Part shown: piece after piece, positions 1-64,000 of the stretch | Layout of the letters: every line of letters starts with the position of its first letter | Numbering within the stretch: the stretch's first letter is position 1 | Origin: a virus | IMG/VR virus record: IMGVR_UViG_3300046004_000518 | Span: 46,478 to 110,477 of that record | Strand: one strand, 5' to 3' | DNA length: 64,000 nt | Notes under the pieces: generated by a model | Seen by the model: the letters and a program-made list of their open reading frames with translations, nothing else | Told to the model about the DNA's origin: nothing | The model's database searches: none | Position numbers and translations under genes: made by a program

Positions 1-198
1 AAGAACCCAATCGTAGCCTTTTTCAATGAAACTAACTAGATCAATTGCTGGCTCTTTGCCGGCAACTTTAAAGCTAATCACGCAAATATCGGCATCGTCG
101 CCCATTTTACTTTTATATTCGTCGATGTGTAGTTCATTGTGAACTAAACGTTTTAAGTCGCCACTTTCTAAGTTTTCGTTAAGCTGGTTGTTGTGCAT
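1..198 (-). CDS. Phage hypothetical protein, truncated at window edge (MHNNQLNENLESGDLKRLVHNELHIDEYKSKMGDDADICVISF...)
   Basis: ATG at 198 just after the stop of 200..736; frame stays open to position 1; not in ORF track. Confidence 0.75.
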   Translation of the reverse strand, partial: MHNNQLNENLESGDLKRLVHNELHIDEYKSKMGDDADICVISFKVAGKEPAIDLVSFIEKGYDWVL

Positions 199-199
199 T

Positions 200-736
200 T
201 TATGCGATACCTTGTTCATTGCCTTGTTGATCTTCACTTGATATGTTTTCTGCTGCGTCATCACCTTCTTCGTATGCTTGATTTATATCTTCAAGATCTA
301 GGGTTTCGCTTTCTAACTCTAAACTACCTTGCTGTATTTCTTGCATTAGCTTTTTAGGCATAACAATTTTAACCAGCCACACTGGAACTTTTTTCATTTT
401 TGGCATTTTACCGCCCGGTTCAAAGTCATCTGGTTCTTTAACTTTAACTGGATATTCAAGCATGTCTTTACTATAATAAACTTCACAGTCGTAACTTAGT
501 AAACGCTCGCCACCACGTGGGTCTGGCATACGCTTGTGCGGCCACATGAATGTACAGGTTACAAAATATTTTTCGTATGCTGGCCCTTGTACTAACTCAC
601 CTTCTTTCCAGTGTTTAAACACATAAAGATCAAGTTCGTCTAATACTCGTTCAAAGTCCAATAGAGTATTCAGACTGCTGTCAGTCATAAATATTTCTTT
701 TGTATTTTGTATAACGTCTGTAATTGCTTGTGTCAT
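200..736 (-). CDS. Phage hypothetical protein with acidic C-terminus
   Basis: 178-aa ORF with a TAAATA box at 756-761 upstream. Confidence 0.75.
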   Translation of the reverse strand: MTQAITDVIQNTKEIFMTDSSLNTLLDFERVLDELDLYVFKHWKEGELVQGPAYEKYFVTCTFMWPHKRMPDPRGGERLLSYDCEVYYSKDMLEYPVKVKEPDDFEPGGKMPKMKKVPVWLVKIVMPKKLMQEIQQGSLELESETLDLEDINQAYEEGDDAAENISSEDQQGNEQGIA

Positions 737-758
737 AGTTTTAGGTTCTTTATGTTAT

Positions 759-1409
759 TTATTCAATTCCGCGAGCTTGCTTGGATTGTACACCGTGCCA
801 TACTTCCTGATCTAACCAGTATTCATCTACGTGTTTAACATACTTGGCATTAGGATCACTGGATATAAATTTAAATATATCCGGATTAGCGTAGTCTATA
901 GGAAAACTTAATAGTTTACTAATATATTTAAGGTAATGCTCGCGATGTAAAAATAATGCTTCGTTTGATAGGAAATGTATAGGAAAATCGCTGGTTAACA
1001 GCTGATTATAGTAGTATTCTTGCGCAATTGGTGTGGTTATTTCCTTACGCACTCGTAACTGTTGTTCTGCATTAATATTCATATCACGAGTGATAATAGC
1101 AATCTTAACATCTATCCCAAACCCACGTGCTTGTTGTGCTACTTCAAGTATTTTAGGAATATAACGTTGCCCATCGTAAAAGAAAGGACAGCTAACATTA
1201 GCTAGCCAATAATCCTTACCTTCAAATTGACCGGCAGTGAGACGCTCGGGGCGAACCCAATATTCAGCGAACGGTTCTAGGTCACTAGGTACCCAATATT
1301 TGTCTAGTAGACTCTTCCAACCACCTACATTTGGATGTGTACTAAGAATACGGCTGAATAAATGATTGCCACTGCCTTGTGGCCCGGTGATGATTATTAA
1401 TCGTTTCAT
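759..1409 (-). CDS. P-loop/sulfotransferase-fold protein (paralog 1)
   Basis: N-terminal IIITGPQGSGNHLFSRILSTHP resembles the sulfotransferase 5'-PSB loop/P-loop; paralog of the next gene. Confidence 0.55.
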   Translation of the reverse strand: MKRLIIITGPQGSGNHLFSRILSTHPNVGGWKSLLDKYWVPSDLEPFAEYWVRPERLTAGQFEGKDYWLANVSCPFFYDGQRYIPKILEVAQQARGFGIDVKIAIITRDMNINAEQQLRVRKEITTPIAQEYYYNQLLTSDFPIHFLSNEALFLHREHYLKYISKLLSFPIDYANPDIFKFISSDPNAKYVKHVDEYWLDQEVWHGVQSKQARGIE

Positions 1410-2044
1410 GGTTTAGTTTTAAATGTTGTTCCAAATTTATTGCCGTTGTCTAATTCATTATAGTCGATGCTGTGTATGTATTTTGCATTAGCATCATCTG
1501 TTAATATTTCATCTATTCTAGGATTATCATGTGCCACTGGTATATTAAGTTTTAAACTTTTTAAATAATCCTGTTTATATAGATACAATAGTTCATAACT
1601 TAAAAATGTTGGATTTGATAATTTAGGCAACTGCTCCAAGAACAATGGCAAGGTACTTTGTGTTCTAATGCGAGTTTGTTGAGTTGCGAGTATAGTTTGA
1701 TCACGGCCAACTATAGCTAGCTCAACTTCAACTCCTTGTGCTAATACTGCGTCTTTGAAGCCTTGTACATCAGCAGTCCATATAGGATTAATGTCACTAC
1801 CGATGATACCCAACGGTAAACTAATACTAGTAAAATAATAGTCACTTTGATTCCAATCAAATTCAGCCAATAAACTATGATCCTTCCAATGCTTGGCGAA
1901 TGGCTCTGCGAAACGATGTGCCTCCCAGTAGTTGTCTAATAGCGTTTTCCACCCATATACTTCTGGATGCAGGCTAAAGATCTTACTCCACAAATGGTTG
2001 CCAGCACCTTGCGGACCAGTCAATATTAACATCTTCTTAGCCAT
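1406..2044 (-). CDS. P-loop/sulfotransferase-fold protein (paralog 2)
   Basis: LILTGPQGAGNHLWSKIFSLHP; shares GWKxLLDxYW and EPFA with 759..1409. Confidence 0.55.
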   Translation of the reverse strand: MAKKMLILTGPQGAGNHLWSKIFSLHPEVYGWKTLLDNYWEAHRFAEPFAKHWKDHSLLAEFDWNQSDYYFTSISLPLGIIGSDINPIWTADVQGFKDAVLAQGVEVELAIVGRDQTILATQQTRIRTQSTLPLFLEQLPKLSNPTFLSYELLYLYKQDYLKSLKLNIPVAHDNPRIDEILTDDANAKYIHSIDYNELDNGNKFGTTFKTKP

Positions 2045-2576
2045 ATAATACCTTTGCTAGATCGTCTAACAATATTCCCTCGGTCCTCTCTGGATGCCAC
2101 ACCAAGCCCCATATAGGTAAGTGACTATGTTTAAATGCTTCAACAGTGCCATCATGGGGGCAAGTTGCTATGGATACTAAGTCAATCCCCAATCTGCCAA
2201 TACTATTAGTATGATGACTATTTACATAGTTTATATTACCATCGATTTCAATTTCGTGCGCAGTATTGTTGTGTCCATCGACAGGCAGGTTGACGCCACT
2301 GTGAAATTCATTAATGAAAAACGCACCGTGGCATACTCCTAATATAGGTATTCCTTTTAATAAGGCAATATTGTAGTACATTGTTTCTGTGTGGGTACGG
2401 TTTGGTGTTGCATCACCACCTGACAGAATTAACATATCGAAATCAAGAGGAATATTCGATACATTGGGTATAGGCTCTATATCGCAGTGATTTAATAACC
2501 CATACCAACCATGTTCTAAACAGTCATATGTAATGTTATTGTGTACTATTTCACGTTGTGAGATTGCTATTTTCAT
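2037..2576 (-). CDS. Class I glutamine amidotransferase / peptidase C26 family
   Basis: LSGG, nucleophile elbow GVCHG, NSHH and WHPE catalytic motifs. Confidence 0.85.
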   Translation of the reverse strand: MKIAISQREIVHNNITYDCLEHGWYGLLNHCDIEPIPNVSNIPLDFDMLILSGGDATPNRTHTETMYYNIALLKGIPILGVCHGAFFINEFHSGVNLPVDGHNNTAHEIEIDGNINYVNSHHTNSIGRLGIDLVSIATCPHDGTVEAFKHSHLPIWGLVWHPERTEGILLDDLAKVLYG

Positions 2577-2803
2577 TTGTAGTATGCAAAGTAGATTAAC
2601 CCAGCAATAATCATAAAGATCTGTGGTAAGAAGTTAGTGATTAAACTTTTCTCATTCCACTTAAATCCCACATACACCCATCCACTGGCACCGATAATTT
2701 GCAAGATGCTATTCCATGGAGTAATGCCTAAAATATGCAAAGGCATAGCACATAGAATCATTGTTGCCGAGAACCACTTGACTATTTGTGTATAATCTTT
2801 CAT
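2573..2803 (-). CDS. Small three-helix membrane protein
   Basis: Hydrophobic 76 aa; same pattern as 46586..46813. Confidence 0.65.
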   Translation of the reverse strand: MKDYTQIVKWFSATMILCAMPLHILGITPWNSILQIIGASGWVYVGFKWNEKSLITNFLPQIFMIIAGLIYFAYYK

Positions 2804-2818
2804 TGAAATCCTAGAGGT

Positions 2819-2843
2819 AAAAAAAGGGACCTAAGTCCCTTTT
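2819..2843 (-). terminator. Rho-independent terminator after the ferritin-like gene
   Basis: GGGAC-TTAG-GTCCC followed by T7 on the minus strand. Confidence 0.8.
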
Positions 2844-2864
2844 ATTTGAAACTTATACTATTAA

Positions 2865-3560
2865 TTATGCGCCGTAAGCGTCAGCAATTAATTTTGCAGC
2901 TTCGGGCAATGCTGTTGTGTTCATGCATGATACAGCAAACAAGTCCATGCGCATTGTACGTGCAATTTCTTCAACACGTGCTTGTGCATCAGCATCTGTT
3001 GCTAACAATTCTAATGAACGTGCACCAATGTTACTGTGGAAGCCTTCATCTTTAGCAATTTTAGCATAGGTTGTTGAGATGAATTCGTCTTGAATACAGT
3101 CAGCCATTTTGTTCCATACACGTTCTGCACGACCTTCAGCAATGAACTGATATGCAGCAAGTGCTAGTGGATCTTGTTGTGCTTCGTACTTAGCTAACAA
3201 TGCAGCACCTTTAGCAGTTGGGTTAGCTTCTTCGTTAGCAATTGCAGCCGCAACGTCTAATTTCTCACCAGTCATGTGTTCGATAACATCACGCACCATA
3301 CGGAAGTGATTGGCTTCATCTAATGCTTGTTTGCTAATTAACGCACAATATTCTGCTGTTGCATCTGCAGGCATATTAGCAACTTTATTAGCAATCTCTA
3401 CCATGTTCATACGTTCGTTAACCATACGACCAACAAAGTGTGTTACTAATTGCTCTTGTGTTGGGTTACTGTTGAAATATGCTTCAACTTGCATTTCACT
3501 TGCTTGAAATAGTGCTTCGTTGTCTTGTGCCATTTTAGCAACAAATTGTTTTGAGTTCAT
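2865..3560 (-). CDS. Ferritin-like di-iron protein
   Basis: Paired E...ExxH motifs (NERMN, DEANH, AEGRA, DEGFH); all-helical; AAGGA RBS. Confidence 0.8.
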   Translation of the reverse strand: MNSKQFVAKMAQDNEALFQASEMQVEAYFNSNPTQEQLVTHFVGRMVNERMNMVEIANKVANMPADATAEYCALISKQALDEANHFRMVRDVIEHMTGEKLDVAAAIANEEANPTAKGAALLAKYEAQQDPLALAAYQFIAEGRAERVWNKMADCIQDEFISTTYAKIAKDEGFHSNIGARSLELLATDADAQARVEEIARTMRMDLFAVSCMNTTALPEAAKLIADAYGA

Positions 3561-3581
3561 TTTATTATCCTTTTAATAACG

Positions 3582-4166
3582 TTATTTTTTAATTAATGTA
3601 ACTAATATATCTGGCCAGACGTTAGTTACATTAATGTCTGCGTCGAAATTATCTTTAATCCACCCGGATGTAAAGTACTCCCACTTACAGTTATTTATCA
3701 TTCCGAATTCCAAAATAGCTTTGTTTTGTGCTGAAATTTCTGCCAACATGCCTACACTATCCTTGTAAGCATTGTAGCACGGGTATTTAATTTGAAATCC
3801 ACCAGCTTCGTGCCACCATGCATAGCTTGTCATATCTGGACGGTACACTAACATAATCCACGCATCTGAGAATGTATCTTTAATTTCGTGTAACTTGTAT
3901 GCCCAATCGTGACTCTTAACTAACTTAGTACCGCCATCTGCGGTCCATGCACTGTTTATGTGCGCTGCATCTAACGTAGTTTCAAACTCCATACTGCGAC
4001 CAAAGTATGCACCAACATGTCCTGTGTAACTGTGATGACTGTATGTACGTGCAGGAGTACGGTCACTGGTATTCATGTTAGGCATTGACTCTAACACCTG
4101 TGCTATGCCACTCCATCGTGATCCGGGTACGCCTGTAAAAAATATGTGATTAGGTAATTTGCTCAT
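3582..4166 (-). CDS. Sulfotransferase/P-loop-like protein (divergent third member); start revised to MSKLPNH
   Basis: IFFTGVPGSRWSGIA loop and VKSH motif; the longer start would overlap the divergent gene. Confidence 0.55.
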   Translation of the reverse strand: MSKLPNHIFFTGVPGSRWSGIAQVLESMPNMNTSDRTPARTYSHHSYTGHVGAYFGRSMEFETTLDAAHINSAWTADGGTKLVKSHDWAYKLHEIKDTFSDAWIMLVYRPDMTSYAWWHEAGGFQIKYPCYNAYKDSVGMLAEISAQNKAILEFGMINNCKWEYFTSGWIKDNFDADINVTNVWPDILVTLIKK

Positions 4167-4178
4167 ATAAGTAATTAT
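4167..4178. promoter_or_regulatory. Overlapping divergent late-promoter-like boxes (TAAGTA on plus, TAATTA on minus), each 5 nt from an ATG
   Basis: 12-nt spacer ATAAGTAATTAT between head-to-head ATGs, with no RBS. Confidence 0.5.
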
Positions 4179-4694
4179 ATGAATCAAACAGCACTTAATA
4201 ATTATTTTGGTACCACGTGGCAATCAAATTTAAAACAATACACATACTCCGGGTGGGCATTAGTTGATAAAATTAACCCCAACGAATTAGTATTAGATGT
4301 GGGCTGTGGATTCAATGAGTTTAAATCTCGTATACCCAATCTTGTAGGTATCGATCCTGCAAACGACAAAGCCGATTTTAAACTACCTATAGAATATTTT
4401 AGAAATGATATAAAGTTTGATGTAGCATTTTGTCTAGGTAGCATTAACTTTGGTAAAGAAATTAATATAGTCAATCAGATTAGACATGTAGTTGCATGTC
4501 TCAAGCCTAAAAGTAGAATCTACTGGCGTTGCAATCCTGGCCTAGCTGATCATAACAATGAAGAATGTAAAGAGATAGACTTTTATCCATGGACTATAGA
4601 AAAACATGTAGAGTTTGCTGAATTATTTGGTTATAAGCTAACAGTTGCTAGATGGGACACTGGTAATAGAATTTATGCAGAGTGGATCTCTTAG
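4179..4694 (+). CDS. Class I SAM-dependent methyltransferase
   Basis: VLDVGCG motif I, GIDP, FDVAFCLGS. Confidence 0.85.
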   Translation: MNQTALNNYFGTTWQSNLKQYTYSGWALVDKINPNELVLDVGCGFNEFKSRIPNLVGIDPANDKADFKLPIEYFRNDIKFDVAFCLGSINFGKEINIVNQIRHVVACLKPKSRIYWRCNPGLADHNNEECKEIDFYPWTIEKHVEFAELFGYKLTVARWDTGNRIYAEWIS

Positions 4695-5001
4695 CTCAGT
4701 ATTTAGTAATTAAATCTCAAACATAACTGTGTACTTTCAACCATTTTCTTATAGTTAAATAAATTTAACATAGGAGGACAAGCGATACATAAATCAGCAT
4801 AAGTTTAATAAATTGTATACTCAGACGACAATGGTTTTAATACACTGACACTACAAGAAGGCATATTCAGACAGTCTCAATTAAACTCTGCACTACTGTA
4901 TTCACAACTACAATAATAAATTCGACCAACCTTTAATTAACAGTGGCGCAACATTTACCACACCGCATGATTAATAACTAATTAACTAACAATGGTGGAC
5001 T

Positions 5002-5781
5002 ATGACAAAACGCAGAAGCAATACAACTACAAAAGCACGTGAATTCGTAAGATTTATAGATAGTAACCCGATACCAATACCAACAGCATATAACCAAAAG
5101 AAATTTTCAAGTTTTGATTTAGTAAATGTAAGCCCAAAAACAACAAACCAACAAAAAGTTTTTGATATGTGGAATGAAGATTATTCCATGATATTAGCTG
5201 GGTCCGCCGGATCAGGTAAGAGTTTTATTGCATTATATCTTTCATTGTCTGATGTACTTGATAAGGTTAATGGATATGAAAAAATAATTATTGTACGTAG
5301 TGCAGTTCAGGCTCGAGAGCAGGGGTATGTACCTGGTACACAAGAAGAAAAGAATGCAATTTACGAATTGCCCTATACACAACTGTTTAATGATTTATTT
5401 AGAAAAACAAACCAGTATAGATTCTTAAAAGAAGCAGGCATTGTAGAATTTCACACTACTGGTAACATTCGTGGTGTAACATGGGATAATAGTATTGTTA
5501 TCTTTGATGAATTTCAAAATGCTAACTACGAAGAACTTTCAACAGTGGCAACCCGTGTTGGTCAACACTCTAAACTTATTTACTGTGGCGATATTGCACA
5601 AAACGACCTACATCGTAAAAAGAATGACATCAGTGGCTTTGCTAAATTTGTGAAGATTGCCGAAATGATACCATCATTTCGTAGTGTCTACTTCAATCAT
5701 GACGATATTGTACGTAGTGGATTTGTTCGTGAATTTATCATTGCTGAGGAAATGTGGAACGAAGCTAATCCGAATGGGTAA
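5002..5781 (+). CDS. phoH: PhoH-family ATPase
   Basis: GSAGSGKS Walker A, GYVPG, RGVTW, DEFQN, TRVG, GDIAQND, DIVRSG. Confidence 0.93.
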   Translation: MTKRRSNTTTKAREFVRFIDSNPIPIPTAYNQKKFSSFDLVNVSPKTTNQQKVFDMWNEDYSMILAGSAGSGKSFIALYLSLSDVLDKVNGYEKIIIVRSAVQAREQGYVPGTQEEKNAIYELPYTQLFNDLFRKTNQYRFLKEAGIVEFHTTGNIRGVTWDNSIVIFDEFQNANYEELSTVATRVGQHSKLIYCGDIAQNDLHRKKNDISGFAKFVKIAEMIPSFRSVYFNHDDIVRSGFVREFIIAEEMWNEANPNG

Positions 5782-6364
5782 TTAACTCAAAGATTTCTTT
5801 CCAGTTTTTAACTACAGGATATGGGCACTCATGATGCATGTTGTGCCCATGTTCGAACAATATTGATTTTAACCCAATTGCATGCCCTAAGTCTGCATTT
5901 TCGGGCTTGTCTTCAACCCACCAGAGACCACTATCTCTGTACTTCTCAAGTGCTTCGTGTTTATCTGCACCAGTATCTAAGCACACAATCTCATCAAATG
6001 TATTAGCACCAAATAACTTATTAAGATTCATTGCACGTAACTTTTGCGCATTAACATCTTTGCTTATGCTAGTGATACAGTTAAACACATAGCCATATTC
6101 TTCATGTAAGCGTTTAACATAGTACACAGCGTCACGCAATGCGGGTACAAAGCCCATAGCCGCACTTTCATTAAACAAGCGTACTAACTTCTTACTTTCA
6201 TCATGCTCGAGATCATTGTACATTAAGTGAATGTAGTATGTTAGCTTTGCATCTTCTTTAAGCACATATCCACGTTCTTGCATCCACACACGAAACGCCC
6301 ATTCCCAATCGAGCAAACAACCGTCGACATCAGTTAATATTATTTTTTTACCTTTATAATCCAT
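5765..6364 (-). CDS. HAD-superfamily 5'-nucleotidase-like protein; start revised to MDYKGKK
   Basis: TDVDG (DxD) motif and VEDK motif. Confidence 0.8.
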   Translation of the reverse strand: MDYKGKKIILTDVDGCLLDWEWAFRVWMQERGYVLKEDAKLTYYIHLMYNDLEHDESKKLVRLFNESAAMGFVPALRDAVYYVKRLHEEYGYVFNCITSISKDVNAQKLRAMNLNKLFGANTFDEIVCLDTGADKHEALEKYRDSGLWWVEDKPENADLGHAIGLKSILFEHGHNMHHECPYPVVKNWKEIFELITHSD

Positions 6365-6401
6365 AATTACCCAATCTAGTAGTACATTGATAAATAAGTA
6401 T

Positions 6402-7073
6402 ATGTTCATACAAAACAAATACACTAAAACTTATTATAACATAATTAATCGAGCTAAGTCAAGAGCAATTGACGGTTATACTGAAACACACCATATCATT
6501 CCCAGATCACTTGGTGGCGACAATAATATCGACAACTTAGTAAAATTAACTGCACGTGAACATTTTATTTGTCATCTATTATTACCTAAGATGACAACTG
6601 GTGCAAACTATCAAAAAATGTTGTATGCGTACACTATAATGTCCGGGCGCACTCTATACAATGCTAAGAAGTATGAATTCTATAGAAAAGAATATACTGT
6701 AATTAATAGCATACTTAGAACAGGATCAGGTAATGGTATGTTTGGCGCTGATAGAAGTGGTATGAAAAATACATTTTTTGGCAAGACTCATAGTGAAGAA
6801 ACTAAACGAAAAATATCAATTGCAAAAACAGGTGTCAGTACGATCATGCCACCATTCTCGCTCGAACATAAAAGAAATTTAAGTCGTGCAATGCAGGGAC
6901 GTAATGCTGTAACATATAATTTTGTGCATGACGAGCACGGTAACTTTACAGGTACTATTCAGGCATTGATAAAACATTATCCCGACACATTTACTAAAAA
7001 ATATCACAATGCAGAGATATGGAAACTTACGGCTGGACTTTACAAATCATGTAAGGGCTGGAAGTTGCTATAA
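6402..7073 (+). CDS. Free-standing HNH homing endonuclease with NUMOD3-type DNA-binding repeats; start revised to MFIQNKY
   Basis: ETHHIIPRSLGG...NLVKLTAREHFICH and FFGKTHSEETKRKIS; opposite strand to neighbours; TAAATA at 6391-6396. Confidence 0.88.
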   Translation: MFIQNKYTKTYYNIINRAKSRAIDGYTETHHIIPRSLGGDNNIDNLVKLTAREHFICHLLLPKMTTGANYQKMLYAYTIMSGRTLYNAKKYEFYRKEYTVINSILRTGSGNGMFGADRSGMKNTFFGKTHSEETKRKISIAKTGVSTIMPPFSLEHKRNLSRAMQGRNAVTYNFVHDEHGNFTGTIQALIKHYPDTFTKKYHNAEIWKLTAGLYKSCKGWKLL

Positions 7074-7388
7074 AAGATACTTGTCGCTAGGAATACTAGG
7101 AGTTTTGACGCTTATTATAGTGGTTTCTTCGAGATATTCAGATTGACTAATATCATTAGGGTATAATATATAACCCTCACCTGGACCAAATAATTTTCCA
7201 TTGGTTAATACTTTACCAGATACTATTAAAGTAATTTCTGTTATCTCGGTGTGATAATGGCTAGCACATTGACCACGAGGATTAGTCTGTACGCCAACTT
7301 CAAACTCTTTGGTACGGAATACAGCTTCAGCAAAATCTCCAATAAACCAGCCACGGGCGCCGGATTCAGATAATTTAAATTCCTTCAT
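7068..7388 (-). CDS. Cupin-fold protein
   Basis: HYHxxxxE-ITLIVSG cupin motif. Confidence 0.7.
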   Translation of the reverse strand: MKEFKLSESGARGWFIGDFAEAVFRTKEFEVGVQTNPRGQCASHYHTEITEITLIVSGKVLTNGKLFGPGEGYILYPNDISQSEYLEETTIISVKTPSIPSDKYLL

Positions 7389-7680
7389 TTAAATTATTCA
7401 CTGCATCATCAATATATTCAGCGTAGCCATCATAATAGTGTGTGAATAGCTCTTCGAAATTATTGGCATTTTTGAAGGTGTTTTTAATGATTTTAGCTTC
7501 GGTTAGGTTCAAAATCACTTGGTTTACAAGCTGTTTGTTATGTAATCCGCGGGTGATGTACACTTGCTCTTCATATTCAATATTAGCAGGATCTTTCATA
7601 TAACCTGCTTTATGAGTCTGTTTAGGATCTTTAGGTTGCCCTGTGTACTTGGCAATTAGGTAAATGCTTAGGTCTGCCAT
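7375..7680 (-). CDS. Hypothetical protein
   Basis: Start overlaps the clamp loader stop (translational coupling). Confidence 0.7.
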   Translation of the reverse strand: MADLSIYLIAKYTGQPKDPKQTHKAGYMKDPANIEYEEQVYITRGLHNKQLVNQVILNLTEAKIIKNTFKNANNFEELFTHYYDGYAEYIDDAVNNLNEGI

Positions 7681-8603
7681 TATTGTGATACCTGACTTAG
7701 TTCAATCATCATTGCCGATAGGTTAATTTCGTGATCTGCAACAAGTGGTGCGTTAACTGCGGCCTTACGAATAATTAGTATTGCTTCGTCTTGCCCTTCG
7801 TCTGTCTTAGACCATAAACTTAAATTGTTATATGCCCAAGAAATAATTTCTTCCATTTCTTCTGGACGAGCTTGTTCACATAACAGTTTACGTGCTTCAC
7901 GAATTTTACCATGTTTAAACAAATCAATCATAGCAAGTTTGTAATCACTTGTACCCGTGCCTGTTTCGTTTGGTGCTTTGAGTACATTATCTGTACTGTT
8001 CATTTGTAACAAGTTTAGGCACTTACGTAAATCTGGATAGGTTGCTTTAACATAGCTGTCCAATGTATCTAAGTCAAACTCTACACCTTCTGTTACTAAC
8101 ACAGTGGCCGCACGTGCTGTAAACTCTGTGTGATCAACTTTCTCGATATGAAAACCTTGACAACGACTGTGTAGCGCAGGAATAATCTTGTGCGGATAGT
8201 TACAGGTCATAATAAAACGTGCTGTATCACTATATGTTTCCATTAGCCCACGCAACACTGCCTGCGCACCTGGTGATAAGTAATCAGCTTCATCTAACAG
8301 GACAATTTTAAACTTGCCAAACGGCATTGTACTAACAAAGCCTTCGATGCGTGTTCTAATAAAGTCTACACCATTATCACGTGACGCATTGATTTGTAAA
8401 ATATCATACTCGTCAATGTTTAACGCTGTAATAAGAATCTTTGCTAGTGTTGTTTTACCGATACCAGCCGAACCACTGAATAGTAAGTGAGGTATTGCAC
8501 CTTCCTTAATCCATTGTTTAACTTGTTCACGTTGTGCTTCGTCGCGAAACACATAACCGTCTACGTCTTTAGGACGGTATGCTTCTACCCATAATTGTTT
8601 CAT
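7680..8603 (-). CDS. Sliding-clamp loader AAA+ subunit (T4 gp44/RFC-small-like)
   Basis: WVEAYRP, GSAGIGKT, INASR, LDEAD, SRC motifs. Confidence 0.95.
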   Translation of the reverse strand: MKQLWVEAYRPKDVDGYVFRDEAQREQVKQWIKEGAIPHLLFSGSAGIGKTTLAKILITALNIDEYDILQINASRDNGVDFIRTRIEGFVSTMPFGKFKIVLLDEADYLSPGAQAVLRGLMETYSDTARFIMTCNYPHKIIPALHSRCQGFHIEKVDHTEFTARAATVLVTEGVEFDLDTLDSYVKATYPDLRKCLNLLQMNSTDNVLKAPNETGTGTSDYKLAMIDLFKHGKIREARKLLCEQARPEEMEEIISWAYNNLSLWSKTDEGQDEAILIIRKAAVNAPLVADHEINLSAMMIELSQVSQ

Positions 8604-8764
8604 TGATCGCCTTTGGCTGTTGATGGTTTAAATGGACTGTTGAGAGTGGACAATTCGTCGGCTATTCTGCGCATATCTATGCTTAATTTGCATTGCCCAA
8701 ATGCTTCTTCAACTTTTCTTGCTAGATTATGTTGGTCAATTATTACTTGATCTAAATCGTTCAC
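8600..8764 (-). CDS. Small hypothetical protein (54 aa, MNDLDQVIIDQHNLARK...)
   Basis: GTG start overlapping the upstream stop; ATGA overlap with clamp loader start; not in ORF track. Confidence 0.6.
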   Translation of the reverse strand: MNDLDQVIIDQHNLARKVEEAFGQCKLSIDMRRIADELSTLNSPFKPSTAKGDQ

Positions 8765-8919
8765 ACTAATTCCTCTACGATTCCTAATATTTCTGCCAGG
8801 ATAAACAAAACCCCAGCACTTACTAACATATTAGCACATAAAAAGCCGCCTGCCAATATGCGCAGGCCACTTTTGGCAAAACTAACTACTTGATGTTTCC
8901 ACGGATCTGGATGTTGCAT
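8761..8919 (-). CDS. Small membrane protein (52 aa, MQHPDPWKHQVVSFAKSGLRIL...GIVEELV)
   Basis: TAATG coupling to the groES-like gene; hydrophobic; not in ORF track. Confidence 0.7.
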   Translation of the reverse strand: MQHPDPWKHQVVSFAKSGLRILAGGFLCANMLVSAGVLFILAEILGIVEELV

Positions 8920-9275
8920 TATGTTAACCCTCTTCCAATAATTTCGTCTACAGTTGGTGTATCTCTAACTAATAAAATATCATTATGATCGATTCTGCGT
9001 AAGGTATGTTCACCGTCTGCATCTTCGATTTCGATTCCACGTGTCCAACGTCCATGTTTAACTAAAACATATTGTCCGACTTGTACATCTTTTTGGCGAT
9101 TACCGATAGCATATACTCGACCCCATCGTGCATGTATACCTTCTAACTTGCCGTCTGTGTTTTGTATAATAATACCACTAGTAGTAACACGTTGATCAAA
9201 ATTCATATCAGTTACCAGCACGTGATCTTGCAGTGCTCTAATCTTGTTTATTTTGTGTGCTTCAAATGCGGCCAT
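8919..9275 (-). CDS. Divergent GroES/Cpn10-like co-chaperonin (phage type)
   Basis: IRALQDHVLV...TTSGIII...GRVYAIG...VQVGQYVL...DILLV Cpn10 pattern. Confidence 0.8.
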   Translation of the reverse strand: MAAFEAHKINKIRALQDHVLVTDMNFDQRVTTSGIIIQNTDGKLEGIHARWGRVYAIGNRQKDVQVGQYVLVKHGRWTRGIEIEDADGEHTLRRIDHNDILLVRDTPTVDEIIGRGLT

Positions 9276-9284
9276 AATATTCCT

Positions 9285-9707
9285 TTAAATTCTTCTAATA
9301 CCCGGAGTAGGATCCGATAATGGAGTTAATAATTCTTGTTTAACTTCGGTGTCGCTAGCAATTGCGCCAGCAAAACTACCACGTGGTTTACTAGTCGATG
9401 CAGCGACAGGTGCACTGCTTGTAATTGGCACGTCTTTTGCTGTTGGCTGTACAAGTTTAGTGGGTGCCGGAGCTGTATTTGACGAGCTATCGGATATAAT
9501 ATCATTATCCTGTGATGCTACTGGTGTATTTAATTTATGATATTCCTGCATTATTTGACTGCGAGTTTTTACAATTTGACCTCCTGCACCTAACTCATCG
9601 CCACGTGCATTAGTTTTCATATTGCCTACTGCAATTACATTTTCATTTGCCACACGAAGAGAGTCGATGTCGATCGCTTTCCCCATTGCTGTTTTATATG
9701 TTGCCAT
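9285..9707 (-). CDS. Phage hypothetical protein
   Basis: AGGAG RBS; TAAATA/TAAGTA box upstream at 9729-9738. Confidence 0.7.
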   Translation of the reverse strand: MATYKTAMGKAIDIDSLRVANENVIAVGNMKTNARGDELGAGGQIVKTRSQIMQEYHKLNTPVASQDNDIISDSSSNTAPAPTKLVQPTAKDVPITSSAPVAASTSKPRGSFAGAIASDTEVKQELLTPLSDPTPGIRRI

Positions 9708-9735
9708 ATCTTTCTCCTATTATACGTGTACTTAT

Positions 9736-10248
9736 TTACTTTAAGAATTCTGTGATGTCAAGTTGATAGTGCAAGGAGTCAATTTTATGCACGCCTAACA
9801 AGAACAATACATAACTTGCCACACTCGATCCACGTCCAACACCCCAAACTAATTTATTCTTACGTAATGTATCCACAAGATATTTTAAATAACGTAATAG
9901 GTTAAACAAATCACGTTCTTGATATAATAATAACTCTTGTGCTACACGCTGTAATTCGTAGTCTTCTCGACATAAACTTAGAATGTATTCTGCGATATCT
10001 AATTCTTTATAATCATCGGGCATGTGCCACTGTGACTGCATAGCATCATCATACTTGTCTACGGGCATACGTTTACTAGTATACAATCCTAGTTTGTTTA
10101 TTTCGGCATGCAGTGCATCAACACTACTATTGAACTCATCAGGATCTTCAACTTGAAATAAATTAATATTTAAATCAGGTTTGGTATATAATAGGTCACA
10201 CAATTCTTTTGTGTCTGTGTAACCTTGACCGTATTCATCGTACTTCAT
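9736..10248 (-). CDS. Stand-alone fragment of the DNA polymerase III alpha (DnaE) nucleotidyltransferase domain
   Basis: RVAQEL...YLVDTLRKNKLVWGVGRGSSVASYVLFLLGVHKIDSL matches the DnaE GxGRGSxxxSLV motif. Confidence 0.8.
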   Translation of the reverse strand: MKYDEYGQGYTDTKELCDLLYTKPDLNINLFQVEDPDEFNSSVDALHAEINKLGLYTSKRMPVDKYDDAMQSQWHMPDDYKELDIAEYILSLCREDYELQRVAQELLLYQERDLFNLLRYLKYLVDTLRKNKLVWGVGRGSSVASYVLFLLGVHKIDSLHYQLDITEFLK

Positions 10249-10484
10249 TATTTGATATCAATTTTGTCTTTGAATGTTTTGCTATTCTTTTCTAAATCAT
10301 CTAGCATTTTTTGATTACGACGTTGAACTTCCATATCATAATCGCCCATGACTAACTGTATCTGACCAATCATATCGCCATGCCCCATACGATATGCAAA
10401 CATCATACGATTACTTAACTCAGCACGCTTTTTATGTAATTCATCATCTGATAAACCTGATAGGTCTGGTGTAAGTGGATGCAT
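10248..10484 (-). CDS. Hypothetical protein
   Basis: 78 aa, translationally coupled on both sides. Confidence 0.7.
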   Translation of the reverse strand: MHPLTPDLSGLSDDELHKKRAELSNRMMFAYRMGHGDMIGQIQLVMGDYDMEVQRRNQKMLDDLEKNSKTFKDKIDIK

Positions 10485-10918
10485 TATAAATCTCCGTCTT
10501 GTCTATTCTCACTATAGTAGGCATCAAAACTTCCGCCTGGATAGCGTGATTGTAGTTTATTTACATTTTCTTGTATTACATCATTTGGATCTAAGTTTAA
10601 GGCACGACATGCATTAACCCAATACCACATGATATCACCAAGTTCACGCTTCATGTGGAATACATTCTCATCGTTAAGTGGTTTACCTTGGAATAACATT
10701 TTCTTTGGAATTTCACAAAACTCGCCAGACTCTGCCGCTAGCCCTAAGCATGCTGTAATTAGTAGCGGAACATTAACATCTGGACCATGCAAATTGGTTG
10801 CAGAATCATAATTACCATCCAAATCATCTAAACGATTCATAAAAGTAGTTAAGTCGTTGCTGGGTTGGCTAGTTACTTCTTTTACAAAGTCTGAATATTT
10901 GTTTAAATCGATATGCAT
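10484..10918 (-). CDS. MazG-like nucleoside triphosphate pyrophosphohydrolase
   Basis: GLAAESGEF...ELGDIMWY...NVNKLQSRYP. Confidence 0.88.
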   Translation of the reverse strand: MHIDLNKYSDFVKEVTSQPSNDLTTFMNRLDDLDGNYDSATNLHGPDVNVPLLITACLGLAAESGEFCEIPKKMLFQGKPLNDENVFHMKRELGDIMWYWVNACRALNLDPNDVIQENVNKLQSRYPGGSFDAYYSENRQDGDL

Positions 10919-10926
10919 AAATGAGA

Positions 10927-10974
10927 ACTCCTTAGTAATACTACTAGTTTATAGTAATATCGCTAAGGAGTCAA
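10927..10974 (-). promoter_or_regulatory. 20-bp hairpin overlapping a sigma70 promoter (TTGACT-17-TAAACT) and the mazG RBS
   Basis: Arms 10927-10946 and 10952-10971; -35 at 10969-10974, -10 at 10946-10951; AAGGAG at 10928-10933. Confidence 0.65.
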
Positions 10975-10989
10975 TGGGTTTGGTAAAAA

Positions 10990-11931
10990 TTAACCTATTT
11001 TATACCATTTAGTTTCTGATGCATGGTAGAAATATGATACACTTGTGCCAGCAGACAACGTTACGTTGGCACTTGGTACTAATGTTGTACCCACGCTTGG
11101 ATTAACTTTAAATGCTGTGATAGTTTGTGTTGAACTAACTGTAACAACTTTAGCTTCAACGTTGCCTGCAGGAAGTGTTAATGTACCTTTGGCTAATGTA
11201 CTAGCTGGGTTATAAATCACACGTGAAACACTAGCACCAACAGTTTGATCAAAGTCTGACGTAGCAGCACTATACTGATAACCAGTAGCAATGGTAGCAC
11301 CACCTAGTGTTAAATTGCCTGTGATTGTAAAATCACCAGTGATATTATCACAATTACGTGTTAAATCTTCAATGGTAATTGTAGTACCTGCATTATATGT
11401 TGTAAATTCAAATACATATGATCCAGCGGCTGGGAATTTAATATATGATCCGTTCCAACCTTGAATATTTGTAAGTCCTACTGATACCGCCGCTGGCAAT
11501 GTTATTGTATCTGTCGATGCTTGACTAATAACAATTTCAAGTCTTAATTTAGCATACAATCCGCTAGTTGGCCAATTAGTAAATGCACTAATAGTTAATG
11601 CAGTGCCTGCTGTTGTGGTTACCTTTTGATAGTGGCCATCTGCAAAACTAATTATAGTCGATGATGTTTGTGGTCCGATATCTTTAATTGTTTCAACAGT
11701 TCTAATTAATTGCGCACCTTTTATCTGTGCGTAGTTCAGTTCATTAGAAAAGCTACCGTCAGATAATGGTTCTGTTAATATTGATTTGAGTTGCAAATCT
11801 GCAATCTCATTTTTAGCAAACGTTAAATTGTTTTTAATGTTGGTAAAGTTATCACGAAAGCCTTGACTATCATTGTCCTGGCCTGCAATTGGATAACTTC
11901 CGTTTATATTATTTGGGTTAATTGATGACAT
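10990..11931 (-). CDS. Virion structural protein (baseplate/tail associated)
   Basis: YPIAGQDNDSQGFRDNF N-terminus; Thr/Ser-rich beta composition; in the structural operon. Confidence 0.6.
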   Translation of the reverse strand: MSSINPNNINGSYPIAGQDNDSQGFRDNFTNIKNNLTFAKNEIADLQLKSILTEPLSDGSFSNELNYAQIKGAQLIRTVETIKDIGPQTSSTIISFADGHYQKVTTTAGTALTISAFTNWPTSGLYAKLRLEIVISQASTDTITLPAAVSVGLTNIQGWNGSYIKFPAAGSYVFEFTTYNAGTTITIEDLTRNCDNITGDFTITGNLTLGGATIATGYQYSAATSDFDQTVGASVSRVIYNPASTLAKGTLTLPAGNVEAKVVTVSSTQTITAFKVNPSVGTTLVPSANVTLSAGTSVSYFYHASETKWYKIG

Positions 11932-14900
11932 TTAATTAAATACTCCGAGTTTAGCAAATTTAATGTATTTATCTCCGGCTTCAGGTATAGTATAACTATC
12001 TCGATAACTATAGAAACGTGTACCATTTCCGTCGAACTGGGTGGATATTATTTGTATTTCTTCTGGTATAGCAGTGTAATTTGGTATTAAATTACCAGAT
12101 TTAACAACTGGATCATAATAGATGTTAGATGTACCGTAGGTAAATCCATTTCTTACGTACAATTTATTATAGAATGTTACTTCTTGTATATATGTTAGGG
12201 TGACTATATTATCGGCGTTGATATTAATACGCCATATACCAATACGTTCATTGGCTATCAACGGATCAAAGTTATGTTCGTTGTAGCCCGGCACTGCACC
12301 AGCGGCATCCCAACCTAGATCATCTAAGGTAACTGATCCTACATTACCTGGAGTTCCTGCGTCATAATCCCAGGAATCTCCGCCCCATACTGTGGTAACA
12401 TCGCGCCATCCTTGATTATAATCGCCAATGTCGTTTTGTCCTTGTTTGAATTCTTGTTGAGCAAACACCAGAGTTTCACCATCTTTGAAGTGAGTCATAC
12501 CGTCTAATCCACCGATACTAATAATTGCTGATTTAGCACGATTATTAATATCCTCATAAGGTGTAGTTATAGCATAATCAACAGTGCCGGCATCAGCGAA
12601 TACACTAGATAATCCAGGATAACGGTCAAAGGTTGTTTCACTACTAGTAATAAATGCACCAGCAGTAATATCATAATTGGCAGAATATATATTATCAACT
12701 TGATAACGATCAACAGTAAAGTCAATTTCATTCATATTATAATTTTGTTGCGCAAATCTATAGGCAATTAAACTGCTAGCACCCGGCACTGTATATGCAA
12801 GTACCACAGCACGAGTGAATCCAAGTACGAAGCCATTTTCTTGTCTACTGGTCATCCAATCAGGCAATGCACCTTTGTTGGCATAGCCAAGCGCAGCAAC
12901 AGTAACATCCTTCATATTACTAAAAGCATTTGGATATGCAGTGGTATAGGCATTTCCATCGTAATCGTAATACGGAGTAGCAATAGCTGGATATACAATA
13001 TCCGCAGGACCCTGTCCACTTGCATTGGTGTTATCATCAGTTACTTCTAAATATACAACTTCATATTTAATATTAAAATTACTATCACGTGCCACTGCTG
13101 TTTTTACACCACCAAGTGCAATTCGTTTTTCGTAATGATTAGTTGATACCACTGCAGCATATTCTGATAATAAACTTGGATTTAATCCTGGTAAAAATAA
13201 TGTTTTAATATCATTAGCCAAACCAAAGAATGGATCTTCGTTACGATATATTAGTTCTGGCGGAAATATAGATGTGTTGTGCATAATTGATGTAAATTGC
13301 GCACGCTGTTCTTTTGATGGTAGAGCTTTGCAATATAAATCTTCATATGGTGTATTATTTCTATTCAGCACTCGAATAGTAAATGTACGATCTGATGTAA
13401 CACTAAGGGCAGAATCTTGAGCAGTAACAGTAAATGTATATGTACTATCAAATGTTGTTGTTGCTTCGCCTAATATATTACCATCTAAGAATGTAGTACC
13501 TTGATCCAAACTAAACAACTCGAAACTAACTCTGCCAGATAGTAATCCCCCAAGGGTAAGTATTAACCCCTGTGGTAATCGATGCGCACTATTAGCGGAC
13601 AAATTATAATACAAAAGTTTACCTTTTGTTGATATAGCACTAATAGATAAATCACTGATTCGGCCGTTTTCAATTGTACCTAAGTCACTTGGGGTGATCC
13701 AATTAATTTTATTATTTAAATCACCCAATACAGTTAATGTAAACAGGCCAGTGGCTTGATACGCTGGGTAATCTCTTTTATACACCACAACTTCAAATGG
13801 ATATTGAATTTCATTAGCCGATATAGTGGGTAATCTTCCAGTAAGCCAGCCTGAATTTATATCTATGGTTATCTCATCGGAAATATATAAAGGACTTTGA
13901 TCAAATTTTGATTCATCAAACCCAATTGTACCTTCAGTAGATAATAGTCCCAATGTAACTCCAACACTGATTACAGAAGTGGGAGTAGCTCCAGTACTAA
14001 CGGCATTTATATATGTTATTGCACTAGTAGCAGATGAGTTAAGTGTAAAGGACTCTGCACTATTGTACACCATTCCGATATCGGCCTGGGCTATAACATC
14101 GATTGGATATACAGGTATATCAGTTGTATTAATAGTTAAGTTGCCGGATCCTGTAGTAAATGTACCAGAAGTAAATGCAACAGGAACATTGGTGGTAGAT
14201 ACAACATTCGCTGTTACTGTTGCAGTTGCACCCGAAGATGTCTGAGTAATCACATCACCGATATTAGCGGTTATTCCTACTGGAGTTTCGGCTCCGGCAA
14301 ATGTGTATGGATATGCATCTATATTGGTGCTGTTAATTGCTATATTACCCGATTCGAGTATAAATGCATTACCTGAATAGGTTACGGATAATTCATCTGA
14401 AATGACTACATTGGCAGTCACTGTGGCAATTGCTCCACTACTGGATTGTGTAATAATATCACCGATGTTGGCTGAAACTAATACATCATTGAATACTGTA
14501 GATATAGGATAAGCATTGATATAAGTGCCATTAATTTGTACATTACTATGTACACTTATATTACCAGCAATAAATGAACCAGCAGTTAGTTCAATTGCCA
14601 CTGTGGGAGAATTTACCACGTTTGCTCGAACTGTTGCATTTGCTGTGCCGCTGGGTTGTGTAATAAAATCACCAACATTAGCAGTAATCAATTGGTCAGA
14701 TACTGCTAAAACACCAATATTTGTATTTCCTCGGATAGTCAATGTGCCAACAATAACTTCACCTAAAACTTCTATACTACCCACAGTAGAACTTATAGTA
14801 GCGATAGTGGCATTGGCAGAACTTATTGTTTGGGTAATAAAATCACCCGGAGCTCCAGCAATTATAGTATCGCCTGTTAATCTTAATTTAATATAATTAT

Positions 14901-16053
14901 TTACAGTAGCGTCATACCAATTTAATTCATCGAGAGTAGTTAAACTTAATATTTTAATATCATCACCGGATAACAGTGCCGGTTTGGTAATATTTTCTAC
15001 TGAATTAACTCCTACGAATAAATTGCCTCCGATTAATGTAGATGCAATATATGGACTACCATTACCTATAATAATCTGTTCGTCGAATGTAACTGAGGTT
15101 GTACTAGGTAAAGCATATTGTAATACATCGCCATCTAAATCTAGCCCAACAATCTGAAACGAAAAATAACTACCTTGTCGTTGATCTTCTAATTCAACCT
15201 GTGTAGTTACTATAATCGGTTCGTGTCGTGCACCGACATCAATAGTAAGTTCGCCAGCACCTGTTACTGTTCTATCTGTGGTAATTAATGTAGAATCCGC
15301 TTCAAGTGTTTCTTGCGGAGTTACTACTATGTTATACGGAGTTGCATCATAATTTACGCCATCGAATACTTCTACAGTAAAATTAAATGTTTTAGAAATC
15401 GCAATAGGCGAAAAATCCCAGCCAAGTTGACCCCAGGGTGTTACAATTGAATCGTATACTTGCCAGCTTGGATTTGTTACCGGATGAGCTGAATCAACAT
15501 ATCCAGGATCTCCGTTGTCTAAATGGCCGCCCCACCCTGACTCGCTGCTCGGACCGGGTCCGATGATTGGTTGAATGTATCCGTAGAGTAGTCCACCGGC
15601 TGATAATGATATTCCTGGTGGGAGCTCACCGTCCTTTAGACGCCAACTTAATGTGGCACCGGGCGTAGCTTCAATTGCTTCTAATTGTATATTAAGTATA
15701 GTACCATCAAATCGTAGGCCAAGATCAACATCGCGCGGTATGATGATTGGAGGAGCAACATTGGACACTGTGATATTAAATGTTCTATCAGCAAGTCCGT
15801 TTGTTACAGAATTTTTTACTCTAATAGTAAATGTATATGTAACGTTTTGATCACCACCCAATTCACTTACTGGGATACCTTGCAATTTACCTGTAGGTAT
15901 TAATTGTATACCTAAAGGTAATTTTCCTGAGATATGACTATAAACTAATGTACCGCCGGATGCATCATATGCATCTAAATCATAGTCGTAATACTCGAGC
16001 TCGGGTATTATACCTAGTTGTCCTGCAGAAGTAATCCACTTTGGTAATGCCAT
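11932..16053 (-). CDS. Large Ig-like-domain virion protein (putative baseplate wedge)
   Basis: Repeated LPxGxxLxxxGxLxG...FTI/V Ig-like (He_PIG-type) motifs; 1373 aa. Confidence 0.7.
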   Translation of the reverse strand: MALPKWITSAGQLGIIPELEYYDYDLDAYDASGGTLVYSHISGKLPLGIQLIPTGKLQGIPVSELGGDQNVTYTFTIRVKNSVTNGLADRTFNITVSNVAPPIIIPRDVDLGLRFDGTILNIQLEAIEATPGATLSWRLKDGELPPGISLSAGGLLYGYIQPIIGPGPSSESGWGGHLDNGDPGYVDSAHPVTNPSWQVYDSIVTPWGQLGWDFSPIAISKTFNFTVEVFDGVNYDATPYNIVVTPQETLEADSTLITTDRTVTGAGELTIDVGARHEPIIVTTQVELEDQRQGSYFSFQIVGLDLDGDVLQYALPSTTSVTFDEQIIIGNGSPYIASTLIGGNLFVGVNSVENITKPALLSGDDIKILSLTTLDELNWYDATVNNYIKLRLTGDTIIAGAPGDFITQTISSANATIATISSTVGSIEVLGEVIVGTLTIRGNTNIGVLAVSDQLITANVGDFITQPSGTANATVRANVVNSPTVAIELTAGSFIAGNISVHSNVQINGTYINAYPISTVFNDVLVSANIGDIITQSSSGAIATVTANVVISDELSVTYSGNAFILESGNIAINSTNIDAYPYTFAGAETPVGITANIGDVITQTSSGATATVTANVVSTTNVPVAFTSGTFTTGSGNLTINTTDIPVYPIDVIAQADIGMVYNSAESFTLNSSATSAITYINAVSTGATPTSVISVGVTLGLLSTEGTIGFDESKFDQSPLYISDEITIDINSGWLTGRLPTISANEIQYPFEVVVYKRDYPAYQATGLFTLTVLGDLNNKINWITPSDLGTIENGRISDLSISAISTKGKLLYYNLSANSAHRLPQGLILTLGGLLSGRVSFELFSLDQGTTFLDGNILGEATTTFDSTYTFTVTAQDSALSVTSDRTFTIRVLNRNNTPYEDLYCKALPSKEQRAQFTSIMHNTSIFPPELIYRNEDPFFGLANDIKTLFLPGLNPSLLSEYAAVVSTNHYEKRIALGGVKTAVARDSNFNIKYEVVYLEVTDDNTNASGQGPADIVYPAIATPYYDYDGNAYTTAYPNAFSNMKDVTVAALGYANKGALPDWMTSRQENGFVLGFTRAVVLAYTVPGASSLIAYRFAQQNYNMNEIDFTVDRYQVDNIYSANYDITAGAFITSSETTFDRYPGLSSVFADAGTVDYAITTPYEDINNRAKSAIISIGGLDGMTHFKDGETLVFAQQEFKQGQNDIGDYNQGWRDVTTVWGGDSWDYDAGTPGNVGSVTLDDLGWDAAGAVPGYNEHNFDPLIANERIGIWRININADNIVTLTYIQEVTFYNKLYVRNGFTYGTSNIYYDPVVKSGNLIPNYTAIPEEIQIISTQFDGNGTRFYSYRDSYTIPEAGDKYIKFAKLGVFN

Positions 16054-16061
16054 AATGTACC

Positions 16062-17750
16062 TTAAATAATCACTGCTTCAATAATACCGACATCTCTAGT
16101 GGTCTTATTTTCTAATGCTTTGCCAAATACTGCCGCGCCATAGTTTGTACTACGACTAACACTTATTGCTACTCCAGGAGTGTTACCTGTTACTAATAGA
16201 TCACCTTTTTTAACAAATCCTTCTACTTTAACTGGAACACGACCACGTAATGCCACAGGTTGTCCGTCTAATTCGTTATTCATTAGGTACGCAGGATTGG
16301 TTGATATAACCCCTGCAACTGCTGTATCAGCAAATAATTGTGTAGTAGTAATTTCTTTATCACCACCAAATACTACCACAGTACCAGCTTCGTAGTTGGC
16401 ATCACTTAGATAGTTTTCTGCCAAGTCGGCATATTTTGCTGTAGTTGATACACCACTGAATGTAGTAGCATATACTGTGGCAAATGTTGCGCCGACTGCA
16501 CCGATATTAATTGTATTGTGTGTTGCTGCAGTAATCGTACTACCTACTGTTAGTCCGTTAGTAGCAATTAAATTACTGCTTGTTATGATATTACCAGTTA
16601 CAGCCAATGAGCCAAGTGTACCCACAGATTGTAAGTTTGAATTTACGATTGCTGTTGGTAATGTAGTGCCCGTAATTGCGCTTGCAGCAACTGATCCAGC
16701 AGTTCCATCGATGCTAACACCACTTAATGATTGTATAGCACCGGTACGATTTAATGCAATAGCAGTTGTACCGATATACACAGTTGAATTACCCATTACT
16801 GTACTTGATATAGTGCCTATTAAATTACCTGCTGTTAATACAGTTAAATTTGCACCACTAACATTACCAAATGTACCACTCCATGTACCAGCGGTGATTG
16901 TACCAACTGTGGCCAATGCACTTGCTGACGTAATATTATTCTGTGCCGCGGTTTGCAATGTTCCTGTTAAGTTTGTGAAATAACCGTAGTTAAATGTTGC
17001 ACCACTAGCACCAATATTACCAGTAGCAGTTGTACCGCCATTTGAAATTGCAGTTGGAGTTGGAGCATTTAATACAATATTACCTAATACCAATGTGTCA
17101 TATTTGGCATTGGTCAATGGCATCTGTGTTGTAATTGTATCTGGAGTTACATTACTAAATAGATTCCATCTACCGTCGGAGTCATCACGTACAAAACCAG
17201 TAAGTTGCTCTACGTTGCCCACCGCGCCAGTAAATCTTCCATAAAAGCCAATATCAAAATTGTATGGATAGGAAGGAATAGTATCAAAATATACAAGTGG
17301 ACTAGTTGATACTAATGTTGTTGTACTGGTTGCGACCGCATTGGCAACATATAAATTACCTTGAATATATACATCCTTAGCAATACCGACACCACCGTCG
17401 ACTATCAATGCACCACTGTTGAATTGTAATGCATTTGTAGCATCTGTTATATGTGTAACACCATTAACTGTTGCACCGGTAAGTATGCCAAGTGATGTAA
17501 TTTGTGACTGAGTCGGTGTACGAATTAGACCGTACAAGTTTGTAGCGATTGCACTAGCAGAGGTTGTTATATTCCCAGTGGCTTCAATAGCACCCGATAC
17601 TTTAATATTACCGATGTTACATCCGATATCTTCAGTATCTAATAAAAATTCATTTACTTTAGCAAAGGCTGTACGTAGATCATCCCCTGTTCCGTCGTTT
17701 GCTACGGTTCCGATATTGACTGGATTAAATTGTACTGTGGTTATAGTCAT
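16062..17750 (-). CDS. Tail fibre/spike-like protein with C-terminal intramolecular-chaperone-like domain
   Basis: N-terminal NIGTVANDGTGDDLRTAF; C-terminal YADLAENY...VALRGRVPVKV...GKALE. Confidence 0.7.
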   Translation of the reverse strand: MTITTVQFNPVNIGTVANDGTGDDLRTAFAKVNEFLLDTEDIGCNIGNIKVSGAIEATGNITTSASAIATNLYGLIRTPTQSQITSLGILTGATVNGVTHITDATNALQFNSGALIVDGGVGIAKDVYIQGNLYVANAVATSTTTLVSTSPLVYFDTIPSYPYNFDIGFYGRFTGAVGNVEQLTGFVRDDSDGRWNLFSNVTPDTITTQMPLTNAKYDTLVLGNIVLNAPTPTAISNGGTTATGNIGASGATFNYGYFTNLTGTLQTAAQNNITSASALATVGTITAGTWSGTFGNVSGANLTVLTAGNLIGTISSTVMGNSTVYIGTTAIALNRTGAIQSLSGVSIDGTAGSVAASAITGTTLPTAIVNSNLQSVGTLGSLAVTGNIITSSNLIATNGLTVGSTITAATHNTINIGAVGATFATVYATTFSGVSTTAKYADLAENYLSDANYEAGTVVVFGGDKEITTTQLFADTAVAGVISTNPAYLMNNELDGQPVALRGRVPVKVEGFVKKGDLLVTGNTPGVAISVSRSTNYGAAVFGKALENKTTRDVGIIEAVII

Positions 17751-17819
17751 AGTTTCACTCTAATATACTTGTTTAAGTATTTATGTTAAAACTATTATTG
17801 TTTAATTTGCTTAGTCAAT

Positions 17820-17843
17820 AAAAAACCCGCACCAGGCGGGTTT
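17820..17843 (-). terminator. Rho-independent terminator after erpA
   Basis: CCCGC stem followed by a T run on the minus strand. Confidence 0.75.
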
Positions 17844-17859
17844 ACTGAGTAAAAGTTAA

Positions 17860-18180
17860 TTATACTGCAAAACTACTTCCGCAACCACACGTAGTTGTGG
17901 CCTGTGGATTTTTGATACTAAAGTTACTACCTGCTAGAGTTTCGACGTAGTCAACTTCCGCACCTTGTAGATATTGGCTACTCATACTGTCGATTAGTAA
18001 CTGCACACCATCTAAGTCGATCGCAAAATCATCTTCGTTCTGAGATTCATCAAACGTGAATCCATAACTAAATCCACTACATCCGCCACCTTGTACAAAG
18101 ATTCGTAGTTTAGTACCTTCAGTTTCTTCTGCTAGTAATTCTTTAACTTTTTTAATTGCGTTGGGCTGTACAGTAATCAT
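17860..18180 (-). CDS. erpA: A-type Fe-S cluster carrier (ErpA/IscA)
   Basis: [17 protein letters not shown] and TTCGCGSSF. Confidence 0.92.
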
Positions 18181-18181
18181 G

Positions 18182-18397
18182 TTATTTCCTATATACGATT
18201 CTTGCTTTGGTTAAGTCATATGGTGACATCTCAATGTCCACCTTATCACCGAGAATAATTTTAATAGTAAACTTGCGCAATTTTCCACCGATGTATGCTA
18301 TCACGGTATGATTGTTTTCTAATTTAACTCTGAACATGGAATTGCCTAGTACTTCTTCGACTACTCCACTGAATTTTAAGACTTCTTCTTTTGCCAA
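18182..18397 (-). CDS. infA: Translation initiation factor IF-1 (TTG start)
   Basis: MAKEE...FRVKLENNH...GKLRK...GDKV...[13 protein letters not shown]. Confidence 0.95.
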
Positions 18398-18430
18398 TGT
18401 GGCTGTTTCCTTATTATAATACTATTTAAC

Positions 18431-18658
18431 CTAATTGACTGTTAATTGATACCAAGTATACTCTTCCGGTGTCATATACTGATGTAAGATAACTGGGGTA
18501 CTCGGGCCATGGATTACCCTAACCCCGTGATAATATTTCCTTAACCAAATCCATTGGCCGCTGTCTACGCTACGTGGAAGCCAAGCAAATTTTAAACTCC
18601 ATTCCCAACTGCTGTCCCACATACTACCCCAATAATTTGTATATCCTGCTCCCATCAC
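18431..18658 (-). CDS. Hypothetical Trp-rich protein
   Basis: 75-aa ORF with FAWLP...WIWL motif. Confidence 0.6.
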   Translation of the reverse strand: MMGAGYTNYWGSMWDSSWEWSLKFAWLPRSVDSGQWIWLRKYYHGVRVIHGPSTPVILHQYMTPEEYTWYQLTVN

Positions 18659-18838
18659 TTATTTTTTACACCACGGTGAGGTATTCTTTGTCCAATCTTG
18701 TACTAGTAAACTACTAATCATTAACCGATTGTATAGAGGGTATAACCACGCCCAATCAAGCCTATCCATTGGTTTACTTACTAAATCACCTAACCAGTAC
18801 AATACTCGGCTTACTATGCACCCAATAAACTTTTTCAT
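18659..18838 (-). CDS. Hypothetical protein (59 aa, MKKFIGCIVSRVLYWLGDLVS...)
   Basis: Manually translated; fills a gap in the minus-strand gene array. Confidence 0.55.
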   Translation of the reverse strand: MKKFIGCIVSRVLYWLGDLVSKPMDRLDWAWLYPLYNRLMISSLLVQDWTKNTSPWCKK

Positions 18839-18982
18839 TATGCTTTATCTTTTAACAAAATTTAACGATTTTAACTGTGTAAAACAATTCATTGAGGGCT
18901 TGCTCGATTCGATAATATTCAGTGTCACCAATTCTTGTTGCATTTCCTTGACAGACAAGTTTTAATTCTTTATTTTCTGTCA

Positions 18983-19372
18983 TTACCCACGTCTCATTTT
19001 ACTAATATCAATAGCATCTTCTTTGCTGAATACAGGCACAGCATTTGACTTGTGTAATTGACCAATGCCAACCATAGCGGTACCAGTATATACTTTATCC
19101 TCCGGACGTACTGCTATACTGATAGTATCGGGCTTACTAGCATGTCTAGGACCAGTATCTCTACGATAAGGCTCTGTAGGCTTATATGCAGGTGCCTTAA
19201 GCGCACGATTACGCTTACGTTCTTCTTGCTCAATGCCCCATTTCTTTTGTAGTTCTTTCCAGGATTCTTCGTTCATACGTGCCTTTTGTGCATGTGCTGC
19301 AGTGCGGAATTTTTCCTTGCCCTTACGTTTACCTGTAGTAGTAAGATACGGACCGACCATGTGCATTGTCAT
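18983..19372 (-). CDS. Basic phage hypothetical protein (HKSNAVPV motif)
   Basis: 129 aa; AAGGA RBS. Confidence 0.7.
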   Translation of the reverse strand: MTMHMVGPYLTTTGKRKGKEKFRTAAHAQKARMNEESWKELQKKWGIEQEERKRNRALKAPAYKPTEPYRRDTGPRHASKPDTISIAVRPEDKVYTGTAMVGIGQLHKSNAVPVFSKEDAIDISKMRRG

Positions 19373-19396
19373 ATATTCTTTCCTTGCTATCTAATG

Positions 19397-19585
19397 TTAT
19401 TCATCAATGTCGTCGTCAATGGTTAATTGCTCAACCATATCACACATTGAACTAAAACACCACGGGCAAAACGCAACAGGCAACATACCAAAGTGACCTA
19501 ATATGCCGCCTTCATCTTCGGTAAATTCGCTTGAACAAACATTACACTTATGTTCTTCACCAACATGATCAAATCCAACTATCAT
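19397..19585 (-). CDS. Small Zn-ribbon protein
   Basis: CNVC...CPWC. Confidence 0.6.
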   Translation of the reverse strand: MIVGFDHVGEEHKCNVCSSEFTEDEGGILGHFGMLPVAFCPWCFSSMCDMVEQLTIDDDIDE

Positions 19586-19779
19586 ACATTAGTACCTGCG
19601 GTTGCAATTAAGTCTCGCTTAATCATGTTGTATGCAGTGCGCTCTTGTTTGTCTAAATCGTCCCAATTCTTTTCCATGCTGTCTAAAGCACCCCAAAGAT
19701 TGCGCTGTCCGTACGCCTCGCCTGCCCACTGTACAATGCTATACGCTTGTTCAATATCCATATACACAGGTGTGCTCAT
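19582..19779 (-). CDS. Hypothetical early protein
   Basis: Directly downstream of the sigma70 promoter at 19812-19840. Confidence 0.65.
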   Translation of the reverse strand: MSTPVYMDIEQAYSIVQWAGEAYGQRNLWGALDSMEKNWDDLDKQERTAYNMIKRDLIATAGTNV

Positions 19780-19811
19780 GATTAGTACCTTTCTTAATTA
19801 TCAATACAAGT

Positions 19812-19840
19812 ATTATACACTAAAATCAGTTAGATGTCAA
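19812..19840 (-). promoter_or_regulatory. Sigma70 promoter TTGACA-17-TATAAT
   Basis: Perfect consensus with extended -10 TG. Confidence 0.85.
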
Positions 19841-20148
19841 GTGTTAATATAGCGCAGTAATGACTTGCCCGGAAACATTGCTTCAGCTGTGGCCCATAGT
19901 GCTTCTTCTGTATCGGCCTGACAGATAAATGCGTTGGTTACCGCGTCATACATCATCACTCGATCCGCTACAACCTCAACACTGACTAATTTAACTGTTG
20001 AAATATCAAGTTGAGTTTTTGTATTAATTTTAGCAATTTCTTTTCGATAGTTAGAATAAAATTTAACAATAAAAAATGTTGTAAATAGTACACAAAAAGT
20101 AATATATCCTGTTATTATTACATTAAATATTAAAATTATCAAGTCCAT
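19837..20148 (-). CDS. Hypothetical membrane-anchored protein
   Basis: N-terminal hydrophobic helix. Confidence 0.6.
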   Translation of the reverse strand: MDLIILIFNVIITGYITFCVLFTTFFIVKFYSNYRKEIAKINTKTQLDISTVKLVSVEVVADRVMMYDAVTNAFICQADTEEALWATAEAMFPGKSLLRYINT

Positions 20149-20966
20149 AGCGATTTCCTTAATTTAACTAAACGAATTAACATTTCTTCATCTTCTGCGT
20201 CATACTGCTTTTCAAGACGATCCATTGCTGCTAAGATAGCTCTGCTACGTTTTTTATCTTTTTTACTTCCCTCGGCAAAGAGCCAATCTTCTCCATCTTT
20301 GACGCTAGTATCTTCGCAGTACTTTGTCCAACCACAGTAATCATAGGCATCAGCACGTTGTGGACGAACATGTTTCCACCAGTAGTATAATTCCCATTTT
20401 TCTTTAGCGGCTTCTGCTTGCGGTGTGGGTTTACCGTATAATGGATCTTTCTTCTTTGTCCATTCGTCGTTGTACTTAAGAGTCATTTCCCACTCTAAGT
20501 GCGCAATAGATGCTTCTGGACAGCGCCACTCTGCAAACCAACGAGTGTACCACTGTGCTCTCCACCACGGCATACGATATTTTGCACGTTCTTCTTTACT
20601 GCCCCAACACACATGACTCCATGCTGTTTCAATTTCGATAAAGTCAACAAAACTGTCAAAAGATGAATGTAGTAAGCGTTCTTCAAACTCGTGCCATTGC
20701 CCACGTTTAAGTCTGCTGGTAAGTGCGTGTGTTCGAGTAGTGTAGCGATTGTTTAGGTAGTAGCGTACATCGTTAATACGTTCTGGAATATAGCACCAAA
20801 CATCTTGCGCCCGGCTCAATGCTGTTTCTACTAACCAATAGCGAAATGGATGGGTAGTTTTGGCTAACTTTGTCCAAGCATTCCATTCTTCGCTGGTACC
20901 ACTGTCGATACTTTTTGTGCCGCGAAGCCAATCCGCAAACTTCCCAATTGTCCAATAATTTCTCAT
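20139..20966 (-). CDS. Phage hypothetical protein (Trp-rich)
   Basis: 275-aa ORF with AGGA RBS. Confidence 0.75.
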   Translation of the reverse strand: MRNYWTIGKFADWLRGTKSIDSGTSEEWNAWTKLAKTTHPFRYWLVETALSRAQDVWCYIPERINDVRYYLNNRYTTRTHALTSRLKRGQWHEFEERLLHSSFDSFVDFIEIETAWSHVCWGSKEERAKYRMPWWRAQWYTRWFAEWRCPEASIAHLEWEMTLKYNDEWTKKKDPLYGKPTPQAEAAKEKWELYYWWKHVRPQRADAYDYCGWTKYCEDTSVKDGEDWLFAEGSKKDKKRSRAILAAMDRLEKQYDAEDEEMLIRLVKLRKSLWT

Positions 20967-20973
20967 ATTATTC

Positions 20974-21153
20974 CTAGTGTGCTAACACTGCCATTAAATG
21001 TATCTGTGGGTCATTAAATTCAAACTTGTAATGTAATGGGCTCATTGATAACAATTGTAAATCCCACTCATTGTTATTTAAGTTCGCACGACACCAGTCA
21101 ATACATTTTGCGGTACGGGCAACATCACTGTAGATATCAATCTTGTGAGTCAT
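20974..21153 (-). CDS. Hypothetical protein; start revised to MTHKID
   Basis: Revised start minimises overlap with 21137..21535. Confidence 0.55.
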   Translation of the reverse strand: MTHKIDIYSDVARTAKCIDWCRANLNNNEWDLQLLSMSPLHYKFEFNDPQIHLMAVLAH

Positions 21154-21535
21154 TTTCGGTACCGTGTAGTAATGCTTCGAGTGTTTTGTAGTGGTCGAAT
21201 GCCTGCTGTAATGCTTCATACTTGGCTAACAATTCGGGTTTAGGTTCAAGTATGCTAAGACGTTGCTCTACTTTCTGCATCCATATTACCATACTTTTAT
21301 CGCCAATTATAATGTCTGGATTAGCACCTTCTAAAGTTAGTTGCCCCTGCATTGATGTTTTAGCACTAGTGCTAGCCCAATTAGTACCTGCGCCGCCAGA
21401 CATTAATACACTACCAGTTCCGCCGCTACCTCCTGCTCCTAACATAGTAACAGTACCGGTTCCAGCGCCACCACTACCTAAGGTGATATTACTTGTATTA
21501 GGTGTTGAATGATACCCTGGGTATACTATTGCCAC
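21137..21535 (-). CDS. Hypothetical protein with Gly-rich N-terminus and helical C-terminus
   Basis: GTG start overlapping the upstream stop. Confidence 0.65.
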   Translation of the reverse strand: MAIVYPGYHSTPNTSNITLGSGGAGTGTVTMLGAGGSGGTGSVLMSGGAGTNWASTSAKTSMQGQLTLEGANPDIIIGDKSMVIWMQKVEQRLSILEPKPELLAKYEALQQAFDHYKTLEALLHGTENDSQD

Positions 21536-21690
21536 TAGTTTTTACTCTTGCAATCACAGTTACGACCTTGATTACAGTTGCCCGTACAATTAGTGTCAAC
21601 GTCGCTGCCGTGTGGTCCAAACACCATATAAACTAAGCCTAAACCAATTGCCGCAAGTACAGCCATTGCTAATATTACGTATTCTAACAT
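21535..21690 (-). CDS. Small membrane protein with Cys-rich tail (CTGNCNQGRNCDC); start revised to MLEYV
   Basis: One TM helix followed by a Cys cluster; GAGGA upstream. Confidence 0.6.
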   Translation of the reverse strand: MLEYVILAMAVLAAIGLGLVYMVFGPHGSDVDTNCTGNCNQGRNCDCKSKN

Positions 21691-21691
21691 A

Positions 21692-22393
21692 TTAATCTTC
21701 CTCCTCGTCGTCGGTGTAGTCATCTTCGTCACGTTCTTCACCTTGGTACACTGGTTCTCCACCTACAATGATCCACTTATTCTCACCCCATTTACCATTG
21801 GTGTCGTAGTCATTGCCGTCGATGTCTTCACCATCATATTGCACGCCAGTGGTAATTTCCCAACCATCCATGTCTTCATAGAATACACGTAGTTTGCTAG
21901 GATCAAACGGGGCTTTAATTTCAAAATCATTGCCGAAGAACGTACCCTTTTCACCTTGCGCACCGTAGAATACTACAGTGCCCGCAGGATAGTCACTGAT
22001 ATACTTTTCATCAATACAATCATATTCTGCACCATTATCACTTAATGCACCACCTAATGGACTAGTCCAAATTTCTGCACCAGTTTCATCATAGACTGTG
22101 ATATTGCTACTGTCATCAAATGTAGCACCACTGGTATGTACATCATCACATTCATACGGACTTCCTGGTGTAAATGGCTGTAGGTCAAATGGAACGTCAT
22201 CCCACATACGTTCTTCCCAACTACCGGCATACTGTTCGATATCAATCTCTTTATCTTTAAAGAAATCGTAGATCTTACGGTCAACCTTGCCCCAATAAAT
22301 TTCACCCCCACGACCCCAAATCTCAACACGATAAGTCTGCGGAGTAAATTTAAGTGTTTGTAATAACTCTTCTTTTTCCTGATCAGTTGCCAT
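21692..22393 (-). CDS. Acidic hypothetical protein
   Basis: 233 aa; GGGAG RBS; own sigma70 promoter. Confidence 0.75.
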   Translation of the reverse strand: MATDQEKEELLQTLKFTPQTYRVEIWGRGGEIYWGKVDRKIYDFFKDKEIDIEQYAGSWEERMWDDVPFDLQPFTPGSPYECDDVHTSGATFDDSSNITVYDETGAEIWTSPLGGALSDNGAEYDCIDEKYISDYPAGTVVFYGAQGEKGTFFGNDFEIKAPFDPSKLRVFYEDMDGWEITTGVQYDGEDIDGNDYDTNGKWGENKWIIVGGEPVYQGEERDEDDYTDDEEED

Positions 22394-22418
22394 AGTGTTC
22401 TCCCTTTACATTAATTAC

Positions 22419-22447
22419 ATTATACATTAAACAGCCTCTGCTGTCAA
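22419..22447 (-). promoter_or_regulatory. Sigma70 promoter TTGACA-17-TATAAT
   Basis: Perfect consensus. Confidence 0.85.
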
Positions 22448-22864
22448 GTATTGATTTTGCACACGATCGATAGCATCGTTCAATTGGTCCAAACTAATGC
22501 CATGGTCCTCGTAACCATCTGCTACCATGTTATAATAACTGTTACTTGGTAGGCTAAGTTGCTCATCTGGATACATTAAGTAGGTCATTGCAGTGTGCAG
22601 GGTACCATCAATCAACACTGTGACCGTTTGTTTGGTATAGTATACCGGATAGCCTTCTAGTATATCTAAGGCATCTTCGCAGTCATCTGATATTTCCCAA
22701 ACTACACCAACTGTATTACTAGCGTAATCAGCTACCACAGTAGCAAAGGATTTAAATTCAAAGCGGAATCCTGGCAATACTGCGGCTCCTAAACTTACTG
22801 CCTGTGGACAACGTCGAGCCATTTGTGCTAGATTAGTATTCATTCCGTAACTGAAGTATTTCAT
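22427..22864 (-). CDS. Gamma-glutamylcyclotransferase (GGCT/AIG2-like)
   Basis: YFSYGMN...RCP...GVVWEI...LDILEGYPVYY. Confidence 0.85.
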   Translation of the reverse strand: MKYFSYGMNTNLAQMARRCPQAVSLGAAVLPGFRFEFKSFATVVADYASNTVGVVWEISDDCEDALDILEGYPVYYTKQTVTVLIDGTLHTAMTYLMYPDEQLSLPSNSYYNMVADGYEDHGISLDQLNDAIDRVQNQYLTAEAV

Positions 22865-23430
22865 AGTTTAATTGAATTTCCTTTTGCTTGTGTATAAAAA
22901 ATGTGTTGTCCTATCTTTGCTACTCGTTTACCTTTGTCACGCCAGTCTGGACGAACATAGTCTGCGTGATAAAATAACGCTTTCTTCAATGGCTTAACTC
23001 TAACTCCATTATTTAATACTTGGTCAGCAATTTCTCTACTGCGATACCAAGTTGCATCTTTGGGTCTAGACCAAGCACGTTCTTTAACTTTGGTCCACGA
23101 AAACTGTGCTTTTGAATATACAACATTGCATATATTCTTACCCCAGTAACCCGACTTCTTACGATTAAGTGTTACCTGCGCAACTGCGTATTTGCCTAAG
23201 TCGCTTTCAACGCCTGCTTCATAGTATATATTACGTACCAAACATTCAAACTCTCGCGGAGTGTATTTGGCTCGTGTGCCACTACGTTCTAATACTGCTT
23301 CTTTAATTATTTCAACATCGTCGTGTATTTCAAATACATGTTCTTCCATTTCATCCATGCGTTGATCCTGCACAAATAATATGTATAGCACACCTGCAAT
23401 AATAAAATAAATTAAGCCACGTTTAATCAT
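22861..23430 (-). CDS. SleB/Hydrolase_2 cell-wall hydrolase with N-terminal anchor
   Basis: CLVRNIYYEAG...AVAQVTLNR...ICNVVY..QFSW...FYHADYVRPDW...IGQHIFY. Confidence 0.9.
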   Translation of the reverse strand: MIKRGLIYFIIAGVLYILFVQDQRMDEMEEHVFEIHDDVEIIKEAVLERSGTRAKYTPREFECLVRNIYYEAGVESDLGKYAVAQVTLNRKKSGYWGKNICNVVYSKAQFSWTKVKERAWSRPKDATWYRSREIADQVLNNGVRVKPLKKALFYHADYVRPDWRDKGKRVAKIGQHIFYTQAKGNSIKL

Positions 23431-23462
23431 AATGTGCTTTCTCTAATGTTTAAAACACATGT

Positions 23463-23491
23463 ATTATACTATAGATTAGCCCGAAAGTCAA
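23463..23491 (-). promoter_or_regulatory. Sigma70 promoter TTGACT-17-TATAAT
   Basis: Near-perfect consensus. Confidence 0.8.
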
Positions 23492-23504
23492 GCAAAATAT
23501 CAAC

Positions 23505-23533
23505 AAAAAAGCCCGCATTACACGGGCTTTTTT
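23505..23533. terminator. Bidirectional rho-independent terminator
   Basis: A6-GCCCG-loop-CGGGC-T6. Confidence 0.8.
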
Positions 23534-23550
23534 ATAACTACAGTTGCTAA

Positions 23551-23799
23551 TTAAGCAATGAATGCACGAGCACGTGAACCATTAACGTCGCGAGCAGTAA
23601 CAGCGTAAGCAGTTTTGCCTGTGGTGTTTACTTCTGTTTTAACTACTAGACCGCATTTACGGAACTCTGACATACGAGCTGGTAAGTTTTTGATACCGTA
23701 GTTAGCTGAGGCTTGGGCCGCAGTTAAAGTTTTACCTGTACCACGTAGGTATTTTTCTAAGAATGCTACTTGATTTGTTACTTTAGCTAAATTTGCCAT
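23551..23799 (-). CDS. Small winged-HTH DNA-binding protein (monocistronic)
   Basis: LTAAQA...YGIKNLPARMSEFRKCG HTH pattern; own promoter and terminator. Confidence 0.65.
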   Translation of the reverse strand: MANLAKVTNQVAFLEKYLRGTGKTLTAAQASANYGIKNLPARMSEFRKCGLVVKTEVNTTGKTAYAVTARDVNGSRARAFIA

Positions 23800-23856
23800 T
23801 GTTTACTTCTCCATAAAGATTAATAAAAGTTTTGCTTAATTCCTAAGCATGTGTAT

Positions 23857-23885
23857 ATTATATACTCAGTTAATGATGTTGTCAA
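23857..23885 (-). promoter_or_regulatory. Sigma70 promoter TTGACA-17-TATAAT
   Basis: Perfect consensus. Confidence 0.85.
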
Positions 23886-24049
23886 CCTTTTTTGGTTAAC
23901 CTAATTTCTTTAGTTTCTTCATTGATTGACCATACTAAAGTGTCATTTTCTTTCCAACCTAACTGTTCTAATAAGTCAGTTGGTAGAGGAAGAATTAGTT
24001 CACCAGTTGTTAAATCTTCTTCCAATATCGCAGTCCATTGAGTAGTCAT
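23882..24049 (-). CDS. AbrB/MazE/SpoVT-type small protein (55 aa, MTTQWTAILEEDLTTGELILPLPTDLLEQLGWKENDTLVW...)
   Basis: Manually translated; GELILPLP..LL..LGW.E.D.L swapped-hairpin pattern. Confidence 0.7.
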   Translation of the reverse strand: MTTQWTAILEEDLTTGELILPLPTDLLEQLGWKENDTLVWSINEETKEIRLTKKG

Positions 24050-24322
24050 TTAAAATCCATGTAATTCAAGGTGAATTTTAATGTCAGTTACTGAATCTAC
24101 ACGGAAACTGCGCCATGCCTGTTTGTCTATACACCAAACGCTAATTGTAGCAGATTCCTTTTCAGTAGCCTCTTTAACCGGTGTTTTACGCTCATACGCA
24201 GGCACAATATCTGCTCTAAGGGTACAGGGCATAGTACGCACTTCACCGTTTACTTTGGTAAATGTTATTTCACATATACGGTATTTTAATTCTTCTAACA
24301 GTTCTTCTTTAGTTAATATCAT
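24050..24322 (-). CDS. SH3/WYL-like beta-barrel protein; start revised to MILTKEE
   Basis: FTKVNGEVRTMPCT...W...WRSFR; AAGGA RBS. Confidence 0.7.
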   Translation of the reverse strand: MILTKEELLEELKYRICEITFTKVNGEVRTMPCTLRADIVPAYERKTPVKEATEKESATISVWCIDKQAWRSFRVDSVTDIKIHLELHGF

Positions 24323-24375
24323 ACGATTCCTTTCTATTGATTCAGTAAATGCGTCCATACCCCAGGCTAATAACA

Positions 24376-24822
24376 TTATTCTTTACCTTTCAAAATGTCA
24401 AATGTAATTTCTTTGGCACGCTCGTCTAATGCTTTGCGTTCTAGTACATCTATAGTGCGCAATAAATCCTGAACCAAATCAACGATGACCTCGCGGCCAT
24501 CTGCTGTTAAATGACAATATTCACGCCCGACTGGACTACTGTGCCATAGTTTGGAGTTGGTAATTAATCCCTGTAATGCACCGTACACAACATCTTTATT
24601 AGCCTGCTGGGCTAGTTTGTAATTCTTTGTCATAATTGCGTCCTTAAACTTTAAATTATACAAATCAAGTGACTTAGTTGGTTTTCTCAGTCGCTGGAGT
24701 CGTTGCCATAGTCGCACATATCGCCATAGTTTATCTAATAGTATCATGCTTACCCACATAACACTTAATCCAACTGCTGTTACTAGAATTAGCCCCAATG
24801 TCGACCATAATCCACTGTACAT
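24376..24822 (-). CDS. Hypothetical protein (TM N-terminus; possible internal start at 24633)
   Basis: RBS at both 24822 and 24633; promoter TTGACA-17-TATATT at 24844-24872. Confidence 0.6.
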   Translation of the reverse strand: MYSGLWSTLGLILVTAVGLSVMWVSMILLDKLWRYVRLWQRLQRLRKPTKSLDLYNLKFKDAIMTKNYKLAQQANKDVVYGALQGLITNSKLWHSSPVGREYCHLTADGREVIVDLVQDLLRTIDVLERKALDERAKEITFDILKGKE

Positions 24823-24852
24823 AATGTTCTCCTACATTACATTAATATACTA

Positions 24853-26187
24853 TCATTTAATGGCATTGTCAAATTGTTCGATAACTTTTGCTAAATCATC
24901 TGCTACTTTCTTGTCTGTTCTAAATTCAGCAAAGCGTGGAAGGAATAATGAATATTTTGTGTTGTTACCCGTTGGCGGCATAATGCTGTTGCCTTTAACT
25001 GTGACAATCGTACCTATTAATTTATCACGATTGTTATGTACTTCTAAACGTACTTCATCTGTAAAGCCACTGATGTTTACTTCAAGTAATCCATCGCTTG
25101 ATTGGCAAACAATAGAACCAAACGTTGCTTCGTTTTTACCGTTGCCAGCATTAAATCCCATTATAACCAAATCAACGTCGATATCAAGTTTCATTTTAAC
25201 TTGGTCTTTGCTGGTGGTATCTTTCCAAATACCTGTAGCATTTTTAATAATTGTACCTTCCATGCCAAGGTCTAACATTTCACGATAGTGAGCTAGTGCT
25301 TCTTCCATGTTGTGTACAATACGTGTATCAATAAGTTCAATACATTCTGCTTTTAGTGTTTGTGTTGCTAATTCAGCAAAGCGAAGTTGATACGGTACTG
25401 CATACGTACCTTTAGAAACTACCGAAGTTAAGGCAATTTGGTCCCATACTAGGTATACAATCTCATCATTTGCGCCAATATCGCCGCCTTTTTGCACCTT
25501 GTTCAAGATACCATTACCAATTTGACGTGGTAGCACGACACCATCGCGTTTAACTAATAATTCACCGTGTGATTGTGTACCAATTGGAAATGTTTTTTGT
25601 ACATCAGCAATTAAGTGTGCAAAGTATTGCGATGGAAATAATGAACCTGCACGACTTAGAATTTGTACGTCACCGTCTGCTGTATGATTTACGTTGGCAA
25701 ACATACCATCTGCTTTGAGCTGACTATACACGCCATCTGTCCAACTGAACTCATCTAACTTAGCGGCTTTTGGCAGTGCGCAACGCATATACGGAAACTC
25801 CGGAATTAAATTCTTCCATACTTTGTTTGCTGTTGATTCGCCAAAGCCAGCACGTAGGTCACGGTCTACTACTTTGGCAATTACTTTTGCATTGTCTGCT
25901 GATACACATTCGAGTATAAGTTTAAGCTGATTAATACCAGCGGTGCCAGTAACTTGGCGTGTGCTTAACATTTCTAATAACGAAAATGCTTCTGACATAG
26001 TCATGAAGTCAATGCGCATTTTAGTTTCGTACGGGGGAATTTTTTTAATGAAGAAGTTTACAGTTGGGTCATATGCAAGACGAACAACTTCCTGTAATTC
26101 TTTATTGTCTTTGTGCTTGGTAAGGATGGCAATTTTTGCATTCTTACTGGGTTCGTTTGCGACTTCTTCTAAAATAGCGTTTATCAT
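24853..26187 (-). CDS. ATP-dependent DNA ligase (T4 gp30-like)
   Basis: QLKADG (KxDG), HGEL, WDQI, EGTIIK, VKMK, SLFLPRF. Confidence 0.95.
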   Translation of the reverse strand: MINAILEEVANEPSKNAKIAILTKHKDNKELQEVVRLAYDPTVNFFIKKIPPYETKMRIDFMTMSEAFSLLEMLSTRQVTGTAGINQLKLILECVSADNAKVIAKVVDRDLRAGFGESTANKVWKNLIPEFPYMRCALPKAAKLDEFSWTDGVYSQLKADGMFANVNHTADGDVQILSRAGSLFPSQYFAHLIADVQKTFPIGTQSHGELLVKRDGVVLPRQIGNGILNKVQKGGDIGANDEIVYLVWDQIALTSVVSKGTYAVPYQLRFAELATQTLKAECIELIDTRIVHNMEEALAHYREMLDLGMEGTIIKNATGIWKDTTSKDQVKMKLDIDVDLVIMGFNAGNGKNEATFGSIVCQSSDGLLEVNISGFTDEVRLEVHNNRDKLIGTIVTVKGNSIMPPTGNNTKYSLFLPRFAEFRTDKKVADDLAKVIEQFDNAIK

Positions 26188-26217
26188 TTATACACTCATT
26201 TATTAATTTATAAGTGT

Positions 26218-26246
26218 ATTATACAGCCATTTAACCAAAAAGTCAA
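26218..26246 (-). promoter_or_regulatory. Sigma70 promoter with conserved spacer (TTGACT-TTTTGGTTAAATGGCTG-TATAAT)
   Basis: Member of the repeated promoter family at 43076, 47745, 48099, 60672. Confidence 0.88.
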
Positions 26247-26253
26247 GTGATAT

Positions 26254-28359
26254 TTAGACCCTACCAACAACTACTTCGATTGTGACTATTTCGCCATCGG
26301 GTACTGAGCCCAATGCCTTGCCGATGATACAACCTGGTTGATATTTGGTCATATCTAAACGTTCTGCTACACCGCGCACATCGCTGGTAACTACACGATC
26401 GCCTTTGTTAATTGGACCTTGCACACGACATGGTACACGACCTTGCAATGCAACAGGCAGTCCATCGAGTTCAGAATTCATTAGATGTGCTGGATTAGTA
26501 GATATAACACCTGCAACCGCAGTATCATGACTGAATGTACTAATAGTAATTTCTTCATTACCACCAAATACTACCACAGTACCCGGAACGTATTTCTTAT
26601 CGCTAGAATAGTTTTCAGCCAAGTCAGCGTAACGTGCGTTAGTGGCTGTGCCGGTCATAACACCGCAGGCAAATGCCTCGTATGATGTACCTGGGTTATT
26701 TACAATAGCTATTCTACCACTGGCTTCCATTACAATACTCGAAGCAACCACGCCGCTCCAGTGGAATGCTAGTCTAGGTGCCGCAGCAATAGCACTAGCT
26801 TGGGCGCCAGCTAACCCAGCTTCACGGATTTGAATAGCAGAACCGTAGCCAGTACCACTAGAGCTTGATGCAATATAACTGGCGCCTGCGCCATACAAAT
26901 TAGTTGCTGTGCCGCTAGAAGTGATAAATCCTGCACCATTGGTAAGTTGATTAGTGTTTGTCACATTAGTGGCACCTGCCGCAATACCATCTAATTTACT
27001 AGCGTAGGTGCTGGTCATGTAGCCATTAACTGATGCAGTTGCGGCTGCCATGCTAATTGCCGGTGTGGTTCCGCCGCTTGATGTAACTGGAGCCGTACCA
27101 GTAACACTTGTAACCATAGTAGCGTTTGCACCAGCAAGTGAATTGTTAATTGCAGTAATATTTGCATCAACATAGCCTTTCATTGCTGTGTTAGCTGTAG
27201 TAATAGCAGTTGTTGTGGTACTTATTTGCCCATCAACATAGCCTTTCATGTTGGTATTGGCTGTGGTAATACTCGAGCCAGTAGTTGATATCTGCCCATC
27301 AACATAGCCTTTCATGTTGGTATTGGCTGTGGTAATACTCGAGTCAGTAGTTGATATCTGCCCATCAACATAGCCTTTCATGTTGGTATTAGCAGTTGTG
27401 ATAGCACTTTCAACGTTAGTCAAAATACTCTGCCCATTAGCATAGGTAACACCGGTTGTGATTAAATTACCAACTCTTAAATTACTGTAAGTGGCATTAG
27501 TAAAGTCAACAGTTGTAGTGGGTTCAGCTACTACGTTAGCAAATAATTTCCATACATCGTCACTGGCATCACGAACTAACCCAGTATGTTGATAGCCCGG
27601 GTTAGTAAAAGACGCAACAAATCCAATATCTAATACATCACCCGAATTATCGTGCGCCAAATATAATAATGTATCACTGAGTTGTATATTGTTACTACTA
27701 AATGTAGTCTGTGTACCTAATACATTTAAGTCGCCGCTAACATTTAAATTTGCACCAACACTAACACCGCCGGTAACAATTAATGCACCGGTACCCACCC
27801 CAGTTGATTGCGTTGCATTAGTAATTGATACCGCACCAGTAAATGTTGCGCCGCTTAAATCGGCTTTAGTGACATCAACACTGTCAACATACCCTTTCAT
27901 ATTGGTGTTGGCTGTTGTGGCTGCACTTGAAGTAGTTGATATCTGACCGTCAACATAACCTTTCATGTTGGTATTAGCAGTTACAATAGCGGCATTTGCA
28001 GCAGTTATTTGACTTAATTGAGTAGATGCATTACTTGTCCATGCAGTAGTAACTGCATCAACATAACCTTTCATGTTAGTGTTAGCTGTAACTATTTGTC
28101 CGCTTAAAGCACCAGCATTGGCAATAATTGCTGTTAGAATACTAACTCCGTTAGCATAATTATAATTTGCTGCCGATATATTACCAGTTACAGCCAGCGA
28201 GCTTAATGTACCTACAGAAGTAATATTACCCTGCGTATTTGCTGACAAATCACCAGATACTGTAGGGGTACTAGTTGATCCATCGGATACTACCTGCCCT
28301 GCAATAGATATTTTCTTTGATACATTGTCAAATTTAAATGAACGTTTACGTGACGACAT
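26254..28359 (-). CDS. Tail fibre-like protein with coiled-coil repeats and C-terminal chaperone-like domain
   Basis: TANT(N/A)MKGYVD x7; C-terminal YADLAENY...VALQGRVPCRV. Confidence 0.7.
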   Translation of the reverse strand: MSSRKRSFKFDNVSKKISIAGQVVSDGSTSTPTVSGDLSANTQGNITSVGTLSSLAVTGNISAANYNYANGVSILTAIIANAGALSGQIVTANTNMKGYVDAVTTAWTSNASTQLSQITAANAAIVTANTNMKGYVDGQISTTSSAATTANTNMKGYVDSVDVTKADLSGATFTGAVSITNATQSTGVGTGALIVTGGVSVGANLNVSGDLNVLGTQTTFSSNNIQLSDTLLYLAHDNSGDVLDIGFVASFTNPGYQHTGLVRDASDDVWKLFANVVAEPTTTVDFTNATYSNLRVGNLITTGVTYANGQSILTNVESAITTANTNMKGYVDGQISTTDSSITTANTNMKGYVDGQISTTGSSITTANTNMKGYVDGQISTTTTAITTANTAMKGYVDANITAINNSLAGANATMVTSVTGTAPVTSSGGTTPAISMAAATASVNGYMTSTYASKLDGIAAGATNVTNTNQLTNGAGFITSSGTATNLYGAGASYIASSSSGTGYGSAIQIREAGLAGAQASAIAAAPRLAFHWSGVVASSIVMEASGRIAIVNNPGTSYEAFACGVMTGTATNARYADLAENYSSDKKYVPGTVVVFGGNEEITISTFSHDTAVAGVISTNPAHLMNSELDGLPVALQGRVPCRVQGPINKGDRVVTSDVRGVAERLDMTKYQPGCIIGKALGSVPDGEIVTIEVVVGRV
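27165..27405 (-). repeat. 66-nt coding tandem repeat (22 aa, ITTANTNMKGYVDGQISTTxSS)
   Basis: Units begin at 27227, 27293 and 27359; the two complete units differ at 1 nt. Confidence 0.9.
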
Positions 28360-29573
28360 TATTCTGCTACCTCAATTGTTTTAACCACTGCGGTCCAGCG
28401 GATTGTTTTATTTGCTGCACCTGTAACATACAAGTTTATACTATTATTTGTGTCGTCTGCTCTAGCGTCAACTGCCCATGTTACATCATCATGTGCTACA
28501 ACAATTTCGTACACATCGCCAACGTCAGCTACTGTACCTGAAAAATTATCCGCACAGCCTTCTAATTCCCATGCGGCAGATTCACCGGTGGCATCAGTTC
28601 TTCTTGCTACGATATGTATATCATACAGTACCGTGGTATTTGTATTTACAGGCATTCTTGTACCTGCACCTACTGTTAGTATCTCTGTTTCTGTGGCATT
28701 AGTTGTTGTGCCGTGTAGGACATATTGACGTGTTACATACGTTCCTGTTCCCTGTGACACAAACCCAGTGACATTAATACTACCTGCGGTAACTGCACCA
28801 GAAACGTTTGCATTGGGCGGATTGAAATCATTATTTTTACCCAACTCTACAGTGGTTCCATCACTGGTAAACATCCATTTACCATTGGTGTCCACACTGA
28901 TAGATTCACTACCAATATGAATTGTGCTACCAGCAAACCAACCTTCGCGCCAACGTTGTGTTGGGCTACCTAGATCGTATGTAATGTTAGCACTTGGCAA
29001 CATACTACCAGTAACTGTAACGTTAGCATTACCAACTAATTGTGTTAAAACAACACTATTGCCAACTGTTAATACATTTCCGGTTTTATTAAAAGTTAAG
29101 CCAGCACTTGCCCCAGTATCTCCACTGTCATTGAATTGAACTTGCGTATTTGCGCCTGCGGCTGCAGCTGAGCCAGCAACAAATGGATTAATAAATGTTA
29201 ATCCCGTAACTCCTAGTGTTATAGGATCTGGTGTGGCCAAATTAAATGTTTTACTGCTGTGAGTATCACCTTCAGCAACGGTAGTAGTCATACCGCTTGT
29301 AACTTTATCATTGGCATCGGCATCTGCAGCACGTATCCAAGTGCCATCACTACCTGTGCCCACAGTGGCTACACGATATATACCATTTTGTTTAGTATCA
29401 CTTTGATCTTTAACTAAAATACGATCTGCGACTGCCAATGATTTGCCGTCAACAGTGTTGGTCATATTACCAGTTGCTAGTAAATTACCCACATCCCCGG
29501 TGGTGGCAACCCGCACACTTTGTTTGTAATCGGAATCGTATATCTGACTGTATCTTGGTCTAGTTAATGCCAT
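28359..29573 (-). CDS. Tail fibre-associated structural protein
   Basis: VRVATT...DRILVKDQ...QNGIY..W.RAADAD module; YDLGSPTQRW; TATAAATA upstream. Confidence 0.7.
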   Translation of the reverse strand: MALTRPRYSQIYDSDYKQSVRVATTGDVGNLLATGNMTNTVDGKSLAVADRILVKDQSDTKQNGIYRVATVGTGSDGTWIRAADADANDKVTSGMTTTVAEGDTHSSKTFNLATPDPITLGVTGLTFINPFVAGSAAAAGANTQVQFNDSGDTGASAGLTFNKTGNVLTVGNSVVLTQLVGNANVTVTGSMLPSANITYDLGSPTQRWREGWFAGSTIHIGSESISVDTNGKWMFTSDGTTVELGKNNDFNPPNANVSGAVTAGSINVTGFVSQGTGTYVTRQYVLHGTTTNATETEILTVGAGTRMPVNTNTTVLYDIHIVARRTDATGESAAWELEGCADNFSGTVADVGDVYEIVVAHDDVTWAVDARADDTNNSINLYVTGAANKTIRWTAVVKTIEVAE

Positions 29574-29599
29574 TGTATATGCTCTTTATCTTATTGTAG

Positions 29600-29607
29600 T
29601 ATTTATA
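29600..29607 (-). promoter_or_regulatory. T4-type late promoter TATAAATA
   Basis: Exact T4 late consensus between a terminator and a structural gene. Confidence 0.7.
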
Positions 29608-29609
29608 CG

Positions 29610-29633
29610 AAAATAGGACCCGAAGGTCCTATT
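29610..29633 (-). terminator. Rho-independent terminator (UUCG loop)
   Basis: AATAGGACC-TTCG-GGTCCTATTTT. Confidence 0.8.
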
Positions 29634-29652
29634 GTCTATAACAATATTACTA

Positions 29653-32600
29653 TTACGCTTGTGATTCTGTAAACGAAATTTGAATTTCTCCACTGGCTGA
29701 TGCAGTAGTAATTGATGTAATGTTAATAGCCAATACCTCTGGACCATCTGGATAAACACCATTACCTGGAATTGCCGAAGTAACTAATTGTTTAACACGA
29801 CTTAAATCCAGCACCCCAGAGTTCGTTTGGTTAACCGGAATAGCAAACAACCGTTCACCACCCGTAGCAGCCGTGCCGCTGGTGTATGTAGGACTAGTTG
29901 CAAATTGAGTGAAACTTGGTTGAAATCCACTTGCCGCAGTATTTAAGTTAATCCATGTTGTTGCAGTAGCATTAACATTAGTTGGATTTAAAATACCCTC
30001 AATTAAGAAACGTGCGTTAGTACCAGTGTAGTTAACAACCATATCATTTAACTCTAATTGCGCACGATTAATTAAGTCACGTGTACCTAAATCACCAATA
30101 ATAGTGTTTGACACACTAGGAGTTAACCGCATCAAGAATGCTGTTTTAACTGCGTTAGCTGTTGCCGGGAATGTAAAGTTCTGCGCACTGTAAGTAAATG
30201 AATAGCCTCGATCTTCATCAAATCCACCATCCATAATTACTGCAGAACCCCAGTGGTTTAACGTTGGTGCTGAGGTACAACTTAATACAGTTACCCCAGT
30301 ACCCTCAGTATGACCCGCAGCAGTACCCATAGTAAATGATTTACTACTACCATCTTGCCATAGTGTAAATGCCGATGCACGTGTCAAATTGCCTAATCGA
30401 TTTAAACTATAATCAATTGATGAATATTTAATAACTTCATTATCAACTACTACGTATACTGGATATGCCACTGATGCTGGCGGAAATTGTGTTGCATCAA
30501 CTAAATCCATTGATGTATCACCTGCGGAAATTGTAGCAATTAATTTATCTGTTGCGCTTTCATTATTTGCTGCATAACGTACCGGTAAATTACCGGAACG
30601 CATATATGCTTCGTCATTCACGTTATTGTTTTTAATACGATGAACCATGATAAATGCACCATTCGGTCCACGTAAACCATACTCAACAAAACCAGCACCG
30701 TACCACGCATATTGAATCATTAACATCTGCATCTTTGTTATATCGACTTGGAAACCACTCGGACCAGTACCATCAATTTTATCTAAATTAAACTGAGATT
30801 GTGGAATACGGAATTCATTTACTAATGCCATTTTAACACGAATTTGATTAGATGCGCCACGCCACGGTGGACTAACTGTCATAGTATTGTTATCTGTGAT
30901 GCTTGTAACAATATGACTCATGCCACGAATAACTACGCGACTATATTTGGTTAATTGTTCTGCAAAACGACATGTGCCATCACCAGAAATTAAATTACTG
31001 CCAACTTCTGTAGTAACAAATCCGCAAAGTTGTAATGTGGCTGAACGTAATACTACATTTAAATTAGTACCAGTGTATTCCCAATATGCACCATTTTGAT
31101 CATCATATATACCAGCACGTACAGTAGACCCGTGCCAGTTAGCTAAATTAATTTTTGGTTGTATATCCATTTTTGGAGTTGCTGATCCTAACGTTTCTTG
31201 AGCAGTAACAGTAAATGAAGAATCACTTGTGATACTAGTTACACGATAATAATTATCATATCCACTTGTTGCAATATTGTTTAATTTAATATTAGCACCG
31301 ATTTGTAAATAATGTTCATTTTCTGTAGTAATAGTAATAGTACTACTTAATGCAGTTGTACCATCGGCTGATATGTTGGCTACATCAAAGTTAGTTGATA
31401 ATAGTGTACCTGAGCTCCAAAATAATCCCTTGCCAGATTGATAACGGAAGTATTTTTTACTTTGTCTTGCAGCCATTGCGCCATGATGTGGAGTACCTGA
31501 ACCAATATTTACACCGCCATCAAACGGTCTATGAATAAAGAAAGCACTTGCTTTAATATAGATTTTAGCAGTTAAACTACCAGACACAGCAGCTCCGGGT
31601 TTTCCTTGATATGTAAATGTAGTTGGAGTAGGGATACTTAAGATTGTAAATGAGCCATCACCCCATGCTACGTTAGTACCAGATAATAAATCAACGTTGA
31701 TTGGTGTACCTGGACTCATACCGTGCGCATATGGTGTTGTGACTGTAATTGTACTCGGTGTTGCTTCATCACTAACAATAGTTGATAATGGAATTGCAGC
31801 ACCAGTAAATAATGCCGCCTTACGAATTTGTGTATCGTAACGATTTAATGGGTAACCAATATTTAAATTAGTTGTTCTACGTGGATAATAGAACATATGA
31901 TTAGTCTCAGCTGTCTGAAGTTGATATATCCCTTCCGTGTTAGCATTACTATGATTTGTTGTACTTATAAATGAATGACTAACACCACCGTGTGCAATAA
32001 CATTAATTCCAATTTGTGGAACGTATGTGCTACCAGCTTGATATAAACCAGTCATTCGTATAGCAATACTTCCTACTGGAGCTGCCGAAATAGCAGTAGT
32101 TCCTACAGTACCACGACTAATTGTGGCGGCATTGGCTACTGCTGTTCCGATTGTAGTAGCTTTAACAATTTCAACGTTTGATCCAGATCCTGTTAATGCA
32201 TCAAAGTTAAGTTTTTGGATTACTGATCCTGATAATAAATTATCAGCACCTACAGTATTCATCCAACTACGATTTATTGACATGTTAACATTACTTTCGA
32301 TACTTGTAATAATACCAATTTCAACATTGCTTATTAAACGTACACTTTGACCACTTGTAATGTTAACATTACCGGAGTTTGTATTTAAACGTCGACGGGT
32401 AACTGTTAATGAGCTACCGCCATTGGCGGTCACCGTCATTAATTCCCACAGGTCAGTAGTATCGGTTTGAACCATAATAGTCGCACCTGTGGCAATAGCT
32501 GCACCGGATCCAACTACCAATGTAGTTGTAGCACCAGACGAAATTGTAGTTGTTACTGTTGTTGTATCAGCGAGACCCAGATATGCTAATAATAGTTGAT

Positions 32601-33318
32601 CGTTTACAGCAAATCCAGCAGTATTAGCTACTGTTAGACTACGTTGATTACTATTAATTACGTTAGCTGTAGTATATGTTTGAACGTTTGCGCCTGCTAC
32701 ATATGGATTAACAATTAACATGTAATCATTTTGTGTCCAGTTTGGTGACGCAACACCGGTTTGATTCATTAACGTAATACTTGTTGTACCAGTACTTGTA
32801 ATTGGAGTTTGACCAATAAATGTTACATACCCTGCGGTATTAGAAGTAAGTTCACTACCCGGTAATTCATATAAACTTGGAATATCGTTATTTAAAAATA
32901 TCGATTGCCATTTAGTATTTTGTAACCCATACTCAAAGTCAGCATCGATTAATGATTTTGGGTTTGATACCCGCATACGTTCAATAGCATCAGTACCAAA
33001 TGGCCATGGTCGTATTGTTTGACTTTCTGCTTCGACGTATACACCTAGACTATCAGCTGCACTCATCGTGGCGGTACTGGTTGTAAATATTAGGGTAGTG
33101 ACACCATCTTGCCCTTGCGGGAAATCTGCATCATATGCCGATGACCATGTTACTACGCCGCCTAATAATGGATCAGCAAAGTTATATATAAAAGTTTGAT
33201 CTGTAGCATTTAATATTGTTAAAATATCTGAAATATCATAATTGCCTGATATTTTAACTTTTCCAACTCCTGCGCCACCTGGTGTAAATACGTAATTTTT
33301 AATTTGTTGTCTTGCCAT
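29653..33318 (-). CDS. Large beta-rich virion structural protein
   Basis: 1221 aa, Thr/Ser/Gly-rich, within the fibre operon. Confidence 0.65.
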   Translation of the reverse strand: MARQQIKNYVFTPGGAGVGKVKISGNYDISDILTILNATDQTFIYNFADPLLGGVVTWSSAYDADFPQGQDGVTTLIFTTSTATMSAADSLGVYVEAESQTIRPWPFGTDAIERMRVSNPKSLIDADFEYGLQNTKWQSIFLNNDIPSLYELPGSELTSNTAGYVTFIGQTPITSTGTTSITLMNQTGVASPNWTQNDYMLIVNPYVAGANVQTYTTANVINSNQRSLTVANTAGFAVNDQLLLAYLGLADTTTVTTTISSGATTTLVVGSGAAIATGATIMVQTDTTDLWELMTVTANGGSSLTVTRRRLNTNSGNVNITSGQSVRLISNVEIGIITSIESNVNMSINRSWMNTVGADNLLSGSVIQKLNFDALTGSGSNVEIVKATTIGTAVANAATISRGTVGTTAISAAPVGSIAIRMTGLYQAGSTYVPQIGINVIAHGGVSHSFISTTNHSNANTEGIYQLQTAETNHMFYYPRRTTNLNIGYPLNRYDTQIRKAALFTGAAIPLSTIVSDEATPSTITVTTPYAHGMSPGTPINVDLLSGTNVAWGDGSFTILSIPTPTTFTYQGKPGAAVSGSLTAKIYIKASAFFIHRPFDGGVNIGSGTPHHGAMAARQSKKYFRYQSGKGLFWSSGTLLSTNFDVANISADGTTALSSTITITTENEHYLQIGANIKLNNIATSGYDNYYRVTSITSDSSFTVTAQETLGSATPKMDIQPKINLANWHGSTVRAGIYDDQNGAYWEYTGTNLNVVLRSATLQLCGFVTTEVGSNLISGDGTCRFAEQLTKYSRVVIRGMSHIVTSITDNNTMTVSPPWRGASNQIRVKMALVNEFRIPQSQFNLDKIDGTGPSGFQVDITKMQMLMIQYAWYGAGFVEYGLRGPNGAFIMVHRIKNNNVNDEAYMRSGNLPVRYAANNESATDKLIATISAGDTSMDLVDATQFPPASVAYPVYVVVDNEVIKYSSIDYSLNRLGNLTRASAFTLWQDGSSKSFTMGTAAGHTEGTGVTVLSCTSAPTLNHWGSAVIMDGGFDEDRGYSFTYSAQNFTFPATANAVKTAFLMRLTPSVSNTIIGDLGTRDLINRAQLELNDMVVNYTGTNARFLIEGILNPTNVNATATTWINLNTAASGFQPSFTQFATSPTYTSGTAATGGERLFAIPVNQTNSGVLDLSRVKQLVTSAIPGNGVYPDGPEVLAINITSITTASASGEIQISFTESQA

Positions 33319-33320
33319 TT

Positions 33321-33725
33321 TTATGTCCCGAAAATAATAGAATTTGCTAACAATCTAGCTTTTAATGTTGCTGATAACTTATCGTACTGTAATGTTGAAT
33401 CTGCAAGTGCAGCATTTGTAATAGTATTATTACTTGGAATACCTGTATCTAATACATCACCGTATACTATCACGTGCCATGTATTTAACCACGCACTCGT
33501 TGGGGCCGTATTAAATACGATTGTAGCATTATTGAAATAATAATCTGCGCCAGGAATTAATACATTACCTGCGCCAACAGCAATAGTAGCATACGGATTG
33601 CTAACTGTGTATGCTTGCCCGGATACGGTGGTGTTAAATGTTGATAACACTCCGTTGAATTGAGTAGAAATATTATCTAACTTAACAAAATTTCCAACTT
33701 GTGGTGTTTGACCTATGTAAGCCAT
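33321..33725 (-). CDS. Small virion structural protein
   Basis: MAYIG start; FNGVLSTF...PGADY...IVFNTAP baseplate/fibre-type module. Confidence 0.6.
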   Translation of the reverse strand: MAYIGQTPQVGNFVKLDNISTQFNGVLSTFNTTVSGQAYTVSNPYATIAVGAGNVLIPGADYYFNNATIVFNTAPTSAWLNTWHVIVYGDVLDTGIPSNNTITNAALADSTLQYDKLSATLKARLLANSIIFGT

Positions 33726-33733
33726 ATATTCTC

Positions 33734-35758
33734 CTAAACTCTACCAACAACTACTTCAATAACACCCTCAGCGCCATCAAAGTCTTCTAATGCTTTACCA
33801 ATTACTGATCCAACACGTGGGTTAGCTTCCGCTCTTGCTTGGCCATTGCCTGCACTTACCATCATATCACCTTTACGTACAGTGCCTTGTACTTTACATG
33901 GAACACGACCTTGTAGTGCTAATGCCACTACATTGTCGCCAGTTAAACTAGTGTTCATCAAATGTGCCGGAGCAGTGGATACAACACCTGCAACACGTGA
34001 GCACATGTCTGCGTCACATTGTGAAACTTCAAACTCGCCACCAAAGTGTAAGACTGTGCCCGGCTCATAGGCCGCATCAGCTGAATAATTTTCTGCCAAG
34101 TCAGCATATTTTGCTGTAGTTGAAACACCACTAAATGTTGTAGCATATACTGTGGCAAATGTTGAACCAACTCCGCCGATATCGCCAACGCCATTTGTAC
34201 CGCTTTTTGCAATTGCCGGAGTTGTGATCTGTGTAGTAAATGTTGGACTTGTACCAAATACTAGTGCACCTGTGCCAGTTTCATCTGTTACAGCTGCTAA
34301 TAAGTTAGCACTCGATGGAGTTCCTAAGAATGTTGCTACACCTGTACCAAAGCTGGTAATACCGGTACCACCATTTGCAACAGGTAATGTACCGGTTACA
34401 TTAGTAGTTAAGCTACAATAAGTAGTCGAAGTAGATCCAGTACCACCTGATGCTATTGGTAATGTGCCTGTGGTTAATGCACTTGTACTTGATGCATAAA
34501 CCGCACCATTTAATGTAAATGATGTTAATCCAGTGCCGCCAACTGTGGTAGCAACTGTTGTGAATCCCGAACCTAGTGTACCATTGGTCAACGTACCTAC
34601 CGCTGTAATACTAGGTTGACTTGCTGTTAATAATGTACCTGTTAAGGTAGTACCTTGAACATTACCTGCATACAAATTGCCAACAACACCTGCTCCACCC
34701 TTAACCTGTAGTGCACCTGTTGTAGTCGATGACGCAGCCTGTGTACTATATAGATAATTAATACCATAGCTAGTTATTGTTGTTTGTACACTTAGGTTAG
34801 CTAAGTTACCAACTGTAGTAATACTAGTACCACCAGCAATTGTACCAAAAATATTATCAGCAGTAATATTACCAACTATTAGATTGGCATAGTTAAAACT
34901 AACATTTGCAGTATCAACCACTGTAGTTGGTTGCACAGTTAAATTATCAAATAATTTATAGTCACCATCTGTAATATCACGGAACAAACCTGTATATCGT
35001 TGTGTACCATCATTATATGTACTTGTGAAACCAGTATCTAAGCTATCGCCTAGGTTGTTATTGGCCAAGAACACAAACGGAGTATCAATAATTAAACTAT
35101 CAGATGATGTAGTATTAAATGCACCAGCAACTGTAAACGCACCAGATACATCTAAACTACCACCAACAAATATATCTTTTGCAATGCCTACACCGCCACT
35201 AACTATTAATGCTCCGGTGGTAGTATTAGTTGATTGAGTTGTACTTTGTATGTGAGTATCACCGGCAACATGCAGAGCTTGAGCTATGCCAACTCCACCG
35301 TTGACTATTAATGCACCAGTTGTTGGTGATGTAGTAGTCGGGTTGTCAGTTACTGTTACTCTAGTATTACCTGATACAGTAAATCCTAACGTAGTTGTAC
35401 TAGGCCAATATATACCAGTTGATGCAGCATCAGCAGAACGAACTGATGGCTCAACTGAGGTTCCGATTGGAAATGCATTAGCATTAACATTAAGTGTAGC
35501 CAGCGCACCAGCTACGTAGGTGATATTAATATTAGGTGTACCAGAAGAAGCTGGTTCAGTAACAAATAATATAGTTTTGTTCTGTGCTGTGTAATCAACT
35601 TCTGGAATCTGTACGGAGCTACCAACAAATACTATTAAGTCGGCGGCTTTACTAACAGCACGATCTAGCGCAAATTCGTGATCAACACCATTACCGGTGA
35701 GTTGCTGAGTACTGGTAGCAACCGTTTTCTGTTGAGGTTGTAAACCAATATAAGCCAT
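33734..35758 (-). CDS. Tail fibre-like protein with C-terminal chaperone-like domain
   Basis: TGALIVxGGVGIA repeats, GTLPVANGGTG repeats, YADLAENY...VIEVVVGRV. Confidence 0.7.
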   Translation of the reverse strand: MAYIGLQPQQKTVATSTQQLTGNGVDHEFALDRAVSKAADLIVFVGSSVQIPEVDYTAQNKTILFVTEPASSGTPNINITYVAGALATLNVNANAFPIGTSVEPSVRSADAASTGIYWPSTTTLGFTVSGNTRVTVTDNPTTTSPTTGALIVNGGVGIAQALHVAGDTHIQSTTQSTNTTTGALIVSGGVGIAKDIFVGGSLDVSGAFTVAGAFNTTSSDSLIIDTPFVFLANNNLGDSLDTGFTSTYNDGTQRYTGLFRDITDGDYKLFDNLTVQPTTVVDTANVSFNYANLIVGNITADNIFGTIAGGTSITTVGNLANLSVQTTITSYGINYLYSTQAASSTTTGALQVKGGAGVVGNLYAGNVQGTTLTGTLLTASQPSITAVGTLTNGTLGSGFTTVATTVGGTGLTSFTLNGAVYASSTSALTTGTLPIASGGTGSTSTTYCSLTTNVTGTLPVANGGTGITSFGTGVATFLGTPSSANLLAAVTDETGTGALVFGTSPTFTTQITTPAIAKSGTNGVGDIGGVGSTFATVYATTFSGVSTTAKYADLAENYSADAAYEPGTVLHFGGEFEVSQCDADMCSRVAGVVSTAPAHLMNTSLTGDNVVALALQGRVPCKVQGTVRKGDMMVSAGNGQARAEANPRVGSVIGKALEDFDGAEGVIEVVVGRV

Positions 35759-35759
35759 A

Positions 35760-36092
35760 TTATGTTATCTCCATGATGCTTAAAACTGCGTCAAGTGATG
35801 TTGCAGAATCACTTTTAATTTTAACTGAATCGCCTTCAGCTAAAATAATTTTTTGTTCGCCACCAATTGGCACTAACGCACCACCTGCGGATATCGGAGC
35901 AGCCTTAACAACGTAATAGTCGTTCGTTCCGTCATTTACTGTAATATCAACTGCTACTGTAGAACCTGATGTATTACAAACAGTTAAACCAACTATTACC
36001 GCAGTAGTATCTGCTCCAACAGTGTAGCTGCCAATTGCCGTTGATGTTACTCCTACGTTTCTACTTAATTTTCTATAAAATGTATTTGCCAT
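35760..36092 (-). CDS. Small beta-sandwich virion protein
   Basis: MANTF...KIILAEGDSVKI...LSIMEIT; in the fibre operon. Confidence 0.65.
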   Translation of the reverse strand: MANTFYRKLSRNVGVTSTAIGSYTVGADTTAVIVGLTVCNTSGSTVAVDITVNDGTNDYYVVKAAPISAGGALVPIGGEQKIILAEGDSVKIKSDSATSLDAVLSIMEIT

Positions 36093-36096
36093 ATAA

Positions 36097-37284
36097 TTAT
36101 CCTAATGCGATCGCTAAAGCGGTTGCGTCATCCGTTGTTGCTACTATTGCTCCACCTACTGTAATTTTGTTTGTAACATCGTTAAAGGTAAGATTTGCAC
36201 TACCACCTAAATCTCCACTACTATTATATTGTATATATGTATCACTACCACCTATTATAACAGCTTTCGATTGTGTGCCACCGCCACCAAATGTAATCTC
36301 TGGTGCATTTATAGTACCGGTGCCATTTAAATTAAAATCTATATTACCGTCTGTGCTTGCTGACAATGTAATAGTTGCACGACCTAAATCTCTATTAGTA
36401 GATAATACTAAATTGTATGCACCAAAACTTGAAATATTAGCTGCTGTACTACCATCACCTACATAAAGATGTGATAGTGCAGTAACAACGCCTGTTCCGC
36501 TTGGGTTAAGTTCAATGTTACCATCATCACTTTGCACTAATGTAATTTTCGGAGCACCTGCACCTGTGTCATTAGTAGTTAATGTTAAATCATAACTACC
36601 TTTAGATGTAACTACGCCAGCGGCACTACCACTACCAACAGTAACATTTCCTGTAACTGCAAGTGCTGTTAATGTGCCCACGGCGGTAATATTTGGTTGG
36701 CTAGCTGTTTGTATATTACCAGTTAAATTAGTTGCATAGACTTCGGCCCATTTCTGATCGGCGCTACCTAACTGATAAGTTGAATCTGTATTTGGAATAA
36801 CATTGCTGTTTACATCTGCACCAAATACAACATTATCTGTATTACTATCACCAAGTGTTAGTGTGCCACCGTTGAGTGTGCTTAAACCATGTACAGTTAA
36901 ATTACCTTGTACTGTTGCATCACCATCTACGTTTAATATGGTTAAATTTCCAACTGAAGTTAAACTAGAATTTACTACGTTTGCGCCTAGTGTTGTTGCA
37001 TTTAGTACTGACTCGCCAGCGATTGCAAATCTATCGCCAGATGCTAAATTAACACCATCTGCATCTACTGTGTGTTCGGTTGTACCGTCAATATTAATAG
37101 TTACTGAAGATCCAGAACCTGTATCAGTAATACTAACGCTGCTGTCGTTTTTTGAAATTTGACTTACACCAAGATTACCTGTGATGACAACGTTGCCTGA
37201 GGTATTGATGTCGCCTGTTGCGGCATCGATTGTTAGTGGGCCCACCGTAAGTCCGTGATGGACTACGAAATTTTTGTTAGCCAT
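36097..37284 (-). CDS. Tail fibre-like structural protein
   Basis: MANKNFVVHHGL start; IPNTDSTYQLGS..KW; ends DDATALAIALG; TAAATA at 37319-37324. Confidence 0.65.
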   Translation of the reverse strand: MANKNFVVHHGLTVGPLTIDAATGDINTSGNVVITGNLGVSQISKNDSSVSITDTGSGSSVTINIDGTTEHTVDADGVNLASGDRFAIAGESVLNATTLGANVVNSSLTSVGNLTILNVDGDATVQGNLTVHGLSTLNGGTLTLGDSNTDNVVFGADVNSNVIPNTDSTYQLGSADQKWAEVYATNLTGNIQTASQPNITAVGTLTALAVTGNVTVGSGSAAGVVTSKGSYDLTLTTNDTGAGAPKITLVQSDDGNIELNPSGTGVVTALSHLYVGDGSTAANISSFGAYNLVLSTNRDLGRATITLSASTDGNIDFNLNGTGTINAPEITFGGGGTQSKAVIIGGSDTYIQYNSSGDLGGSANLTFNDVTNKITVGGAIVATTDDATALAIALG

Positions 37285-37332
37285 TGTTCCATATCTCCCG
37301 AATGTGCTAGTATACAGTTATTTATGCTAGCC

Positions 37333-37364
37333 AAAAAAATAGCACCCTTGGGGGTGCTATTTTT
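37333..37364. terminator. Rho-independent terminator after groEL
   Basis: A7-TAGCACCC-loop-GGGTGCTA-T5. Confidence 0.85.
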
Positions 37365-37386
37365 AGAACAATTAACTAACAGTTAA

Positions 37387-39298
<1,912 letters not shown>

Positions 39299-39301
39299 TT
39301 G

Positions 39302-39324
39302 TTACTCCTTTATTAAGCAAATAA
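39302..39324 (-). promoter_or_regulatory. ROSE-like RNA thermometer hairpin over the groES Shine-Dalgarno
   Basis: UUAUUUGCUU-AAUA-AAGGAGUAA pairs with a single bulged G of UUGCU opposite AGGA. Confidence 0.6.
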
Positions 39325-39361
39325 AAATATGTACACGCCCTAAGTTAGGCACGAAATACAT

Positions 39362-39390
39362 AGTGTATTACAGATAATTACTTATGTCAA
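39362..39390 (-). promoter_or_regulatory. Sigma70 promoter TTGACA-17-TACACT for groES-groEL
   Basis: Perfect -35 and correct spacing. Confidence 0.65.
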
Positions 39391-39812
39391 CTGTTTTCTC
39401 TACTTGTTTGTTCTTGATACCAATCTGCCAAGTCCTCACATAATGGCATTGTTAATGGTAAAAATTCAGCAGGCGCATCGATAAATTTAATGAAGTGCTC
39501 TTCTCGAAGCTCAGTGATAAATTCTAGCAAATCTTCGAGATCAATATCGCAAATCCATTCACTAAGACCTGCTTCTGCGCTTGATATTTTATCTTTAAAA
39601 TAACGTTTGAATTGTCGCTCTGCTATACGAATTTGATTTTCATCTCCAAGCCATACTCGCATGAAACTTTCTTCCCAAACCGGACCTACAGCATTCTGGT
39701 ATGTAGCAAGTCGTGATCGAGCAGTGGTTAGTTGAGCAATGCCCACTTTGAAGTGACGAGGGTCAACAACCCCTGGGCACTTCTTAAAGTATAGAATGTA
39801 GTCTTTAATCAT
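39387..39812 (-). CDS. GIY-YIG/T5orf172-like nuclease-fold protein
   Basis: ILYF...FKVGI...RSRLATYQ...AE...F...EW pattern. Confidence 0.5.
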   Translation of the reverse strand: MIKDYILYFKKCPGVVDPRHFKVGIAQLTTARSRLATYQNAVGPVWEESFMRVWLGDENQIRIAERQFKRYFKDKISSAEAGLSEWICDIDLEDLLEFITELREEHFIKFIDAPAEFLPLTMPLCEDLADWYQEQTSRENS

Positions 39813-40915
39813 TTTACAGGGTACGTAGCTTCAGGTTGTGCTAACTTGAAACCGCCTTTGCCATGTTTGTTATAGGTAAGGATTAACCCGCTTGTAACAA
39901 CTTCAGGGTGCCCTGCTAGTGAACCAAAGTGATTAATATACTGTGCCTTAAAACCAGTAGTTTCGTCGTGTACTACATCAGCCGGACCATAGTTACTTTT
40001 AAGAATGTTACCTAATTCAACATCAAACGCTGGCGGTAACAATACGCCTGTGTCTAATTCTGTTCGCTGATACAACCGTGCCATACTAAGCATAACAATT
40101 GGTTGAATTTCTTCTTTAGGCCAAGTGGTGCGAAAAAAGTTTAGTGCTTTTGCCAAGTAAAGTCCTTTAAGGCTTGAACTAGCTTGTAAGAGATTATATG
40201 CTCCGTATAAGTGATTAATATGGCTAATGTCACCTGCTTTGGAACTAGTACGACGAATTCGTACATTGTTAGTATCACAAATCGATTGGATTCTTGTGGG
40301 TTCTTCGTGGCCACAATCAACACCAATCATGTGTGCGTCATATAAACTCAGTTCACGCTTGCCGCTCTTGTTAATAGTAATCATACTGTTACCAGCATGG
40401 CTAATTAGAATCTTTGTTGCTTCCTCTAAAGAATGTGTGTCATCAATTTGAGCTTCGGTGTACCATACAGGCATATGAGTCCAACCCTGACGTTCACATA
40501 CTCGAGTAGTGTGATGGCCATCCCAAAACAAAAACTTGCCTGAAATTGGATCTTTAATGGCGCATGGCACAATAATCGTTTCTGTTTTGAATAATGATTC
40601 AATTTTAGCAATATGGTTTGGCATAACGTCACGTTGGAAACGTGGATTAATAGCAATATCGTCCATGGCTACCCAAGCAAATTTAGGAACATTAAGTTGT
40701 CTTGGGTCAACAGACAAGCGTAGAGCAGGCGCTGGGCCAACTACAGCGGCTACTGCTTCACCGATATCCTTGTTAGGGATAATACCGTTAGGATAGTTTT
40801 CAGACATGACCCGAAGATCAATCGCTGTATCATCGATTTCAAATTTAGTAGCAAAAGGTGCTAAAAATTTAGCAATACGTTGTTCTTTAAGTTTTGTTTT
40901 ACTAATCTTAGCCAT
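39809..40915 (-). CDS. ParB/Srx-like (DGxH) domain protein
   Basis: IAINPRFQRD...HIAKI...F...FWDGHHT; own sigma70 promoter. Confidence 0.6.
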   Translation of the reverse strand: MAKISKTKLKEQRIAKFLAPFATKFEIDDTAIDLRVMSENYPNGIIPNKDIGEAVAAVVGPAPALRLSVDPRQLNVPKFAWVAMDDIAINPRFQRDVMPNHIAKIESLFKTETIIVPCAIKDPISGKFLFWDGHHTTRVCERQGWTHMPVWYTEAQIDDTHSLEEATKILISHAGNSMITINKSGKRELSLYDAHMIGVDCGHEEPTRIQSICDTNNVRIRRTSSKAGDISHINHLYGAYNLLQASSSLKGLYLAKALNFFRTTWPKEEIQPIVMLSMARLYQRTELDTGVLLPPAFDVELGNILKSNYGPADVVHDETTGFKAQYINHFGSLAGHPEVVTSGLILTYNKHGKGGFKLAQPEATYPVK

Positions 40916-40950
40916 ATGTATTCTCTCTTAGTTGTTAACTTACAAATGCT

Positions 40951-40978
40951 ATTATACACTCTTTTATAGAATTGTCAA
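40951..40978 (-). promoter_or_regulatory. Sigma70 promoter TTGACA-16-TATAAT
   Basis: Perfect hexamers with extended -10 TG. Confidence 0.8.
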
Positions 40979-40980
40979 GC

Positions 40981-41010
40981 AAAAAGAAAGCCCACCGAAG
41001 TGAGCTTCCT
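40981..41010 (-). terminator. Rho-independent terminator ending the tmRNA coding piece
   Basis: AAGCTCAC-TTCG-GTGGGCTT-TCTTTTT. Confidence 0.85.
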
Positions 41011-41360
41011 ACTAGTTTTGATTACAAGGTATAGTTACCCCGTGGTGTTTGTTTCTTAGGCAAACGTTGCTGTTTTAGTAGCAGAACCGAAGCGGAAGCC
41101 ACGACCCATAGATACTTTTACAGCACCAGTTGTAGATGTTTTTGCATTTACAAGATTTTGTATTTTACGTGACCCCACGTGTTGAGTTGTTATCCTATCT
41201 CACGCTGTCGAAACCTGGTCAGGCCCATCAGAAGCATACTATCTCGCTAAAGACATAATCCTTACGGGACCTTAGTGACAATATACTTTTGGTGGACCTG
41301 GGCGGAATCGAACCGCCGTCCAACATGTATTACTTTACAACTTTGCCTTACGGCTACAAC
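40985..41360 (-). ncRNA. ssrA: Circularly permuted (two-piece) tmRNA: acceptor piece ~41360-41290, intervening segment 41289-41227, coding piece from 41226; tag ORF 41145-41056
   Basis: GGGCCUG/CAGGUCC-ACCA acceptor stem with G3-U70; T-arm GGCGG-UUCGAUU-CCGCC; D-loop UUCGAC; P2 pairings CAGCGUG/CAUGUUG and ACAACU/AGUUGU; resume context UAAAU-GCA; the CCA end precedes the 5' end. Confidence 0.9.
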
Positions 41361-41381
41361 AATTTCTTTAGTACTAGTGTA

Positions 41382-41585
41382 TTACACTGGTACAATATTC
41401 GAAGCTTGCTTGCCCTTAGGACCTTGTGTTACTTCAAACTTTACTGCTTGGTTTTCTGCTAGTGTTTTGAAACCTGTGCTCTCAATTGCTGAGAAGTGAG
41501 CAAATAAATCCTCACCTCCTGCGTCTGGAGTGATAAATCCAAAACCTTTTGAATCCGAAAACCATTTTACTTTACCTGTTGCCAT
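41382..41585 (-). CDS. cspA: Cold-shock protein
   Basis: GKVKWF..KGFGFI...[11 protein letters not shown]1/RNP2; promoter TTGACT-17-TATTAT at 41624-41652. Confidence 0.96.
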
Positions 41586-41656
41586 TACTGTTACTTCCTT
41601 TATATTTAATTTACTACATAACTATAATAACATACTATAATCACGTAGTCAACTAT

Positions 41657-41788
41657 TTATTGCATAGTTTCAGTATGTTTGTGTTTTAAAGACTTTTTGA
41701 GTATTTTTAGCCACAATTTCTTTTGTTTTGTTACATTGTGTCGTACACAGGCTCTATACATTTTTCTTACTAGTTTACGTGTTTTCAT
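41657..41788 (-). CDS. Very basic 43-aa protein (MKTRKLVRKMYRACVRHNVTKQKKLWLKILKKSLKHKHTETMQ)
   Basis: Manually translated; AGGAAG RBS. Confidence 0.6.
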   Translation of the reverse strand: MKTRKLVRKMYRACVRHNVTKQKKLWLKILKKSLKHKHTETMQ

Positions 41789-41796
41789 TTTACTTC

Positions 41797-42225
41797 CTAC
41801 GGTTTTACTACAATTGGCGGTAATGTCATTTCAATTGTACCATTACTAAGATATCTCTTCTTTTCTGTACTAAAATTTCGTTGCATAAATGTTGCTCTGC
41901 CGCCTTCTACCCACCAAGTATTAACCAACGGTATAACACGTATAGTAGGTGCTGGACCTGCTCCTTCTGACTTTGACATCAGCTGGGTTGGAATTTCAGA
42001 AGTGTCTGGACTATTCCAACATCCTTCATGATTGACCAAATCAGAACTTTCCGTAGCATAAGCACGATACGGATATTCTTCTGCCATCTTCTCAACAGTA
42101 CATGGTCGTGTAGTTAACACAACAACCCCACCGGCATCATCGGGCATGTACATTTCCTTAGGCAATTCAGCTGCCGCCACAGACTGAAATAACGATGCTG
42201 TTAACAATAATAGTATTTTACGCAT
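41797..42225 (-). CDS. Secreted/periplasmic hypothetical protein
   Basis: Signal peptide MRKILLLLTASLFQSVAAA; AGGAGG RBS; TAAATA at 42277-42282. Confidence 0.7.
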   Translation of the reverse strand: MRKILLLLTASLFQSVAAAELPKEMYMPDDAGGVVVLTTRPCTVEKMAEEYPYRAYATESSDLVNHEGCWNSPDTSEIPTQLMSKSEGAGPAPTIRVIPLVNTWWVEGGRATFMQRNFSTEKKRYLSNGTIEMTLPPIVVKP

Positions 42226-42321
42226 TCTGTATTCCTCCTATCGAGCGTCGGAAAAATAACAGGGCGCCGTTATCAGTATTTAACCTTTAAGGTGTAAATA
42301 TTTTGTAACAGAATTATACTA

Positions 42322-42630
42322 TTATGCAACTATACCCACCCGTGCTCGAATTGCTTCTAAACTGATTGCCGGCTTAGTAACCCTAACAGTATTATATTTC
42401 TCATCCGATAGGTTAATTGCTTCTGCATATCGAGCTGTCTGCATTAAGTCAGTGGTTTTAAGATACGCAACCACTCCTGCTTTAGTCAACGGAGCCGCTA
42501 GTTCAATTAATTCGATATCAGTATGACCTGATTTAATTAACATCTTAACTCGACTAACAAAATCATTAGCAAAGCGTACTTTGGTAACGCCATTTAATGT
42601 TGAAACCCCTGCTACTTTAAATAAAGACAT
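42322..42630 (-). CDS. Phage hypothetical protein
   Basis: FKVAGVS...KVRFAND; AGGAG RBS. Confidence 0.7.
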   Translation of the reverse strand: MSLFKVAGVSTLNGVTKVRFANDFVSRVKMLIKSGHTDIELIELAAPLTKAGVVAYLKTTDLMQTARYAEAINLSDEKYNTVRVTKPAISLEAIRARVGIVA

Positions 42631-42638
42631 ACTATCTC

Positions 42639-42833
42639 CTAAAGACGACGTGGAAGTGCCGATAGCCCGCGGATTATCTCACACAATTTATCAATGTCGG
42701 ATACAATTAATCTTGTATCTACCCAATTATCATCATCTGTGTGACCAGAATATTGTAAAGTAAATCCATTGTCATATAAACTGACATTAAACTCATTTAC
42801 ATTTTTTGTTATTCCATTATTTGTTATTGCCAT
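42639..42833 (-). CDS. Hypothetical protein; start revised to MAITNN
   Basis: AAGGAG RBS before 42833. Confidence 0.65.
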   Translation of the reverse strand: MAITNNGITKNVNEFNVSLYDNGFTLQYSGHTDDDNWVDTRLIVSDIDKLCEIIRGLSALPRRL

Positions 42834-42844
42834 TTTATTTCTCC

Positions 42845-43039
42845 TTAACCAATGTGACGTGCGTATTGAATAATACAACGATTAGCACCACCATTCATAT
42901 TACGTACTTGATGTTCTGCATAATCTTGGTTTGGTGCTTCTACTACAACAACATAATTACTTGGACCATCAGTGCCTTGAATACTACCACCTTCATTAAG
43001 TCCACGTGCTAAAGTTTTGTAACTAACTTCGAATCGCAT
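42845..43039 (-). CDS. Hypothetical early protein
   Basis: AGGAG RBS; first gene after the promoter at 43076-43104. Confidence 0.7.
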   Translation of the reverse strand: MRFEVSYKTLARGLNEGGSIQGTDGPSNYVVVVEAPNQDYAEHQVRNMNGGANRCIIQYARHIG

Positions 43040-43075
43040 TTTAATTCTCCTGTTGTTTAATTAACTTACAAACAT

Positions 43076-43104
43076 ATTATACTACCACTTAACCAAAAAG
43101 TCAA
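43076..43104 (-). promoter_or_regulatory. Sigma70 promoter, conserved-spacer family
   Basis: TTGACT-TTTTGGTTAAGTGGTAG-TATAAT. Confidence 0.85.
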
Positions 43105-43111
43105 CCAAAAT

Positions 43112-43501
43112 TTATGCGACCCACCCTTGACCAGTAATTTCATGTAGCCACGGATAAAAACTAGGAATCCGCATAGTCCACTCACCGTTAAAATTTAAGT
43201 AACTGGTAGTAGGTTTTGCTACAGTATCCTGATATAAAGGAATAATTTCGTGGCCGTCAATAATAACTTTAACTTCTACTGCTTCTGGATGCTGGCGTGT
43301 TACAATAACCTTAATTTCAATAGGACCATCAATTGGATAACCTTTAACTAGGATTGATTTATTACTATCTAATAGCCCATCGTGTACTACCTGCCCATTA
43401 ATCAAGGCCACACAAACACACTTATCAACAGGTGTTAGTATTAACTCTATAATAGAAGTTAATTGAGGTTTAATAGCCGTAGCTTCTGAGAAATTCTTCA
43501 T
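43112..43501 (-). CDS. Hypothetical protein; start revised to MKNFSEA
   Basis: Overlaps the 3' end of the radical SAM gene. Confidence 0.6.
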   Translation of the reverse strand: MKNFSEATAIKPQLTSIIELILTPVDKCVCVALINGQVVHDGLLDSNKSILVKGYPIDGPIEIKVIVTRQHPEAVEVKVIIDGHEIIPLYQDTVAKPTTSYLNFNGEWTMRIPSFYPWLHEITGQGWVA

Positions 43502-44795
43502 ATTCCGGTAAATGATCCAATATATTATTGTTGTGTACTTGTTCAAATGCCTTGGTAAACTTAACTAGATTCGCACGTTCTTGTTCGCAGTCTAAGGGCA
43601 CCTGTATAGCTTCTAAGAGCTGTTTATACTCAAAGATTAAGTTGCTGATCACAGGTCTTACAAGGTCTTCTCTACGGCGATTAATTATGGTTTCATTCGG
43701 AACCAAACTATGCCGTTGGATTACTTGATCTAATTTTGCTACGGCAGTCTTACGTAGATCATTGGGCAACAGTTCAATGCGCAGGCAAGTGGGATCGCTA
43801 AGAATATTGCAACTTTCAGCAATAACGCCATTGACCAACATGTACTCAAACACTTGATCTAAATGATATATGGTATAGATGCTAGGTGTAATACGTAAGG
43901 TAATTTGTATGCCTGTAGAATCACGTAGTGCTAGAAAACGATCTAGATTATGTTTAACTTCATCAATCTTACTTGGATAGCGTATATAATCGTTTAGTGA
44001 GTCGAATGTTTCTATACTAACGCCTAGATGAAACTGTTTAAACTCACTTATAATATCAGCAAGTTCATCACTGTAGATAGTACCATTGGTAGTAATGCCC
44101 ACAATGATATCACGGCTAATACCTGCGGCAATTAATGCTGAACATATACGATAAAAGCTCTTTAGATAAAGTGTTTCTCCACCTAAAAAGTGTAGATACT
44201 TAAGACCTTTTATTTCTATTAACTCAGTAACAAACTTATCTACTAACTCATCATTGTCTGACCAATTCTTAAAACGATCATAGGTTTTAAAAATTGTAGG
44301 CTCAATAGCTGTTAACTGTTCATACTCTTTAGTTAGACGACTGCTGTAGGTAGGATTACACATGATACAGCTACTATTACAAGTATTACCTAGATCAATT
44401 TGAATATCAACTGGCGTGCGATTGATTTGCCCATCATTCTTATACGAGTAATTAAAATTTGACCAATGCGGACTGCTGACAAATGTCTTATTAAAGTTAT
44501 CTACAGTAACAGCACTTTTCAGTAGTTGCCGTTGACGACCACTAACTTTATTATGCTGATCTTCGTAATAACAGCCCTGGCATTCTGTACTAGGAATACC
44601 GGATAGTTGCTGTGTACGAAACGCACACATTGTAGGACTGTTCATAAACTCTGCAATTGATGTGTCGCAGATATTGTAATCACTTTGCCCGTCACCTGGT
44701 CGCCATTCACTCATCCAACGACAGGGAATGTAATAGCCTGCTGGCGTTATTCTAAAGTGGAACCAAGGACTGGAGCAAAATGTATCTTTAAGCAT
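43470..44795 (-). CDS. Radical SAM protein with N-terminal twitch/SPASM-like Cys cluster
   Basis: CNSSCIMC (CxxxCxxC), GGE, TNGT; N-terminal CSSPW..PC...CQGC. Confidence 0.9.
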   Translation of the reverse strand: MLKDTFCSSPWFHFRITPAGYYIPCRWMSEWRPGDGQSDYNICDTSIAEFMNSPTMCAFRTQQLSGIPSTECQGCYYEDQHNKVSGRQRQLLKSAVTVDNFNKTFVSSPHWSNFNYSYKNDGQINRTPVDIQIDLGNTCNSSCIMCNPTYSSRLTKEYEQLTAIEPTIFKTYDRFKNWSDNDELVDKFVTELIEIKGLKYLHFLGGETLYLKSFYRICSALIAAGISRDIIVGITTNGTIYSDELADIISEFKQFHLGVSIETFDSLNDYIRYPSKIDEVKHNLDRFLALRDSTGIQITLRITPSIYTIYHLDQVFEYMLVNGVIAESCNILSDPTCLRIELLPNDLRKTAVAKLDQVIQRHSLVPNETIINRRREDLVRPVISNLIFEYKQLLEAIQVPLDCEQERANLVKFTKAFEQVHNNNILDHLPEYEEFLRSYGY

Positions 44796-45415
44796 TAACG
44801 TTTCGTAATAACTTCGTCGGCTAAACCGTAGGCCACTGCTTCATCTGCTGACAAGAATGTATCAAACTTCATTGCTTCATATAGTTCGTCGTACGTTTTA
44901 CCAGCAGTATTGTGACGTGCATATAACTCTGTTAGACGTTTGTTAATGCGCACACTTTCTTCAAAGCTACGTTTAGCATCTTCAAATTGTAGGTCTTGTA
45001 CGTGTACACTACCACGGGTGCCCGGAGTACCTGAACTAACACGGTGAATCATTGTACGTGCTTCTGGTAGGACAATACGCTTGCCTGGCGCACCTGCTTG
45101 CGCTAGGAAGCTACCCATTGAGCAGGCTTGACCAAGTACAATAGTTGATACATCACATTTGATAAACTGCATTGTATCATAAATTGCTAGGCCAGCAGTA
45201 ACACTGCCACCTGGACTATTGATGTAGAACAAGATATCTTTCTCTGGGCTTTCGCTTTCTAAGAACAGCATCTGTGCCACGATTAAACTAGCAGTATGCT
45301 CGTTAACATCAGTGTCCAACATGATGATACGATCTTTAAGTAAACGACTATAAATGTCATAGCTACGTTCGCCTTGACTTGTACGTTCTACTACCATTGG
45401 GACTAAAGTTGACAT
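44795..45415 (-). CDS. clpP: ATP-dependent Clp protease proteolytic subunit
   Basis: [33 protein letters not shown] (Ser), MIHR (His). Confidence 0.95.
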
Positions 45416-45423
45416 GTGATTCC

Positions 45424-46293
45424 TTATATTAAAGTTACTGATTTGACATATTGTCTAGTGGTTAATTGTTCCATTACATCTGTTGCGTTAACTAAATCTG
45501 CCAAGGGTATTGCACCGATATTTAAATACGGATGGCCCCAAGGCAAGTTACGCTGTTCAAAAAACTTATTATGTGTATCATAGTATTGTTTTATTATAAC
45601 AGATTGTTCTGTTACTTGTCTATGATCTGTTGAATAAAATTTAACATTGAAATCTGCACTATAATGTCTAAATGGTTGGAATGCCTCATCTGCAATATAT
45701 GTATCATTGTCTACTGCTAGATTATCTAGAGTCTTGCCAATTTCCGCATAGTTCAAATACACTGTACCAAACTTTATAGCAGGTTCGAACAATGCGTAAT
45801 CTTCTACAGCCAGTGTTTCTGTTTTAGGCAAACCGTAATAGGTCACTACGTGCCTAGGTTGTGCACCTCGATTAACACTTTCGCACCGATGAACAAGTAA
45901 GTTTAAATCTGCTAATGCTAGCCTAACTTCTGGCGATGCTGTCTGCCATACTGGATGTGTCTGCTGATCTAGTAACCCGTGATATACTTCAAAAATATGA
46001 TGTAGATAATTTAATGTATCTTGATCAGCAACGTCAGTTAGTTGTCGATTAATGATTTGTTCATGAGAATTGATAAGCGCAATACATTGTTGCATACGGT
46101 GCAATGCATCTGCTGTTTGTTCTTCTATAGAGCCAAATCCATAAAATCTATCAGGAGCATCAATTGGATATTGCGTCTGAGCTAGCAGTAGTCTTTCAAT
46201 CCATTTTTTAGTTACTGCATGGTTTCTTAATTTAAAATGTAAAGTTACCGAATCGGAAAGATCTGCCGGATTAGCATATTCAATCGCTAACAT
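45424..46293 (-). CDS. Phage hypothetical protein
   Basis: 289 aa; LNYLHHIFE and LNLLVHRCE His motifs; coupled to the TraR-like gene. Confidence 0.7.
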
Positions 46294-46532
46294 TAATGTC
46301 GTTCTGCACGTTCTTTACAAAAAATGCAGAGTCTAACACCGGGTATGGCAAGCTGTCTTGCTCGTGGTATTTCATCGCCACATTCTTCGCAATGTTCAAG
46401 ACTTGGTTGAGCGGCCTGTTTGGCTAGCTCACGTTGTACTGCGGCAATATGATTCATGTTATTATGAATAGCATGAAGCTGACCCATTTCTGCTTCTTCT
46501 TCGTTATTATATTGAAATTCATCAGTAACCAT
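46293..46532 (-). CDS. TraR/DksA C4 zinc-finger protein; start revised to MVTDEF
   Basis: CEECGDEIPRARQLAIPGVRLCIFC; AAGGA RBS. Confidence 0.88.
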   Translation of the reverse strand: MVTDEFQYNNEEEAEMGQLHAIHNNMNHIAAVQRELAKQAAQPSLEHCEECGDEIPRARQLAIPGVRLCIFCKERAERH

Positions 46533-46560
46533 TTGTTGTTTCCTTATTCTCAAGTAACAT

Positions 46561-46589
46561 ATTATAGACTATTTAACCACTTTTGTCAA
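46561..46589 (-). promoter_or_regulatory. Sigma70 promoter TTGACA-17-TATAAT
   Basis: Perfect consensus; spacer contains TGGTTAAAT. Confidence 0.85.
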
Positions 46590-46813
46590 GCAAAATATAA
46601 TTTAAGTAAACCAGCAAGGCAAACTAGTATACCTGCGGCGTTGACTATCATCTGTGGTTTGTTAGCCACACGAAAACTCCAGGCAAAATAAAACAATCCA
46701 CCAAAGCAACCCAGGATAATATTAACAGGGTATAGCTCAGGATAAAAGCTCATGATCACATACATAGTGATCAGGCAACTTGTTCCTAACCATTGTAGCG
46801 TGTGATTAATCAA
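46586..46813 (-). CDS. Small three-helix membrane protein (similar to 2573..2803)
   Basis: W...YPVN...G...W....K....N pattern. Confidence 0.65.
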   Translation of the reverse strand: MINHTLQWLGTSCLITMYVIMSFYPELYPVNIILGCFGGLFYFAWSFRVANKPQMIVNAAGILVCLAGLLKLYFA

Positions 46814-46992
46814 GCCAATGCCCCATCTTCAACAAATTCTAATTCCATCAATGCTTCTTCAACGGAGTCAAAGCCACAGACATCGTAGCCTGTGCGATAG
46901 TGCTTAACATAGTAAGGACCATTGCCTGGACTTGCGTTTGTATCAATACCAACTTCACCAATACCTTTAATTTGTTTAATTATTTTATCCAT
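46810..46992 (-). CDS. Hypothetical protein; start revised to MDKII
   Basis: AAGGAG RBS. Confidence 0.65.
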   Translation of the reverse strand: MDKIIKQIKGIGEVGIDTNASPGNGPYYVKHYRTGYDVCGFDSVEEALMELEFVEDGALA

Positions 46993-47002
46993 GCTATTCT
47001 CC

Positions 47003-47431
47003 TTACCAACTTGAATTATAAAATACACGTAAGCCTAAGAACAGTTGACTACGTGCTTCTTGAATAAACTTTAAGTCATCCCCACGATAGTAATCATCTG
47101 CCGGATCACCAAAGAAGAAACCACTTGTACCAGGTAGTGCGCCTTGATTGATATCTTCCTCTAACATATCGATATCTTCCCAGGTCAGTTCAAGTTCAAT
47201 ACCGTTGAATGTTTCTTCGTCATCGCTGTCACGTGGACTGCCTTTACTCCGCCAAAGTTCTTCCATCCAACCATGCAAGTTGGGGTGCTTGCGCCAATAG
47301 GCAATTTCAATTGGTTTGGTTACTTTAGCATTAACGTAGTCACCAGTTTCTGGATCAAACTCACCATCATGCCAAAACTCTTTTTGTTGCCCTTCTCTGG
47401 CGGCGGCATACGCATACATGTCTAAGCCCAT
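47003..47431 (-). CDS. Phage protein of the MGLDMY...YWRKH type
   Basis: MGLDMY, EIAYWRKHPNLHGWM, GFFFG, YNSSW. Confidence 0.75.
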   Translation of the reverse strand: MGLDMYAYAAAREGQQKEFWHDGEFDPETGDYVNAKVTKPIEIAYWRKHPNLHGWMEELWRSKGSPRDSDDEETFNGIELELTWEDIDMLEEDINQGALPGTSGFFFGDPADDYYRGDDLKFIQEARSQLFLGLRVFYNSSW

Positions 47432-47712
47432 TAAGCAGCCTTCCTTTCGTCTTTCATCATGTTAAACATAATATATTTGGCAACATTCATATATTGACGA
47501 GCACGGTTAGCAGTTTCTGGACTTACCCACCCATCTTTATTAAACTCTGGATCCATAATCTGTTGCGCATCACTTAACATACCAGCGGCAAACATCAATT
47601 CTGTACCTGGAAAAGCCTGTGTTTCTACTAGGTGCTTAACAGAAGCTTCTGACATACCGTAGCATTGAATTTCCCAATCTAAATCAGCTTGTGTTTTAAT
47701 TGAAGTTGTCAT
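47431..47712 (-). CDS. Hypothetical early protein
   Basis: GGAG RBS; follows the promoter at 47745-47773. Confidence 0.7.
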   Translation of the reverse strand: MTTSIKTQADLDWEIQCYGMSEASVKHLVETQAFPGTELMFAAGMLSDAQQIMDPEFNKDGWVSPETANRARQYMNVAKYIMFNMMKDERKAA

Positions 47713-47744
47713 ATTTTGCTCCGTTTTGTTATTGTATGTGTAAC

Positions 47745-47773
47745 ATTATACAGTCATTTTACCAAAATGTCAA
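47745..47773 (-). promoter_or_regulatory. Sigma70 promoter, conserved-spacer family
   Basis: TTGACA-TTTTGGTAAAATGACTG-TATAAT. Confidence 0.88.
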
Positions 47774-47781
47774 CCAAAATC

Positions 47782-48066
47782 TTAAAGACTCCAATATGTT
47801 TCTGAGCTAACATCACAACTTAGCGGAGTGTTAACACTTTGACGAACAGGTTTACCTGACATTAAGTTGGTAACCGTTTCATATTTTTCAATGTTAGTTC
47901 GGAAGTCGCCAAGTTCTGCCACAGCAAAATCTTCTTTACGATAGCCCATTTTAACCATACGGGTTAAGAACGCTTTAGCGGCAGCTTCTGTAGCATAGTA
48001 TTCTTTGCCATATGCTTTAGCTCGTATTGTTTTAGTAGTTTCTTTGTTGTAGACTATGTATGTCAT
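47782..48066 (-). CDS. Hypothetical early protein
   Basis: AAGGA RBS; C-terminal NLMSGK...NTPLSCDVSSETYWS. Confidence 0.7.
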   Translation of the reverse strand: MTYIVYNKETTKTIRAKAYGKEYYATEAAAKAFLTRMVKMGYRKEDFAVAELGDFRTNIEKYETVTNLMSGKPVRQSVNTPLSCDVSSETYWSL

Positions 48067-48098
48067 TTGTTCTTCCTTGTTAACAGTTTATGTATAGC

Positions 48099-48127
48099 AT
48101 TATACAGTCAATTTACCAAAATGTCAA
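48099..48127 (-). promoter_or_regulatory. Sigma70 promoter, conserved-spacer family
   Basis: TTGACA-TTTTGGTAAATTGACTG-TATAAT. Confidence 0.88.
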
Positions 48128-48149
48128 TCGAAATAAATGTAAATACAAT

Positions 48150-49223
48150 ATGACTAATTCAATACACGTATACGTTGACTCCGACGTTAGCGAATATAAT
48201 CTAAGAATGCTCAATGAATCACAAATTATAATCTATAGAAATGTAGAAGAATTTAAATCATTGCCTGCTGGTACTAATAGACATGCATTGTTTCATGCTT
48301 GTTTTCCGTATTATTCGGATGCAGAAAATGCATTCGACGGAGTTATATTACAACTGCTGGATTTCTGTCAGACAATATCAGTTCTTGTATCTGAAGTGCA
48401 TATACCGATTGTTGATTTTATGAATCGCTTTCAACAACCACAGATGCGATATCTTATATGTGGATTTGTTGAAGGAATTACCACATATCCTTGGATGGAT
48501 TGGTTTCAAACTACTAGTGCGTTTTATAAAAATAATACAAACATATTAGATCAATTACACCCGTATGATGTTAAACCTAAACACTTTGATATATTATTAG
48601 GACAGCCCAAACCTCACAGAGATCGAATTTATCATTATATAAAAAATAACAATCTTAAAGACAAAGTAACAATGACCTATCTAGTAGATCATTGGAGTAA
48701 ATCAATTCGAGCTCATGGCACTGATGGTTTTATATTAGACGAGCCCGGATTAATAATTCCGAACGAAGAATTCAATTGGACTGTTACCCGAGTAAGCTAC
48801 TATGGTCGGCCAATGAGTTTAAGTCAGGTTGTACCAATTTCTATATACAATCAAACTGCATACACTGTGATTGCTGAAACTAATCTTGAAAATCATTATA
48901 CGTTTTTTACTGAAAAAACATGTAAACCAATTCTGGCAGAACGATTGTTTATAATGTTAGGCGGGCAATATTATCTACGCAATCTACGAGAACTCGGATT
49001 TAAAACATTTGATGGTATCATAGATGAAAGTTATGATTTGGAGCCAGATAATAATCAACGATGGGCCATGGCAATAGAACAAATGAAATATCTCTTTAAC
49101 CAACCACAAGCCGAAGTATTGGCCAAGGTTAAGCCTGTTGCCCAACACAATAAACAGGTTATGTTAACAACTGAGTGGGTAGATATTATGCGTGGCAATC
49201 TAAGAAAAATTATCACCAAGTAA
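48150..49223 (+). CDS. GT10-like (fucosyltransferase-fold) glycosyltransferase; start revised to MTNSIH
   Basis: VIAET...FFTEKTCKPI...LRELGFKTFDGIIDESYD; TAAATA 4 nt before the ATG. Confidence 0.65.
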   Translation: MTNSIHVYVDSDVSEYNLRMLNESQIIIYRNVEEFKSLPAGTNRHALFHACFPYYSDAENAFDGVILQLLDFCQTISVLVSEVHIPIVDFMNRFQQPQMRYLICGFVEGITTYPWMDWFQTTSAFYKNNTNILDQLHPYDVKPKHFDILLGQPKPHRDRIYHYIKNNNLKDKVTMTYLVDHWSKSIRAHGTDGFILDEPGLIIPNEEFNWTVTRVSYYGRPMSLSQVVPISIYNQTAYTVIAETNLENHYTFFTEKTCKPILAERLFIMLGGQYYLRNLRELGFKTFDGIIDESYDLEPDNNQRWAMAIEQMKYLFNQPQAEVLAKVKPVAQHNKQVMLTTEWVDIMRGNLRKIITK

Positions 49224-49256
49224 ATTAAGTGTAAATAATATTACAAGGAGAACTAC

Positions 49257-49523
49257 ATGATTAATTTTATCAAACAACTTTTTGGCTTTGGCGCACCGCA
49301 AGAAACTGTTAAAGAAATTTTAACACCACCAGCTAAAGCTGAAGTACCAGCTGCTGTTTACATTCCACCAGCTAAACCAACAAGACAACGTGCAGGCACA
49401 GTAGCAGACATTAAATTAGCACCATTACCAGCTAAAACAACTGCACCAGCTAAGAAACGTAAACCATATTATGGTAAAAAGAAATCTGCTGCAAAGACAA
49501 AAACGCCAGTGGCAGTTAAGTAA
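49257..49523 (+). CDS. Small Pro/Ala/Lys-rich protein
   Basis: AAGGAG RBS; TAAATA at 49232-49237. Confidence 0.7.
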   Translation: MINFIKQLFGFGAPQETVKEILTPPAKAEVPAAVYIPPAKPTRQRAGTVADIKLAPLPAKTTAPAKKRKPYYGKKKSAAKTKTPVAVK

Positions 49524-49549
49524 AAAAAAGCACCGAAAGGTGCTTTTTT
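49522..49549. terminator. Bidirectional rho-independent terminator
   Basis: A8-GCACC-GAAA-GGTGC-T6 between convergent genes. Confidence 0.88.
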
Positions 49550-49555
49550 GTGGCT

Positions 49556-50782
49556 TTAATTACGGTTGGGAAAATAATCAGTTAGTACACCAGTCCTACT
49601 TATATCACTGGTAATACAATGTATGCCGGCATCCCAAAAATGACTATGTCTAAACTGTACAATATGCGGAGTTATACCATGACGTTCAAATGCATCAAAT
49701 ATTATTTTATTATAACTTTCACATATTACATTTTTTTCATCTATTACCAACATATTAACATCGAATATAGTTTCTTCTACATAACCAACCCAATGGTTTA
49801 AATATTCTTCTACAAAGTCTACAAAGTCATCATCGATGGGTTGATTTGGAACCCACCATTTTCCACCATTTTTCTGTTTTAATTTCACAAACGGATCAAT
49901 TAACCCTAACTTATTTTCATTAGGCACGTAGACTATTTCCCAGTCAGGGAATAATTTAGTGTAGTCAGATCCTGGTATATCGTAACTACTGATAATTAGA
50001 CCAGGTTTAACGGGACTATAAGTTCCATCAGCATGTCCGGCTGTGTTAATTGCATGCCATCTGTAATCAGGATAATGTTCTCTAATTTTTTCCATCTGTC
50101 GAGTAGTATCATGATTATGATATTCATTACCTACGTAGATATCTTTGCCTATTTGAAACATTGTAGCGGTGTTAAAATTACATAGGTACCAAGGAACATC
50201 AGTGAAAATTTTATTACCATTGGTTAATATATCATCAAATGTAGATCCCCAGATTTTCTTATTCATATCGGTGATATGATATTCACCGGCAGGTCCTGTT
50301 ATTCTAACTCCGGTTAGATTAAATATTTCTTGTTTGATATTTTCTGGCAGAGCTGATAATTGATCTATTGTAATATCAGTAGGCCAATTATTACTTTTTA
50401 TAATATCCCAACTGTTTATTATTGCAGTAAAATCATTAACATTTTTTGTACCTGATCGTTCCTCGGAGTTTAGGAAATAGATTCCATCATCCATGGCAAT
50501 AGTATAATCACGAGGGCATGTTGGTGGTCTTAATATTTTTCCAGTTTTAGCAGAAGTATATTCTTGCCAATTATCGGACAATTCTGGTCGCAATACTTTG
50601 ACTCCAAAGTTCGCTAAACACTTAGCTAAGATCTGATAATCTTCTTCAGTTTCCTCAGCAATAAGTTCTAACATACTGCGGACTTTTGTATTTTTTATAA
50701 ATTTAAAAAATTCAGGCGAATATGATCTACCTAAAATACAAACTTTAAGCGGATCCCATCGTTGATATACATTATAAGTCAT
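49556..50782 (-). CDS. Amidinotransferase (pentein superfamily) #1; start revised to MTYNVYQ
   Basis: WDPL..C, ETEED, CPRD, GHADG, FDVNML, DAGIHCIT. Confidence 0.85.
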   Translation of the reverse strand: MTYNVYQRWDPLKVCILGRSYSPEFFKFIKNTKVRSMLELIAEETEEDYQILAKCLANFGVKVLRPELSDNWQEYTSAKTGKILRPPTCPRDYTIAMDDGIYFLNSEERSGTKNVNDFTAIINSWDIIKSNNWPTDITIDQLSALPENIKQEIFNLTGVRITGPAGEYHITDMNKKIWGSTFDDILTNGNKIFTDVPWYLCNFNTATMFQIGKDIYVGNEYHNHDTTRQMEKIREHYPDYRWHAINTAGHADGTYSPVKPGLIISSYDIPGSDYTKLFPDWEIVYVPNENKLGLIDPFVKLKQKNGGKWWVPNQPIDDDFVDFVEEYLNHWVGYVEETIFDVNMLVIDEKNVICESYNKIIFDAFERHGITPHIVQFRHSHFWDAGIHCITSDISRTGVLTDYFPNRN

Positions 50783-51104
50783 CTGGCCAATCTCTATAAT
50801 ATGCATGTTGTATATTACCCGATACAAACTGATTAAAGCTCTTGTGCTTGTCTTCTAATTCGCCTTTCAACGGTGCCACACGTTTAAATGCATTTTCTAA
50901 CTGTGTCATATCTGTAAATTCTATCATAATATGCCACTCAGGTAAATCTTGTATGCTACGGAATCCCATCTTACAACGTGTAACTCTGTAGCTGACTGCT
51001 TTGTTCTCATCAACTAAATGTTGAAGAAAGCCCTTCATATTGTTGACCCAATCTAAATCGCTGATGTCATCTGATTTGTCAGCCCAAATATGATAAATGT
51101 CCAT
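50772..51104 (-). CDS. Small alpha+beta (probable dimeric barrel/ferredoxin-like) protein; start revised to MDIYHIW
   Basis: RCKMGF...PEWHIMIEF...QLENAF...YRDWPD; fold guessed from pattern. Confidence 0.55.
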   Translation of the reverse strand: MDIYHIWADKSDDISDLDWVNNMKGFLQHLVDENKAVSYRVTRCKMGFRSIQDLPEWHIMIEFTDMTQLENAFKRVAPLKGELEDKHKSFNQFVSGNIQHAYYRDWPDDL

Positions 51105-51105
51105 G

Positions 51106-52281
51106 TTAACCCCTTTCTGGAAAATAATCTTGCATGGTGCCTTTACGGCTAATATCGCTAGTGATACAATGTAGTCCACCATCCCAGAAATATCTATGAC
51201 GGAAATTTACAATATGTGGAGTAATACCATGGCGATCAAATGCATCGAATACCTGCTTGTTGTAATTGTTACACACTACATTCTTTTCATCAATGACCAA
51301 CATATTGACATCGAATACAGTTTCTTCTACATAGCCAACCCAATGCGACATCCATTGCTCGACGTAGTTAGTAAAATCATCATTAAGTTCTTCTCCAGGA
51401 ACCCACCATTTGCCCATGTTTTTTCTTTTAAGATCTAAGAATGGCGCTACTGCTTCCCAGCTTTGTCCGGGCAAATACACAACTTCCCAGTCTGGAAAGG
51501 TTTTAGCATACGTAGGAATATCATTTAGACTAACTATCAATCCCGGTTTAACTGGGCAAAAGGTACCATCGTTATGTCCACCAGTGTCTACACTGTGCCA
51601 TCTATATTGTGGTTTGTTTAGATTGAGCCATTTGATTTTTTCGGATATATCCTGCTTATAATGCTGTGTACCTGCGTAGATGTCTCGACCGACACGAGTG
51701 TAAGTTGCTGCATTTAAATCTCCAGCAAAATACATACTTTCTTTAGAACTTATATCTCCCCGTTGATCTTTTGTTCGATCTAATAGAGTTTTCCAGGTAA
51801 AATTAATATCAGTTAATTCACTGTCGGCTTTGATTGCTAGTAATTCATCGAAAACCCAGTCTGGTAATTCAGCTACTTCTTCGATGGTAGTGGGACAGTT
51901 AGGTGGCCAATCAGCTCCTTTGAGCTGATCCCAGGTAGCTTGACCTGCATCAAATGTTGCTCGTTGTGCATAGTTAAAATAGAATTGGTCACCTAACATC
52001 AATGAATAATCCCTGGGAGTCATAGGCGGTGGCTTTATTGAACCGCCTTGATTTAAATAAAATTCATAATCATCACTAACCTCAGGACGAATTACTTCAA
52101 CCTTGAATGATTCTAATAATTTAATCAATGATTGAAAATCTTCTTCTGTTTCTTCTGCTATTTTTTCAAATACAGCTCGAACTTTATTATTTTTAATATA
52201 AGAATAAAATTGTGGACTGTAGCCTCGTCCGACTACACACACTTCCAACGGATCCCAGTGTTGATAAACAGAATATGTCAT
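51106..52281 (-). CDS. Amidinotransferase #2 (close paralog of #1)
   Basis: WDPLEVC, ETEED, TPRD, GHNDG, FDVNML, DGGLHCIT. Confidence 0.88.
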   Translation of the reverse strand: MTYSVYQHWDPLEVCVVGRGYSPQFYSYIKNNKVRAVFEKIAEETEEDFQSLIKLLESFKVEVIRPEVSDDYEFYLNQGGSIKPPPMTPRDYSLMLGDQFYFNYAQRATFDAGQATWDQLKGADWPPNCPTTIEEVAELPDWVFDELLAIKADSELTDINFTWKTLLDRTKDQRGDISSKESMYFAGDLNAATYTRVGRDIYAGTQHYKQDISEKIKWLNLNKPQYRWHSVDTGGHNDGTFCPVKPGLIVSLNDIPTYAKTFPDWEVVYLPGQSWEAVAPFLDLKRKNMGKWWVPGEELNDDFTNYVEQWMSHWVGYVEETVFDVNMLVIDEKNVVCNNYNKQVFDAFDRHGITPHIVNFRHRYFWDGGLHCITSDISRKGTMQDYFPERG

Positions 52282-52706
52282 TATAATTTTCCTAGTAGTT
52301 CAAATCCATCTAATTGATTTTTATATTCATCTGCTAATCCCAGATACAAATATTCAAATCCACGTGCTTTATATATAGCACATTCATTTTTTAAACTTTC
52401 TATTCCTAATCTAAGTTTTGGATTCTGATAGTCCCACGCAAACTGCAATGCTTCGGCACTATACTTGTCATATGTCCTAACTAAACTAAATGCAACTAAA
52501 TCATTATTATCATAATATCCAATAACATCAGTGTGCTCATCATGATATTGTATATCGAATATTGGCATCACACTCGTGAACTGTTTGTATTCACAATATA
52601 ATTTATAAATTTGATTTAATTTATTGATGTCAAATTGATGCAGATATTGATAATTGTTCAAAGGCCGGTAATCGGTCTTGCTTAGATCAATTCTACAGTA
52701 TTTCAT
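52281..52706 (-). CDS. GNAT-like protein resembling the C-terminal domain of aminoacyl-tRNA-protein transferases (ATE1/Bpt)
   Basis: YDNNDLVAFS...FAWDY..PKLRLG..SL..E...K.RGFEYLYLG. Confidence 0.6.
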   Translation of the reverse strand: MKYCRIDLSKTDYRPLNNYQYLHQFDINKLNQIYKLYCEYKQFTSVMPIFDIQYHDEHTDVIGYYDNNDLVAFSLVRTYDKYSAEALQFAWDYQNPKLRLGIESLKNECAIYKARGFEYLYLGLADEYKNQLDGFELLGKL

Positions 52707-53204
52707 TTAACTATTATAACGCCATGTAACTACTTCGTCAAGTTCTGATTGACTCCAAGAGTCATAATAACCTGCGGCGCGAAGTTTGTCAGCCGCTTCG
52801 TTTAGCTTACTTAACCGTTGGATAACATATAATCCACACTGCCCAAAATTCATTTTAATACGGTTGACGTGTTCAACTAAGTCTGGATGATCTTCAAGGA
52901 TAACATAATCGTGTTCCATTAACTCATCATTTAGTGTGGCAGTTAAATTTTGGCAGTCTATGCCTGATATTAGTGTATGGTCAAAACAAATAACAACTAC
53001 TTCATACTCACCAAGTAATGGCAAAATACGATTAACATTATAAGTAAGTTCGGGAATAGTACTGTCTGTTATATATATCTTGTTATTTAATCGTGCGGCT
53101 TGTGCATAAGGACACGGCGCCCAAGTACCCAATGCTGGATTCGGTTTCTCAACAAACGTTTTCATCCATTCGATTAGTTGAGTTTTAATTATCTCGAAAT
53201 TCAT
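52707..53204 (-). CDS. DUF1415-like hypothetical protein
   Basis: W...FVE.PN...PCPYA; DHP; IQR motifs. Confidence 0.5.
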   Translation of the reverse strand: MNFEIIKTQLIEWMKTFVEKPNPALGTWAPCPYAQAARLNNKIYITDSTIPELTYNVNRILPLLGEYEVVVICFDHTLISGIDCQNLTATLNDELMEHDYVILEDHPDLVEHVNRIKMNFGQCGLYVIQRLSKLNEAADKLRAAGYYDSWSQSELDEVVTWRYNS

Positions 53205-54253
53205 TAGTCAATAATGCCAAAGTTTGCCCAACGTGCGCCACCTATGCATACCCATCCTATAGGCCCACCCGGTGAAGGCAATTCATTATAAACAATCTGT
53301 GCTAGTTCACCTGCATAGTTTGGAACTGTGGCCGATGATGTCATTGCCACACGACCCACAACTAAATTTTCTACATGTACATTACCTTCAGTATCGAGTA
53401 CAATATTTTCTTTATTGTTACTACCGAGTATCAACGGTTGTTTACGTGCTGTGCCAATGTATCCAGTATCCTGTTTACGTTTGGCTACGACTAATTCAAC
53501 TTCTTCATCCCAAACTGCCAACGCACTGCTTGGCTCCATGGTGTTAACACCAACTCTACGTTGTGTGACATAAAGTGTTTCACTTAATAAATTCTCGCCC
53601 GATGTTTGTAAGTCTTTAACCACACCTACACGTTGTAGATTACTATCAACAATATGATATCCTAGTTGCGATCCTTTAACAATTTCTTTACCACCTTGTG
53701 TGATGCGATCTAAATCAATGCCGGTTTCCTGCATCTTAGCAAATACAATATCACTGAATCCAGTAAACAATTGTGCATCAAGTTTATCAACAACTGCGGC
53801 ACTGGCGGCAGAAACAAACTGTGCAAATCCCGGGCTTGCTTCTGACACAGTGCCATTGAGATTCAGTGCACCATCAATTGTTAAATCGCCTTTGATTTCT
53901 GCGCTAGGTGCAAATACAGAATTTTCAAATGCCACAGCATGATCCATAAGTGTCATCTGTACAAAACTGGCTCGATCTTCAATGCCAGTACTGCCGAAGT
54001 TTTGTACAATACCGCTGTTGATATTATCGCCGGATAGACTAAATCCTCGAAAATTTACAGCAGTGTGTGGTATACTTTGTTCTGGGAAACTATGTAATTT
54101 AATTATCTCAGCTATTTTAGATTTGACAATTTCATTTACTATTAGGTTGAGATCAATAGTGGCTAATTGTTTTTTTAGTTCTTGCTCGATTGTTGCGTTG
54201 AGGTTGCCTAATAAGCCGGCGACGACAGGCTGTAATTGTTGATTGATATCCAT
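53204..54253 (-). CDS. Hypothetical protein with fibre-like beta repeats (possible virion component)
   Basis: N-terminal helix; SNLQRVG..L; RVGVNT; IGWVC..W..FG C-terminus. Confidence 0.55.
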   Translation of the reverse strand: MDINQQLQPVVAGLLGNLNATIEQELKKQLATIDLNLIVNEIVKSKIAEIIKLHSFPEQSIPHTAVNFRGFSLSGDNINSGIVQNFGSTGIEDRASFVQMTLMDHAVAFENSVFAPSAEIKGDLTIDGALNLNGTVSEASPGFAQFVSAASAAVVDKLDAQLFTGFSDIVFAKMQETGIDLDRITQGGKEIVKGSQLGYHIVDSNLQRVGVVKDLQTSGENLLSETLYVTQRRVGVNTMEPSSALAVWDEEVELVVAKRKQDTGYIGTARKQPLILGSNNKENIVLDTEGNVHVENLVVGRVAMTSSATVPNYAGELAQIVYNELPSPGGPIGWVCIGGARWANFGIID

Positions 54254-54271
54254 ATGCTCACTCGAAAAACT

Positions 54272-55003
54272 TTAAATTGAAATTGATATTACATGCTCAT
54301 AGTTTCTACGTATAAGACTTTTGTACATTAAATCCTTGTGTACATAAAACTGTTTAGCACCAGCATCGATACTAAACTTTGCTAACTGTTTAAAAAACAT
54401 TGCGCGACGACTAAACGGACCATACGATTTTGTATTACTATCCTGCATTTCATATACCGTTGTTGCCCATGCATTTTTATCTGAATATTCATACTTGTGA
54501 TATTCTAAAAATACCAAACTATCACTGTGATTATAAACTGCCTGTGGTTGACTAAACTCACGGTCTTTAAAGTTCTGATTTTTATAATCACGTAATGTCG
54601 TAACTATTAAATCCTTAGCTAAACTGGCAATTATTTCCACACTAGTCTGTTGCTCTTGCTCTGTGTTGGCAAATGTGAAATATTCATCACCTGCTACTAC
54701 CCACGAGAATTGTTTCTTATATCCCGGTAAATCTTTTACATCTATATATGTGTATTTAATGTCGCTAGCGTCGAGGTAATTTTTTGTTTCGTCGGTTATG
54801 TTAGTAACAAATATTTGTTTATAAGTAACACCCAACATCAATGGGCTAAAACCGACAAATAAGATACTTGTTGGGTTAGATTTGTAGTGATGAGCAATGC
54901 CAGTTAGTATCTCTTGCTTTTTATTAATTGCATCTTGACTTTTAAGATTAAATTGCAAAGCATTAAGTGATGCTTGTGTGTACGTCGCGAAGCTATGCGG
55001 CAT
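54272..55003 (-). CDS. Degenerate Rossmann methyltransferase-like protein
   Basis: SILFVG, F.WVVAGDEYFTF, TTLRDY resemble class I MTase strands, but the Gly-rich motif is absent; TAAATA at 55024-55029. Confidence 0.4.
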   Translation of the reverse strand: MPHSFATYTQASLNALQFNLKSQDAINKKQEILTGIAHHYKSNPTSILFVGFSPLMLGVTYKQIFVTNITDETKNYLDASDIKYTYIDVKDLPGYKKQFSWVVAGDEYFTFANTEQEQQTSVEIIASLAKDLIVTTLRDYKNQNFKDREFSQPQAVYNHSDSLVFLEYHKYEYSDKNAWATTVYEMQDSNTKSYGPFSRRAMFFKQLAKFSIDAGAKQFYVHKDLMYKSLIRRNYEHVISISI

Positions 55004-55030
55004 TGTAATTCCCCTGTTACAAATATTTAG

Positions 55031-55945
55031 TTATTCTCTAACTAAATCAAGGGTTACGCAGTGGAAGCCACCGCCAAGTGTCCTGCTATGACGTAGTTGC
55101 ATTGGAATAGTCGTAAAACCTGCCTTCTCTAAGTCTTCTATAAGTCTATATTGTGCCCGATCGACAATTACTGTATTAGGATCTATACTCAACATGTTTA
55201 AGCCAATCCATTTACTTGCGTATGGATATTCATGAAAACCTTGTGCTTCAACGTCATTAACCCATAGTTTAGTCCAACCATCAAAGGCTCGAGGGCAGGT
55301 ATCGGGAGTTACTCTGCTGGCATTAAGTACAACAAAGCCTTCTCGTAACGGAACAATGGTGCTGTCGATATGCACACCATTAAACAATTTACATGATTCG
55401 ATAGTGATATGCGGTAATTTTTTACGTAGCCAATCTAATGCCAATTGATTGCCACTGTCGCTTAATAGATATAACCAAGTGTTACCAAGTCTGCATACAT
55501 TGGCCGCATCCATTACCATACCTTGATTGCGTGGCATTGGCATTACTGTGTTGGCAGACCTTAGCACAAAATCTAATGCTTCAATTTCTTGATCACGGCA
55601 AGGATACATCATTGCAGGATCTATAACACAACCATCAGCAATTAATAATCTATCACGTGGGCAATAATTATACATGCCCCCACGTTCAACAAAATTCATT
55701 TCGTGTGGGCGAAATACTTCTATACCTAATTTAGTTAATACAGTAGCAAGCTCATCTAAATCTTCATTTGACTCGTCAACAATCCATTGCGGTACAGGAC
55801 CGCTTGGTACTGGTGTTTCCTTCCATAATGTTTTTAAATGCTCTTGTGAGAATACAGGATCATTACTAGGCCAATTTGCGTAGGTAGCTGATCCCACTAC
55901 AATACTTTTTAATTTGCCCCATTCATTACTTGTGCTTATTTTCAT
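55031..55945 (-). CDS. Amidinotransferase #3 (StrB1/glycine amidinotransferase-like)
   Basis: NEWGKLKSIVVG, EDLD, YCPRD, DAAN, SGN, HIDST, GGGFHCVTLD. Confidence 0.92.
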   Translation of the reverse strand: MKISTSNEWGKLKSIVVGSATYANWPSNDPVFSQEHLKTLWKETPVPSGPVPQWIVDESNEDLDELATVLTKLGIEVFRPHEMNFVERGGMYNYCPRDRLLIADGCVIDPAMMYPCRDQEIEALDFVLRSANTVMPMPRNQGMVMDAANVCRLGNTWLYLLSDSGNQLALDWLRKKLPHITIESCKLFNGVHIDSTIVPLREGFVVLNASRVTPDTCPRAFDGWTKLWVNDVEAQGFHEYPYASKWIGLNMLSIDPNTVIVDRAQYRLIEDLEKAGFTTIPMQLRHSRTLGGGFHCVTLDLVRE

Positions 55946-56447
55946 CTATATGTCCTGTTATCTGCAATGTATATCTTGGAGTCAGTCCCATGTTTGCCGC
56001 AAGGTGCAGACGATCGTATTGCCAAATTACAACATCGCCTGCTGACCAATTAACAATTGGTGTGTTATCTAATTCCAAATAATGTCCGCTGGCCCATGCT
56101 TCTAAAAATACCACAGCACGAAATATAGTGTGCTCTTGTCCTTTGAGATCGAACAACTCTATATATCTTTTATAGGTATCTCGATGAGCAGGTAATACTG
56201 TTCCACTGCTCATACGATAATAACTAGTGCCAACATCAGACCAGCCGAGTTTATTAAAGTATTTAACAAACATCGGGTTCCAAACTGGTTGTGGTCTACG
56301 CATATCACACATAGCGCCAGTGAACTTGCCTGGATAACCCTGTTCTATCCATGTGGCTGTATCATTAGGATTGTTAAATGCTTCTACAGCATAGTCAAGT
56401 TGTTTAAAACTATCATCCCAAAATGGTTGAATATTAAACTTGTCCAC
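55926..56447 (-). CDS. 2OG-Fe(II) oxygenase / cupin
   Basis: PAHRD (HxD), distal H in HLAAN, R in RYTLQITG. Confidence 0.8.
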   Translation of the reverse strand: MDKFNIQPFWDDSFKQLDYAVEAFNNPNDTATWIEQGYPGKFTGAMCDMRRPQPVWNPMFVKYFNKLGWSDVGTSYYRMSSGTVLPAHRDTYKRYIELFDLKGQEHTIFRAVVFLEAWASGHYLELDNTPIVNWSAGDVVIWQYDRLHLAANMGLTPRYTLQITGHIDENKHK

Positions 56448-57672
56448 GAGTATTTCCGTAATGGATTACCTTGTAATTAGTGCTGTTAAATTTGCGCCAT
56501 GGATCTAATATAATACTTTGACTACCAGGAGTAAAGTATAATTGTTGTTCTGGCAATTCACCGGTGTAGCCATAGGTAATCTGGCGATTGTGTGCTAATA
56601 ATACCACAGCATCTTGTCCATCAGCAACCGTGTCACCAGTTAATGGGTCACTGTAACTAAATTCTACACCTAAGTCTGTTAAGTAGTGCCCTATTAATAA
56701 ACTGTAGCTACCATCTAACATATCCACATCGGGCTTATAAGCCTTGCCATGAATAACCACAGGCAAGTTGTGTTCATCTGCTAGGTCAGTTAAGTATACC
56801 GCAAGATTTTCTGCTTGCTTTTCTCTGGCGTGCATGACTGTGTCAAAGATATCGTAGCCTAGGTCTAGATTCTCAGCTAGCCAACGTAGGGCAATGTTAT
56901 CACGTGGGTGACAAGGACCAGCATCGCCCATGCCTGCCGTCATATACTTGGTACTGATAATACGCATAGTCGATGCGCATAGTGCGCCAGTTACAACATC
57001 AACATCGATATTGCCCGATTTCATAGCAACGTCTTGTATCATGTTTACCAGACCAACTTTAGTTGAAATAAAAGTATTATAGAAAATCTTAATTGCTTCT
57101 GCTTCATCCCACGTACCAACAGCAATATGCGGATTGTTCTGCATCAATGGTGCGTAAAAGTCCGTAAGCAACTTAGCATCACCTGTTACACTTCCATCTT
57201 CTGTACCAATAATAATCATATCTGGATTTACCATATCCCAAGCCACACTGCCCATAGCAATTAAATATGGGTTATAGATAAAACGTGCGTTGGTAATATG
57301 CTTGCGTAGTTCTCTACGTGTGGTACCCGGTAATACTGTACTGATTAATACTACAAGCTGGTCTTGTGTTACATATTGATTAATATCTGCTAGGACCTGA
57401 TTTACAATAGTGTAATCAAAGTCTTTGTTAGCCAGGTGGGTAATAGGTTGACTACCATCATAGATTGGATCATGTGGTGTTTGTACTGCTACAAAGATAA
57501 CATCTTTGCCACGCACTGCTCCTTCTAATGTATCAGATATTGTTATCTTGCTACTAGTCCGTGGGTAAATATCATAGCCAGTGACAGCATATGATTGTGC
57601 CATTACTTCTGCACATGCTAGGCCTAGTTTACCGATTCCAACGAATCCTACTGTTTTTAATTGAGACGACAT
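56434..57672 (-). CDS. ugd: UDP-glucose/GDP-mannose 6-dehydrogenase family protein
   Basis: GIGKLG, AVQTP, STVLPGT, YNP, IKIFYN, GPCHPRD, AYKP. Confidence 0.9.
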   Translation of the reverse strand: MSSQLKTVGFVGIGKLGLACAEVMAQSYAVTGYDIYPRTSSKITISDTLEGAVRGKDVIFVAVQTPHDPIYDGSQPITHLANKDFDYTIVNQVLADINQYVTQDQLVVLISTVLPGTTRRELRKHITNARFIYNPYLIAMGSVAWDMVNPDMIIIGTEDGSVTGDAKLLTDFYAPLMQNNPHIAVGTWDEAEAIKIFYNTFISTKVGLVNMIQDVAMKSGNIDVDVVTGALCASTMRIISTKYMTAGMGDAGPCHPRDNIALRWLAENLDLGYDIFDTVMHAREKQAENLAVYLTDLADEHNLPVVIHGKAYKPDVDMLDGSYSLLIGHYLTDLGVEFSYSDPLTGDTVADGQDAVVLLAHNRQITYGYTGELPEQQLYFTPGSQSIILDPWRKFNSTNYKVIHYGNTRGQV

Positions 57673-57674
57673 TA

Positions 57675-58790
57675 ATGCTCCAAGTTGATCATGTTTACGA
57701 ATTTTTTTACTCTACTATCTTCAATGAATTCGAGATGTGTTTTTGTTTGGGCGGAGTCGTTATTTCCGACGCAGCAAACACTCATGTATTTACACGCATT
57801 GCTATGGAGGAGAAAAAAATCTTCTTTTATGATCAGGAACCATTTATACCTAGTCTAGCATTGCCGTATATGTCAAAGTTTATAACCGAACAAGGTCCAC
57901 ATATTTTAGCAATCAGCGAACATTCGGCTTGCCTAAATGATTACATCACAGACAACAATTTTAATAAATTATATTATTTCTTTCACGGCTTTGCGGCATT
58001 AGATTGGTATCGTGGATTCTATGCTCTTAACTATAATAAGCAAGTAGTTAAAGAATATACGCATGACTATGTAACGTTTAATCGTTTGGTGGCCAACGAC
58101 CGCAGTTATCGTTGTTACTTTGTTAGTAAGCTGGCAGAAGAATTTTTGTTAGAACACGGACAAATTAGTTTTGGGCTAGCAACAGAGCAGGCCACTTGGC
58201 AGGAAGAAATTGCTGATGGTAATACAAAATTATCATCTAAAGCAATTGATCATATTAAACTGCATTTACCAAGCACGCCATTGGTTATAGATAATGAACA
58301 GGTATTGGGTTCAGCTAGTGCAGATATCCCACGTTGCATTAATGATAGCCTGTGGCATATTGTAACCGAAACTGTGTTCTACTATGATAAACTACACCTA
58401 ACTGAAAAGATATTTAAACCTATTGTAATGAAACAACCATTTATGTTACTTGGCGCACTGGGTAATTTAGCCTACTTAAAGTCATACGGCTTTAAAACAT
58501 TTGAAGGCATAATAGATGAATCGTATGATTTTATTCAAGACAATGATCTACGTATAGAAGCTGTAGTTAAGCAGTTAGCTTGGTACTGTGCGTTAACAGC
58601 AGAAGAAAAACAACAGGTTATAGAGGCTATAGCGCCAATCGTAGAGTACAATTTCCATCACTTCTACGGTGAGTTCAAGCATATTATCACAAGAGAACTA
58701 CTTGATAATTGTCAGACTCTATTCAAGGAAATAGGCTACGACGATAACGCCATAGCCTATGATGATATATATCGAGTACTAACTAGTTAA
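57675..58790 (+). CDS. GT10-like glycosyltransferase #2; start revised to MLQVDH
   Basis: IVTET...HLTEKIFKPI..KQPF...LKSYGFKTFEGIIDESYD. Confidence 0.65.
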   Translation: MLQVDHVYEFFYSTIFNEFEMCFCLGGVVISDAANTHVFTRIAMEEKKIFFYDQEPFIPSLALPYMSKFITEQGPHILAISEHSACLNDYITDNNFNKLYYFFHGFAALDWYRGFYALNYNKQVVKEYTHDYVTFNRLVANDRSYRCYFVSKLAEEFLLEHGQISFGLATEQATWQEEIADGNTKLSSKAIDHIKLHLPSTPLVIDNEQVLGSASADIPRCINDSLWHIVTETVFYYDKLHLTEKIFKPIVMKQPFMLLGALGNLAYLKSYGFKTFEGIIDESYDFIQDNDLRIEAVVKQLAWYCALTAEEKQQVIEAIAPIVEYNFHHFYGEFKHIITRELLDNCQTLFKEIGYDDNAIAYDDIYRVLTS

Positions 58791-58913
58791 GCCTAACTCT
58801 TTAGCACGTTCGTATAAACTAAAGCTGGCTAAGTTCTTGCCTTTGCTTTCGCACATGATATCTGCCCATGCTAAGTGTGCCTGTTCTGCAAGTGCTTTAA
58901 TGTTTTTGTTCAT
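58779..58913 (-). pseudogene. Chimeric 44-aa ORF carrying a displaced uvsE C-terminus (MNKNIKALAEQA + HLAWADIMCESKGKNLASFSLYERAKELGLTS)
   Basis: WADIMxExKGKNLASFxLYE matches the end of UvsE; 20-nt identity CTGGCTAAGTTCTTGCCTTT with 59290-59309. Confidence 0.75.
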
Positions 58914-59164
58914 CATTTAACTCCGAAATGTTCTTTAATCTTTATACCAATTTTGCTTTGAGGATGGTTACATTTTATATGTTCGTCGCAGAGACAATCC
59001 TTTACATAATCATCCGCAACCCCAACACATTCCCGAACAATCAACTCGGCGAACTTTTCCAAGTCTGTTTCTCGACCATCCACAATAGGCACCATTGGAT
59101 TGCTCATCAGTTGAGTAAATCTTAGTCCAGCCTCATCAGCAAGTTCTCGAATTCGTTCGTTCAT
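58913..59164 (-). CDS. Phage hypothetical protein of the MNERIRELA...EKFAELIVREC...IKEHFGV type
   Basis: 83-aa ORF with a motif typical of small phage proteins. Confidence 0.75.
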   Translation of the reverse strand: MNERIRELADEAGLRFTQLMSNPMVPIVDGRETDLEKFAELIVRECVGVADDYVKDCLCDEHIKCNHPQSKIGIKIKEHFGVK

Positions 59165-59248
59165 ACTAATCCTAATTGTTTAGTTTGTGTTGCTAAAGAA
59201 TTAGGAATAGGTAAAGGTGTATGCTGTAACCTAAAAAATGGAAAACAT

Positions 59249-60280
59249 TTAATTTTCAAGGCTTTTCCAGAACTCATACAACTTAAAACTGGCTAAGTTC
59301 TTGCCTTTTGCCTCTACCATTATATCAGCCCACTGCCAGTGCTGATGTGCCCATTCATTTACAGCAGTATTCCACATAAAGTCTGAATGTGCTCGCAGTT
59401 TGCTTTTCTTGTAGCCCTGTTCTAATAATAAATTATAATCAGGTTTTACCTCAACATCATGATCAACGAGATAATCTTCACGACTAATGCTATAATGTAC
59501 AACAGGACGGACGCCACGCCAAGCATCCAGAATGCGTTGGATACGCGAGTCCATAGCGTTGATATATTCCCCCTCACGAACAAAATGGTGATGGACATCG
59601 AGCACAATAGGAATACCATGATCGCTAAGAACAAGACAGTCGTCTAGGCCATGTTTCATTTCCTCATTTTCTATAGTTAAGGTATTACGTGCTTCGGGTG
59701 ATAACTTACCGTAGACGTCAATAATACCTTGTGCACCTCTACGACCTGCAATATGCACATTACACTTGAAGTCTTGGAATGTCCGACCATAGCCCATCCA
59801 ACGGATCATATCCGCATGGTATTCAAATTCGTCTATACTTCTTCGAACAATGTCATCATTATCACTCGCAAGTACTGTGAATTGACCTGGATGAAAAGAT
59901 AAGCGCACATCAAGCAAACGAGCAAGCTCACCCACCTTACTGAACGCCTGCTCGCAATAACTAACGACATCAGGCTTGCGCCAAAAATAACACCAATCAG
60001 ACTGAGTGTATACTGGTAGTATATCAGAGCTGATACGAACCATCCTAAGGTTGCCATTTAATGTTCCAATTCGTTCTATTAACTTACGTGTTGATTCTAT
60101 GTTACCTACCATTAGGTCCCATAGTTTTTGTTCGGCAACTTCCTTAGTCTGGCGATTAAGCCATGCTACTGTTGTACTTCCGGTATTATACTGTTTAGCA
60201 TCATCAAGAGGTTTGATCCCAAGAACTTGATCGGGGCGATCAATCCACTTACAAGCAAAGCCGATGCGTTTAGTATTCAT
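59249..60280 (-). CDS. uvsE: UV-damage endonuclease; start revised to MNTKRIG (probably leaderless)
   Basis: RIGFAC, RISSD, SFHPGQF, IENE, DVHHH, AHSD, MVEAKGK. Confidence 0.93.
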   Translation of the reverse strand: MNTKRIGFACKWIDRPDQVLGIKPLDDAKQYNTGSTTVAWLNRQTKEVAEQKLWDLMVGNIESTRKLIERIGTLNGNLRMVRISSDILPVYTQSDWCYFWRKPDVVSYCEQAFSKVGELARLLDVRLSFHPGQFTVLASDNDDIVRRSIDEFEYHADMIRWMGYGRTFQDFKCNVHIAGRRGAQGIIDVYGKLSPEARNTLTIENEEMKHGLDDCLVLSDHGIPIVLDVHHHFVREGEYINAMDSRIQRILDAWRGVRPVVHYSISREDYLVDHDVEVKPDYNLLLEQGYKKSKLRAHSDFMWNTAVNEWAHQHWQWADIMVEAKGKNLASFKLYEFWKSLEN

Positions 60281-60286
60281 AATATT

Positions 60287-60315
60287 ATTATACAATTAAT
60301 TTATTAAATTGTCAA
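60287..60315 (-). promoter_or_regulatory. Sigma70 promoter TTGACA-17-TATAAT, 6 nt upstream of the uvsE ATG
   Basis: Perfect consensus; predicted TSS coincides with the ATG. Confidence 0.8.
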
Positions 60316-60317
60316 TA

Positions 60318-60638
60318 TTAATCTGCACGGCTACCAGCATAAGCACGGAAACCATATTTACTTAGTACGTCTGCGTAAGCACGAGCACCTTCTTCTAGCA
60401 CATCCATGCTTTGACCATGATAGTTACCTGGGCTCCACAAGTTTAAACATTTAGGACGATAGTCTTTCTTAAAGCCAACACCAAGTAAACCTTTGGCTTC
60501 TGCTGAGTTAGTACGGTCTACATAAACATTTACCCAGGCAAAACCACAATAAGCCATTTCACCATGTGTTTTAAGAAAAGCGTTTTGAGCGTTAGTTGCT
60601 GCTGTTTGTGCTTCGTTGTGTATAGTTTGAAAGTCCAT
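60318..60638 (-). CDS. Phage hypothetical protein (CGFAWV motif)
   Basis: AGGAG RBS; ends SRAD. Confidence 0.75.
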   Translation of the reverse strand: MDFQTIHNEAQTAATNAQNAFLKTHGEMAYCGFAWVNVYVDRTNSAEAKGLLGVGFKKDYRPKCLNLWSPGNYHGQSMDVLEEGARAYADVLSKYGFRAYAGSRAD

Positions 60639-60671
60639 TTTGTGCTCCTGTGTTGTTAGTGTATGTATAGC

Positions 60672-60700
60672 ATTATACAGTCATTTAACCAAAAAGTCAA
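60672..60700 (-). promoter_or_regulatory. Sigma70 promoter, conserved-spacer family
   Basis: TTGACT-TTTTGGTTAAATGACTG-TATAAT. Confidence 0.88.
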
Positions 60701-60708
60701 CCAAAATC

Positions 60709-60716
60709 TATAAATA
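60709..60716 (+). promoter_or_regulatory. T4-type late promoter TATAAATA
   Basis: Exact consensus upstream of the plus-strand operon. Confidence 0.7.
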
Positions 60717-60751
60717 CTTGTACAATAATAACAAAATTCAAGGAGTAGTTA

Positions 60752-61033
60752 ATGGGCGATATTTTCAAACTAATTGGCGATTTAGGCTTCCCCGTTGCAA
60801 TGGCATTAGCCGGCGGGTACTTTGTTTATCTTACAATTAAACTATTATTAGCTGGCGTACTCGGTGCAATTAAAGGTATGGCTGGTATCATCACTGCATT
60901 AGACAACAGAGTTAAAACAATGAATCACGATGTTATACGCATCGATACAGTGGTGTCAAACGCACTTGGTTTAAAACCAGACGTCGACCGTATTAGTCGT
61001 GCTGATGGTAAAAATGACGCTCGGAGAGATTAA
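60752..61033 (+). CDS. Single-TM protein with GFP motif and coiled coil (holin-like, paralog A)
   Basis: LIGDLGFPVAMALAGGYFV...ALDNRVKTMNHDVIRI. Confidence 0.6.
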   Translation: MGDIFKLIGDLGFPVAMALAGGYFVYLTIKLLLAGVLGAIKGMAGIITALDNRVKTMNHDVIRIDTVVSNALGLKPDVDRISRADGKNDARRD

Positions 61034-61827
61034 TGACTACACCAATTAACATGCGCCCGTTTACAGAACAGGCGGCCTTATTTGCACACATCAGTGAAAT
61101 AGCATACTTAGATATACCAGAAGGTCCTGCTAAATTTGCTGAACTTGGATTTATCGCAGAACTAATAGACGTAAACGGCAGTCAAGCATACTGGTTGCAA
61201 AATGATACAGATTTGGTCATTGCTTGCCGTGGTACACAACCAACAGACTTTCGTGATATAGCCGCTGATTTAAAAGCTCGTCCGGTAAAAAGCTCACAAG
61301 GCATTAACTTTGTACACGATGGATTTAAATCTAGTGTAGATAACATATGGCCTGAACTAACAGCCAAGGCTAAGAAGTACGGTAAGAAACGCACTGTGTG
61401 GTGCACGGGTCATAGTTTAGGTGCGGCTATGGCTACTTTAGTTTCATTCAAACTACAACGTGCTGAAGATTTACCCAGCCCACAGGCCTTGTTTACTTAT
61501 GGCAGTCCGAAAGTAGGTAACAAAGACTACATCAAAGCCATTGAAGAAATTGGTCTATTACACTTCCGCTTTGTCAACAATGCAGATATCGTTACACGTG
61601 TTCCACCGTGGCCATATTTACACTTTGGTGGTATGTACTATATGAACCACTGGGGTAACTTACGTACACTTACCTGGACGCAATTAATACAGGACCGCTT
61701 ACGTGGTTTTTGGAAAGGTATTAAGAAAGGTGAAATTAACTTCTTTAGTAACCACAGCATCACACGTTATAAAGAAAACTTAGAGCGTTGGGCACGTGGT
61801 GAAGAACGCTCTCAAGATAAAATTTAA
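61033..61827 (+). CDS. Class 3 lipase
   Basis: ACRGT, VHDGF, TGHSLG, YGSPKVG, NNADIVTRVP, NH. Confidence 0.92.
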   Translation: MTTPINMRPFTEQAALFAHISEIAYLDIPEGPAKFAELGFIAELIDVNGSQAYWLQNDTDLVIACRGTQPTDFRDIAADLKARPVKSSQGINFVHDGFKSSVDNIWPELTAKAKKYGKKRTVWCTGHSLGAAMATLVSFKLQRAEDLPSPQALFTYGSPKVGNKDYIKAIEEIGLLHFRFVNNADIVTRVPPWPYLHFGGMYYMNHWGNLRTLTWTQLIQDRLRGFWKGIKKGEINFFSNHSITRYKENLERWARGEERSQDKI

Positions 61828-61837
61828 GGGTAATCAA

Positions 61838-61990
61838 ATGTTTAAACTTCCGCATCAAGAATGGTTAGAGAAACAACCAAAGCACACTCAAATTTGGTTA
61901 GCAAACCAAGCAATATGGCATGATAGTGATATGATGCTGGCATTGGCAATTGGATTTGCAATTGGTGTATGCGTTGGTTGCATAGTATAG
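61838..61990 (+). CDS. Small membrane protein; start revised to MFKLPH
   Basis: C-terminal TM helix; AAGG RBS. Confidence 0.6.
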   Translation: MFKLPHQEWLEKQPKHTQIWLANQAIWHDSDMMLALAIGFAIGVCVGCIV

Positions 61991-62000
61991 GAGATCAATC

Positions 62001-62327
62001 ATGGATGTAGTAGATTTAGTAAACAAATATGGCTTTCCCATTGTTATGGCAGTGGGCATGGGATTTATCATCAAATATGTGTGGGAATGGGCAACAAAAG
62101 AGGTGAAACCAGTCATAAATGATGCAAATACTGTGCTTATTGCCTTGATTGATCGCATACGTATGTTAGACAACGATTTGATACGGTTGAATCAAAAAGT
62201 AAACACTGTACTACACCTACGTGGCAAAACCATTGAGTTTGAACGTGTAGAAGCCGAAGCAGAAATTAATAAACACACATTAAAGAAATCAGAAGATGAT
62301 AAAGCCGCTAGTGGCGGCAGTGACTAA
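62001..62327 (+). CDS. Single-TM protein with GFP motif and coiled coil (paralog B)
   Basis: LVNKYGFPIVMAVGMGF...ALIDRIRMLDNDLIRL; AGGAG RBS. Confidence 0.65.
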   Translation: MDVVDLVNKYGFPIVMAVGMGFIIKYVWEWATKEVKPVINDANTVLIALIDRIRMLDNDLIRLNQKVNTVLHLRGKTIEFERVEAEAEINKHTLKKSEDDKAASGGSD

Positions 62328-63115
62328 TCAACATTAATATCGCTGTTACTAACTGTTACAGCGATTTTTTGTGCTTCTGGGAAACGTGTACGAGTATTTT
62401 TACTACCCAATAATACAATTACACGTTGTCCTAATTCAGTATCGAGTAGCATAACCACACAACCGCCACTTTCATTTATATAACCTGTTTTACTAACACG
62501 CACATCATTGCTATTTCTAACCATCGGATTAGTGTTACCAAATTGCCACCAACGACGTTTAACTTTGATACTTACATTAGGTTTACCACTGGCTTCAGTA
62601 ATCTCCGTGTATTCATTTGCAGCTAAAACTAATTTGCCTAAGTCACGAGCATTACTAACATTGTTTGCATCTAGTCCTGTTGGGTCAGCAAATGTGGTAT
62701 TTGACATACCTAGCACAAACGCAATGTGATTCATCTCGGCAATACATCGTGCTACACCGCCTGGATAATTTGCGCCTAATGTATATGCGGCAAGGTTATC
62801 ACTCTTAACAATAGCAAGATCAATTAGTTCACCGCGAGTTAACTGTTTAACACTACGAGGTAATCGAGTGTGATATTTGTTAACTAATCGACGATCTAAT
62901 GTGATCATTTCATCCAAATTTTGGTTAGCATCCAGCACCACCATTACAGTCATTAGTTTAGTAATGCTGGCAATGGGCTGTACATGATCAGCATTCTTTT
63001 CTAGTATAACTTCGCCTGTGTTATCTGCTACTAAAAAACTTTTAGCAGTAATAGGTTTTGCTACTACTGCGGTGCAGAATAATAGCAGTAAGATAAAACT
63101 ACTTGCTCGTAGCAT
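62324..63115 (-). CDS. Peptidase S11 (D-Ala-D-Ala endo/carboxypeptidase, PBP7-like) with signal peptide; start revised to MLRASS
   Basis: ASITK (SxxK), SDN, DPTGL, KTG. Confidence 0.92.
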   Translation of the reverse strand: MLRASSFILLLLFCTAVVAKPITAKSFLVADNTGEVILEKNADHVQPIASITKLMTVMVVLDANQNLDEMITLDRRLVNKYHTRLPRSVKQLTRGELIDLAIVKSDNLAAYTLGANYPGGVARCIAEMNHIAFVLGMSNTTFADPTGLDANNVSNARDLGKLVLAANEYTEITEASGKPNVSIKVKRRWWQFGNTNPMVRNSNDVRVSKTGYINESGGCVVMLLDTELGQRVIVLLGSKNTRTRFPEAQKIAVTVSNSDINVD

Positions 63116-64000
63116 GGTACGTTCCGGACCAGTTAGCAGGAACACCTTGTTCCATGCGTTCAATCATTAGTTCATAGTAGTGTTTAATATCAACTTCATC
63201 ATTATTAACTATTTTATTAGCCCAGACCAATGCTTTACCCCAATTACCGCGAGTATATTCTTTACGATATTCTTCATGCATATAAAGATTAGTGCGACCA
63301 ACTGTATAGATATCTAACCCAATTGTCTTGCCTTTAACAGCAATGTTGTCTAGCCATACTACAGGGAATGCATCTTTACAGTATTCAGCAGTCTTAGGAC
63401 CAATGATTAGTAATACACCGTATGACTTAGTCTGTCCTTCTAACCTTGCCGCGGTACTTACGCTGTCACCTAACACGTCATAGCCAAACTTGCTTTTAGC
63501 ACCAATGTTACCAATTAAGGTTTCACCTGTGTTAACACCAGCACCCATACCAACTGGTGGACGACCACTAGCAACAAGTTCTACGTTAAAGGCCTCAATG
63601 GCTTTGATCATTTCCAATGCTGTTTGTACTGCGGTCTTGGCGTGATTAGCATCATCCAATGGAGCACCGTGTACGTGTAAACTAGCATCACCGATAAACT
63701 TGATTAAGGTACCATCATTCTTAAGCACAGGAATACTTAACGCTGTCATGTAATCGTTCATAATCTGTGTAAGGCCTTCTACATCATCACCAAACGATTC
63801 ACCTAATGTTGTAAACCCACGTAGGTCAGTCATAACAATTGAAAGTTCTTTACGTTCGCCACCTAACTTGATCAGCTCTGGATTCTTTTGTAGGCGTTCA
63901 ACAATAGTAGGGTTGACATAGCTACCAAACTGTTTCTTAATTTGTTGTTTCTGTAAGAACTCGCTAATAAACTTAACACCATAAGCGTGTAGCATAACCA
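63099..64000 (-). CDS. Class III adenylate cyclase, 5' part outside the window
   Basis: TDLRGFT, IKFIGDA, GNIG...YDVLGDSVSTAARLE. Confidence 0.9.
   Translation of the reverse strand, partial: VMLHAYGVKFISEFLQKQQIKKQFGSYVNPTIVERLQKNPELIKLGGERKELSIVMTDLRGFTTLGESFGDDVEGLTQIMNDYMTALSIPVLKNDGTLIKFIGDASLHVHGAPLDDANHAKTAVQTALEMIKAIEAFNVELVASGRPPVGMGAGVNTGETLIGNIGAKSKFGYDVLGDSVSTAARLEGQTKSYGVLLIIGPKTAEYCKDAFPVVWLDNIAVKGKTIGLDIYTVGRTNLYMHEEYRKEYTRGNWGKALVWANKIVNNDEVDIKHYYELMIERMEQGVPANWSGTYHATSK

What the first reader, a model, noticed from the sequence alone, without database searches (positions are those of the whole stretch)
40981..41381. Circularly permuted, two-piece tmRNA gene in a phage
Seen on the minus strand: the T-arm and CAGGUCC-ACCA end (41290) come first. 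A 63-nt intervening segment follows, folding as a long hairpin (AAGUAUAUUGUC/GAUAGUAUGCUU). Then come the 5' end GGGCCUG at 41226, the tag ORF, a pseudoknot-like GGGGU..ACUA..ACCUU..UAGU element and a terminator. The 7-bp acceptor stem carries the G3-U70 alanine determinant, and inter-piece P2 helices can form. Known: two-piece tmRNAs occur in alphaproteobacteria, some cyanobacteria and a betaproteobacterial lineage; the phage tmRNAs I know are mostly one-piece. The ORF track misses it and overlays a spurious ORF (41275..41499).
Basis: partly seen in the sequence, partly recalled or inferred. Interest (0 to 1): 0.85.

Follow-up and report, generated by a model that had tools for sequence, protein, structure and literature searches.

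The report
Huge-phage two-piece tmRNA, long tag
This fragment of an uncultured ~350-kb phage carries a real, intact "split and reordered" ribosome-rescue RNA (tmRNA); phages were already known to carry such genes, and its unusual part is a 29-residue tag, seen almost only on viral DNA, that does not end in the usual Ala-Ala.

Summary
ARAGORN calls a permuted tmRNA at window 40965-41382 (-). Rfam tmRNA_permuted scores 84.4 bits (cut-off 47) and beta_tmRNA 84.6 (cut-off 84). Covariation in 30 related viral genes supports the acceptor stem, T-arm and inter-piece helices: 94.5% of cells paired against 35-49% in controls, with G3.U70 invariant. The 3' pseudoknot, a stop-codon helix and the terminator are also supported.

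It is not a new kind of thing. Two-piece tmRNAs in phages and tmRNAs in huge phages are published (Buchholz 2022; Al-Shayeb 2020). One IMG/VR scan found at least 118 permuted tmRNA loci. This scan has already reported close relatives on other DNA (e.g. e1-6009064).

It is a divergent member of the betaproteobacterial type, not a fourth permutation and not a recent host capture.

What stands out is the 29-codon tag: a conserved core, variable ends and a ...TFA terminus. That allele recurs in six other contigs and comes with compensatory changes in the helix around the stop codon. The gene is cotranscribed with a csp gene and lies between the phage's ClpP and GroES/GroEL. No SmpB was found in the phage or its complete relatives, so host SmpB is needed. 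Who reads the tag is unknown.

The parts
41624..41652 (-). sigma-70-like promoter (TTGACT-17-TATTAT with TG) ahead of csp; likely promoter of the csp-ssrA transcript
   Evidence: no other minus-strand promoter-like site and no terminator-like site between it and the tmRNA
41382..41585 (-). csp gene (67 aa cold-shock domain protein, CspE/CspD-like), stop codon abuts the tmRNA leader
   Evidence: Pfam CSD 98.6 bits; NCBIfam CspE 110 bits, below its cut-off of 120; csp sits directly upstream of permuted tmRNA in about 45 viral loci and in L200, L201, L203
41290..41365 (-). acceptor piece: leader with P2c (41361-41357), small GNRA hairpin (41354-41345), P2b (41342-41337) and P2a (41327-41321) 5' strands, T-arm, acceptor 3' strand, ACCA; its 5' end is inferred, not mapped
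41301..41317 (-). T-arm GGCGG/UUCGAUU/CCGCC
   Evidence: 100% paired in 30 sequences, 3 of 5 pairs covary
41290..41300 (-). acceptor 3' strand CAGGUCC, discriminator A, encoded CCA
   Evidence: acceptor 100% paired, G3.U70 30 of 30
41227..41289 (-). 63-nt intervening segment, long hairpin, removed on maturation (inferred)
   Evidence: MFE and centroid folds; nearly identical in L149, L167, L107, L046, but very variable in length and sequence in other family members
40985..41226 (-). coding piece: acceptor 5' strand GGGCCUG (41226-41220), P2a/P2b/P2c 3' strands (41207-41201, 41190-41185, 41184-41180), hairpin CGUG-GGGU-CACG (41179-41168), tag ORF, 3' pseudoknot, terminator
41056..41145 (-). tag reading frame: resume codon GCA at 41145, 29 codons, stop TAA 41058-41056; begins AKTST, core VKVSMGRGFRF, ends KTATFA
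   Evidence: ARAGORN; frame kept in 28-, 29- and 30-codon alleles, synonymous-only variation in five conserved columns; AAA to CGT (K to R) in L167
41048..41064 (-). helix with the stop codon in its loop (UUUG...CAAA)
   Evidence: 100% paired, 3 of 4 pairs changed on both sides: GCAG/CUGC, GCUG/CAGC, UUUG/CAAA
41011..41042 (-). H-type pseudoknot: stem 1 CGGGGU/ACCUUG, stem 2 ACUA/UAGU
   Evidence: stem 1 98.7% and stem 2 93.8% paired, both with compensatory changes, on 13 sequences chosen for an alignable stem 2
40985..41010 (-). intrinsic terminator (UUCG tetraloop, U run)
44795..45415 (-). context: phage ClpP (206 aa)
   Evidence: Pfam CLP_protease 218 bits; NCBIfam NF001368 256.5 bits, above its cut-off of 249
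37387..39298 (-). context: phage GroES (39005-39298) and GroEL (37387-39027)

Best explanation
This is a functional ssrA gene of the circularly permuted, betaproteobacterial type, carried by a huge phage of roughly 330-390 kb.

Inferred mechanism:
1. It is transcribed together with the upstream csp gene from the promoter at 41652-41624 and ends at the terminator 41010-40985.
2. Host tRNA-processing enzymes cut the precursor. RNase P cuts 5' of G41226, and 3' trimming reaches the encoded CCA at 41290. This removes the 63-nt hairpin segment.
3. Two RNAs result: an acceptor piece of about 75 nt and a coding piece of about 240 nt. The acceptor stem and three P2 helices hold them together.
4. Host AlaRS charges the RNA through G3.U70 and A73.
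5. Host SmpB, which the phage does not encode, delivers it to stalled ribosomes.
6. Translation resumes at GCA 41145 and adds a 29-residue tag.

Shown here: the gene's anatomy, covariation in every helix, conservation of the reading frame, and the family relationships. Inferred: processing, charging and tagging.

The fate of tagged proteins is open. The tag keeps a conserved core but has lost the canonical ...LAA end. I therefore think the phage redirects tagged proteins away from the host's default ClpXP route, possibly to its own ClpA-ClpP. That last step is a hypothesis only.
For: - Detection: ARAGORN permuted tmRNA; RF04321 84.4 bits against a cut-off of 47; RF01850 84.6 against 84.
- Other tmRNA models fail: cyano 42.6 against 70, standard 20.4 against 47, and the alpha model has no hit at the locus.
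- Relatives score 98-150 bits on the beta model.
- Covariation, tRNA-like half: 94.5% paired, 24 of 37 pairs changed on both sides, G3.U70 in 30 of 30 sequences.
- Covariation, 3' domain: 95.7% paired.
- Tag read as a peptide: whole-codon indels, synonymous-only columns, and AAA to CGT giving K to R.
- The ...TFA ending recurs in L167 and in five metagenome contigs from three projects, with only a conservative S to T change in the core.
- The changed last codons are matched by compensatory changes in the stop-codon helix.
- Cotranscription with csp: one promoter-like site, and no terminator between csp and the tmRNA.
- No SmpB in the record or in five relatives, including a 329-kb contig with terminal repeats (100% complete) and a 353-kb contig (98% complete).
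- The phage has ClpP, a ClpA-like ATPase and GroES/GroEL. The order ClpP ... tmRNA ... GroES-GroEL is conserved in relatives.
Against: - There are no expression, processing, charging or tagging data. The phage is uncultured and its host is unknown.
- The window's own score on the beta model is only just above the cut-off.
- Nucleotide invariance of the tag core among the first ten alleles is an artefact of my search pattern.
- Linkage to ClpP holds only for this phage clade. The larger ANADTFDF... long-tag subfamily shows csp but no ClpP or GroEL within the fetched flanks. Gene neighbourhood is therefore weak support for a tag-protease link.
- Only 28% of this genome is in hand, so a distant smpB cannot be excluded for this particular phage.
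Confidence: 0.85

Rival explanations
1. It rescues ribosomes without causing degradation, or acts as a decoy. The phage tmRNA would compete with host tmRNA for SmpB and stalled ribosomes. Because the tag lacks the LAA degron, rescue would proceed (or host tagging would be blocked) without ClpXP degradation, and no phage protease would be involved.
For: The tag ends ...TFA rather than ...LAA. The phage relies on host SmpB. A tRNA-like-domain-only phage tmRNA that inhibits host tmRNA is published (DS6A, cited in PMC4131195 and PMC11915505).
Against: A pure decoy needs no tag, yet the 29-codon frame, its core and the stop-codon helix are all under selection. Close relatives keep ...LAA or ...VAA endings, so loss of the degron is not a family trait.
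Confidence: 0.15
2. It arose by an independent, fourth circular permutation within phages and is unrelated to the three bacterial two-piece lineages.
For: The sequence type is almost confined to viral contigs: 1 real bacterial carrier of the 21-nt 5' motif among 185,579 species representatives. Identity to sampled bacterial beta-type genes is only 58-67%.
Against: Family members reach 98-150 bits on the beta model and none fits the alpha or cyano models. Short-tag viral members carry typical beta-type tags such as ANDERFALAA, the same as in bacterial genomes. Bacterial sequences fall among the viral ones in a low-resolution tree.
Confidence: 0.05
3. It is a decaying passenger gene or pseudogene with no function.
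For: It has the lowest beta-model score in the family and an odd tag that ARAGORN does not recognise.
Against: Every helix is intact. Compensatory changes are specific to this allele. The allele occurs in seven independent contigs with conservative changes only.
Confidence: 0.03
4. It is a host ssrA gene, or an attachment-site fragment at a prophage junction, or an assembly chimera, and not a phage gene.
For: tmRNA genes are common integration sites (PMC4131195, PMC11915505). Some of the short-tag 'viral' loci may be of this kind.
Against: The gene is complete and lies inside a conserved phage gene order on contigs up to 353 kb, one of them with terminal repeats. No bacterial genome searched has a close copy.
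Confidence: 0.02

Closest known systems
Betaproteobacterial two-piece tmRNA (Rfam RF01850; the 'third lineage' of Sharkady and Williams 2004, as cited in PMC9004378)
   Same: The gene order is permuted (acceptor piece, intervening segment, coding piece). Both share the GUUGU-type P2 helices, the hairpin before the tag, the resume context UAAAUGCAAA and a 3' hairpin or terminator. Viral relatives score 98-150 bits.
   Different: The window scores only 84.6 bits, against 107-296 for bacterial genes, and is 58-67% identical to them. Its tag is 29 residues rather than 10 and does not end in AA. It has an extra GNRA hairpin in the leader and a 3' pseudoknot. It is carried by a phage and cotranscribed with csp.
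Two-piece ssrA of Methylophilales phage Melnitz and pelagimyophages (Buchholz et al. 2022, PMC9004378)
   Same: Both are phage-encoded, circularly permuted tmRNAs found in aquatic-type viral contigs and placed next to an upstream regulator-like gene.
   Different: Melnitz's gene is of the alphaproteobacterial type and carries a glutamine riboswitch. Here the alpha model finds nothing at the locus and Rfam finds no riboswitch in the window. The genomes here are also far larger.
tmRNAs of huge phages (Al-Shayeb et al. 2020, PMC7162821)
   Same: Both are huge-phage genomes carrying translation-rescue genes, including tmRNA.
   Different: That paper reports tmRNA together with SmpB. This lineage has no SmpB in two essentially complete genomes. 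No GenBank phage record matches this gene by blastn.
Mycoplasma tmRNA tags (long, ending ...AFA, read by Lon instead of ClpXP; Gur and Sauer 2008; recalled from memory, not checked here)
   Same: Both tags are long and end in Phe-Ala instead of Ala-Ala, which is a precedent for a change of protease with a change of tag ending.
   Different: The sequence, the one-piece RNA and the organism are all unrelated. There is no evidence here about which protease acts.

Membership tests
tmRNA (ssrA) | tRNA-like domain: 7-bp acceptor stem with G3.U70, discriminator A, CCA, and a T-arm with a GGUUCGAnUCC loop | tested here: met
   Read directly. Acceptor and T-arm are 100% paired and G3.U70 is present in 30 of 30 sequences.
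tmRNA (ssrA) | Internal tag reading frame with an Ala resume codon and a stop codon in a helix loop | tested here: met
   Resume codon GCA at 41145 and stop at 41058-41056. The frame is conserved. The stop-codon helix covaries.
tmRNA (ssrA) | Alanylation, SmpB binding and trans-translation activity | not testable with these tools
   No smpB in the record or in five relatives, so a host protein would be needed.
Two-piece (circularly permuted) tmRNA, Rfam RF04321 | The 3' acceptor half precedes the 5' half in the gene, and the score reaches the gathering threshold | tested here: met
   84.4 bits against 47, full-length match 1-213. ARAGORN labels it 'Permuted'.
Two-piece (circularly permuted) tmRNA, Rfam RF04321 | The mature RNA exists as two pieces | not testable with these tools
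   Needs Northern blots, RACE or RNA-seq read ends.
beta_tmRNA, Rfam RF01850 | Score at or above the gathering threshold of 84 bits | tested here: met
   84.6 bits, which is marginal. Close relatives L149, L093, L107 and L046 score 98-150.
beta_tmRNA, Rfam RF01850 | Carried by, or infecting, Betaproteobacteria | not testable with these tools
   The host is unknown. There are no close cultured phages. Perfect sigma-70 promoters fit a proteobacterial host but do not prove one.
alpha_tmRNA, Rfam RF01849 | Score at or above 50 bits at the locus | tested here: not met
   No hit at the locus.
cyano_tmRNA, Rfam RF01851 | Score at or above 70 bits | tested here: not met
   42.6 bits, a partial match.
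Standard one-piece tmRNA, Rfam RF00023 | Score at or above 47 bits | tested here: not met
   20.4 bits.
Melnitz-type phage ssrA | Alpha-type two-piece RNA with a glutamine riboswitch | tested here: not met
   No alpha-model match. Rfam at gathering thresholds finds only the two tmRNA models in the window.

The most novel reading that the evidence does not exclude
The long tag, with its conserved strand-turn-strand-like core and freely exchanged ends, could be a phage-specific handle. The phage's own ClpA-ClpP, or another phage factor, would read it instead of host ClpXP/SspB. Together with GroES/GroEL and Csp this would give huge phages a private quality-control circuit. Reassortment of tag modules between phages would then reflect selection on who may degrade tagged proteins.
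Probability: 0.2. Interest if true: 0.65.

Novelty: new variant of a known kind. Interest (0 to 1): 0.35.

Why it matters
As a gene it is ordinary. Standard tools find it, and phage two-piece tmRNAs are published.

It matters modestly for three reasons:
- It documents a large tmRNA lineage that is nearly confined to viruses. Its tags are two to three times the usual length, are conserved as peptides and are exchanged as modules, and their reader is unknown.
- The ...TFA allele shows a tag ending changing together with the RNA helix that holds it. That is a clean natural experiment on how the degron and the RNA structure evolve together.
- The lineage has no SmpB, so it must be compatible with the host's SmpB and AlaRS. 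That could help identify the host.

If the tag is read by the phage's own Clp system, this would be a clear case of a virus bringing both halves of a tagging-and-degradation pathway.

Tried and rejected
- **Tag mimics neighbour p102:** I thought the tag might mimic the N-terminus of the conserved neighbour p102 (window 42322-42630). BLASTP found no alignment, so I dropped the idea.
- **Neighbours as adaptor or rescue factor:** p102, p142, p368 and p141 have no Pfam or PHROG family. The atlas gave only phage hypotheticals for p102. p142 has a signal peptide. p368 has only a weak ParB-like hit, E = 0.025.
- **ClpS:** not found in the record.
- **L156 (536-kb 'Pseudomonadales MAG' contig):** the motif hit is a chance match inside a coding region with 69% GC, not a tmRNA.
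- **Close cultured phages:** megablast and blastn against GenBank phages found no match to the tmRNA. The only hit was a 180-nt GroEL stretch in Bacteroides phages. GroEL and ClpA protein searches gave at most 67% and 45% identity. The host is left open.
- **Tree of the tRNA-like domain plus P2 (115 sequences, 244 columns):** it is too short to root or to resolve viral against bacterial branching. I used it only to show that identical tags sit on different domain types.
- **Alternative short tag:** the Rfam alignment suggests an out-of-frame UAA at 41118-41116. I rejected this because the in-frame 29-codon reading is conserved.
- **Complex prediction:** not used, because the tag is shorter than the tool's 30-residue minimum and I make no binding claim.

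Full report
**What is there**

On the minus strand of window 40965-41382 ARAGORN calls one permuted tmRNA, and it finds no other tRNA-like gene in the window or in the whole 110,477-bp record. Rfam gives two hits above threshold at the same place: tmRNA_permuted RF04321 at 84.4 bits (cut-off 47) and beta_tmRNA RF01850 at 84.6 bits (cut-off 84).

The other tmRNA models fail. The cyano model reaches 42.6 bits against 70, the standard one-piece model 20.4 against 47, and the alpha model has no hit at the locus.

- T-arm at 41317-41301.
- CAGGUCC plus ACCA ending at 41290.
- A 63-nt intervening segment at 41289-41227.
- GGGCCUG from 41226.
- G3.U70 and discriminator A.
- Resume codon GCA at 41145, then 29 codons, then stop at 41058-41056.
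- A pseudoknot at 41042-41011.
- A terminator at 41010-40985.

The unguided MFE fold recovers the T-arm, the acceptor stem, the long hairpin of the intervening segment, P2a and the terminator (z = -3.9). The + strand ORF 41275..41499 is real as an open frame. It is antisense to this RNA and to a strong csp gene, so it is spurious.

**Is the structure more than chance?**

ARAGORN called a permuted tmRNA in almost all of them.

I aligned 30 diverse relatives (A3) and counted pairs for a structure written from the window's sequence:
- 94.5% of cells pair, against 35-49% when partners are slid by 1-3 columns.
- 24 of 37 pairs change on both sides.
- 0 of 500 shuffles reach the observed values.
- The acceptor stem, T-arm and P2a are 100% paired.
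- G3.U70 is present in all 30 sequences.

P2b covaries clearly, for example AGUUGU/ACAACU against GCUC/GAGU.

I tested the 3' domain on 13 sequences that I chose because their second pseudoknot stem could be aligned:

| Element | Cells paired | Note |
|---|---|---|
| Helix holding the stop codon in its loop | 100% | 3 of 4 pairs covary |
| Pseudoknot stem 1 | 98.7% | |
| Pseudoknot stem 2 | 93.8% | |
| Terminator | 92.9% | |

Other family members have a different second stem that I did not model.

**What the DNA is**

The window is part of an IMG/VR virus record that CheckV rates 28% complete. Close relatives lie on contigs of 104-353 kb. One has terminal repeats, is 329 kb long and is rated 100% complete. 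The phage is therefore a huge phage of roughly 330-390 kb.

No cultured phage is close. The host is unknown. Perfect sigma-70 promoters fit a proteobacterial host.

**Which family, and is it a capture?**

Close relatives score 98-150 bits on the beta model. Bacterial beta-type genes sampled from the order of a betaproteobacterial MAG score 107-296 bits and carry 10-residue tags such as ANDERFALAA. That same tag is found in many short-tag viral loci. The gene therefore belongs to the betaproteobacterial two-piece type and is not a fourth permutation.

It is not a recent capture either:
- Over the tRNA-like domain plus P2 the window is 91-98% identical to viral relatives and only 58-67% identical to the bacterial genes.
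- A conserved 21-nt motif of its 5' half occurs in 2 of 185,579 bacterial species representatives. One of the two is a chance hit in a coding region. The other is a real tmRNA on a 50-kb MAG contig.
- In 401 genomes of that order, only T-arm and acceptor segments of 26-48 nt match.

The tallies include two unpublished genomes (G027, G295). No specific claim rests on them.

**The tag**

The viral loci fall into short-tag genes (10-14 residues) and long-tag genes (20-31 residues). Many long tags read as an N-terminal extension joined to a canonical tag, for example one ending ...TV followed by ANDSRFALAA.

The window belongs to a subfamily with the core VKVSMGRGFRF.

Its closest relative is L167, on a 104-kb contig, with GroEL 96.5% identical. 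L167 has the same tag apart from AAA to CGT, a three-base change giving Lys to Arg.

L149, on a 219-kb contig, has flanks 92-93% identical at the DNA level and an almost identical tRNA-like domain and intervening segment. Its tag, however, differs at 10 codons nonsynonymously at the two ends. In the core it differs only synonymously, and it lacks one whole codon.

Across ten distinct alleles the frame is kept at 28, 29 or 30 codons, and five conserved columns vary only synonymously. One caveat applies: the nucleotide invariance of the seven core codons in that set is due to my search pattern.

An independent scan that keyed on the C-terminal codons found five metagenome contigs from three projects with the same ...TKTATFA ending. 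In these the core shows only Ser to Thr.

The unusual last codons (UUU GCC) are matched by CAAA on the other strand of the stop-codon helix, where relatives have GCAG/CUGC or GCUG/CAGC. The ...TFA tag is thus a maintained, selected allele. It is neither decay nor an assembly error. ARAGORN's own list does not know the tag.

**Mosaic evolution**

The window combines parts that occur separately elsewhere:
- A leader hairpin and P2b of the type seen in L141 and L017.
- A tRNA-like domain and intervening segment 94-98% identical to the short-tag genes L107 and L046.
- An mRNA half of the L093/L149 type.

Identical tags also sit on different tRNA-like-domain clusters, and short-tag genes nest within the window's cluster. 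The two halves of the gene therefore reassort among phages.

**Surroundings**

A csp gene ends where the tmRNA leader begins. The only promoter-like site lies ahead of csp, and no terminator separates the two genes. In L149 and L167 another small ORF takes that place. Csp is directly upstream in about 45 other viral loci and in L200, L201 and L203.

Several proteostasis genes are present:
- A true ClpP at 44795-45415.
- GroES and GroEL at 39298-37387.
- A 769-aa ClpA-like ATPase elsewhere in the record. Its best match is TIGR02639 at 830 bits, below the equivalog cut-off.

The order ClpP ... p102-p142 - tmRNA - ... GroES-GroEL recurs in this clade. It does not recur around the larger ANADTFDF... 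subfamily.

SmpB is absent from the record and from five relatives, two of them essentially complete. ClpS was not found.

**What is known, and what earlier notes said**

Two-piece tmRNAs in phages are published. Buchholz et al. 2022 counted 53 two-piece forms among 133 unique phage tmRNAs and described Melnitz's alpha-type gene with a glutamine riboswitch (PMC9004378). Al-Shayeb et al. 2020 reported tmRNA and SmpB in huge phages (PMC7162821). The current tmRNA database lists 79 phage sequences and is the source of RF04321 (PMC11915505). In the papers I could search I found no description of this long-tag lineage.

This scan has met the same kind of gene repeatedly on other DNA. Note e1-6009064 describes a near relative. 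Its claims, that the tag is kept as a peptide and that the gene lies between ClpP and GroES/GroEL, held when I tested them here.

**Verdict**

The gene is an intact, evidently selected two-piece tmRNA of the beta type in a huge phage. It depends on host SmpB and AlaRS. It belongs to a mostly virus-borne family with long modular tags, and this allele has swapped the canonical Ala-Ala end for ...TFA.

It is a new variant of a known kind, of moderate interest. The open question is who reads the tag.

Noticed in passing
window 41382-41585 (-) with 40985-41381 (-); also L017, L037, L144, L200, L203 and about 40 other loci: A csp gene lies directly upstream of a permuted tmRNA in about 45 viral loci, with no promoter or terminator between them in the window. 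csp-ssrA looks like a conserved mobile cassette. Close relatives L149 and L167 have a different small ORF in that slot.
   Followed up: partly
window 37387-45415 (-) and G000:C1 about 40122-42431 (L158:1132-3441 -): The phage has a proteostasis gene set: ClpP, a radical SAM/SPASM protein (43470-44795), Csp, tmRNA, GroES, GroEL, and a 769-aa ClpA-like ATPase about 45 kb away. The order ClpP ... tmRNA ... GroES-GroEL is conserved in the clade.
   Followed up: partly
loci L131, L133, L134, L153, L090, L008, L135, L152 (tags listed): Many long viral tags look like an N-terminal extension fused in frame to a canonical 9-10-residue beta-type tag. This suggests long tags arose by moving the resume point upstream.
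   Followed up: no
L017/L126 versus L048; L107, L124, L040, L098 versus the window: Identical tags occur on different tRNA-like-domain types, and short-tag genes share the window's domain type. The two halves of the gene appear to recombine between phages.
   Followed up: partly
window 41797-42225 (-) and 42322-42630 (-): p142 (with a signal peptide) and p102 are conserved immediately upstream of the tmRNA across the clade. Neither matches any Pfam or PHROG family.
   Followed up: partly
window 39809-40915 (-): The 368-aa protein just downstream of the tmRNA, behind a perfect TTGACA-16-TATAAT promoter (40978-40951), has only a weak ParB-like hit (E = 0.025). In L149 and L167 this slot holds other genes.
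   Followed up: no
L155 / L174 (JAGLBD010000023.1, a 50-kb contig of a Pseudogulbenkiania MAG): This is the only bacterial species representative with the viral-type 5' motif in a real permuted tmRNA (12-residue tag ending ...QHVA). The contig might be a phage or prophage binned with the MAG.
   Followed up: no
L131, L145, L153: ARAGORN makes a second, non-permuted tmRNA call that overlaps the start of the permuted gene in three loci, giving a 25-residue 'tag'. This is probably a false call on the csp/leader region.
   Followed up: no

Follow-up and report, generated by a model that had tools for sequence, protein, structure and literature searches.

The tmRNA gene of a metagenomic phage encodes a tag of 29 residues whose basic center is conserved as a peptide across a phage-only family. 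At three times the usual length and with such a conserved core, this tag suggests that its content matters to the phage beyond the release of ribosomes. The reading that we favor, with a probability of about 0.5, is that the gene specifies a functional phage two-piece tmRNA that depends on the SmpB of its host, and that the long tag is a two-part degron of the Clp type. The window, the whole stretch of 64,000 nucleotides that was analyzed, lies in a 110,477-bp IMG/VR viral contig which CheckV rates as 28% complete. A relative that shares the tag (G006) is represented by a complete 329,321-bp genome with terminal repeats, and its size indicates that the carriers are jumbo phages of ~330 kb.

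One permuted tmRNA was called in the window by ARAGORN (40965..41382, minus strand), with a written tag of 29 residues. Two Rfam models match it: RF04321 (tmRNA_permuted) at 84.4 bits against a cut-off of 47, with the full model (1-213) covered, and RF01850 (beta_tmRNA, the betaproteobacterial two-piece form) at 84.6 bits against a cut-off of 84. The tRNA-like domain, with acceptor stem and T-arm, is present in permuted order, the acceptor piece preceding the coding piece. Its acceptor stem pairs GGGCCTG with CAGGTCC and places a G-U wobble at pair three (G3-U70), which is the alanine identity pair, while ACCA is encoded at 41293..41290. The T-arm stem (41317..41313 with 41305..41301, GGCGG and CCGCC) closes a TTCGATT loop, and the 5' segment of the coding piece (41181..41226) is invariant in alignment A1. 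Rfam reported no riboswitch match at the tmRNA. The transcription unit is laid out as follows:

41624..41652, minus strand: predicted sigma-70-like promoter of the csp-tmRNA unit (TTGACT, 17 nt, TATTAT, with TG)
41382..41585, minus strand: cold-shock protein gene (csp), 67 aa (Pfam CSD 1.9e-28; NCBIfam CspE-like)
40965..41382, minus strand: permuted two-piece tmRNA gene, whole precursor (ARAGORN, Rfam)
41290..41342, minus strand: acceptor piece, comprising the P2 5' strand, T-arm, acceptor 3' strand CAGGTCC and ACCA ending at 41290 (Rfam alignment, sequence)
41227..41289, minus strand: intervening segment of 63 nt, separating the CCA end from G1 of the coding piece (by position)
41181..41226, minus strand: start of the coding piece, with the acceptor 5' strand GGGCCTG (41226..41220), the D-arm analogue and the P2 3' strand (Rfam, sequence)
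41167..41180, minus strand: hairpin ACGTG-GGGT-CACGT, preceding the resume codon in the PK1 position (Rfam structure line)
41056..41145, minus strand: tag frame, 29 codons and TAA (ARAGORN, sequence)
41089..41118, minus strand: tag core KVSMGRGFRF, tag residues 10-19 (from relatives; weak beta-hairpin prediction)
41047..41065, minus strand: helix 5, GTTTG/CAAAC, its loop holding the last Ala codon and the stop (from comparison)
41025..41042, minus strand: hairpin 3' of the tag, CGGGGTA ... TACCTTG (alignment columns 147-165)
40985..41010, minus strand: predicted intrinsic terminator of the tmRNA transcript, with stem, TTCG loop and T run

The end of the csp gene coincides with the start of the tmRNA precursor, and promoter and terminator bracket the two genes, all on the minus strand; the tmRNA would be co-transcribed with csp from its own predicted promoter. 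Beyond the tag, the post-tag hairpin (41025..41042) is conserved with compensatory changes among relatives (RNAalifold), and the terminator covaries among them. The csp gene and its promoter are a swapped-in cassette, because the closest relatives, L081 (tmRNA 96% identical) and L109 (85%), match both sides of 41648..41373 but do not have that stretch. Directly past the tmRNA terminator, a perfect sigma-70 consensus promoter for the next gene (TTGACA, 16 nt, TATAAT; 40951-40978, minus strand) suggests that the host has a standard sigma-70 and that this gene is strongly expressed at an early or middle stage.

By analogy to bacterial two-piece tmRNAs, tRNA-processing enzymes would cut the precursor into an acceptor and a coding piece, and the intervening segment is probably cut out in that split. 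Since no SmpB was found in the window contig or in five relatives, including the complete 329-kb genome, the tmRNA would have to use the SmpB, alanyl-tRNA synthetase and ribosomes of the host. Stalled ribosomes would then receive alanine, followed by the 29-residue tag.

From the resume codon GCA (41145..41143), 29 sense codons run to 41059 and are closed by the stop codon TAA (41058..41056). The GTAAAT that precedes GCA (41151..41146) places U at position -5 and A at -4, and both nucleotides are kept in 15 of 15 aligned members, in the context GTAAAT-GCA or ATAGAT-GCC. The equivalent pair in E. coli, U85 and A86, sets the tmRNA frame (PMC2481249). Precisely this tag, from GTAAAT-GCA to TAA, had been proposed in a sequence-only reading of the locus, and the identical ARAGORN tag and the Rfam calls bear it out. 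That reading had also described an unusually long, basic phage tag that has five Lys/Arg, no acidic residue and a TFA end, and neither an ANDE head nor an LAA end. The description holds: the peptide contains five Lys/Arg and zero Asp/Glu, its head is A-K-T-S-T-T and its C-terminus TFA, so that two features of the canonical ssrA degron, the C-terminal L/V-A-A and the acidic A-N-D-E head, are missing from the window copy.

By itself, a run of 29 codons is unremarkable. At the stop-codon frequency of 38% GC an open frame of this size arises by chance with P ~0.14, and its length alone is not significant; the case for a real frame therefore rests on relatives, in which frame and resume context are kept, the hairpin around the stop covaries and purifying selection acts on the core. 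The alternative resume frames (+1 and +2) were rejected, as they give short peptides that differ between relatives. A hairpin loop holds the stop codon of the tag frame, and its stem stays paired although the sequence differs by lineage: GTTTG/CAAAC in the window, GCAG/CTGC in the group of L088 and L128, and GTTTTAG/CTAAAAC in that of L048 and L132. On its non-coding strand, this helix has changed in step with the codons for the T-F-A end, which speaks against decay. Two loci (L048:11135-11165 and L132:3861-3891) have two in-frame TAAAT-GCA contexts 15 nt apart, the first of which would give a tag of 35 aa, not 30.

Tag conservation across related phages was among the checks named in the sequence-only reading, and a single long-tag architecture indeed recurs in at least 59 fetched viral loci, with 19 distinct peptides of 28-33 aa. 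Each tag consists of four parts: a head that varies, a core that is basic and amphipathic (KVSMGRGFRF in the window), a short and likewise variable linker, and a hydrophobic-Ala end. The family core was defined by the pattern K-[VF]-[ST]-x(0-2)-[GA]-[KR]-G-[FV]-[RK]-[FL], located ~9-10 residues past the resume Ala, and the tag studied here fits it. As a member of a conserved family, the tag is more credibly translated, and the features peculiar to the window copy weigh correspondingly less.

How this family is distributed was approached from several sides. The 32-nt acceptor arm has exact matches in 114 viral contigs; in bacteria, such matches are limited to six Cupriavidus contigs and one contig of a candidate-phylum MAG. 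Some 110 of the viral copies that share this arm write tags of 10-15 aa of the ANDERFALAA type, and a minority write tags of 26-31 aa that are of two kinds, one with the core KVSMGRGFRF as in the window. A search degenerate at every synonymous position found the exact core peptide in 23 viral contigs; the core pattern had 0 matches in ~185,000 bacterial and archaeal species genomes. Because the degenerate search is able to find synonymous variants only, sampling was added through a linked gene that encodes a conserved 102-aa protein, and this tag-blind route yielded 80 fetched loci from at least 324 related viral loci. The same long-tag architecture is present in 30 of the 80. Core variants in this sample include R to K, S to T and V/F swaps, as well as F-K-F-S-G-K-G-V-K-L and V-K-V-T followed by (K/R)-G-F-R-F. 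The tmRNA had no blastn match in cultured phage genomes, and relatives reached through a downstream 368-aa gene (L002-L008) had no tmRNA at that position; one phage among the latter relatives (G003) carries a different tmRNA elsewhere, with a short tag, and the 368-aa gene was therefore set aside as an anchor. The core motif was absent from the literature searched and from the supplements of the 2025 tmRNA database paper, and a long-tag family with a conserved basic core was not found described.

The tag module also sits on another scaffold. The complete genome G006 carries it on a clearly different tRNA-like domain (L132:3692-4030), in which the T-arm loop reads GGCAGAA instead of TTCGATT and which scores best with the alphaproteobacterial model. 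ARAGORN does not recognize this tmRNA, and censuses based on that program consequently undercount phage tmRNAs. The other kind of long tag (26-31 aa) is an unrelated family with the same type of tRNA-like domain, a conserved F-T-G-N-T-V center and an acidic aromatic head; a csp gene lies directly upstream in 4 of 5 of its loci and is 74-77% identical to the csp of the window.

L022:3551-3954, L060:10879-11269, L107:4368-4783, L110:2336-2739 and L151:3179-3555: loci of the second long-tag family

The Cupriavidus copies write ordinary tags. In their contigs (L153-L158) the two-piece tmRNA is of the phage type and its acceptor arm is identical; one strain has two matching contigs, one of them with a full ARAGORN call, and these copies are probably prophage-borne second tmRNA genes. 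One of them (L157) writes an aberrant 17-aa tag.

The central question for the core is whether it is conserved as a peptide or as RNA. Conservation at the nucleotide level is considerable: the core is identical in the first seven sequences and in 18 of 24 exact-core copies, and RNAalifold can pair its 3' half with the end of the frame. Such observations would fit a core that acts as an RNA element, or a tmRNA that serves as a decoy titrating host SmpB, with a tag of no relevance, and a phage molecule that consists of a tRNA-like domain only and inhibits tmRNA is on record (PMC4131195), which we count for the decoy. Against both, the helix shows no compensatory change (covariation term -0.16), and seven synonymous sites vary among the 23 exact-core contigs, giving five versions of the nucleotide sequence. 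In divergent members other codons specify the same residues, and one such member has changed its core Ser codon from TCT to AGT. At synonymous positions the core is as divergent as its flanks, whereas at non-synonymous positions it is about five-fold less so. In sums over the pairs of 17 distinct frames, pN/pS is 0.21 in the core (at pS 0.30), compared to 0.83 in the eight codons before it (at pS 0.42), 1.63 in the three codons after it and 0.77 in the last three codons, with flank pS of 0.28-0.46; as the pairs are non-independent, this contrast of about four-fold or more is descriptive and not a test. An RNA element was therefore rejected as the cause of core conservation, given synonymous and conservative changes and a helix that does not covary. 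We regard both the RNA element and the decoy as highly improbable.

As judged from these substitution patterns, the core is conserved as a peptide, and this in turn supports translation of the frame. The core has a G-(K/R)-G turn that is flanked on both sides by alternating hydrophobic and basic residues. AlphaFold, run on the 19-sequence tag alignment, places strands at residues 9-13 and 18-22 at low confidence (pLDDT ~76 in the core, mean 61.7), and the core probably forms a beta-hairpin according to this model.

The surroundings of the gene are rich in proteostasis functions. GroES, GroEL and ClpP form a block around the tmRNA, with two conserved small genes in between:

44795..45415, minus strand: ClpP, 206 aa, on the strand of the tmRNA and 3.4 kb upstream of it (Pfam 5.4e-65; NCBIfam NF001368 256.5 bits, cut-off 249)
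42322..42630, minus strand: conserved 102-aa protein, syntenic with the tmRNA across the clade
41797..42225, minus strand: conserved protein of 142 aa that starts with a signal peptide, its gene separating the 102-aa gene from the tmRNA
37387..39298, minus strand: GroES (39298..39005) and GroEL (39027..37387), downstream of the tmRNA

The gene order of the exact-core subclade is a DksA/TraR-like zinc-finger gene, ClpP, a variable stretch, the 102-aa gene, the 142-aa gene, the tmRNA, a second variable stretch, GroES and GroEL. The variable stretch after ClpP holds a radical SAM/SPASM gene and small ORFs in the window; the radical SAM/SPASM gene (43470-44795, minus strand) starts at the ClpP stop codon and occurs in some relatives only (29-59% identity). 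The phage ClpP has the Ser, His and Asp contexts in place. A ClpA homologue of 769 aa, ~4 kb before the start of the window, scores 829.6 bits with TIGR02639; it contains two intact sets of Walker motifs as well as an IGF docking loop. An additional one-ring AAA+ protein of ~404 aa (AAA_2, ~105-112 bits; ClpX-sized) is found in some clade members and adjoins ClpS in two phages with AFA-ended tags (G046 and G047).

G046:C1:13175-15425, G047:C1:118312-120343 and G056:C1:90484-91053: loci of the ~404-aa AAA+ protein

The small neighbors were considered as cryptic SmpB, ClpS or SspB and rejected, as neither has a Pfam or PHROG match, the 142-aa protein has a signal peptide and the 102-aa protein has no recognizable fold (model pLDDT 87.8, no Foldseek match, best VIA Z-score 3.6). 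Several GIY-YIG nuclease domains are among the weak structural matches of the 102-aa protein (Z 2.5-3.6); its 3,728 metagenomic relatives are all without annotation, and its gene often adjoins a tmRNA whatever the tag type. The 142-aa protein, which is predicted to be exported, has conserved Cys residues and is kept in the long-tag subclade, an odd companion for a cytoplasmic proteostasis block.

This protease set raises the possibility of a degron private to the phage. The core would be read by the N-domain of the phage ClpA, by ClpS or by another adaptor, products would be handed to phage ClpAP and bypass host SspB and ClpXP, and ends of the TFA type would tune escape from host ClpXP. Several findings are consistent with such a channel: ClpP occurs in every long-tag carrier checked and, in 18 of 18 contigs with the exact core, is encoded at a distance of 1.6-5.2 kb from the tmRNA; all related contigs of sufficient size have a ClpA homologue, and 7 of 8 related records have ClpS, including the contig of the closest relative. 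The tag moreover lacks an SspB-binding head, and no SspB is encoded in the 8 related records, three of which are 97-100% complete. A first sample appeared to strengthen the association, with ClpP in all long-tag contigs and ~19 short-tag contigs without a comparable ClpP or any ClpA; the short-tag phages of that sample belong to lineages other than the long-tag clade. Within the clade defined by the 102-aa gene, members with short tags (14 aa ending FALAA in G042-G044, 10 aa in G041 and 11 aa in G055) carry the same ClpA and, except for G041 (a 45%-complete record), the same ClpP. The protease set thus does not track the tag type; because short-tag members carry both proteins, ClpA and ClpP are traits of the clade, and their association with the long tag may reflect shared ancestry only. 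ClpP and ClpA were dropped as specific partners of the long tag on these grounds. Only the tight linkage of ClpP to the tmRNA is special, and only to the exact-core subclade; a dedicated pairing of tag and protease may nevertheless exist. As the neighborhood also offers no adaptor candidate, with the 102-aa protein lacking a recognizable fold and the 142-aa protein predicted to leave the cytoplasm, we consider a private degron a tentative and somewhat doubtful proposal. Separately, ClpP-like genes of ~115 bits in five short-tag contigs (G015, G030, G031, G032 and G039) each have one in-frame TAA; they may encode prohead proteases whose frame is recoded or interrupted.

The C-terminal ends of the family help to separate what is general from what is peculiar to this copy. 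LAA, VAA, VLA, ILA, VMA, ALA, TFA and AFA are all found among the 19 distinct peptides; 15 of the 19 end in one of the first six, and most relatives in LAA, VAA or VLA. The TFA end is limited to the window phage and L081, and the AFA end to two distant members with tags of 32-33 aa. In nearly all others, a Glu or Asp lies 4-6 residues from the end, where the window tag has Lys and L081 has Arg. Since most family members differ from it in these respects, the TFA end and the loss of the acidic residue arose within one sublineage and do not characterize the family. With mostly canonical ends and an acidic residue 4-6 positions from them, the family at large resembles a Clp-type degron in sequence.

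Two further functions have been weighed against these ends. The tag could spare its products from degradation or add a functional basic peptide, two options that the sequence-only reading had also offered, or it could mediate sequestration, aggregation or nucleic-acid or membrane binding through its basic hairpin. A core that is strongly basic, amphipathic and conserved as a peptide is in line with this, as is a window copy with neither a canonical end nor an acidic residue; yet the hydrophobic-Ala-Ala-type end that most relatives retain is hard to explain without degradation, and the gene lies within a block of proteases and chaperones. A function other than degradation is therefore unlikely in our view. 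Mycoplasma tags are ~27-29 aa long, have an FA terminus and are degraded by Lon. The sequence-only reading had drawn on this likeness, and its interpretation of the locus as a phage tmRNA with an atypical tag stands, while the analogy to Mycoplasma and Lon is not supported in the form proposed. A length of 29 aa and an FA end, with AFA in two distant family members, would fit a long tag that redirects its products to Lon, but no Lon was found in the 8 related records, the same family mostly ends in LAA, VAA or VLA, and these phages invest in ClpA, ClpP and ClpS. Redirection to Lon is accordingly very unlikely, and together with an RNA element or decoy it has the least support among the rivals.

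The interpretation that we prefer is that the tag most likely acts as a proteolysis signal for Clp-type AAA+ proteases, degradation being suggested by the ends of the family. The hydrophobic-Ala C-terminus would enter the pore of the unfoldase, and the core, a pattern of 9-10 residues of the form h-K-h-S/T-x-G-K/R-G-h-K/R-h that is modeled as a beta-hairpin, would provide a second recognition or tethering element in cis, much as the SspB site does in E. coli tags. A TFA end lacking an acidic residue may tune the rate of degradation or the choice of protease. Several points count against this reading. The TFA end differs from what ClpX recognizes in E. coli, and E. coli ClpS, an adaptor that these phages mostly encode, diverts ClpA from ssrA-tagged substrates; ClpA and ClpP also occur in clade members with short tags, and the hairpin model has low confidence.

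Why phages carry tmRNA at all is unsettled, and tags were not analyzed in the literature searched. The motif of 10 residues, combined with the set of ClpA, ClpP and ClpS, provides a handle on the question of whether protein quality control is reprogrammed by phages as they infect. If the degron were indeed private, it would amount to a private channel for trans-translation and degradation, in which host SmpB and ribosomes perform the rescue and the phage protease alone reads the degron efficiently. The tag could also serve as an orthogonal degradation tag in synthetic biology. If, on the other hand, it is handled like any ssrA tag, it is a sequence curiosity.

Several known systems provide points of reference. 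The Mycoplasma tags are similar in length to the 29 aa of the window tag and share its FA end; they differ in that the phages have no Lon in the records searched but possess ClpA, ClpP and ClpS, and in that the phage family mostly ends otherwise. The E. coli system of ssrA, SspB, ClpXP and ClpAP likewise appends a C-terminal peptide by trans-translation and follows a two-part logic, and the phage encodes homologues of ClpA and ClpP. The window tag differs from E. coli ssrA in having neither an AANDENY-like head nor LAA, no SspB accompanies it, and its basic, hairpin-like core has no E. coli counterpart. Among phages, huge genomes are known to carry tmRNA and some of them SmpB (PMC7162821), and cultured jumbo phages, PA5oct among them, have genes annotated as ClpA homologues. 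The 2025 tmRNA database includes 79 tmRNAs from phages, and the commonest tag length given there is 10 aa. Two-piece forms account for 53 among 133 unique phage tmRNAs, mostly aquatic (PMC9004378). The OM43 phage Melnitz and the pelagimyophages of that study likewise carry a permuted ssrA in a lytic-looking phage genome with no need for a phage SmpB; their tags were not analyzed there, and the window tmRNA differs in being of the betaproteobacterial type (RF01850), with no riboswitch match and a 29-aa tag. Similar in design are the betaproteobacterial two-piece tmRNA (RF01850) and its phage relatives, which share the tRNA-like domain, the resume context and the overall layout. Compared to the acidic-headed tags of 10-15 aa ending in LAA that these phage relatives write, the frame in the window is about three times longer and bears a basic core.

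Follow-up and report, generated by a model that had tools for sequence, protein, structure and literature searches.

Gene content and two-module layout of the island

The window analysed here, a stretch of 64,000 nucleotides from an uncultured giant T4-like phage, contains a run of minus-strand genes transcribed in the order ugd, ox, AT3, p243, a fibre-like gene, a DUF6875-like gene, an ATE_C-like gene, AT2, DUF6614, and AT1. Two plus-strand glycosyltransferase genes, GTa and GTb, bracket this island. Every open reading frame (ORF) that an earlier note on this DNA had listed for the run was confirmed in position, order, and strand. Gene junctions within the island overlap or abut by 1 to 20 nt, except for two gaps of 19 to 28 nt.

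The earlier note took the island for a single integrated pathway with three amidinotransferases. We found instead that it is made up of two independently conserved modules that abut one another. Module A combines sugar-acid and oxygenase genes with a streptomycin-type amidinotransferase; it consists of a divergent GT-B glycosyltransferase (GTb) followed by ugd, ox, AT3, the methyltransferase (MTase)-like p243, and the fibre-like gene, and its synteny is kept in 59 IMG/VR loci. Module B is an arginine-centred set, composed of a Cys-motif DUF6875/DUF1415-like protein, the ATE_C-like protein, AT2, and DUF6614, with AT1 as an extra member; its synteny is kept in approximately 69 loci. Two complete genomes carry module A and lack the ATE_C-like gene, two others carry module B and lack AT3, and a further three have both modules at a distance of 91 to 137 kb. 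Synteny in relatives thus upholds one part of the proposed linkage, since AT3 is accompanied by GTb in all 54 loci with enough upstream flank and by ugd in 46 of these 54. AT1 and AT2, however, belong to a cassette that in complete genomes of relatives is absent, alone, or 91 to 137 kb away, which leaves them without a link to the sugar genes outside this phage. The single-pathway reading is not supported: AT1 and AT2 are part of a different, independently mobile cassette centred on the ATE_C-like transferase and the Cys-motif protein, and the count of three amidinotransferases reflects juxtaposition of the modules together with local duplication. In this phage, module B has been inserted immediately downstream of the fibre-like gene, to which it is coupled in translation, so both chemistries may share one target here, an arrangement that is neither ancestral nor usual. 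A literature search found no publications characterising module A or module B, in line with the initial statement that no phage pathway of this kind has been characterised.

Module A: an amidinotransferase among sugar and oxygenase genes

The core of module A is AT3 (positions 55031 to 55945, minus strand). A phmmer search matched its product to the streptidine enzyme StrB1 (1BWD) with an E value of 1.1e-58, and residues D98, D146, H192, D194, and C296 of AT3 align to D108, D179, H227, D229, and C332 of StrB1. Across 18 homologues, these catalytic and binding residues vary little or not at all, and the full Cys-His-Asp triad is kept; judged from these positions, AT3 is a complete, true amidinotransferase. 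It is approximately 44 residues shorter than StrB1. The PRD, HxD, and GxHC motifs ascribed to all three amidinotransferases were found in each of them, and none of the three was detected by Pfam search. Their PDB match lists contain only amidinotransferases, except for a small number of unrelated chains with an E value of 0.02 or worse, and include no deiminase or DDAH. By sequence, AT1, AT2, and AT3 all group with the transferases of the superfamily and not with its hydrolases, as had been proposed. Module A contains no aminotransferase or other amine-installing enzyme, which leaves the amine acceptor of AT3 unexplained; full-length DegT genes occur elsewhere in relatives.

The gene for the 173-amino-acid (aa) oxygenase ox (55926 to 56447, minus strand) adjoins AT3 in 59 of 59 IMG/VR loci. 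Its end overlaps the AT3 start in the window, and a 4-nt overlap between the ox stop and the AT3 start is found in 31 of the 59 loci. The predicted structure of ox (pLDDT 90.9) has a DSBH fold, and its best 50 structural matches are all 2OG oxygenases, among which TET/JBP enzymes do not appear. PiuC scored highest (Z = 13.4), followed by the P4H of Pseudomonas putida in complex with EF-Tu (Z = 12.6) and PHDs (Z = 12.4 and 12.2; all by VIA-align), with a chlorovirus collagen P4H at a Z of 11.7 and AlkB-family enzymes at 10 to 10.9. In 18 sequences, the metal and 2OG ligands of the HxD...H...R signature (H88, D90, H148, and R158) do not vary. Fold, structural matches, and ligand residues together bear out the assignment of ox as a 2OG-Fe(II) oxygenase, which we place in a prolyl-hydroxylase-like subgroup.

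A divergent member of the UDP-glucose/GDP-mannose dehydrogenase family is encoded by ugd (56434 to 57672, minus strand). The suggested family holds, as both the N-terminal domain (Pfam UDPG_MGDP_dh_N; E value of 6e-16) and the central domain (1e-15) pass the cut-off. Among PDB entries, UDP-glucose dehydrogenases match best (E value of 3.5e-18), and the sequence shows a GxGxxG motif as well as the Cys motif GPCHPRD. The start codon of ugd lies 2 bp from that of GTb (57675 to 58790, plus strand; the longest ORF starts at 57591), and the two genes are divergently transcribed. The AlphaFold model of GTb (pLDDT 85.5) has T4 BGT as its single best structural match (Z = 11.2), with T4 AGT and POGLUT2 (both Z = 10.1), POGLUT1 (Z = 10.0), and alpha-1,3-FucT (Z = 9.8) close behind (VIA-align). 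These matches uphold a GT-B fold but not the narrower GT10 label that had been attached to the bracketing glycosyltransferases. In a natural fusion protein, P0247 (773 aa), an orthologous Ugd that is 58% identical to the one here is joined to a glycosyltransferase of the GTb-type family, an arrangement that supports joint working of glycosyltransferase and Ugd. The GTb paralogue GTa (48090 to 49223, plus strand) converges on the end of the operon and is found in 24 of 59 loci; it aligns with the GTb family and shares 34% identity with GTb over the C-terminal 115 aa. Tandem glycosyltransferase-glycosyltransferase fusions exist in the GTb/GTa family. Downstream of GTa lies a small ORF of 88 aa (49257 to 49523, plus strand), which had no match in a family search; its homologues adjoin GTa or GTb in 7 loci.

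The last two genes of module A are p243 (54272 to 55003, minus strand; found in 34 of 49 loci) and the fibre-like gene (53204 to 54253, minus strand; 40 of 49 loci). Searches of p243 against Pfam, PHROG, NCBIfam, and PDB profiles gave no match, and inspection of its sequence did not reveal a canonical GxGxG motif, an invariant Cys, or a (D/N/S)PP(Y/F/W) motif. An ESM Atlas feature search returned named MTase clusters (score 0.93; 186 to 187 shared features), a weak lead consistent with a possible class I methyltransferase-like fold. For the fibre-like protein, family and PDB searches were negative, as was a comparison with 50,697 phage records, and the sole lead is a weak ESM match to PTL_trimer clusters (score 0.92; 128 features). 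The "MTase-like" and "fibre-like" descriptions thus stand as leads and not as reliable family assignments, and we regard the fibre-like protein as a candidate target or structural protein.

Module B: an arginine-centred cassette

The first gene of module B (52707 to 53204, minus strand) encodes a protein of 165 aa with an invariant N-terminal Cys, C31, in a PCP[YF]A motif. DUF1415, to which it had originally been likened, matches 3 of 15 family members (best E value of 1e-4), but DUF6875 matches more of them (9 of 15; best E value of 3e-5), and YqcI_YcgG matches one weakly (0.046). In most of the 69 loci, this gene adjoins the ATE_C-like gene (52281 to 52706, minus strand), whose product is a stand-alone GNAT domain of 141 aa that resembles aminoacyl-tRNA transferases. 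Pfam ATE_C matches at an E value of 5.7e-5 and 24.2 bits, below the cut-off of 25, and NCBIfam arginyltransferase matches at 4e-4. The PDB profile search matched only ATE1 arginyltransferases (best E value of 0.0046), in agreement with the ATE-like GNAT call; an ATE_N domain was not found by Pfam. Many of the 2216 metagenomic homologues are recorded as PF04377. DUF6614 (50772 to 51104, minus strand) is a small protein that is syntenic in most module B loci. Pfam DUF6614 matches residues 27 to 134 (E value of 3.7e-22); the longest ORF extends to 51182, and a start at 51104 fits the homologues, of which the one in locus L006 is 110 aa.

AT2 (51106 to 52281, minus strand) and AT1 (49556 to 50782, minus strand) match AGAT with E values of 2.8e-15 and 3.3e-12, respectively. 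AT2 keeps the Cys, the His and Asp of HxD, and PRD. Both proteins, however, have Asn at the position of the AGAT triad residue Asp254, and a fourth copy outside the window, AT4, has also lost this residue. In its place, AT1, AT2, and AT4 have Asn or His, and members of the clade at large have Asn, His, Thr, Ser, or Cys; thus, the activity or reaction type of AT1, AT2, and AT4 is uncertain. AT1 and AT2 share 48% identity over 410 aa, and AT1 is probably a local duplicate of AT2. A tandem AT1 copy is seen in the window and in L006, and another locus has two tandem AT2-type genes. AT2 is an optional member of module B. Of 68 loci, 29 have an AT2-type gene next to the ATE_C-like gene; in other viral contigs, such genes have radical SAM/SPASM, ATP-grasp, and 2OG oxygenase genes as neighbours.

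The pairing of an ATE_C-like transferase with a Cys-motif partner recalls argolaphos biosynthesis, in which AglC depends on ArgRS and tRNA and the guanidine N-hydroxylase AglA carries a haem with a Cys ligand (PMC12866846, PMC8976061). AglA (AlpD) is 274 aa, in contrast to 165 aa for the Cys-motif protein. By analogy with AglC and AglA, module B might take an amino acid, probably Arg, from a charged tRNA, attach it to an amine, and remodel the guanidine afterwards, working independently as a mobile arginine-centred cassette.

Proposed chemistry and its alternatives

We give an even chance to the interpretation that module A builds and transfers a guanidino-tailored uronic-acid glycan and that module B carries out separate arginine/guanidine chemistry. 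Ugd would convert an NDP-hexose to an NDP-uronic acid, and the GT-B enzymes GTb and GTa would transfer the uronic acid. AT3 would move the amidino group of L-arginine to a primary amine of a sugar, glycan, or carrier, ox, regarded as translationally coupled to AT3 throughout, would hydroxylate either the substrate of AT3 or the acceptor, and p243 might methylate the same target. The recipient would most likely be a macromolecule, for example, the fibre-like protein from the same operon or a glycan on the host surface. Together, the modules would probably add positively charged guanidino groups to a glycan or protein. To our knowledge, no guanidino sugar has been described within a glycan from any organism.

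A cultured counterpart exists in the cyanophage Synechococcus phage S-SCSM2R, which has the same ox-amidinotransferase pair inside a glycosyltransferase cluster. Purified virions contained its AT2-like ORF266 and a 2OG oxygenase encoded nearby, and the authors read their copy as an antibiotic-synthesis gene (PMC12801897). That reading accords with an alternative that we consider unlikely, namely, that the product is a free arginine-derived small molecule (an aminocyclitol, an aminoglycoside-like pseudo-sugar, or an argolaphos-like compound) that acts on the host or competitors without being attached. The similarity of AT3 to StrB1, the likeness of module B to a natural-product enzyme pair, and the neighbours of other viral AT2-type genes all point the same way. 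However, the module contains no aminotransferase, cyclase, kinase, exporter, or self-resistance gene; the Ugd-glycosyltransferase fusion and the tandem glycosyltransferases suggest oligosaccharide building; the closest glycosyltransferase structures act on macromolecules; and a structural-looking gene is retained in the operon.

Co-purification with S-SCSM2R virions would also be consistent with direct protein modification, which we rate slightly lower still. Here, ox would hydroxylate a residue of a virion protein, either the fibre-like one or another, the GT-B enzymes would O-glycosylate that residue with uronic acid, much as hydroxy residues are glycosylated in Skp1 or in collagen-type proteins, and the amidinotransferases would convert lysine side chains or N termini to homoarginine-like groups. 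The best structural matches of ox include protein hydroxylases (P4H/EF-Tu, PHDs, and collagen P4H), although less than 2 Z units separate the 2OG oxygenases that act on proteins from those that act on small molecules. Protein O-glucosyltransferases (POGLUT2 and POGLUT1) are among the structural matches of GTb. The fibre-like gene is retained in the operon, but its product has no family and it could simply be the next gene. The shortness of AT3 relative to StrB1, whose active site is reportedly already open (Fritsche et al. 1998), favours this reading; StrB1, its closest solved relative, nonetheless acts on a small phosphorylated cyclitol and not on a macromolecule. We know of no protein-lysine amidinotransferase, and this lack of precedent weighs against protein modification.

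Hypermodification of DNA, in which ox and p243 would make a hydroxylated base, the GT-B enzymes would glycosylate it, and an amidinotransferase would decorate an amine of the adduct, is in our view very improbable. T4 BGT and AGT are among the matches of GTb, AlkB-family enzymes are among those of ox, and a UvdE repair nuclease adjoins the module; glycosylation of phage DNA by an oxygenase and a glycosyltransferase has an established precedent (PMC13326640). Against this, the GTb Z scores for the T4 enzymes lie within about 1.5 of those for protein- and sugar-acting enzymes, TET/JBP enzymes are missing from the best 50 ox matches, and p243 lacks both an invariant Cys and a (D/N/S)PP(Y/F/W) motif. 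The DNA option of the earlier note is further weakened, and DNA modification made unlikely, by the canonical thymidylate synthase of relatives: in four relatives, of which three are at least 98% complete and one is 80% complete, the ThyA homologues keep D169 and N177, with the sequence QRSCDMFLGxPFN, and the published diagnostic classes them as ordinary dTMP synthases rather than hmC, hmU, or 5hoC synthases.

Gene layout and the two modules

The window covers bases 46478-110477 of a 110-kb IMG/VR virus piece with a CheckV completeness of 28%. Because its complete relatives are 329-357 kb long and encode the T4-type major capsid protein Gp23 (E about 1e-99), with terminal repeats in some, the source is an uncultured T4-like jumbo phage; a cyanophage origin was considered and rejected, as psbA is absent from the complete relatives. 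A run of ten genes extends on the minus strand from 57672 down to 49556, with gene ends that overlap or abut. It is bracketed by two paralogues on the plus strand, the putative glycosyltransferase genes GTa and GTb, and the starts of ugd (57672) and GTb (57675), with start codons chosen to fit homologues, lie divergently 2 bp apart. These ORF positions agree with the earlier note, which had described a "triple-amidinotransferase glyco-modification island" at 48150-58790 and read it as one guanidino-sugar pathway. The island had no nucleotide match by megablast against 50,697 phage records, and tblastn searches with GTb and with the fibre-like protein of the run gave no match.

To define what travels with the amidinotransferases, we surveyed 59 IMG/VR loci encoding a homologue of AT3, one of the three in the window (AT1 to AT3). 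The upstream neighbour of AT3 was the small 2OG-Fe(II) oxygenase gene, ox, in 59/59 loci, most commonly with a 4-nt overlap between the ox stop and the AT3 start. Where the loci had enough flank, the pair was accompanied by GTb (54/54), ugd (46/54), the methyltransferase-like gene p243 (34/49), and the fibre-like gene (40/49), a set that we call module A. AT1 and AT2, together with the genes for an ATE_C-like transferase, a DUF6875-like protein, and DUF6614, were found beside this core only in the window, in its close relative L006, and, in part, in one further contig of the 59 loci. The ATE_C-like protein used as the query returned 69 loci of its own, in which the recurring unit consists of the DUF6875-like, ATE_C-like, and DUF6614 genes (module B); 29 of 68 of these loci also contain an inserted AT2-type gene. 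In six related loci, including L006 and L007, ox and AT3, otherwise overlapping, are parted by a 592-nt gap. The gap ORF (L007:2929-3459, minus) encodes, on the reverse strand, 176 aa that by eye look like a GIY-YIG-type homing endonuclease.

Whole-record searches revealed that the complete genomes G001 and G002 carry module A and no ATE_C-like gene and that two other relatives (G005 and G007) carry the ATE_C-like cassette and no AT3; three more (G003, G006, and G008) have both modules, 91-137 kb apart. Because complete relatives have module A alone, module B alone, or both at such distances, the two modules are independent, and the triple-amidinotransferase island is a local juxtaposition of the two plus a duplication of AT2. 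Proof of this independence is new in the present analysis. The single integrated pathway of the earlier note is therefore not borne out, since AT1 and AT2 belong to the other cassette; its proposed linkage to sugar genes in relatives holds in the IMG/VR synteny survey for AT3, which sits in a conserved sugar module, and fails for AT1 and AT2. Being independent, the modules are best cloned and assayed separately.

The amidinotransferases

None of the three amidinotransferases is detected by Pfam, and they were assigned by a phmmer search of PDB sequences. AT3 gave a full-length match to StrB1 of Streptomyces griseus (1BWD; E 1e-58), which acts in the streptidine branch of streptomycin synthesis, and AT2 and AT1 matched AGAT (E 2.8e-15 and 3.3e-12, respectively). 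All PDB matches better than E 0.02 were amidinotransferases, and the weaker rows for AT1 and AT2 comprised three unrelated aminotransferase chains (E 0.02-0.05) and Cap5O (E 0.97). Neither a deiminase nor DDAH appeared in any of the three match lists. These PDB matches argue that AT1 to AT3 are transferases rather than hydrolases, as had been proposed, and all three retain the PRD, HxD, and GxHC motifs ascribed to them.

Residues D98, D146, H192, D194, and C296 of AT3 align to D108, D179, H227, D229, and C332 of StrB1, and these five catalytic or arginine-binding positions are invariant or nearly so among 18 homologues; D146, H192, D194, and C296 are invariant. The two proteins differ in length (304 aa for AT3, 348 aa for StrB1), with AT3 lacking about 23 residues between two aligned blocks. 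They also differ in context: StrB1 is surrounded by inositol dehydrogenase, aminotransferase, and kinase genes, whereas the neighbours of phage AT3 are ugd, the small 2OG oxygenase, and GT-B enzymes. A literature search on StrG beside StrB1 found nothing.

AT1 and AT2 are 48% identical to one another, and either one shares about 24-33% of its residues with AT3 across a part of the protein. They share the nucleophile Cys, the His and Asp of HxD, and the Asp of PRD with AGAT (1JDW), HsvA, and SxtG; the C-terminal and HxD motifs read GGLHC and GHNDG in AT2 and AGIHC and GHADG in AT1. However, both contain large mid-protein insertions, and both accompany an ATE_C-like transferase, whereas the partners of AGAT, HsvA, and SxtG are a methyltransferase or a toxin cluster. 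They differ further at the triad Asp that orients the His (D254 in AGAT, D179 in StrB1). This residue is present in AT3 as D146, while the position is Asn in AT1 and AT2, His in AT4 (a fourth copy in the same genome), and N, H, T, S, or C across the AT2-type phage clade. The loss of the triad Asp in the AT2-type clade is a new finding here.

AT4 is an AT2-type gene of 353 aa on the minus strand outside the window (contig C1 of the window's own genome, G000, at about 27.9-29.2 kb; L004:1474-2535). Its neighbours are two ORFs of 208 and 245 aa, the former resembling a non-specific nuclease. In other viral contigs, AT2-type genes sit among 2OG oxygenases, GT25-type transferases, radical SAM/SPASM enzymes, and ATP-grasp enzymes.

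Sugar and oxygenase genes of module A

Pfam, NCBIfam, and PHROGs offered no named family for AT1, AT2, AT3, GTa, GTb, p243, the fibre-like protein, or ox, and profile searches of PDB sequences returned nothing for ox, GTa/GTb, p243, the fibre-like protein, or the Cys-motif (DUF6875-like) protein. By contrast with these, ugd could be placed by sequence. Two of its three Pfam domains score above cut-off (PF03721, 59 bits against 27; PF00984, 57.8 bits against 25.4), the C-terminal NDP-sugar-binding domain falls below it (20.7 bits against 30), and its PDB matches are UDP-glucose dehydrogenases (E 3.5e-18), which supports the original ugd call. The 173-aa ox protein has a predicted double-stranded beta-helix fold (pLDDT 90.9) whose closest matches are PiuC (Z 13.4) and prolyl hydroxylases (Z 12.6-12.2), and its best 50 chains are all 2OG-Fe(II) oxygenases. 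H88, D90, H148, and R158, corresponding to the HxD...H facial triad and the 2OG-binding basic residue, are invariant. Model and ligands together thus favour the 2OG-Fe(II) oxygenase assignment of the earlier note. Among 185,579 species genomes, the ox profile found five MAG contigs (Haliscomenobacter, Legionella, a Bacteroidetes bin, and Pacearchaeota) that resemble mis-binned phage DNA, and nothing from a cellular context. A predicted complex of ox and AT3 had a median score of 0.02, which speaks neither for nor against binding.

The predicted fold of GTb is that of a GT-B glycosyltransferase. Its best matches are T4 BGT (Z 11.2), POGLUT2 (10.1), T4 AGT (10.1), and an alpha-1,3-fucosyltransferase (9.8). 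GT10 enzymes score 9.8, 9.5, and 8.5 against the model, tied with or below T4 BGT, POGLUT, and T4 AGT. Since no more than about 1.5 Z units separate the best matches, the "GT10-like" label given to GTa and GTb is upheld as "GT-B" only: the predicted fold is clear, and a GT10 specificity does not follow from it. A search for longer GTb relatives yielded a 773-aa natural protein in which the first 388 residues are 58% identical to ugd and the C-terminal part belongs to the GTa/GTb family, as well as several tandem GT-GT proteins of that family. The Ugd-GT fusion is new in the present analysis and is the best evidence that GTa/GTb-type transferases use the Ugd product.

The top structural match of GTb is a DNA glucosyltransferase, T4 BGT, and the GT-B fold and the NDP-sugar supply genes beside GT-B enzymes recall the T4 alpha- and beta-glucosyltransferases and the 5-hydroxycytosine arabinosylation of RB69 and DLP3; the region could on these grounds be read as a DNA modification system. 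However, hydroxypyrimidine-type ThyA variants are diagnosed by the changes N177D (dCMP type) and D169N (5hoC type) (PMC13326640), and in four relatives, three of them at least 98% complete and one 80%, the ThyA homologues retain both D169 and N177 (QRSCDMFLGxPFN) and are thus canonical, dTMP-making enzymes by this diagnostic. This check is new in the present analysis; the window's own genome, at 28% completeness, had no ThyA match. In addition, p243 lacks DNA-methyltransferase motifs, and TET/JBP enzymes are absent from the best 50 structural matches of ox. For these three reasons, we consider DNA modification very unlikely. A literature search found no amidinotransferase in any described DNA-modification pathway.

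An ESM feature search placed p243 with named MTase clusters (score 0.93), a language-model lead; its motif I reads ILFVGFSP rather than the canonical GxGxG. In creatine synthesis, an amidinotransferase is paired with the methyltransferase GAMT (PMC11360552). We rejected this logic for module A, as sequence searches detect no resemblance between p243 and GAMT or any solved MTase. The fibre-like protein has no assignable family. Module A contains no aminotransferase gene that would supply an amine for AT3. The window's own genome (C1:13-528) and G001, G002, and G003 have half-size DegT/DnrJ/EryC1-like ORFs (183-206 aa), and the full-length DegT genes of relatives lie near thymidylate synthase, far from the island.

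Only one of the 50,697 phage records, Synechococcus phage S-SCSM2R (ORF308/ORF309, PQ898602), encodes homologues of both ox and AT3. At 30% and 33% identity, respectively, the two are adjacent and in the same order within a glycosyltransferase cluster. This 244-kb cyanomyovirus differs in that its cluster contains GT2, GT25, a DegT-type aminotransferase fragment, and radical SAM, not ugd, GTb, or p243. In this phage, 2OG oxygenase genes also follow an AT2-like gene, and purified virions contain the AT2-like protein and one of these oxygenases; its authors label their copy "antibiotic synthesis" (PMC12801897). Consistent with the earlier note, our literature search found no publication that characterises the AT3-containing sugar module.

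Module A abounds in aquatic metagenomes. Clustering at 90% identity left 4569 non-redundant homologues of ox, and the ATE_C-like gene has 2216 metagenomic homologues; the products of both modules represent abundant, uncharacterised phage biochemistry.

Module B and a possible guanidino decoration

The 141-aa ATE_C-like protein scores 24.2 bits against PF04377 (cut-off 25), with a match spanning only ATE_C positions 25-101, and it lacks the ATE_N domain with its conserved cysteines. Many of its homologues have PF04377 on record, and the only PDB entries found with its profile are ATE1 arginyltransferases (best E 0.0046). On this sequence evidence, it is not a canonical ATE1/Bpt member, yet it may work like one. 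The neighbouring Cys-motif protein (165 aa) has an invariant Cys31 within a PCP[YF]A motif. Family members gave weak matches to DUF6875 (9/15), DUF1415 (3/15), and YqcI_YcgG (PF08892; 1/15, at E 0.046), and by sequence the protein matched no solved structure, including AglA.

The closest parallel for this pair is the argolaphos system, in which AglC joins arginine to an amine via ArgRS and tRNA and AglA, a YqcI/YcgG haem enzyme with an N-terminal Cys ligand, N-hydroxylates the guanidine (PMC12866846, PMC8976061). AglC/AlpF and AglA/AlpD of Streptomyces monomycini and module B share a pairing logic: in an arginine/guanidine setting, an aminoacyl-transferase-type GNAT has as its neighbour a small protein whose conserved Cys is N-terminal. 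They differ in that AlpF has a Fem-type PF13480 domain, whereas the phage transferase resembles ATE_C; AlpD is 274 aa long, and the shorter phage protein fits DUF6875/DUF1415 far better than YqcI_YcgG; and module B has no phosphonate genes. The analogy is reasonable but unproven.

Amidinotransferases occur in creatine, streptomycin, and toxin pathways, and we know of none in glycan or virion decoration. One tentative reading, which we hold to be possible though rather doubtful, is that the virion fibre-like protein (or a host surface polymer) bears a guanidino uronic-acid glycan made via the StrB1-type enzyme and that, here, a cassette for tRNA-dependent arginyl transfer and guanidine oxidation remodels it further. 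If true, no organism would have been described with a guanidinylated glycan or glycoprotein before, and phages would have a new route to a fixed positive surface charge. A guanidino decoration with fixed charge could alter adsorption, the resistance to enzymes of the host, or the exclusion of superinfecting phages.

The genes around the island form an unusual accessory set on one flank (59249-63995): a UvdE UV endonuclease (59249-60295), a class 3 lipase (61033-61827), a D-Ala-D-Ala carboxypeptidase S11 (62324-63163), and an adenylate/guanylate cyclase domain protein (63099-63995). Past the downstream, low-coordinate end of the minus-strand run come a radical SAM/SPASM enzyme (43470-44795), ClpP (44795-45415), and a DksA/TraR zinc-finger protein (46293-46553); radical SAM/SPASM relatives are neighbours of module B in several further contigs as well.

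Three sigma-70 promoters that match the consensus perfectly (TTGACA-17-TATAAT, 12/12) were found on the minus strand at 60287-60315, 48099-48127, and 47745-47773. Their likeness reaches beyond the hexamers, and the sites at 48.1 and 47.8 kb belong to almost identical cassettes that precede small ORFs. An 11/12 site at 52713-52741 lies directly upstream of the ATE_C-like gene. Together, these sigma-70-type sites probably constitute an early-promoter family. Of the T4 late-promoter motif TATAAATA, the whole window has only two copies, where shuffles predict 11, and neither lies inside the island. One of the two copies, at 60709-60716, lies ahead of the ORFs leading to the lipase gene.
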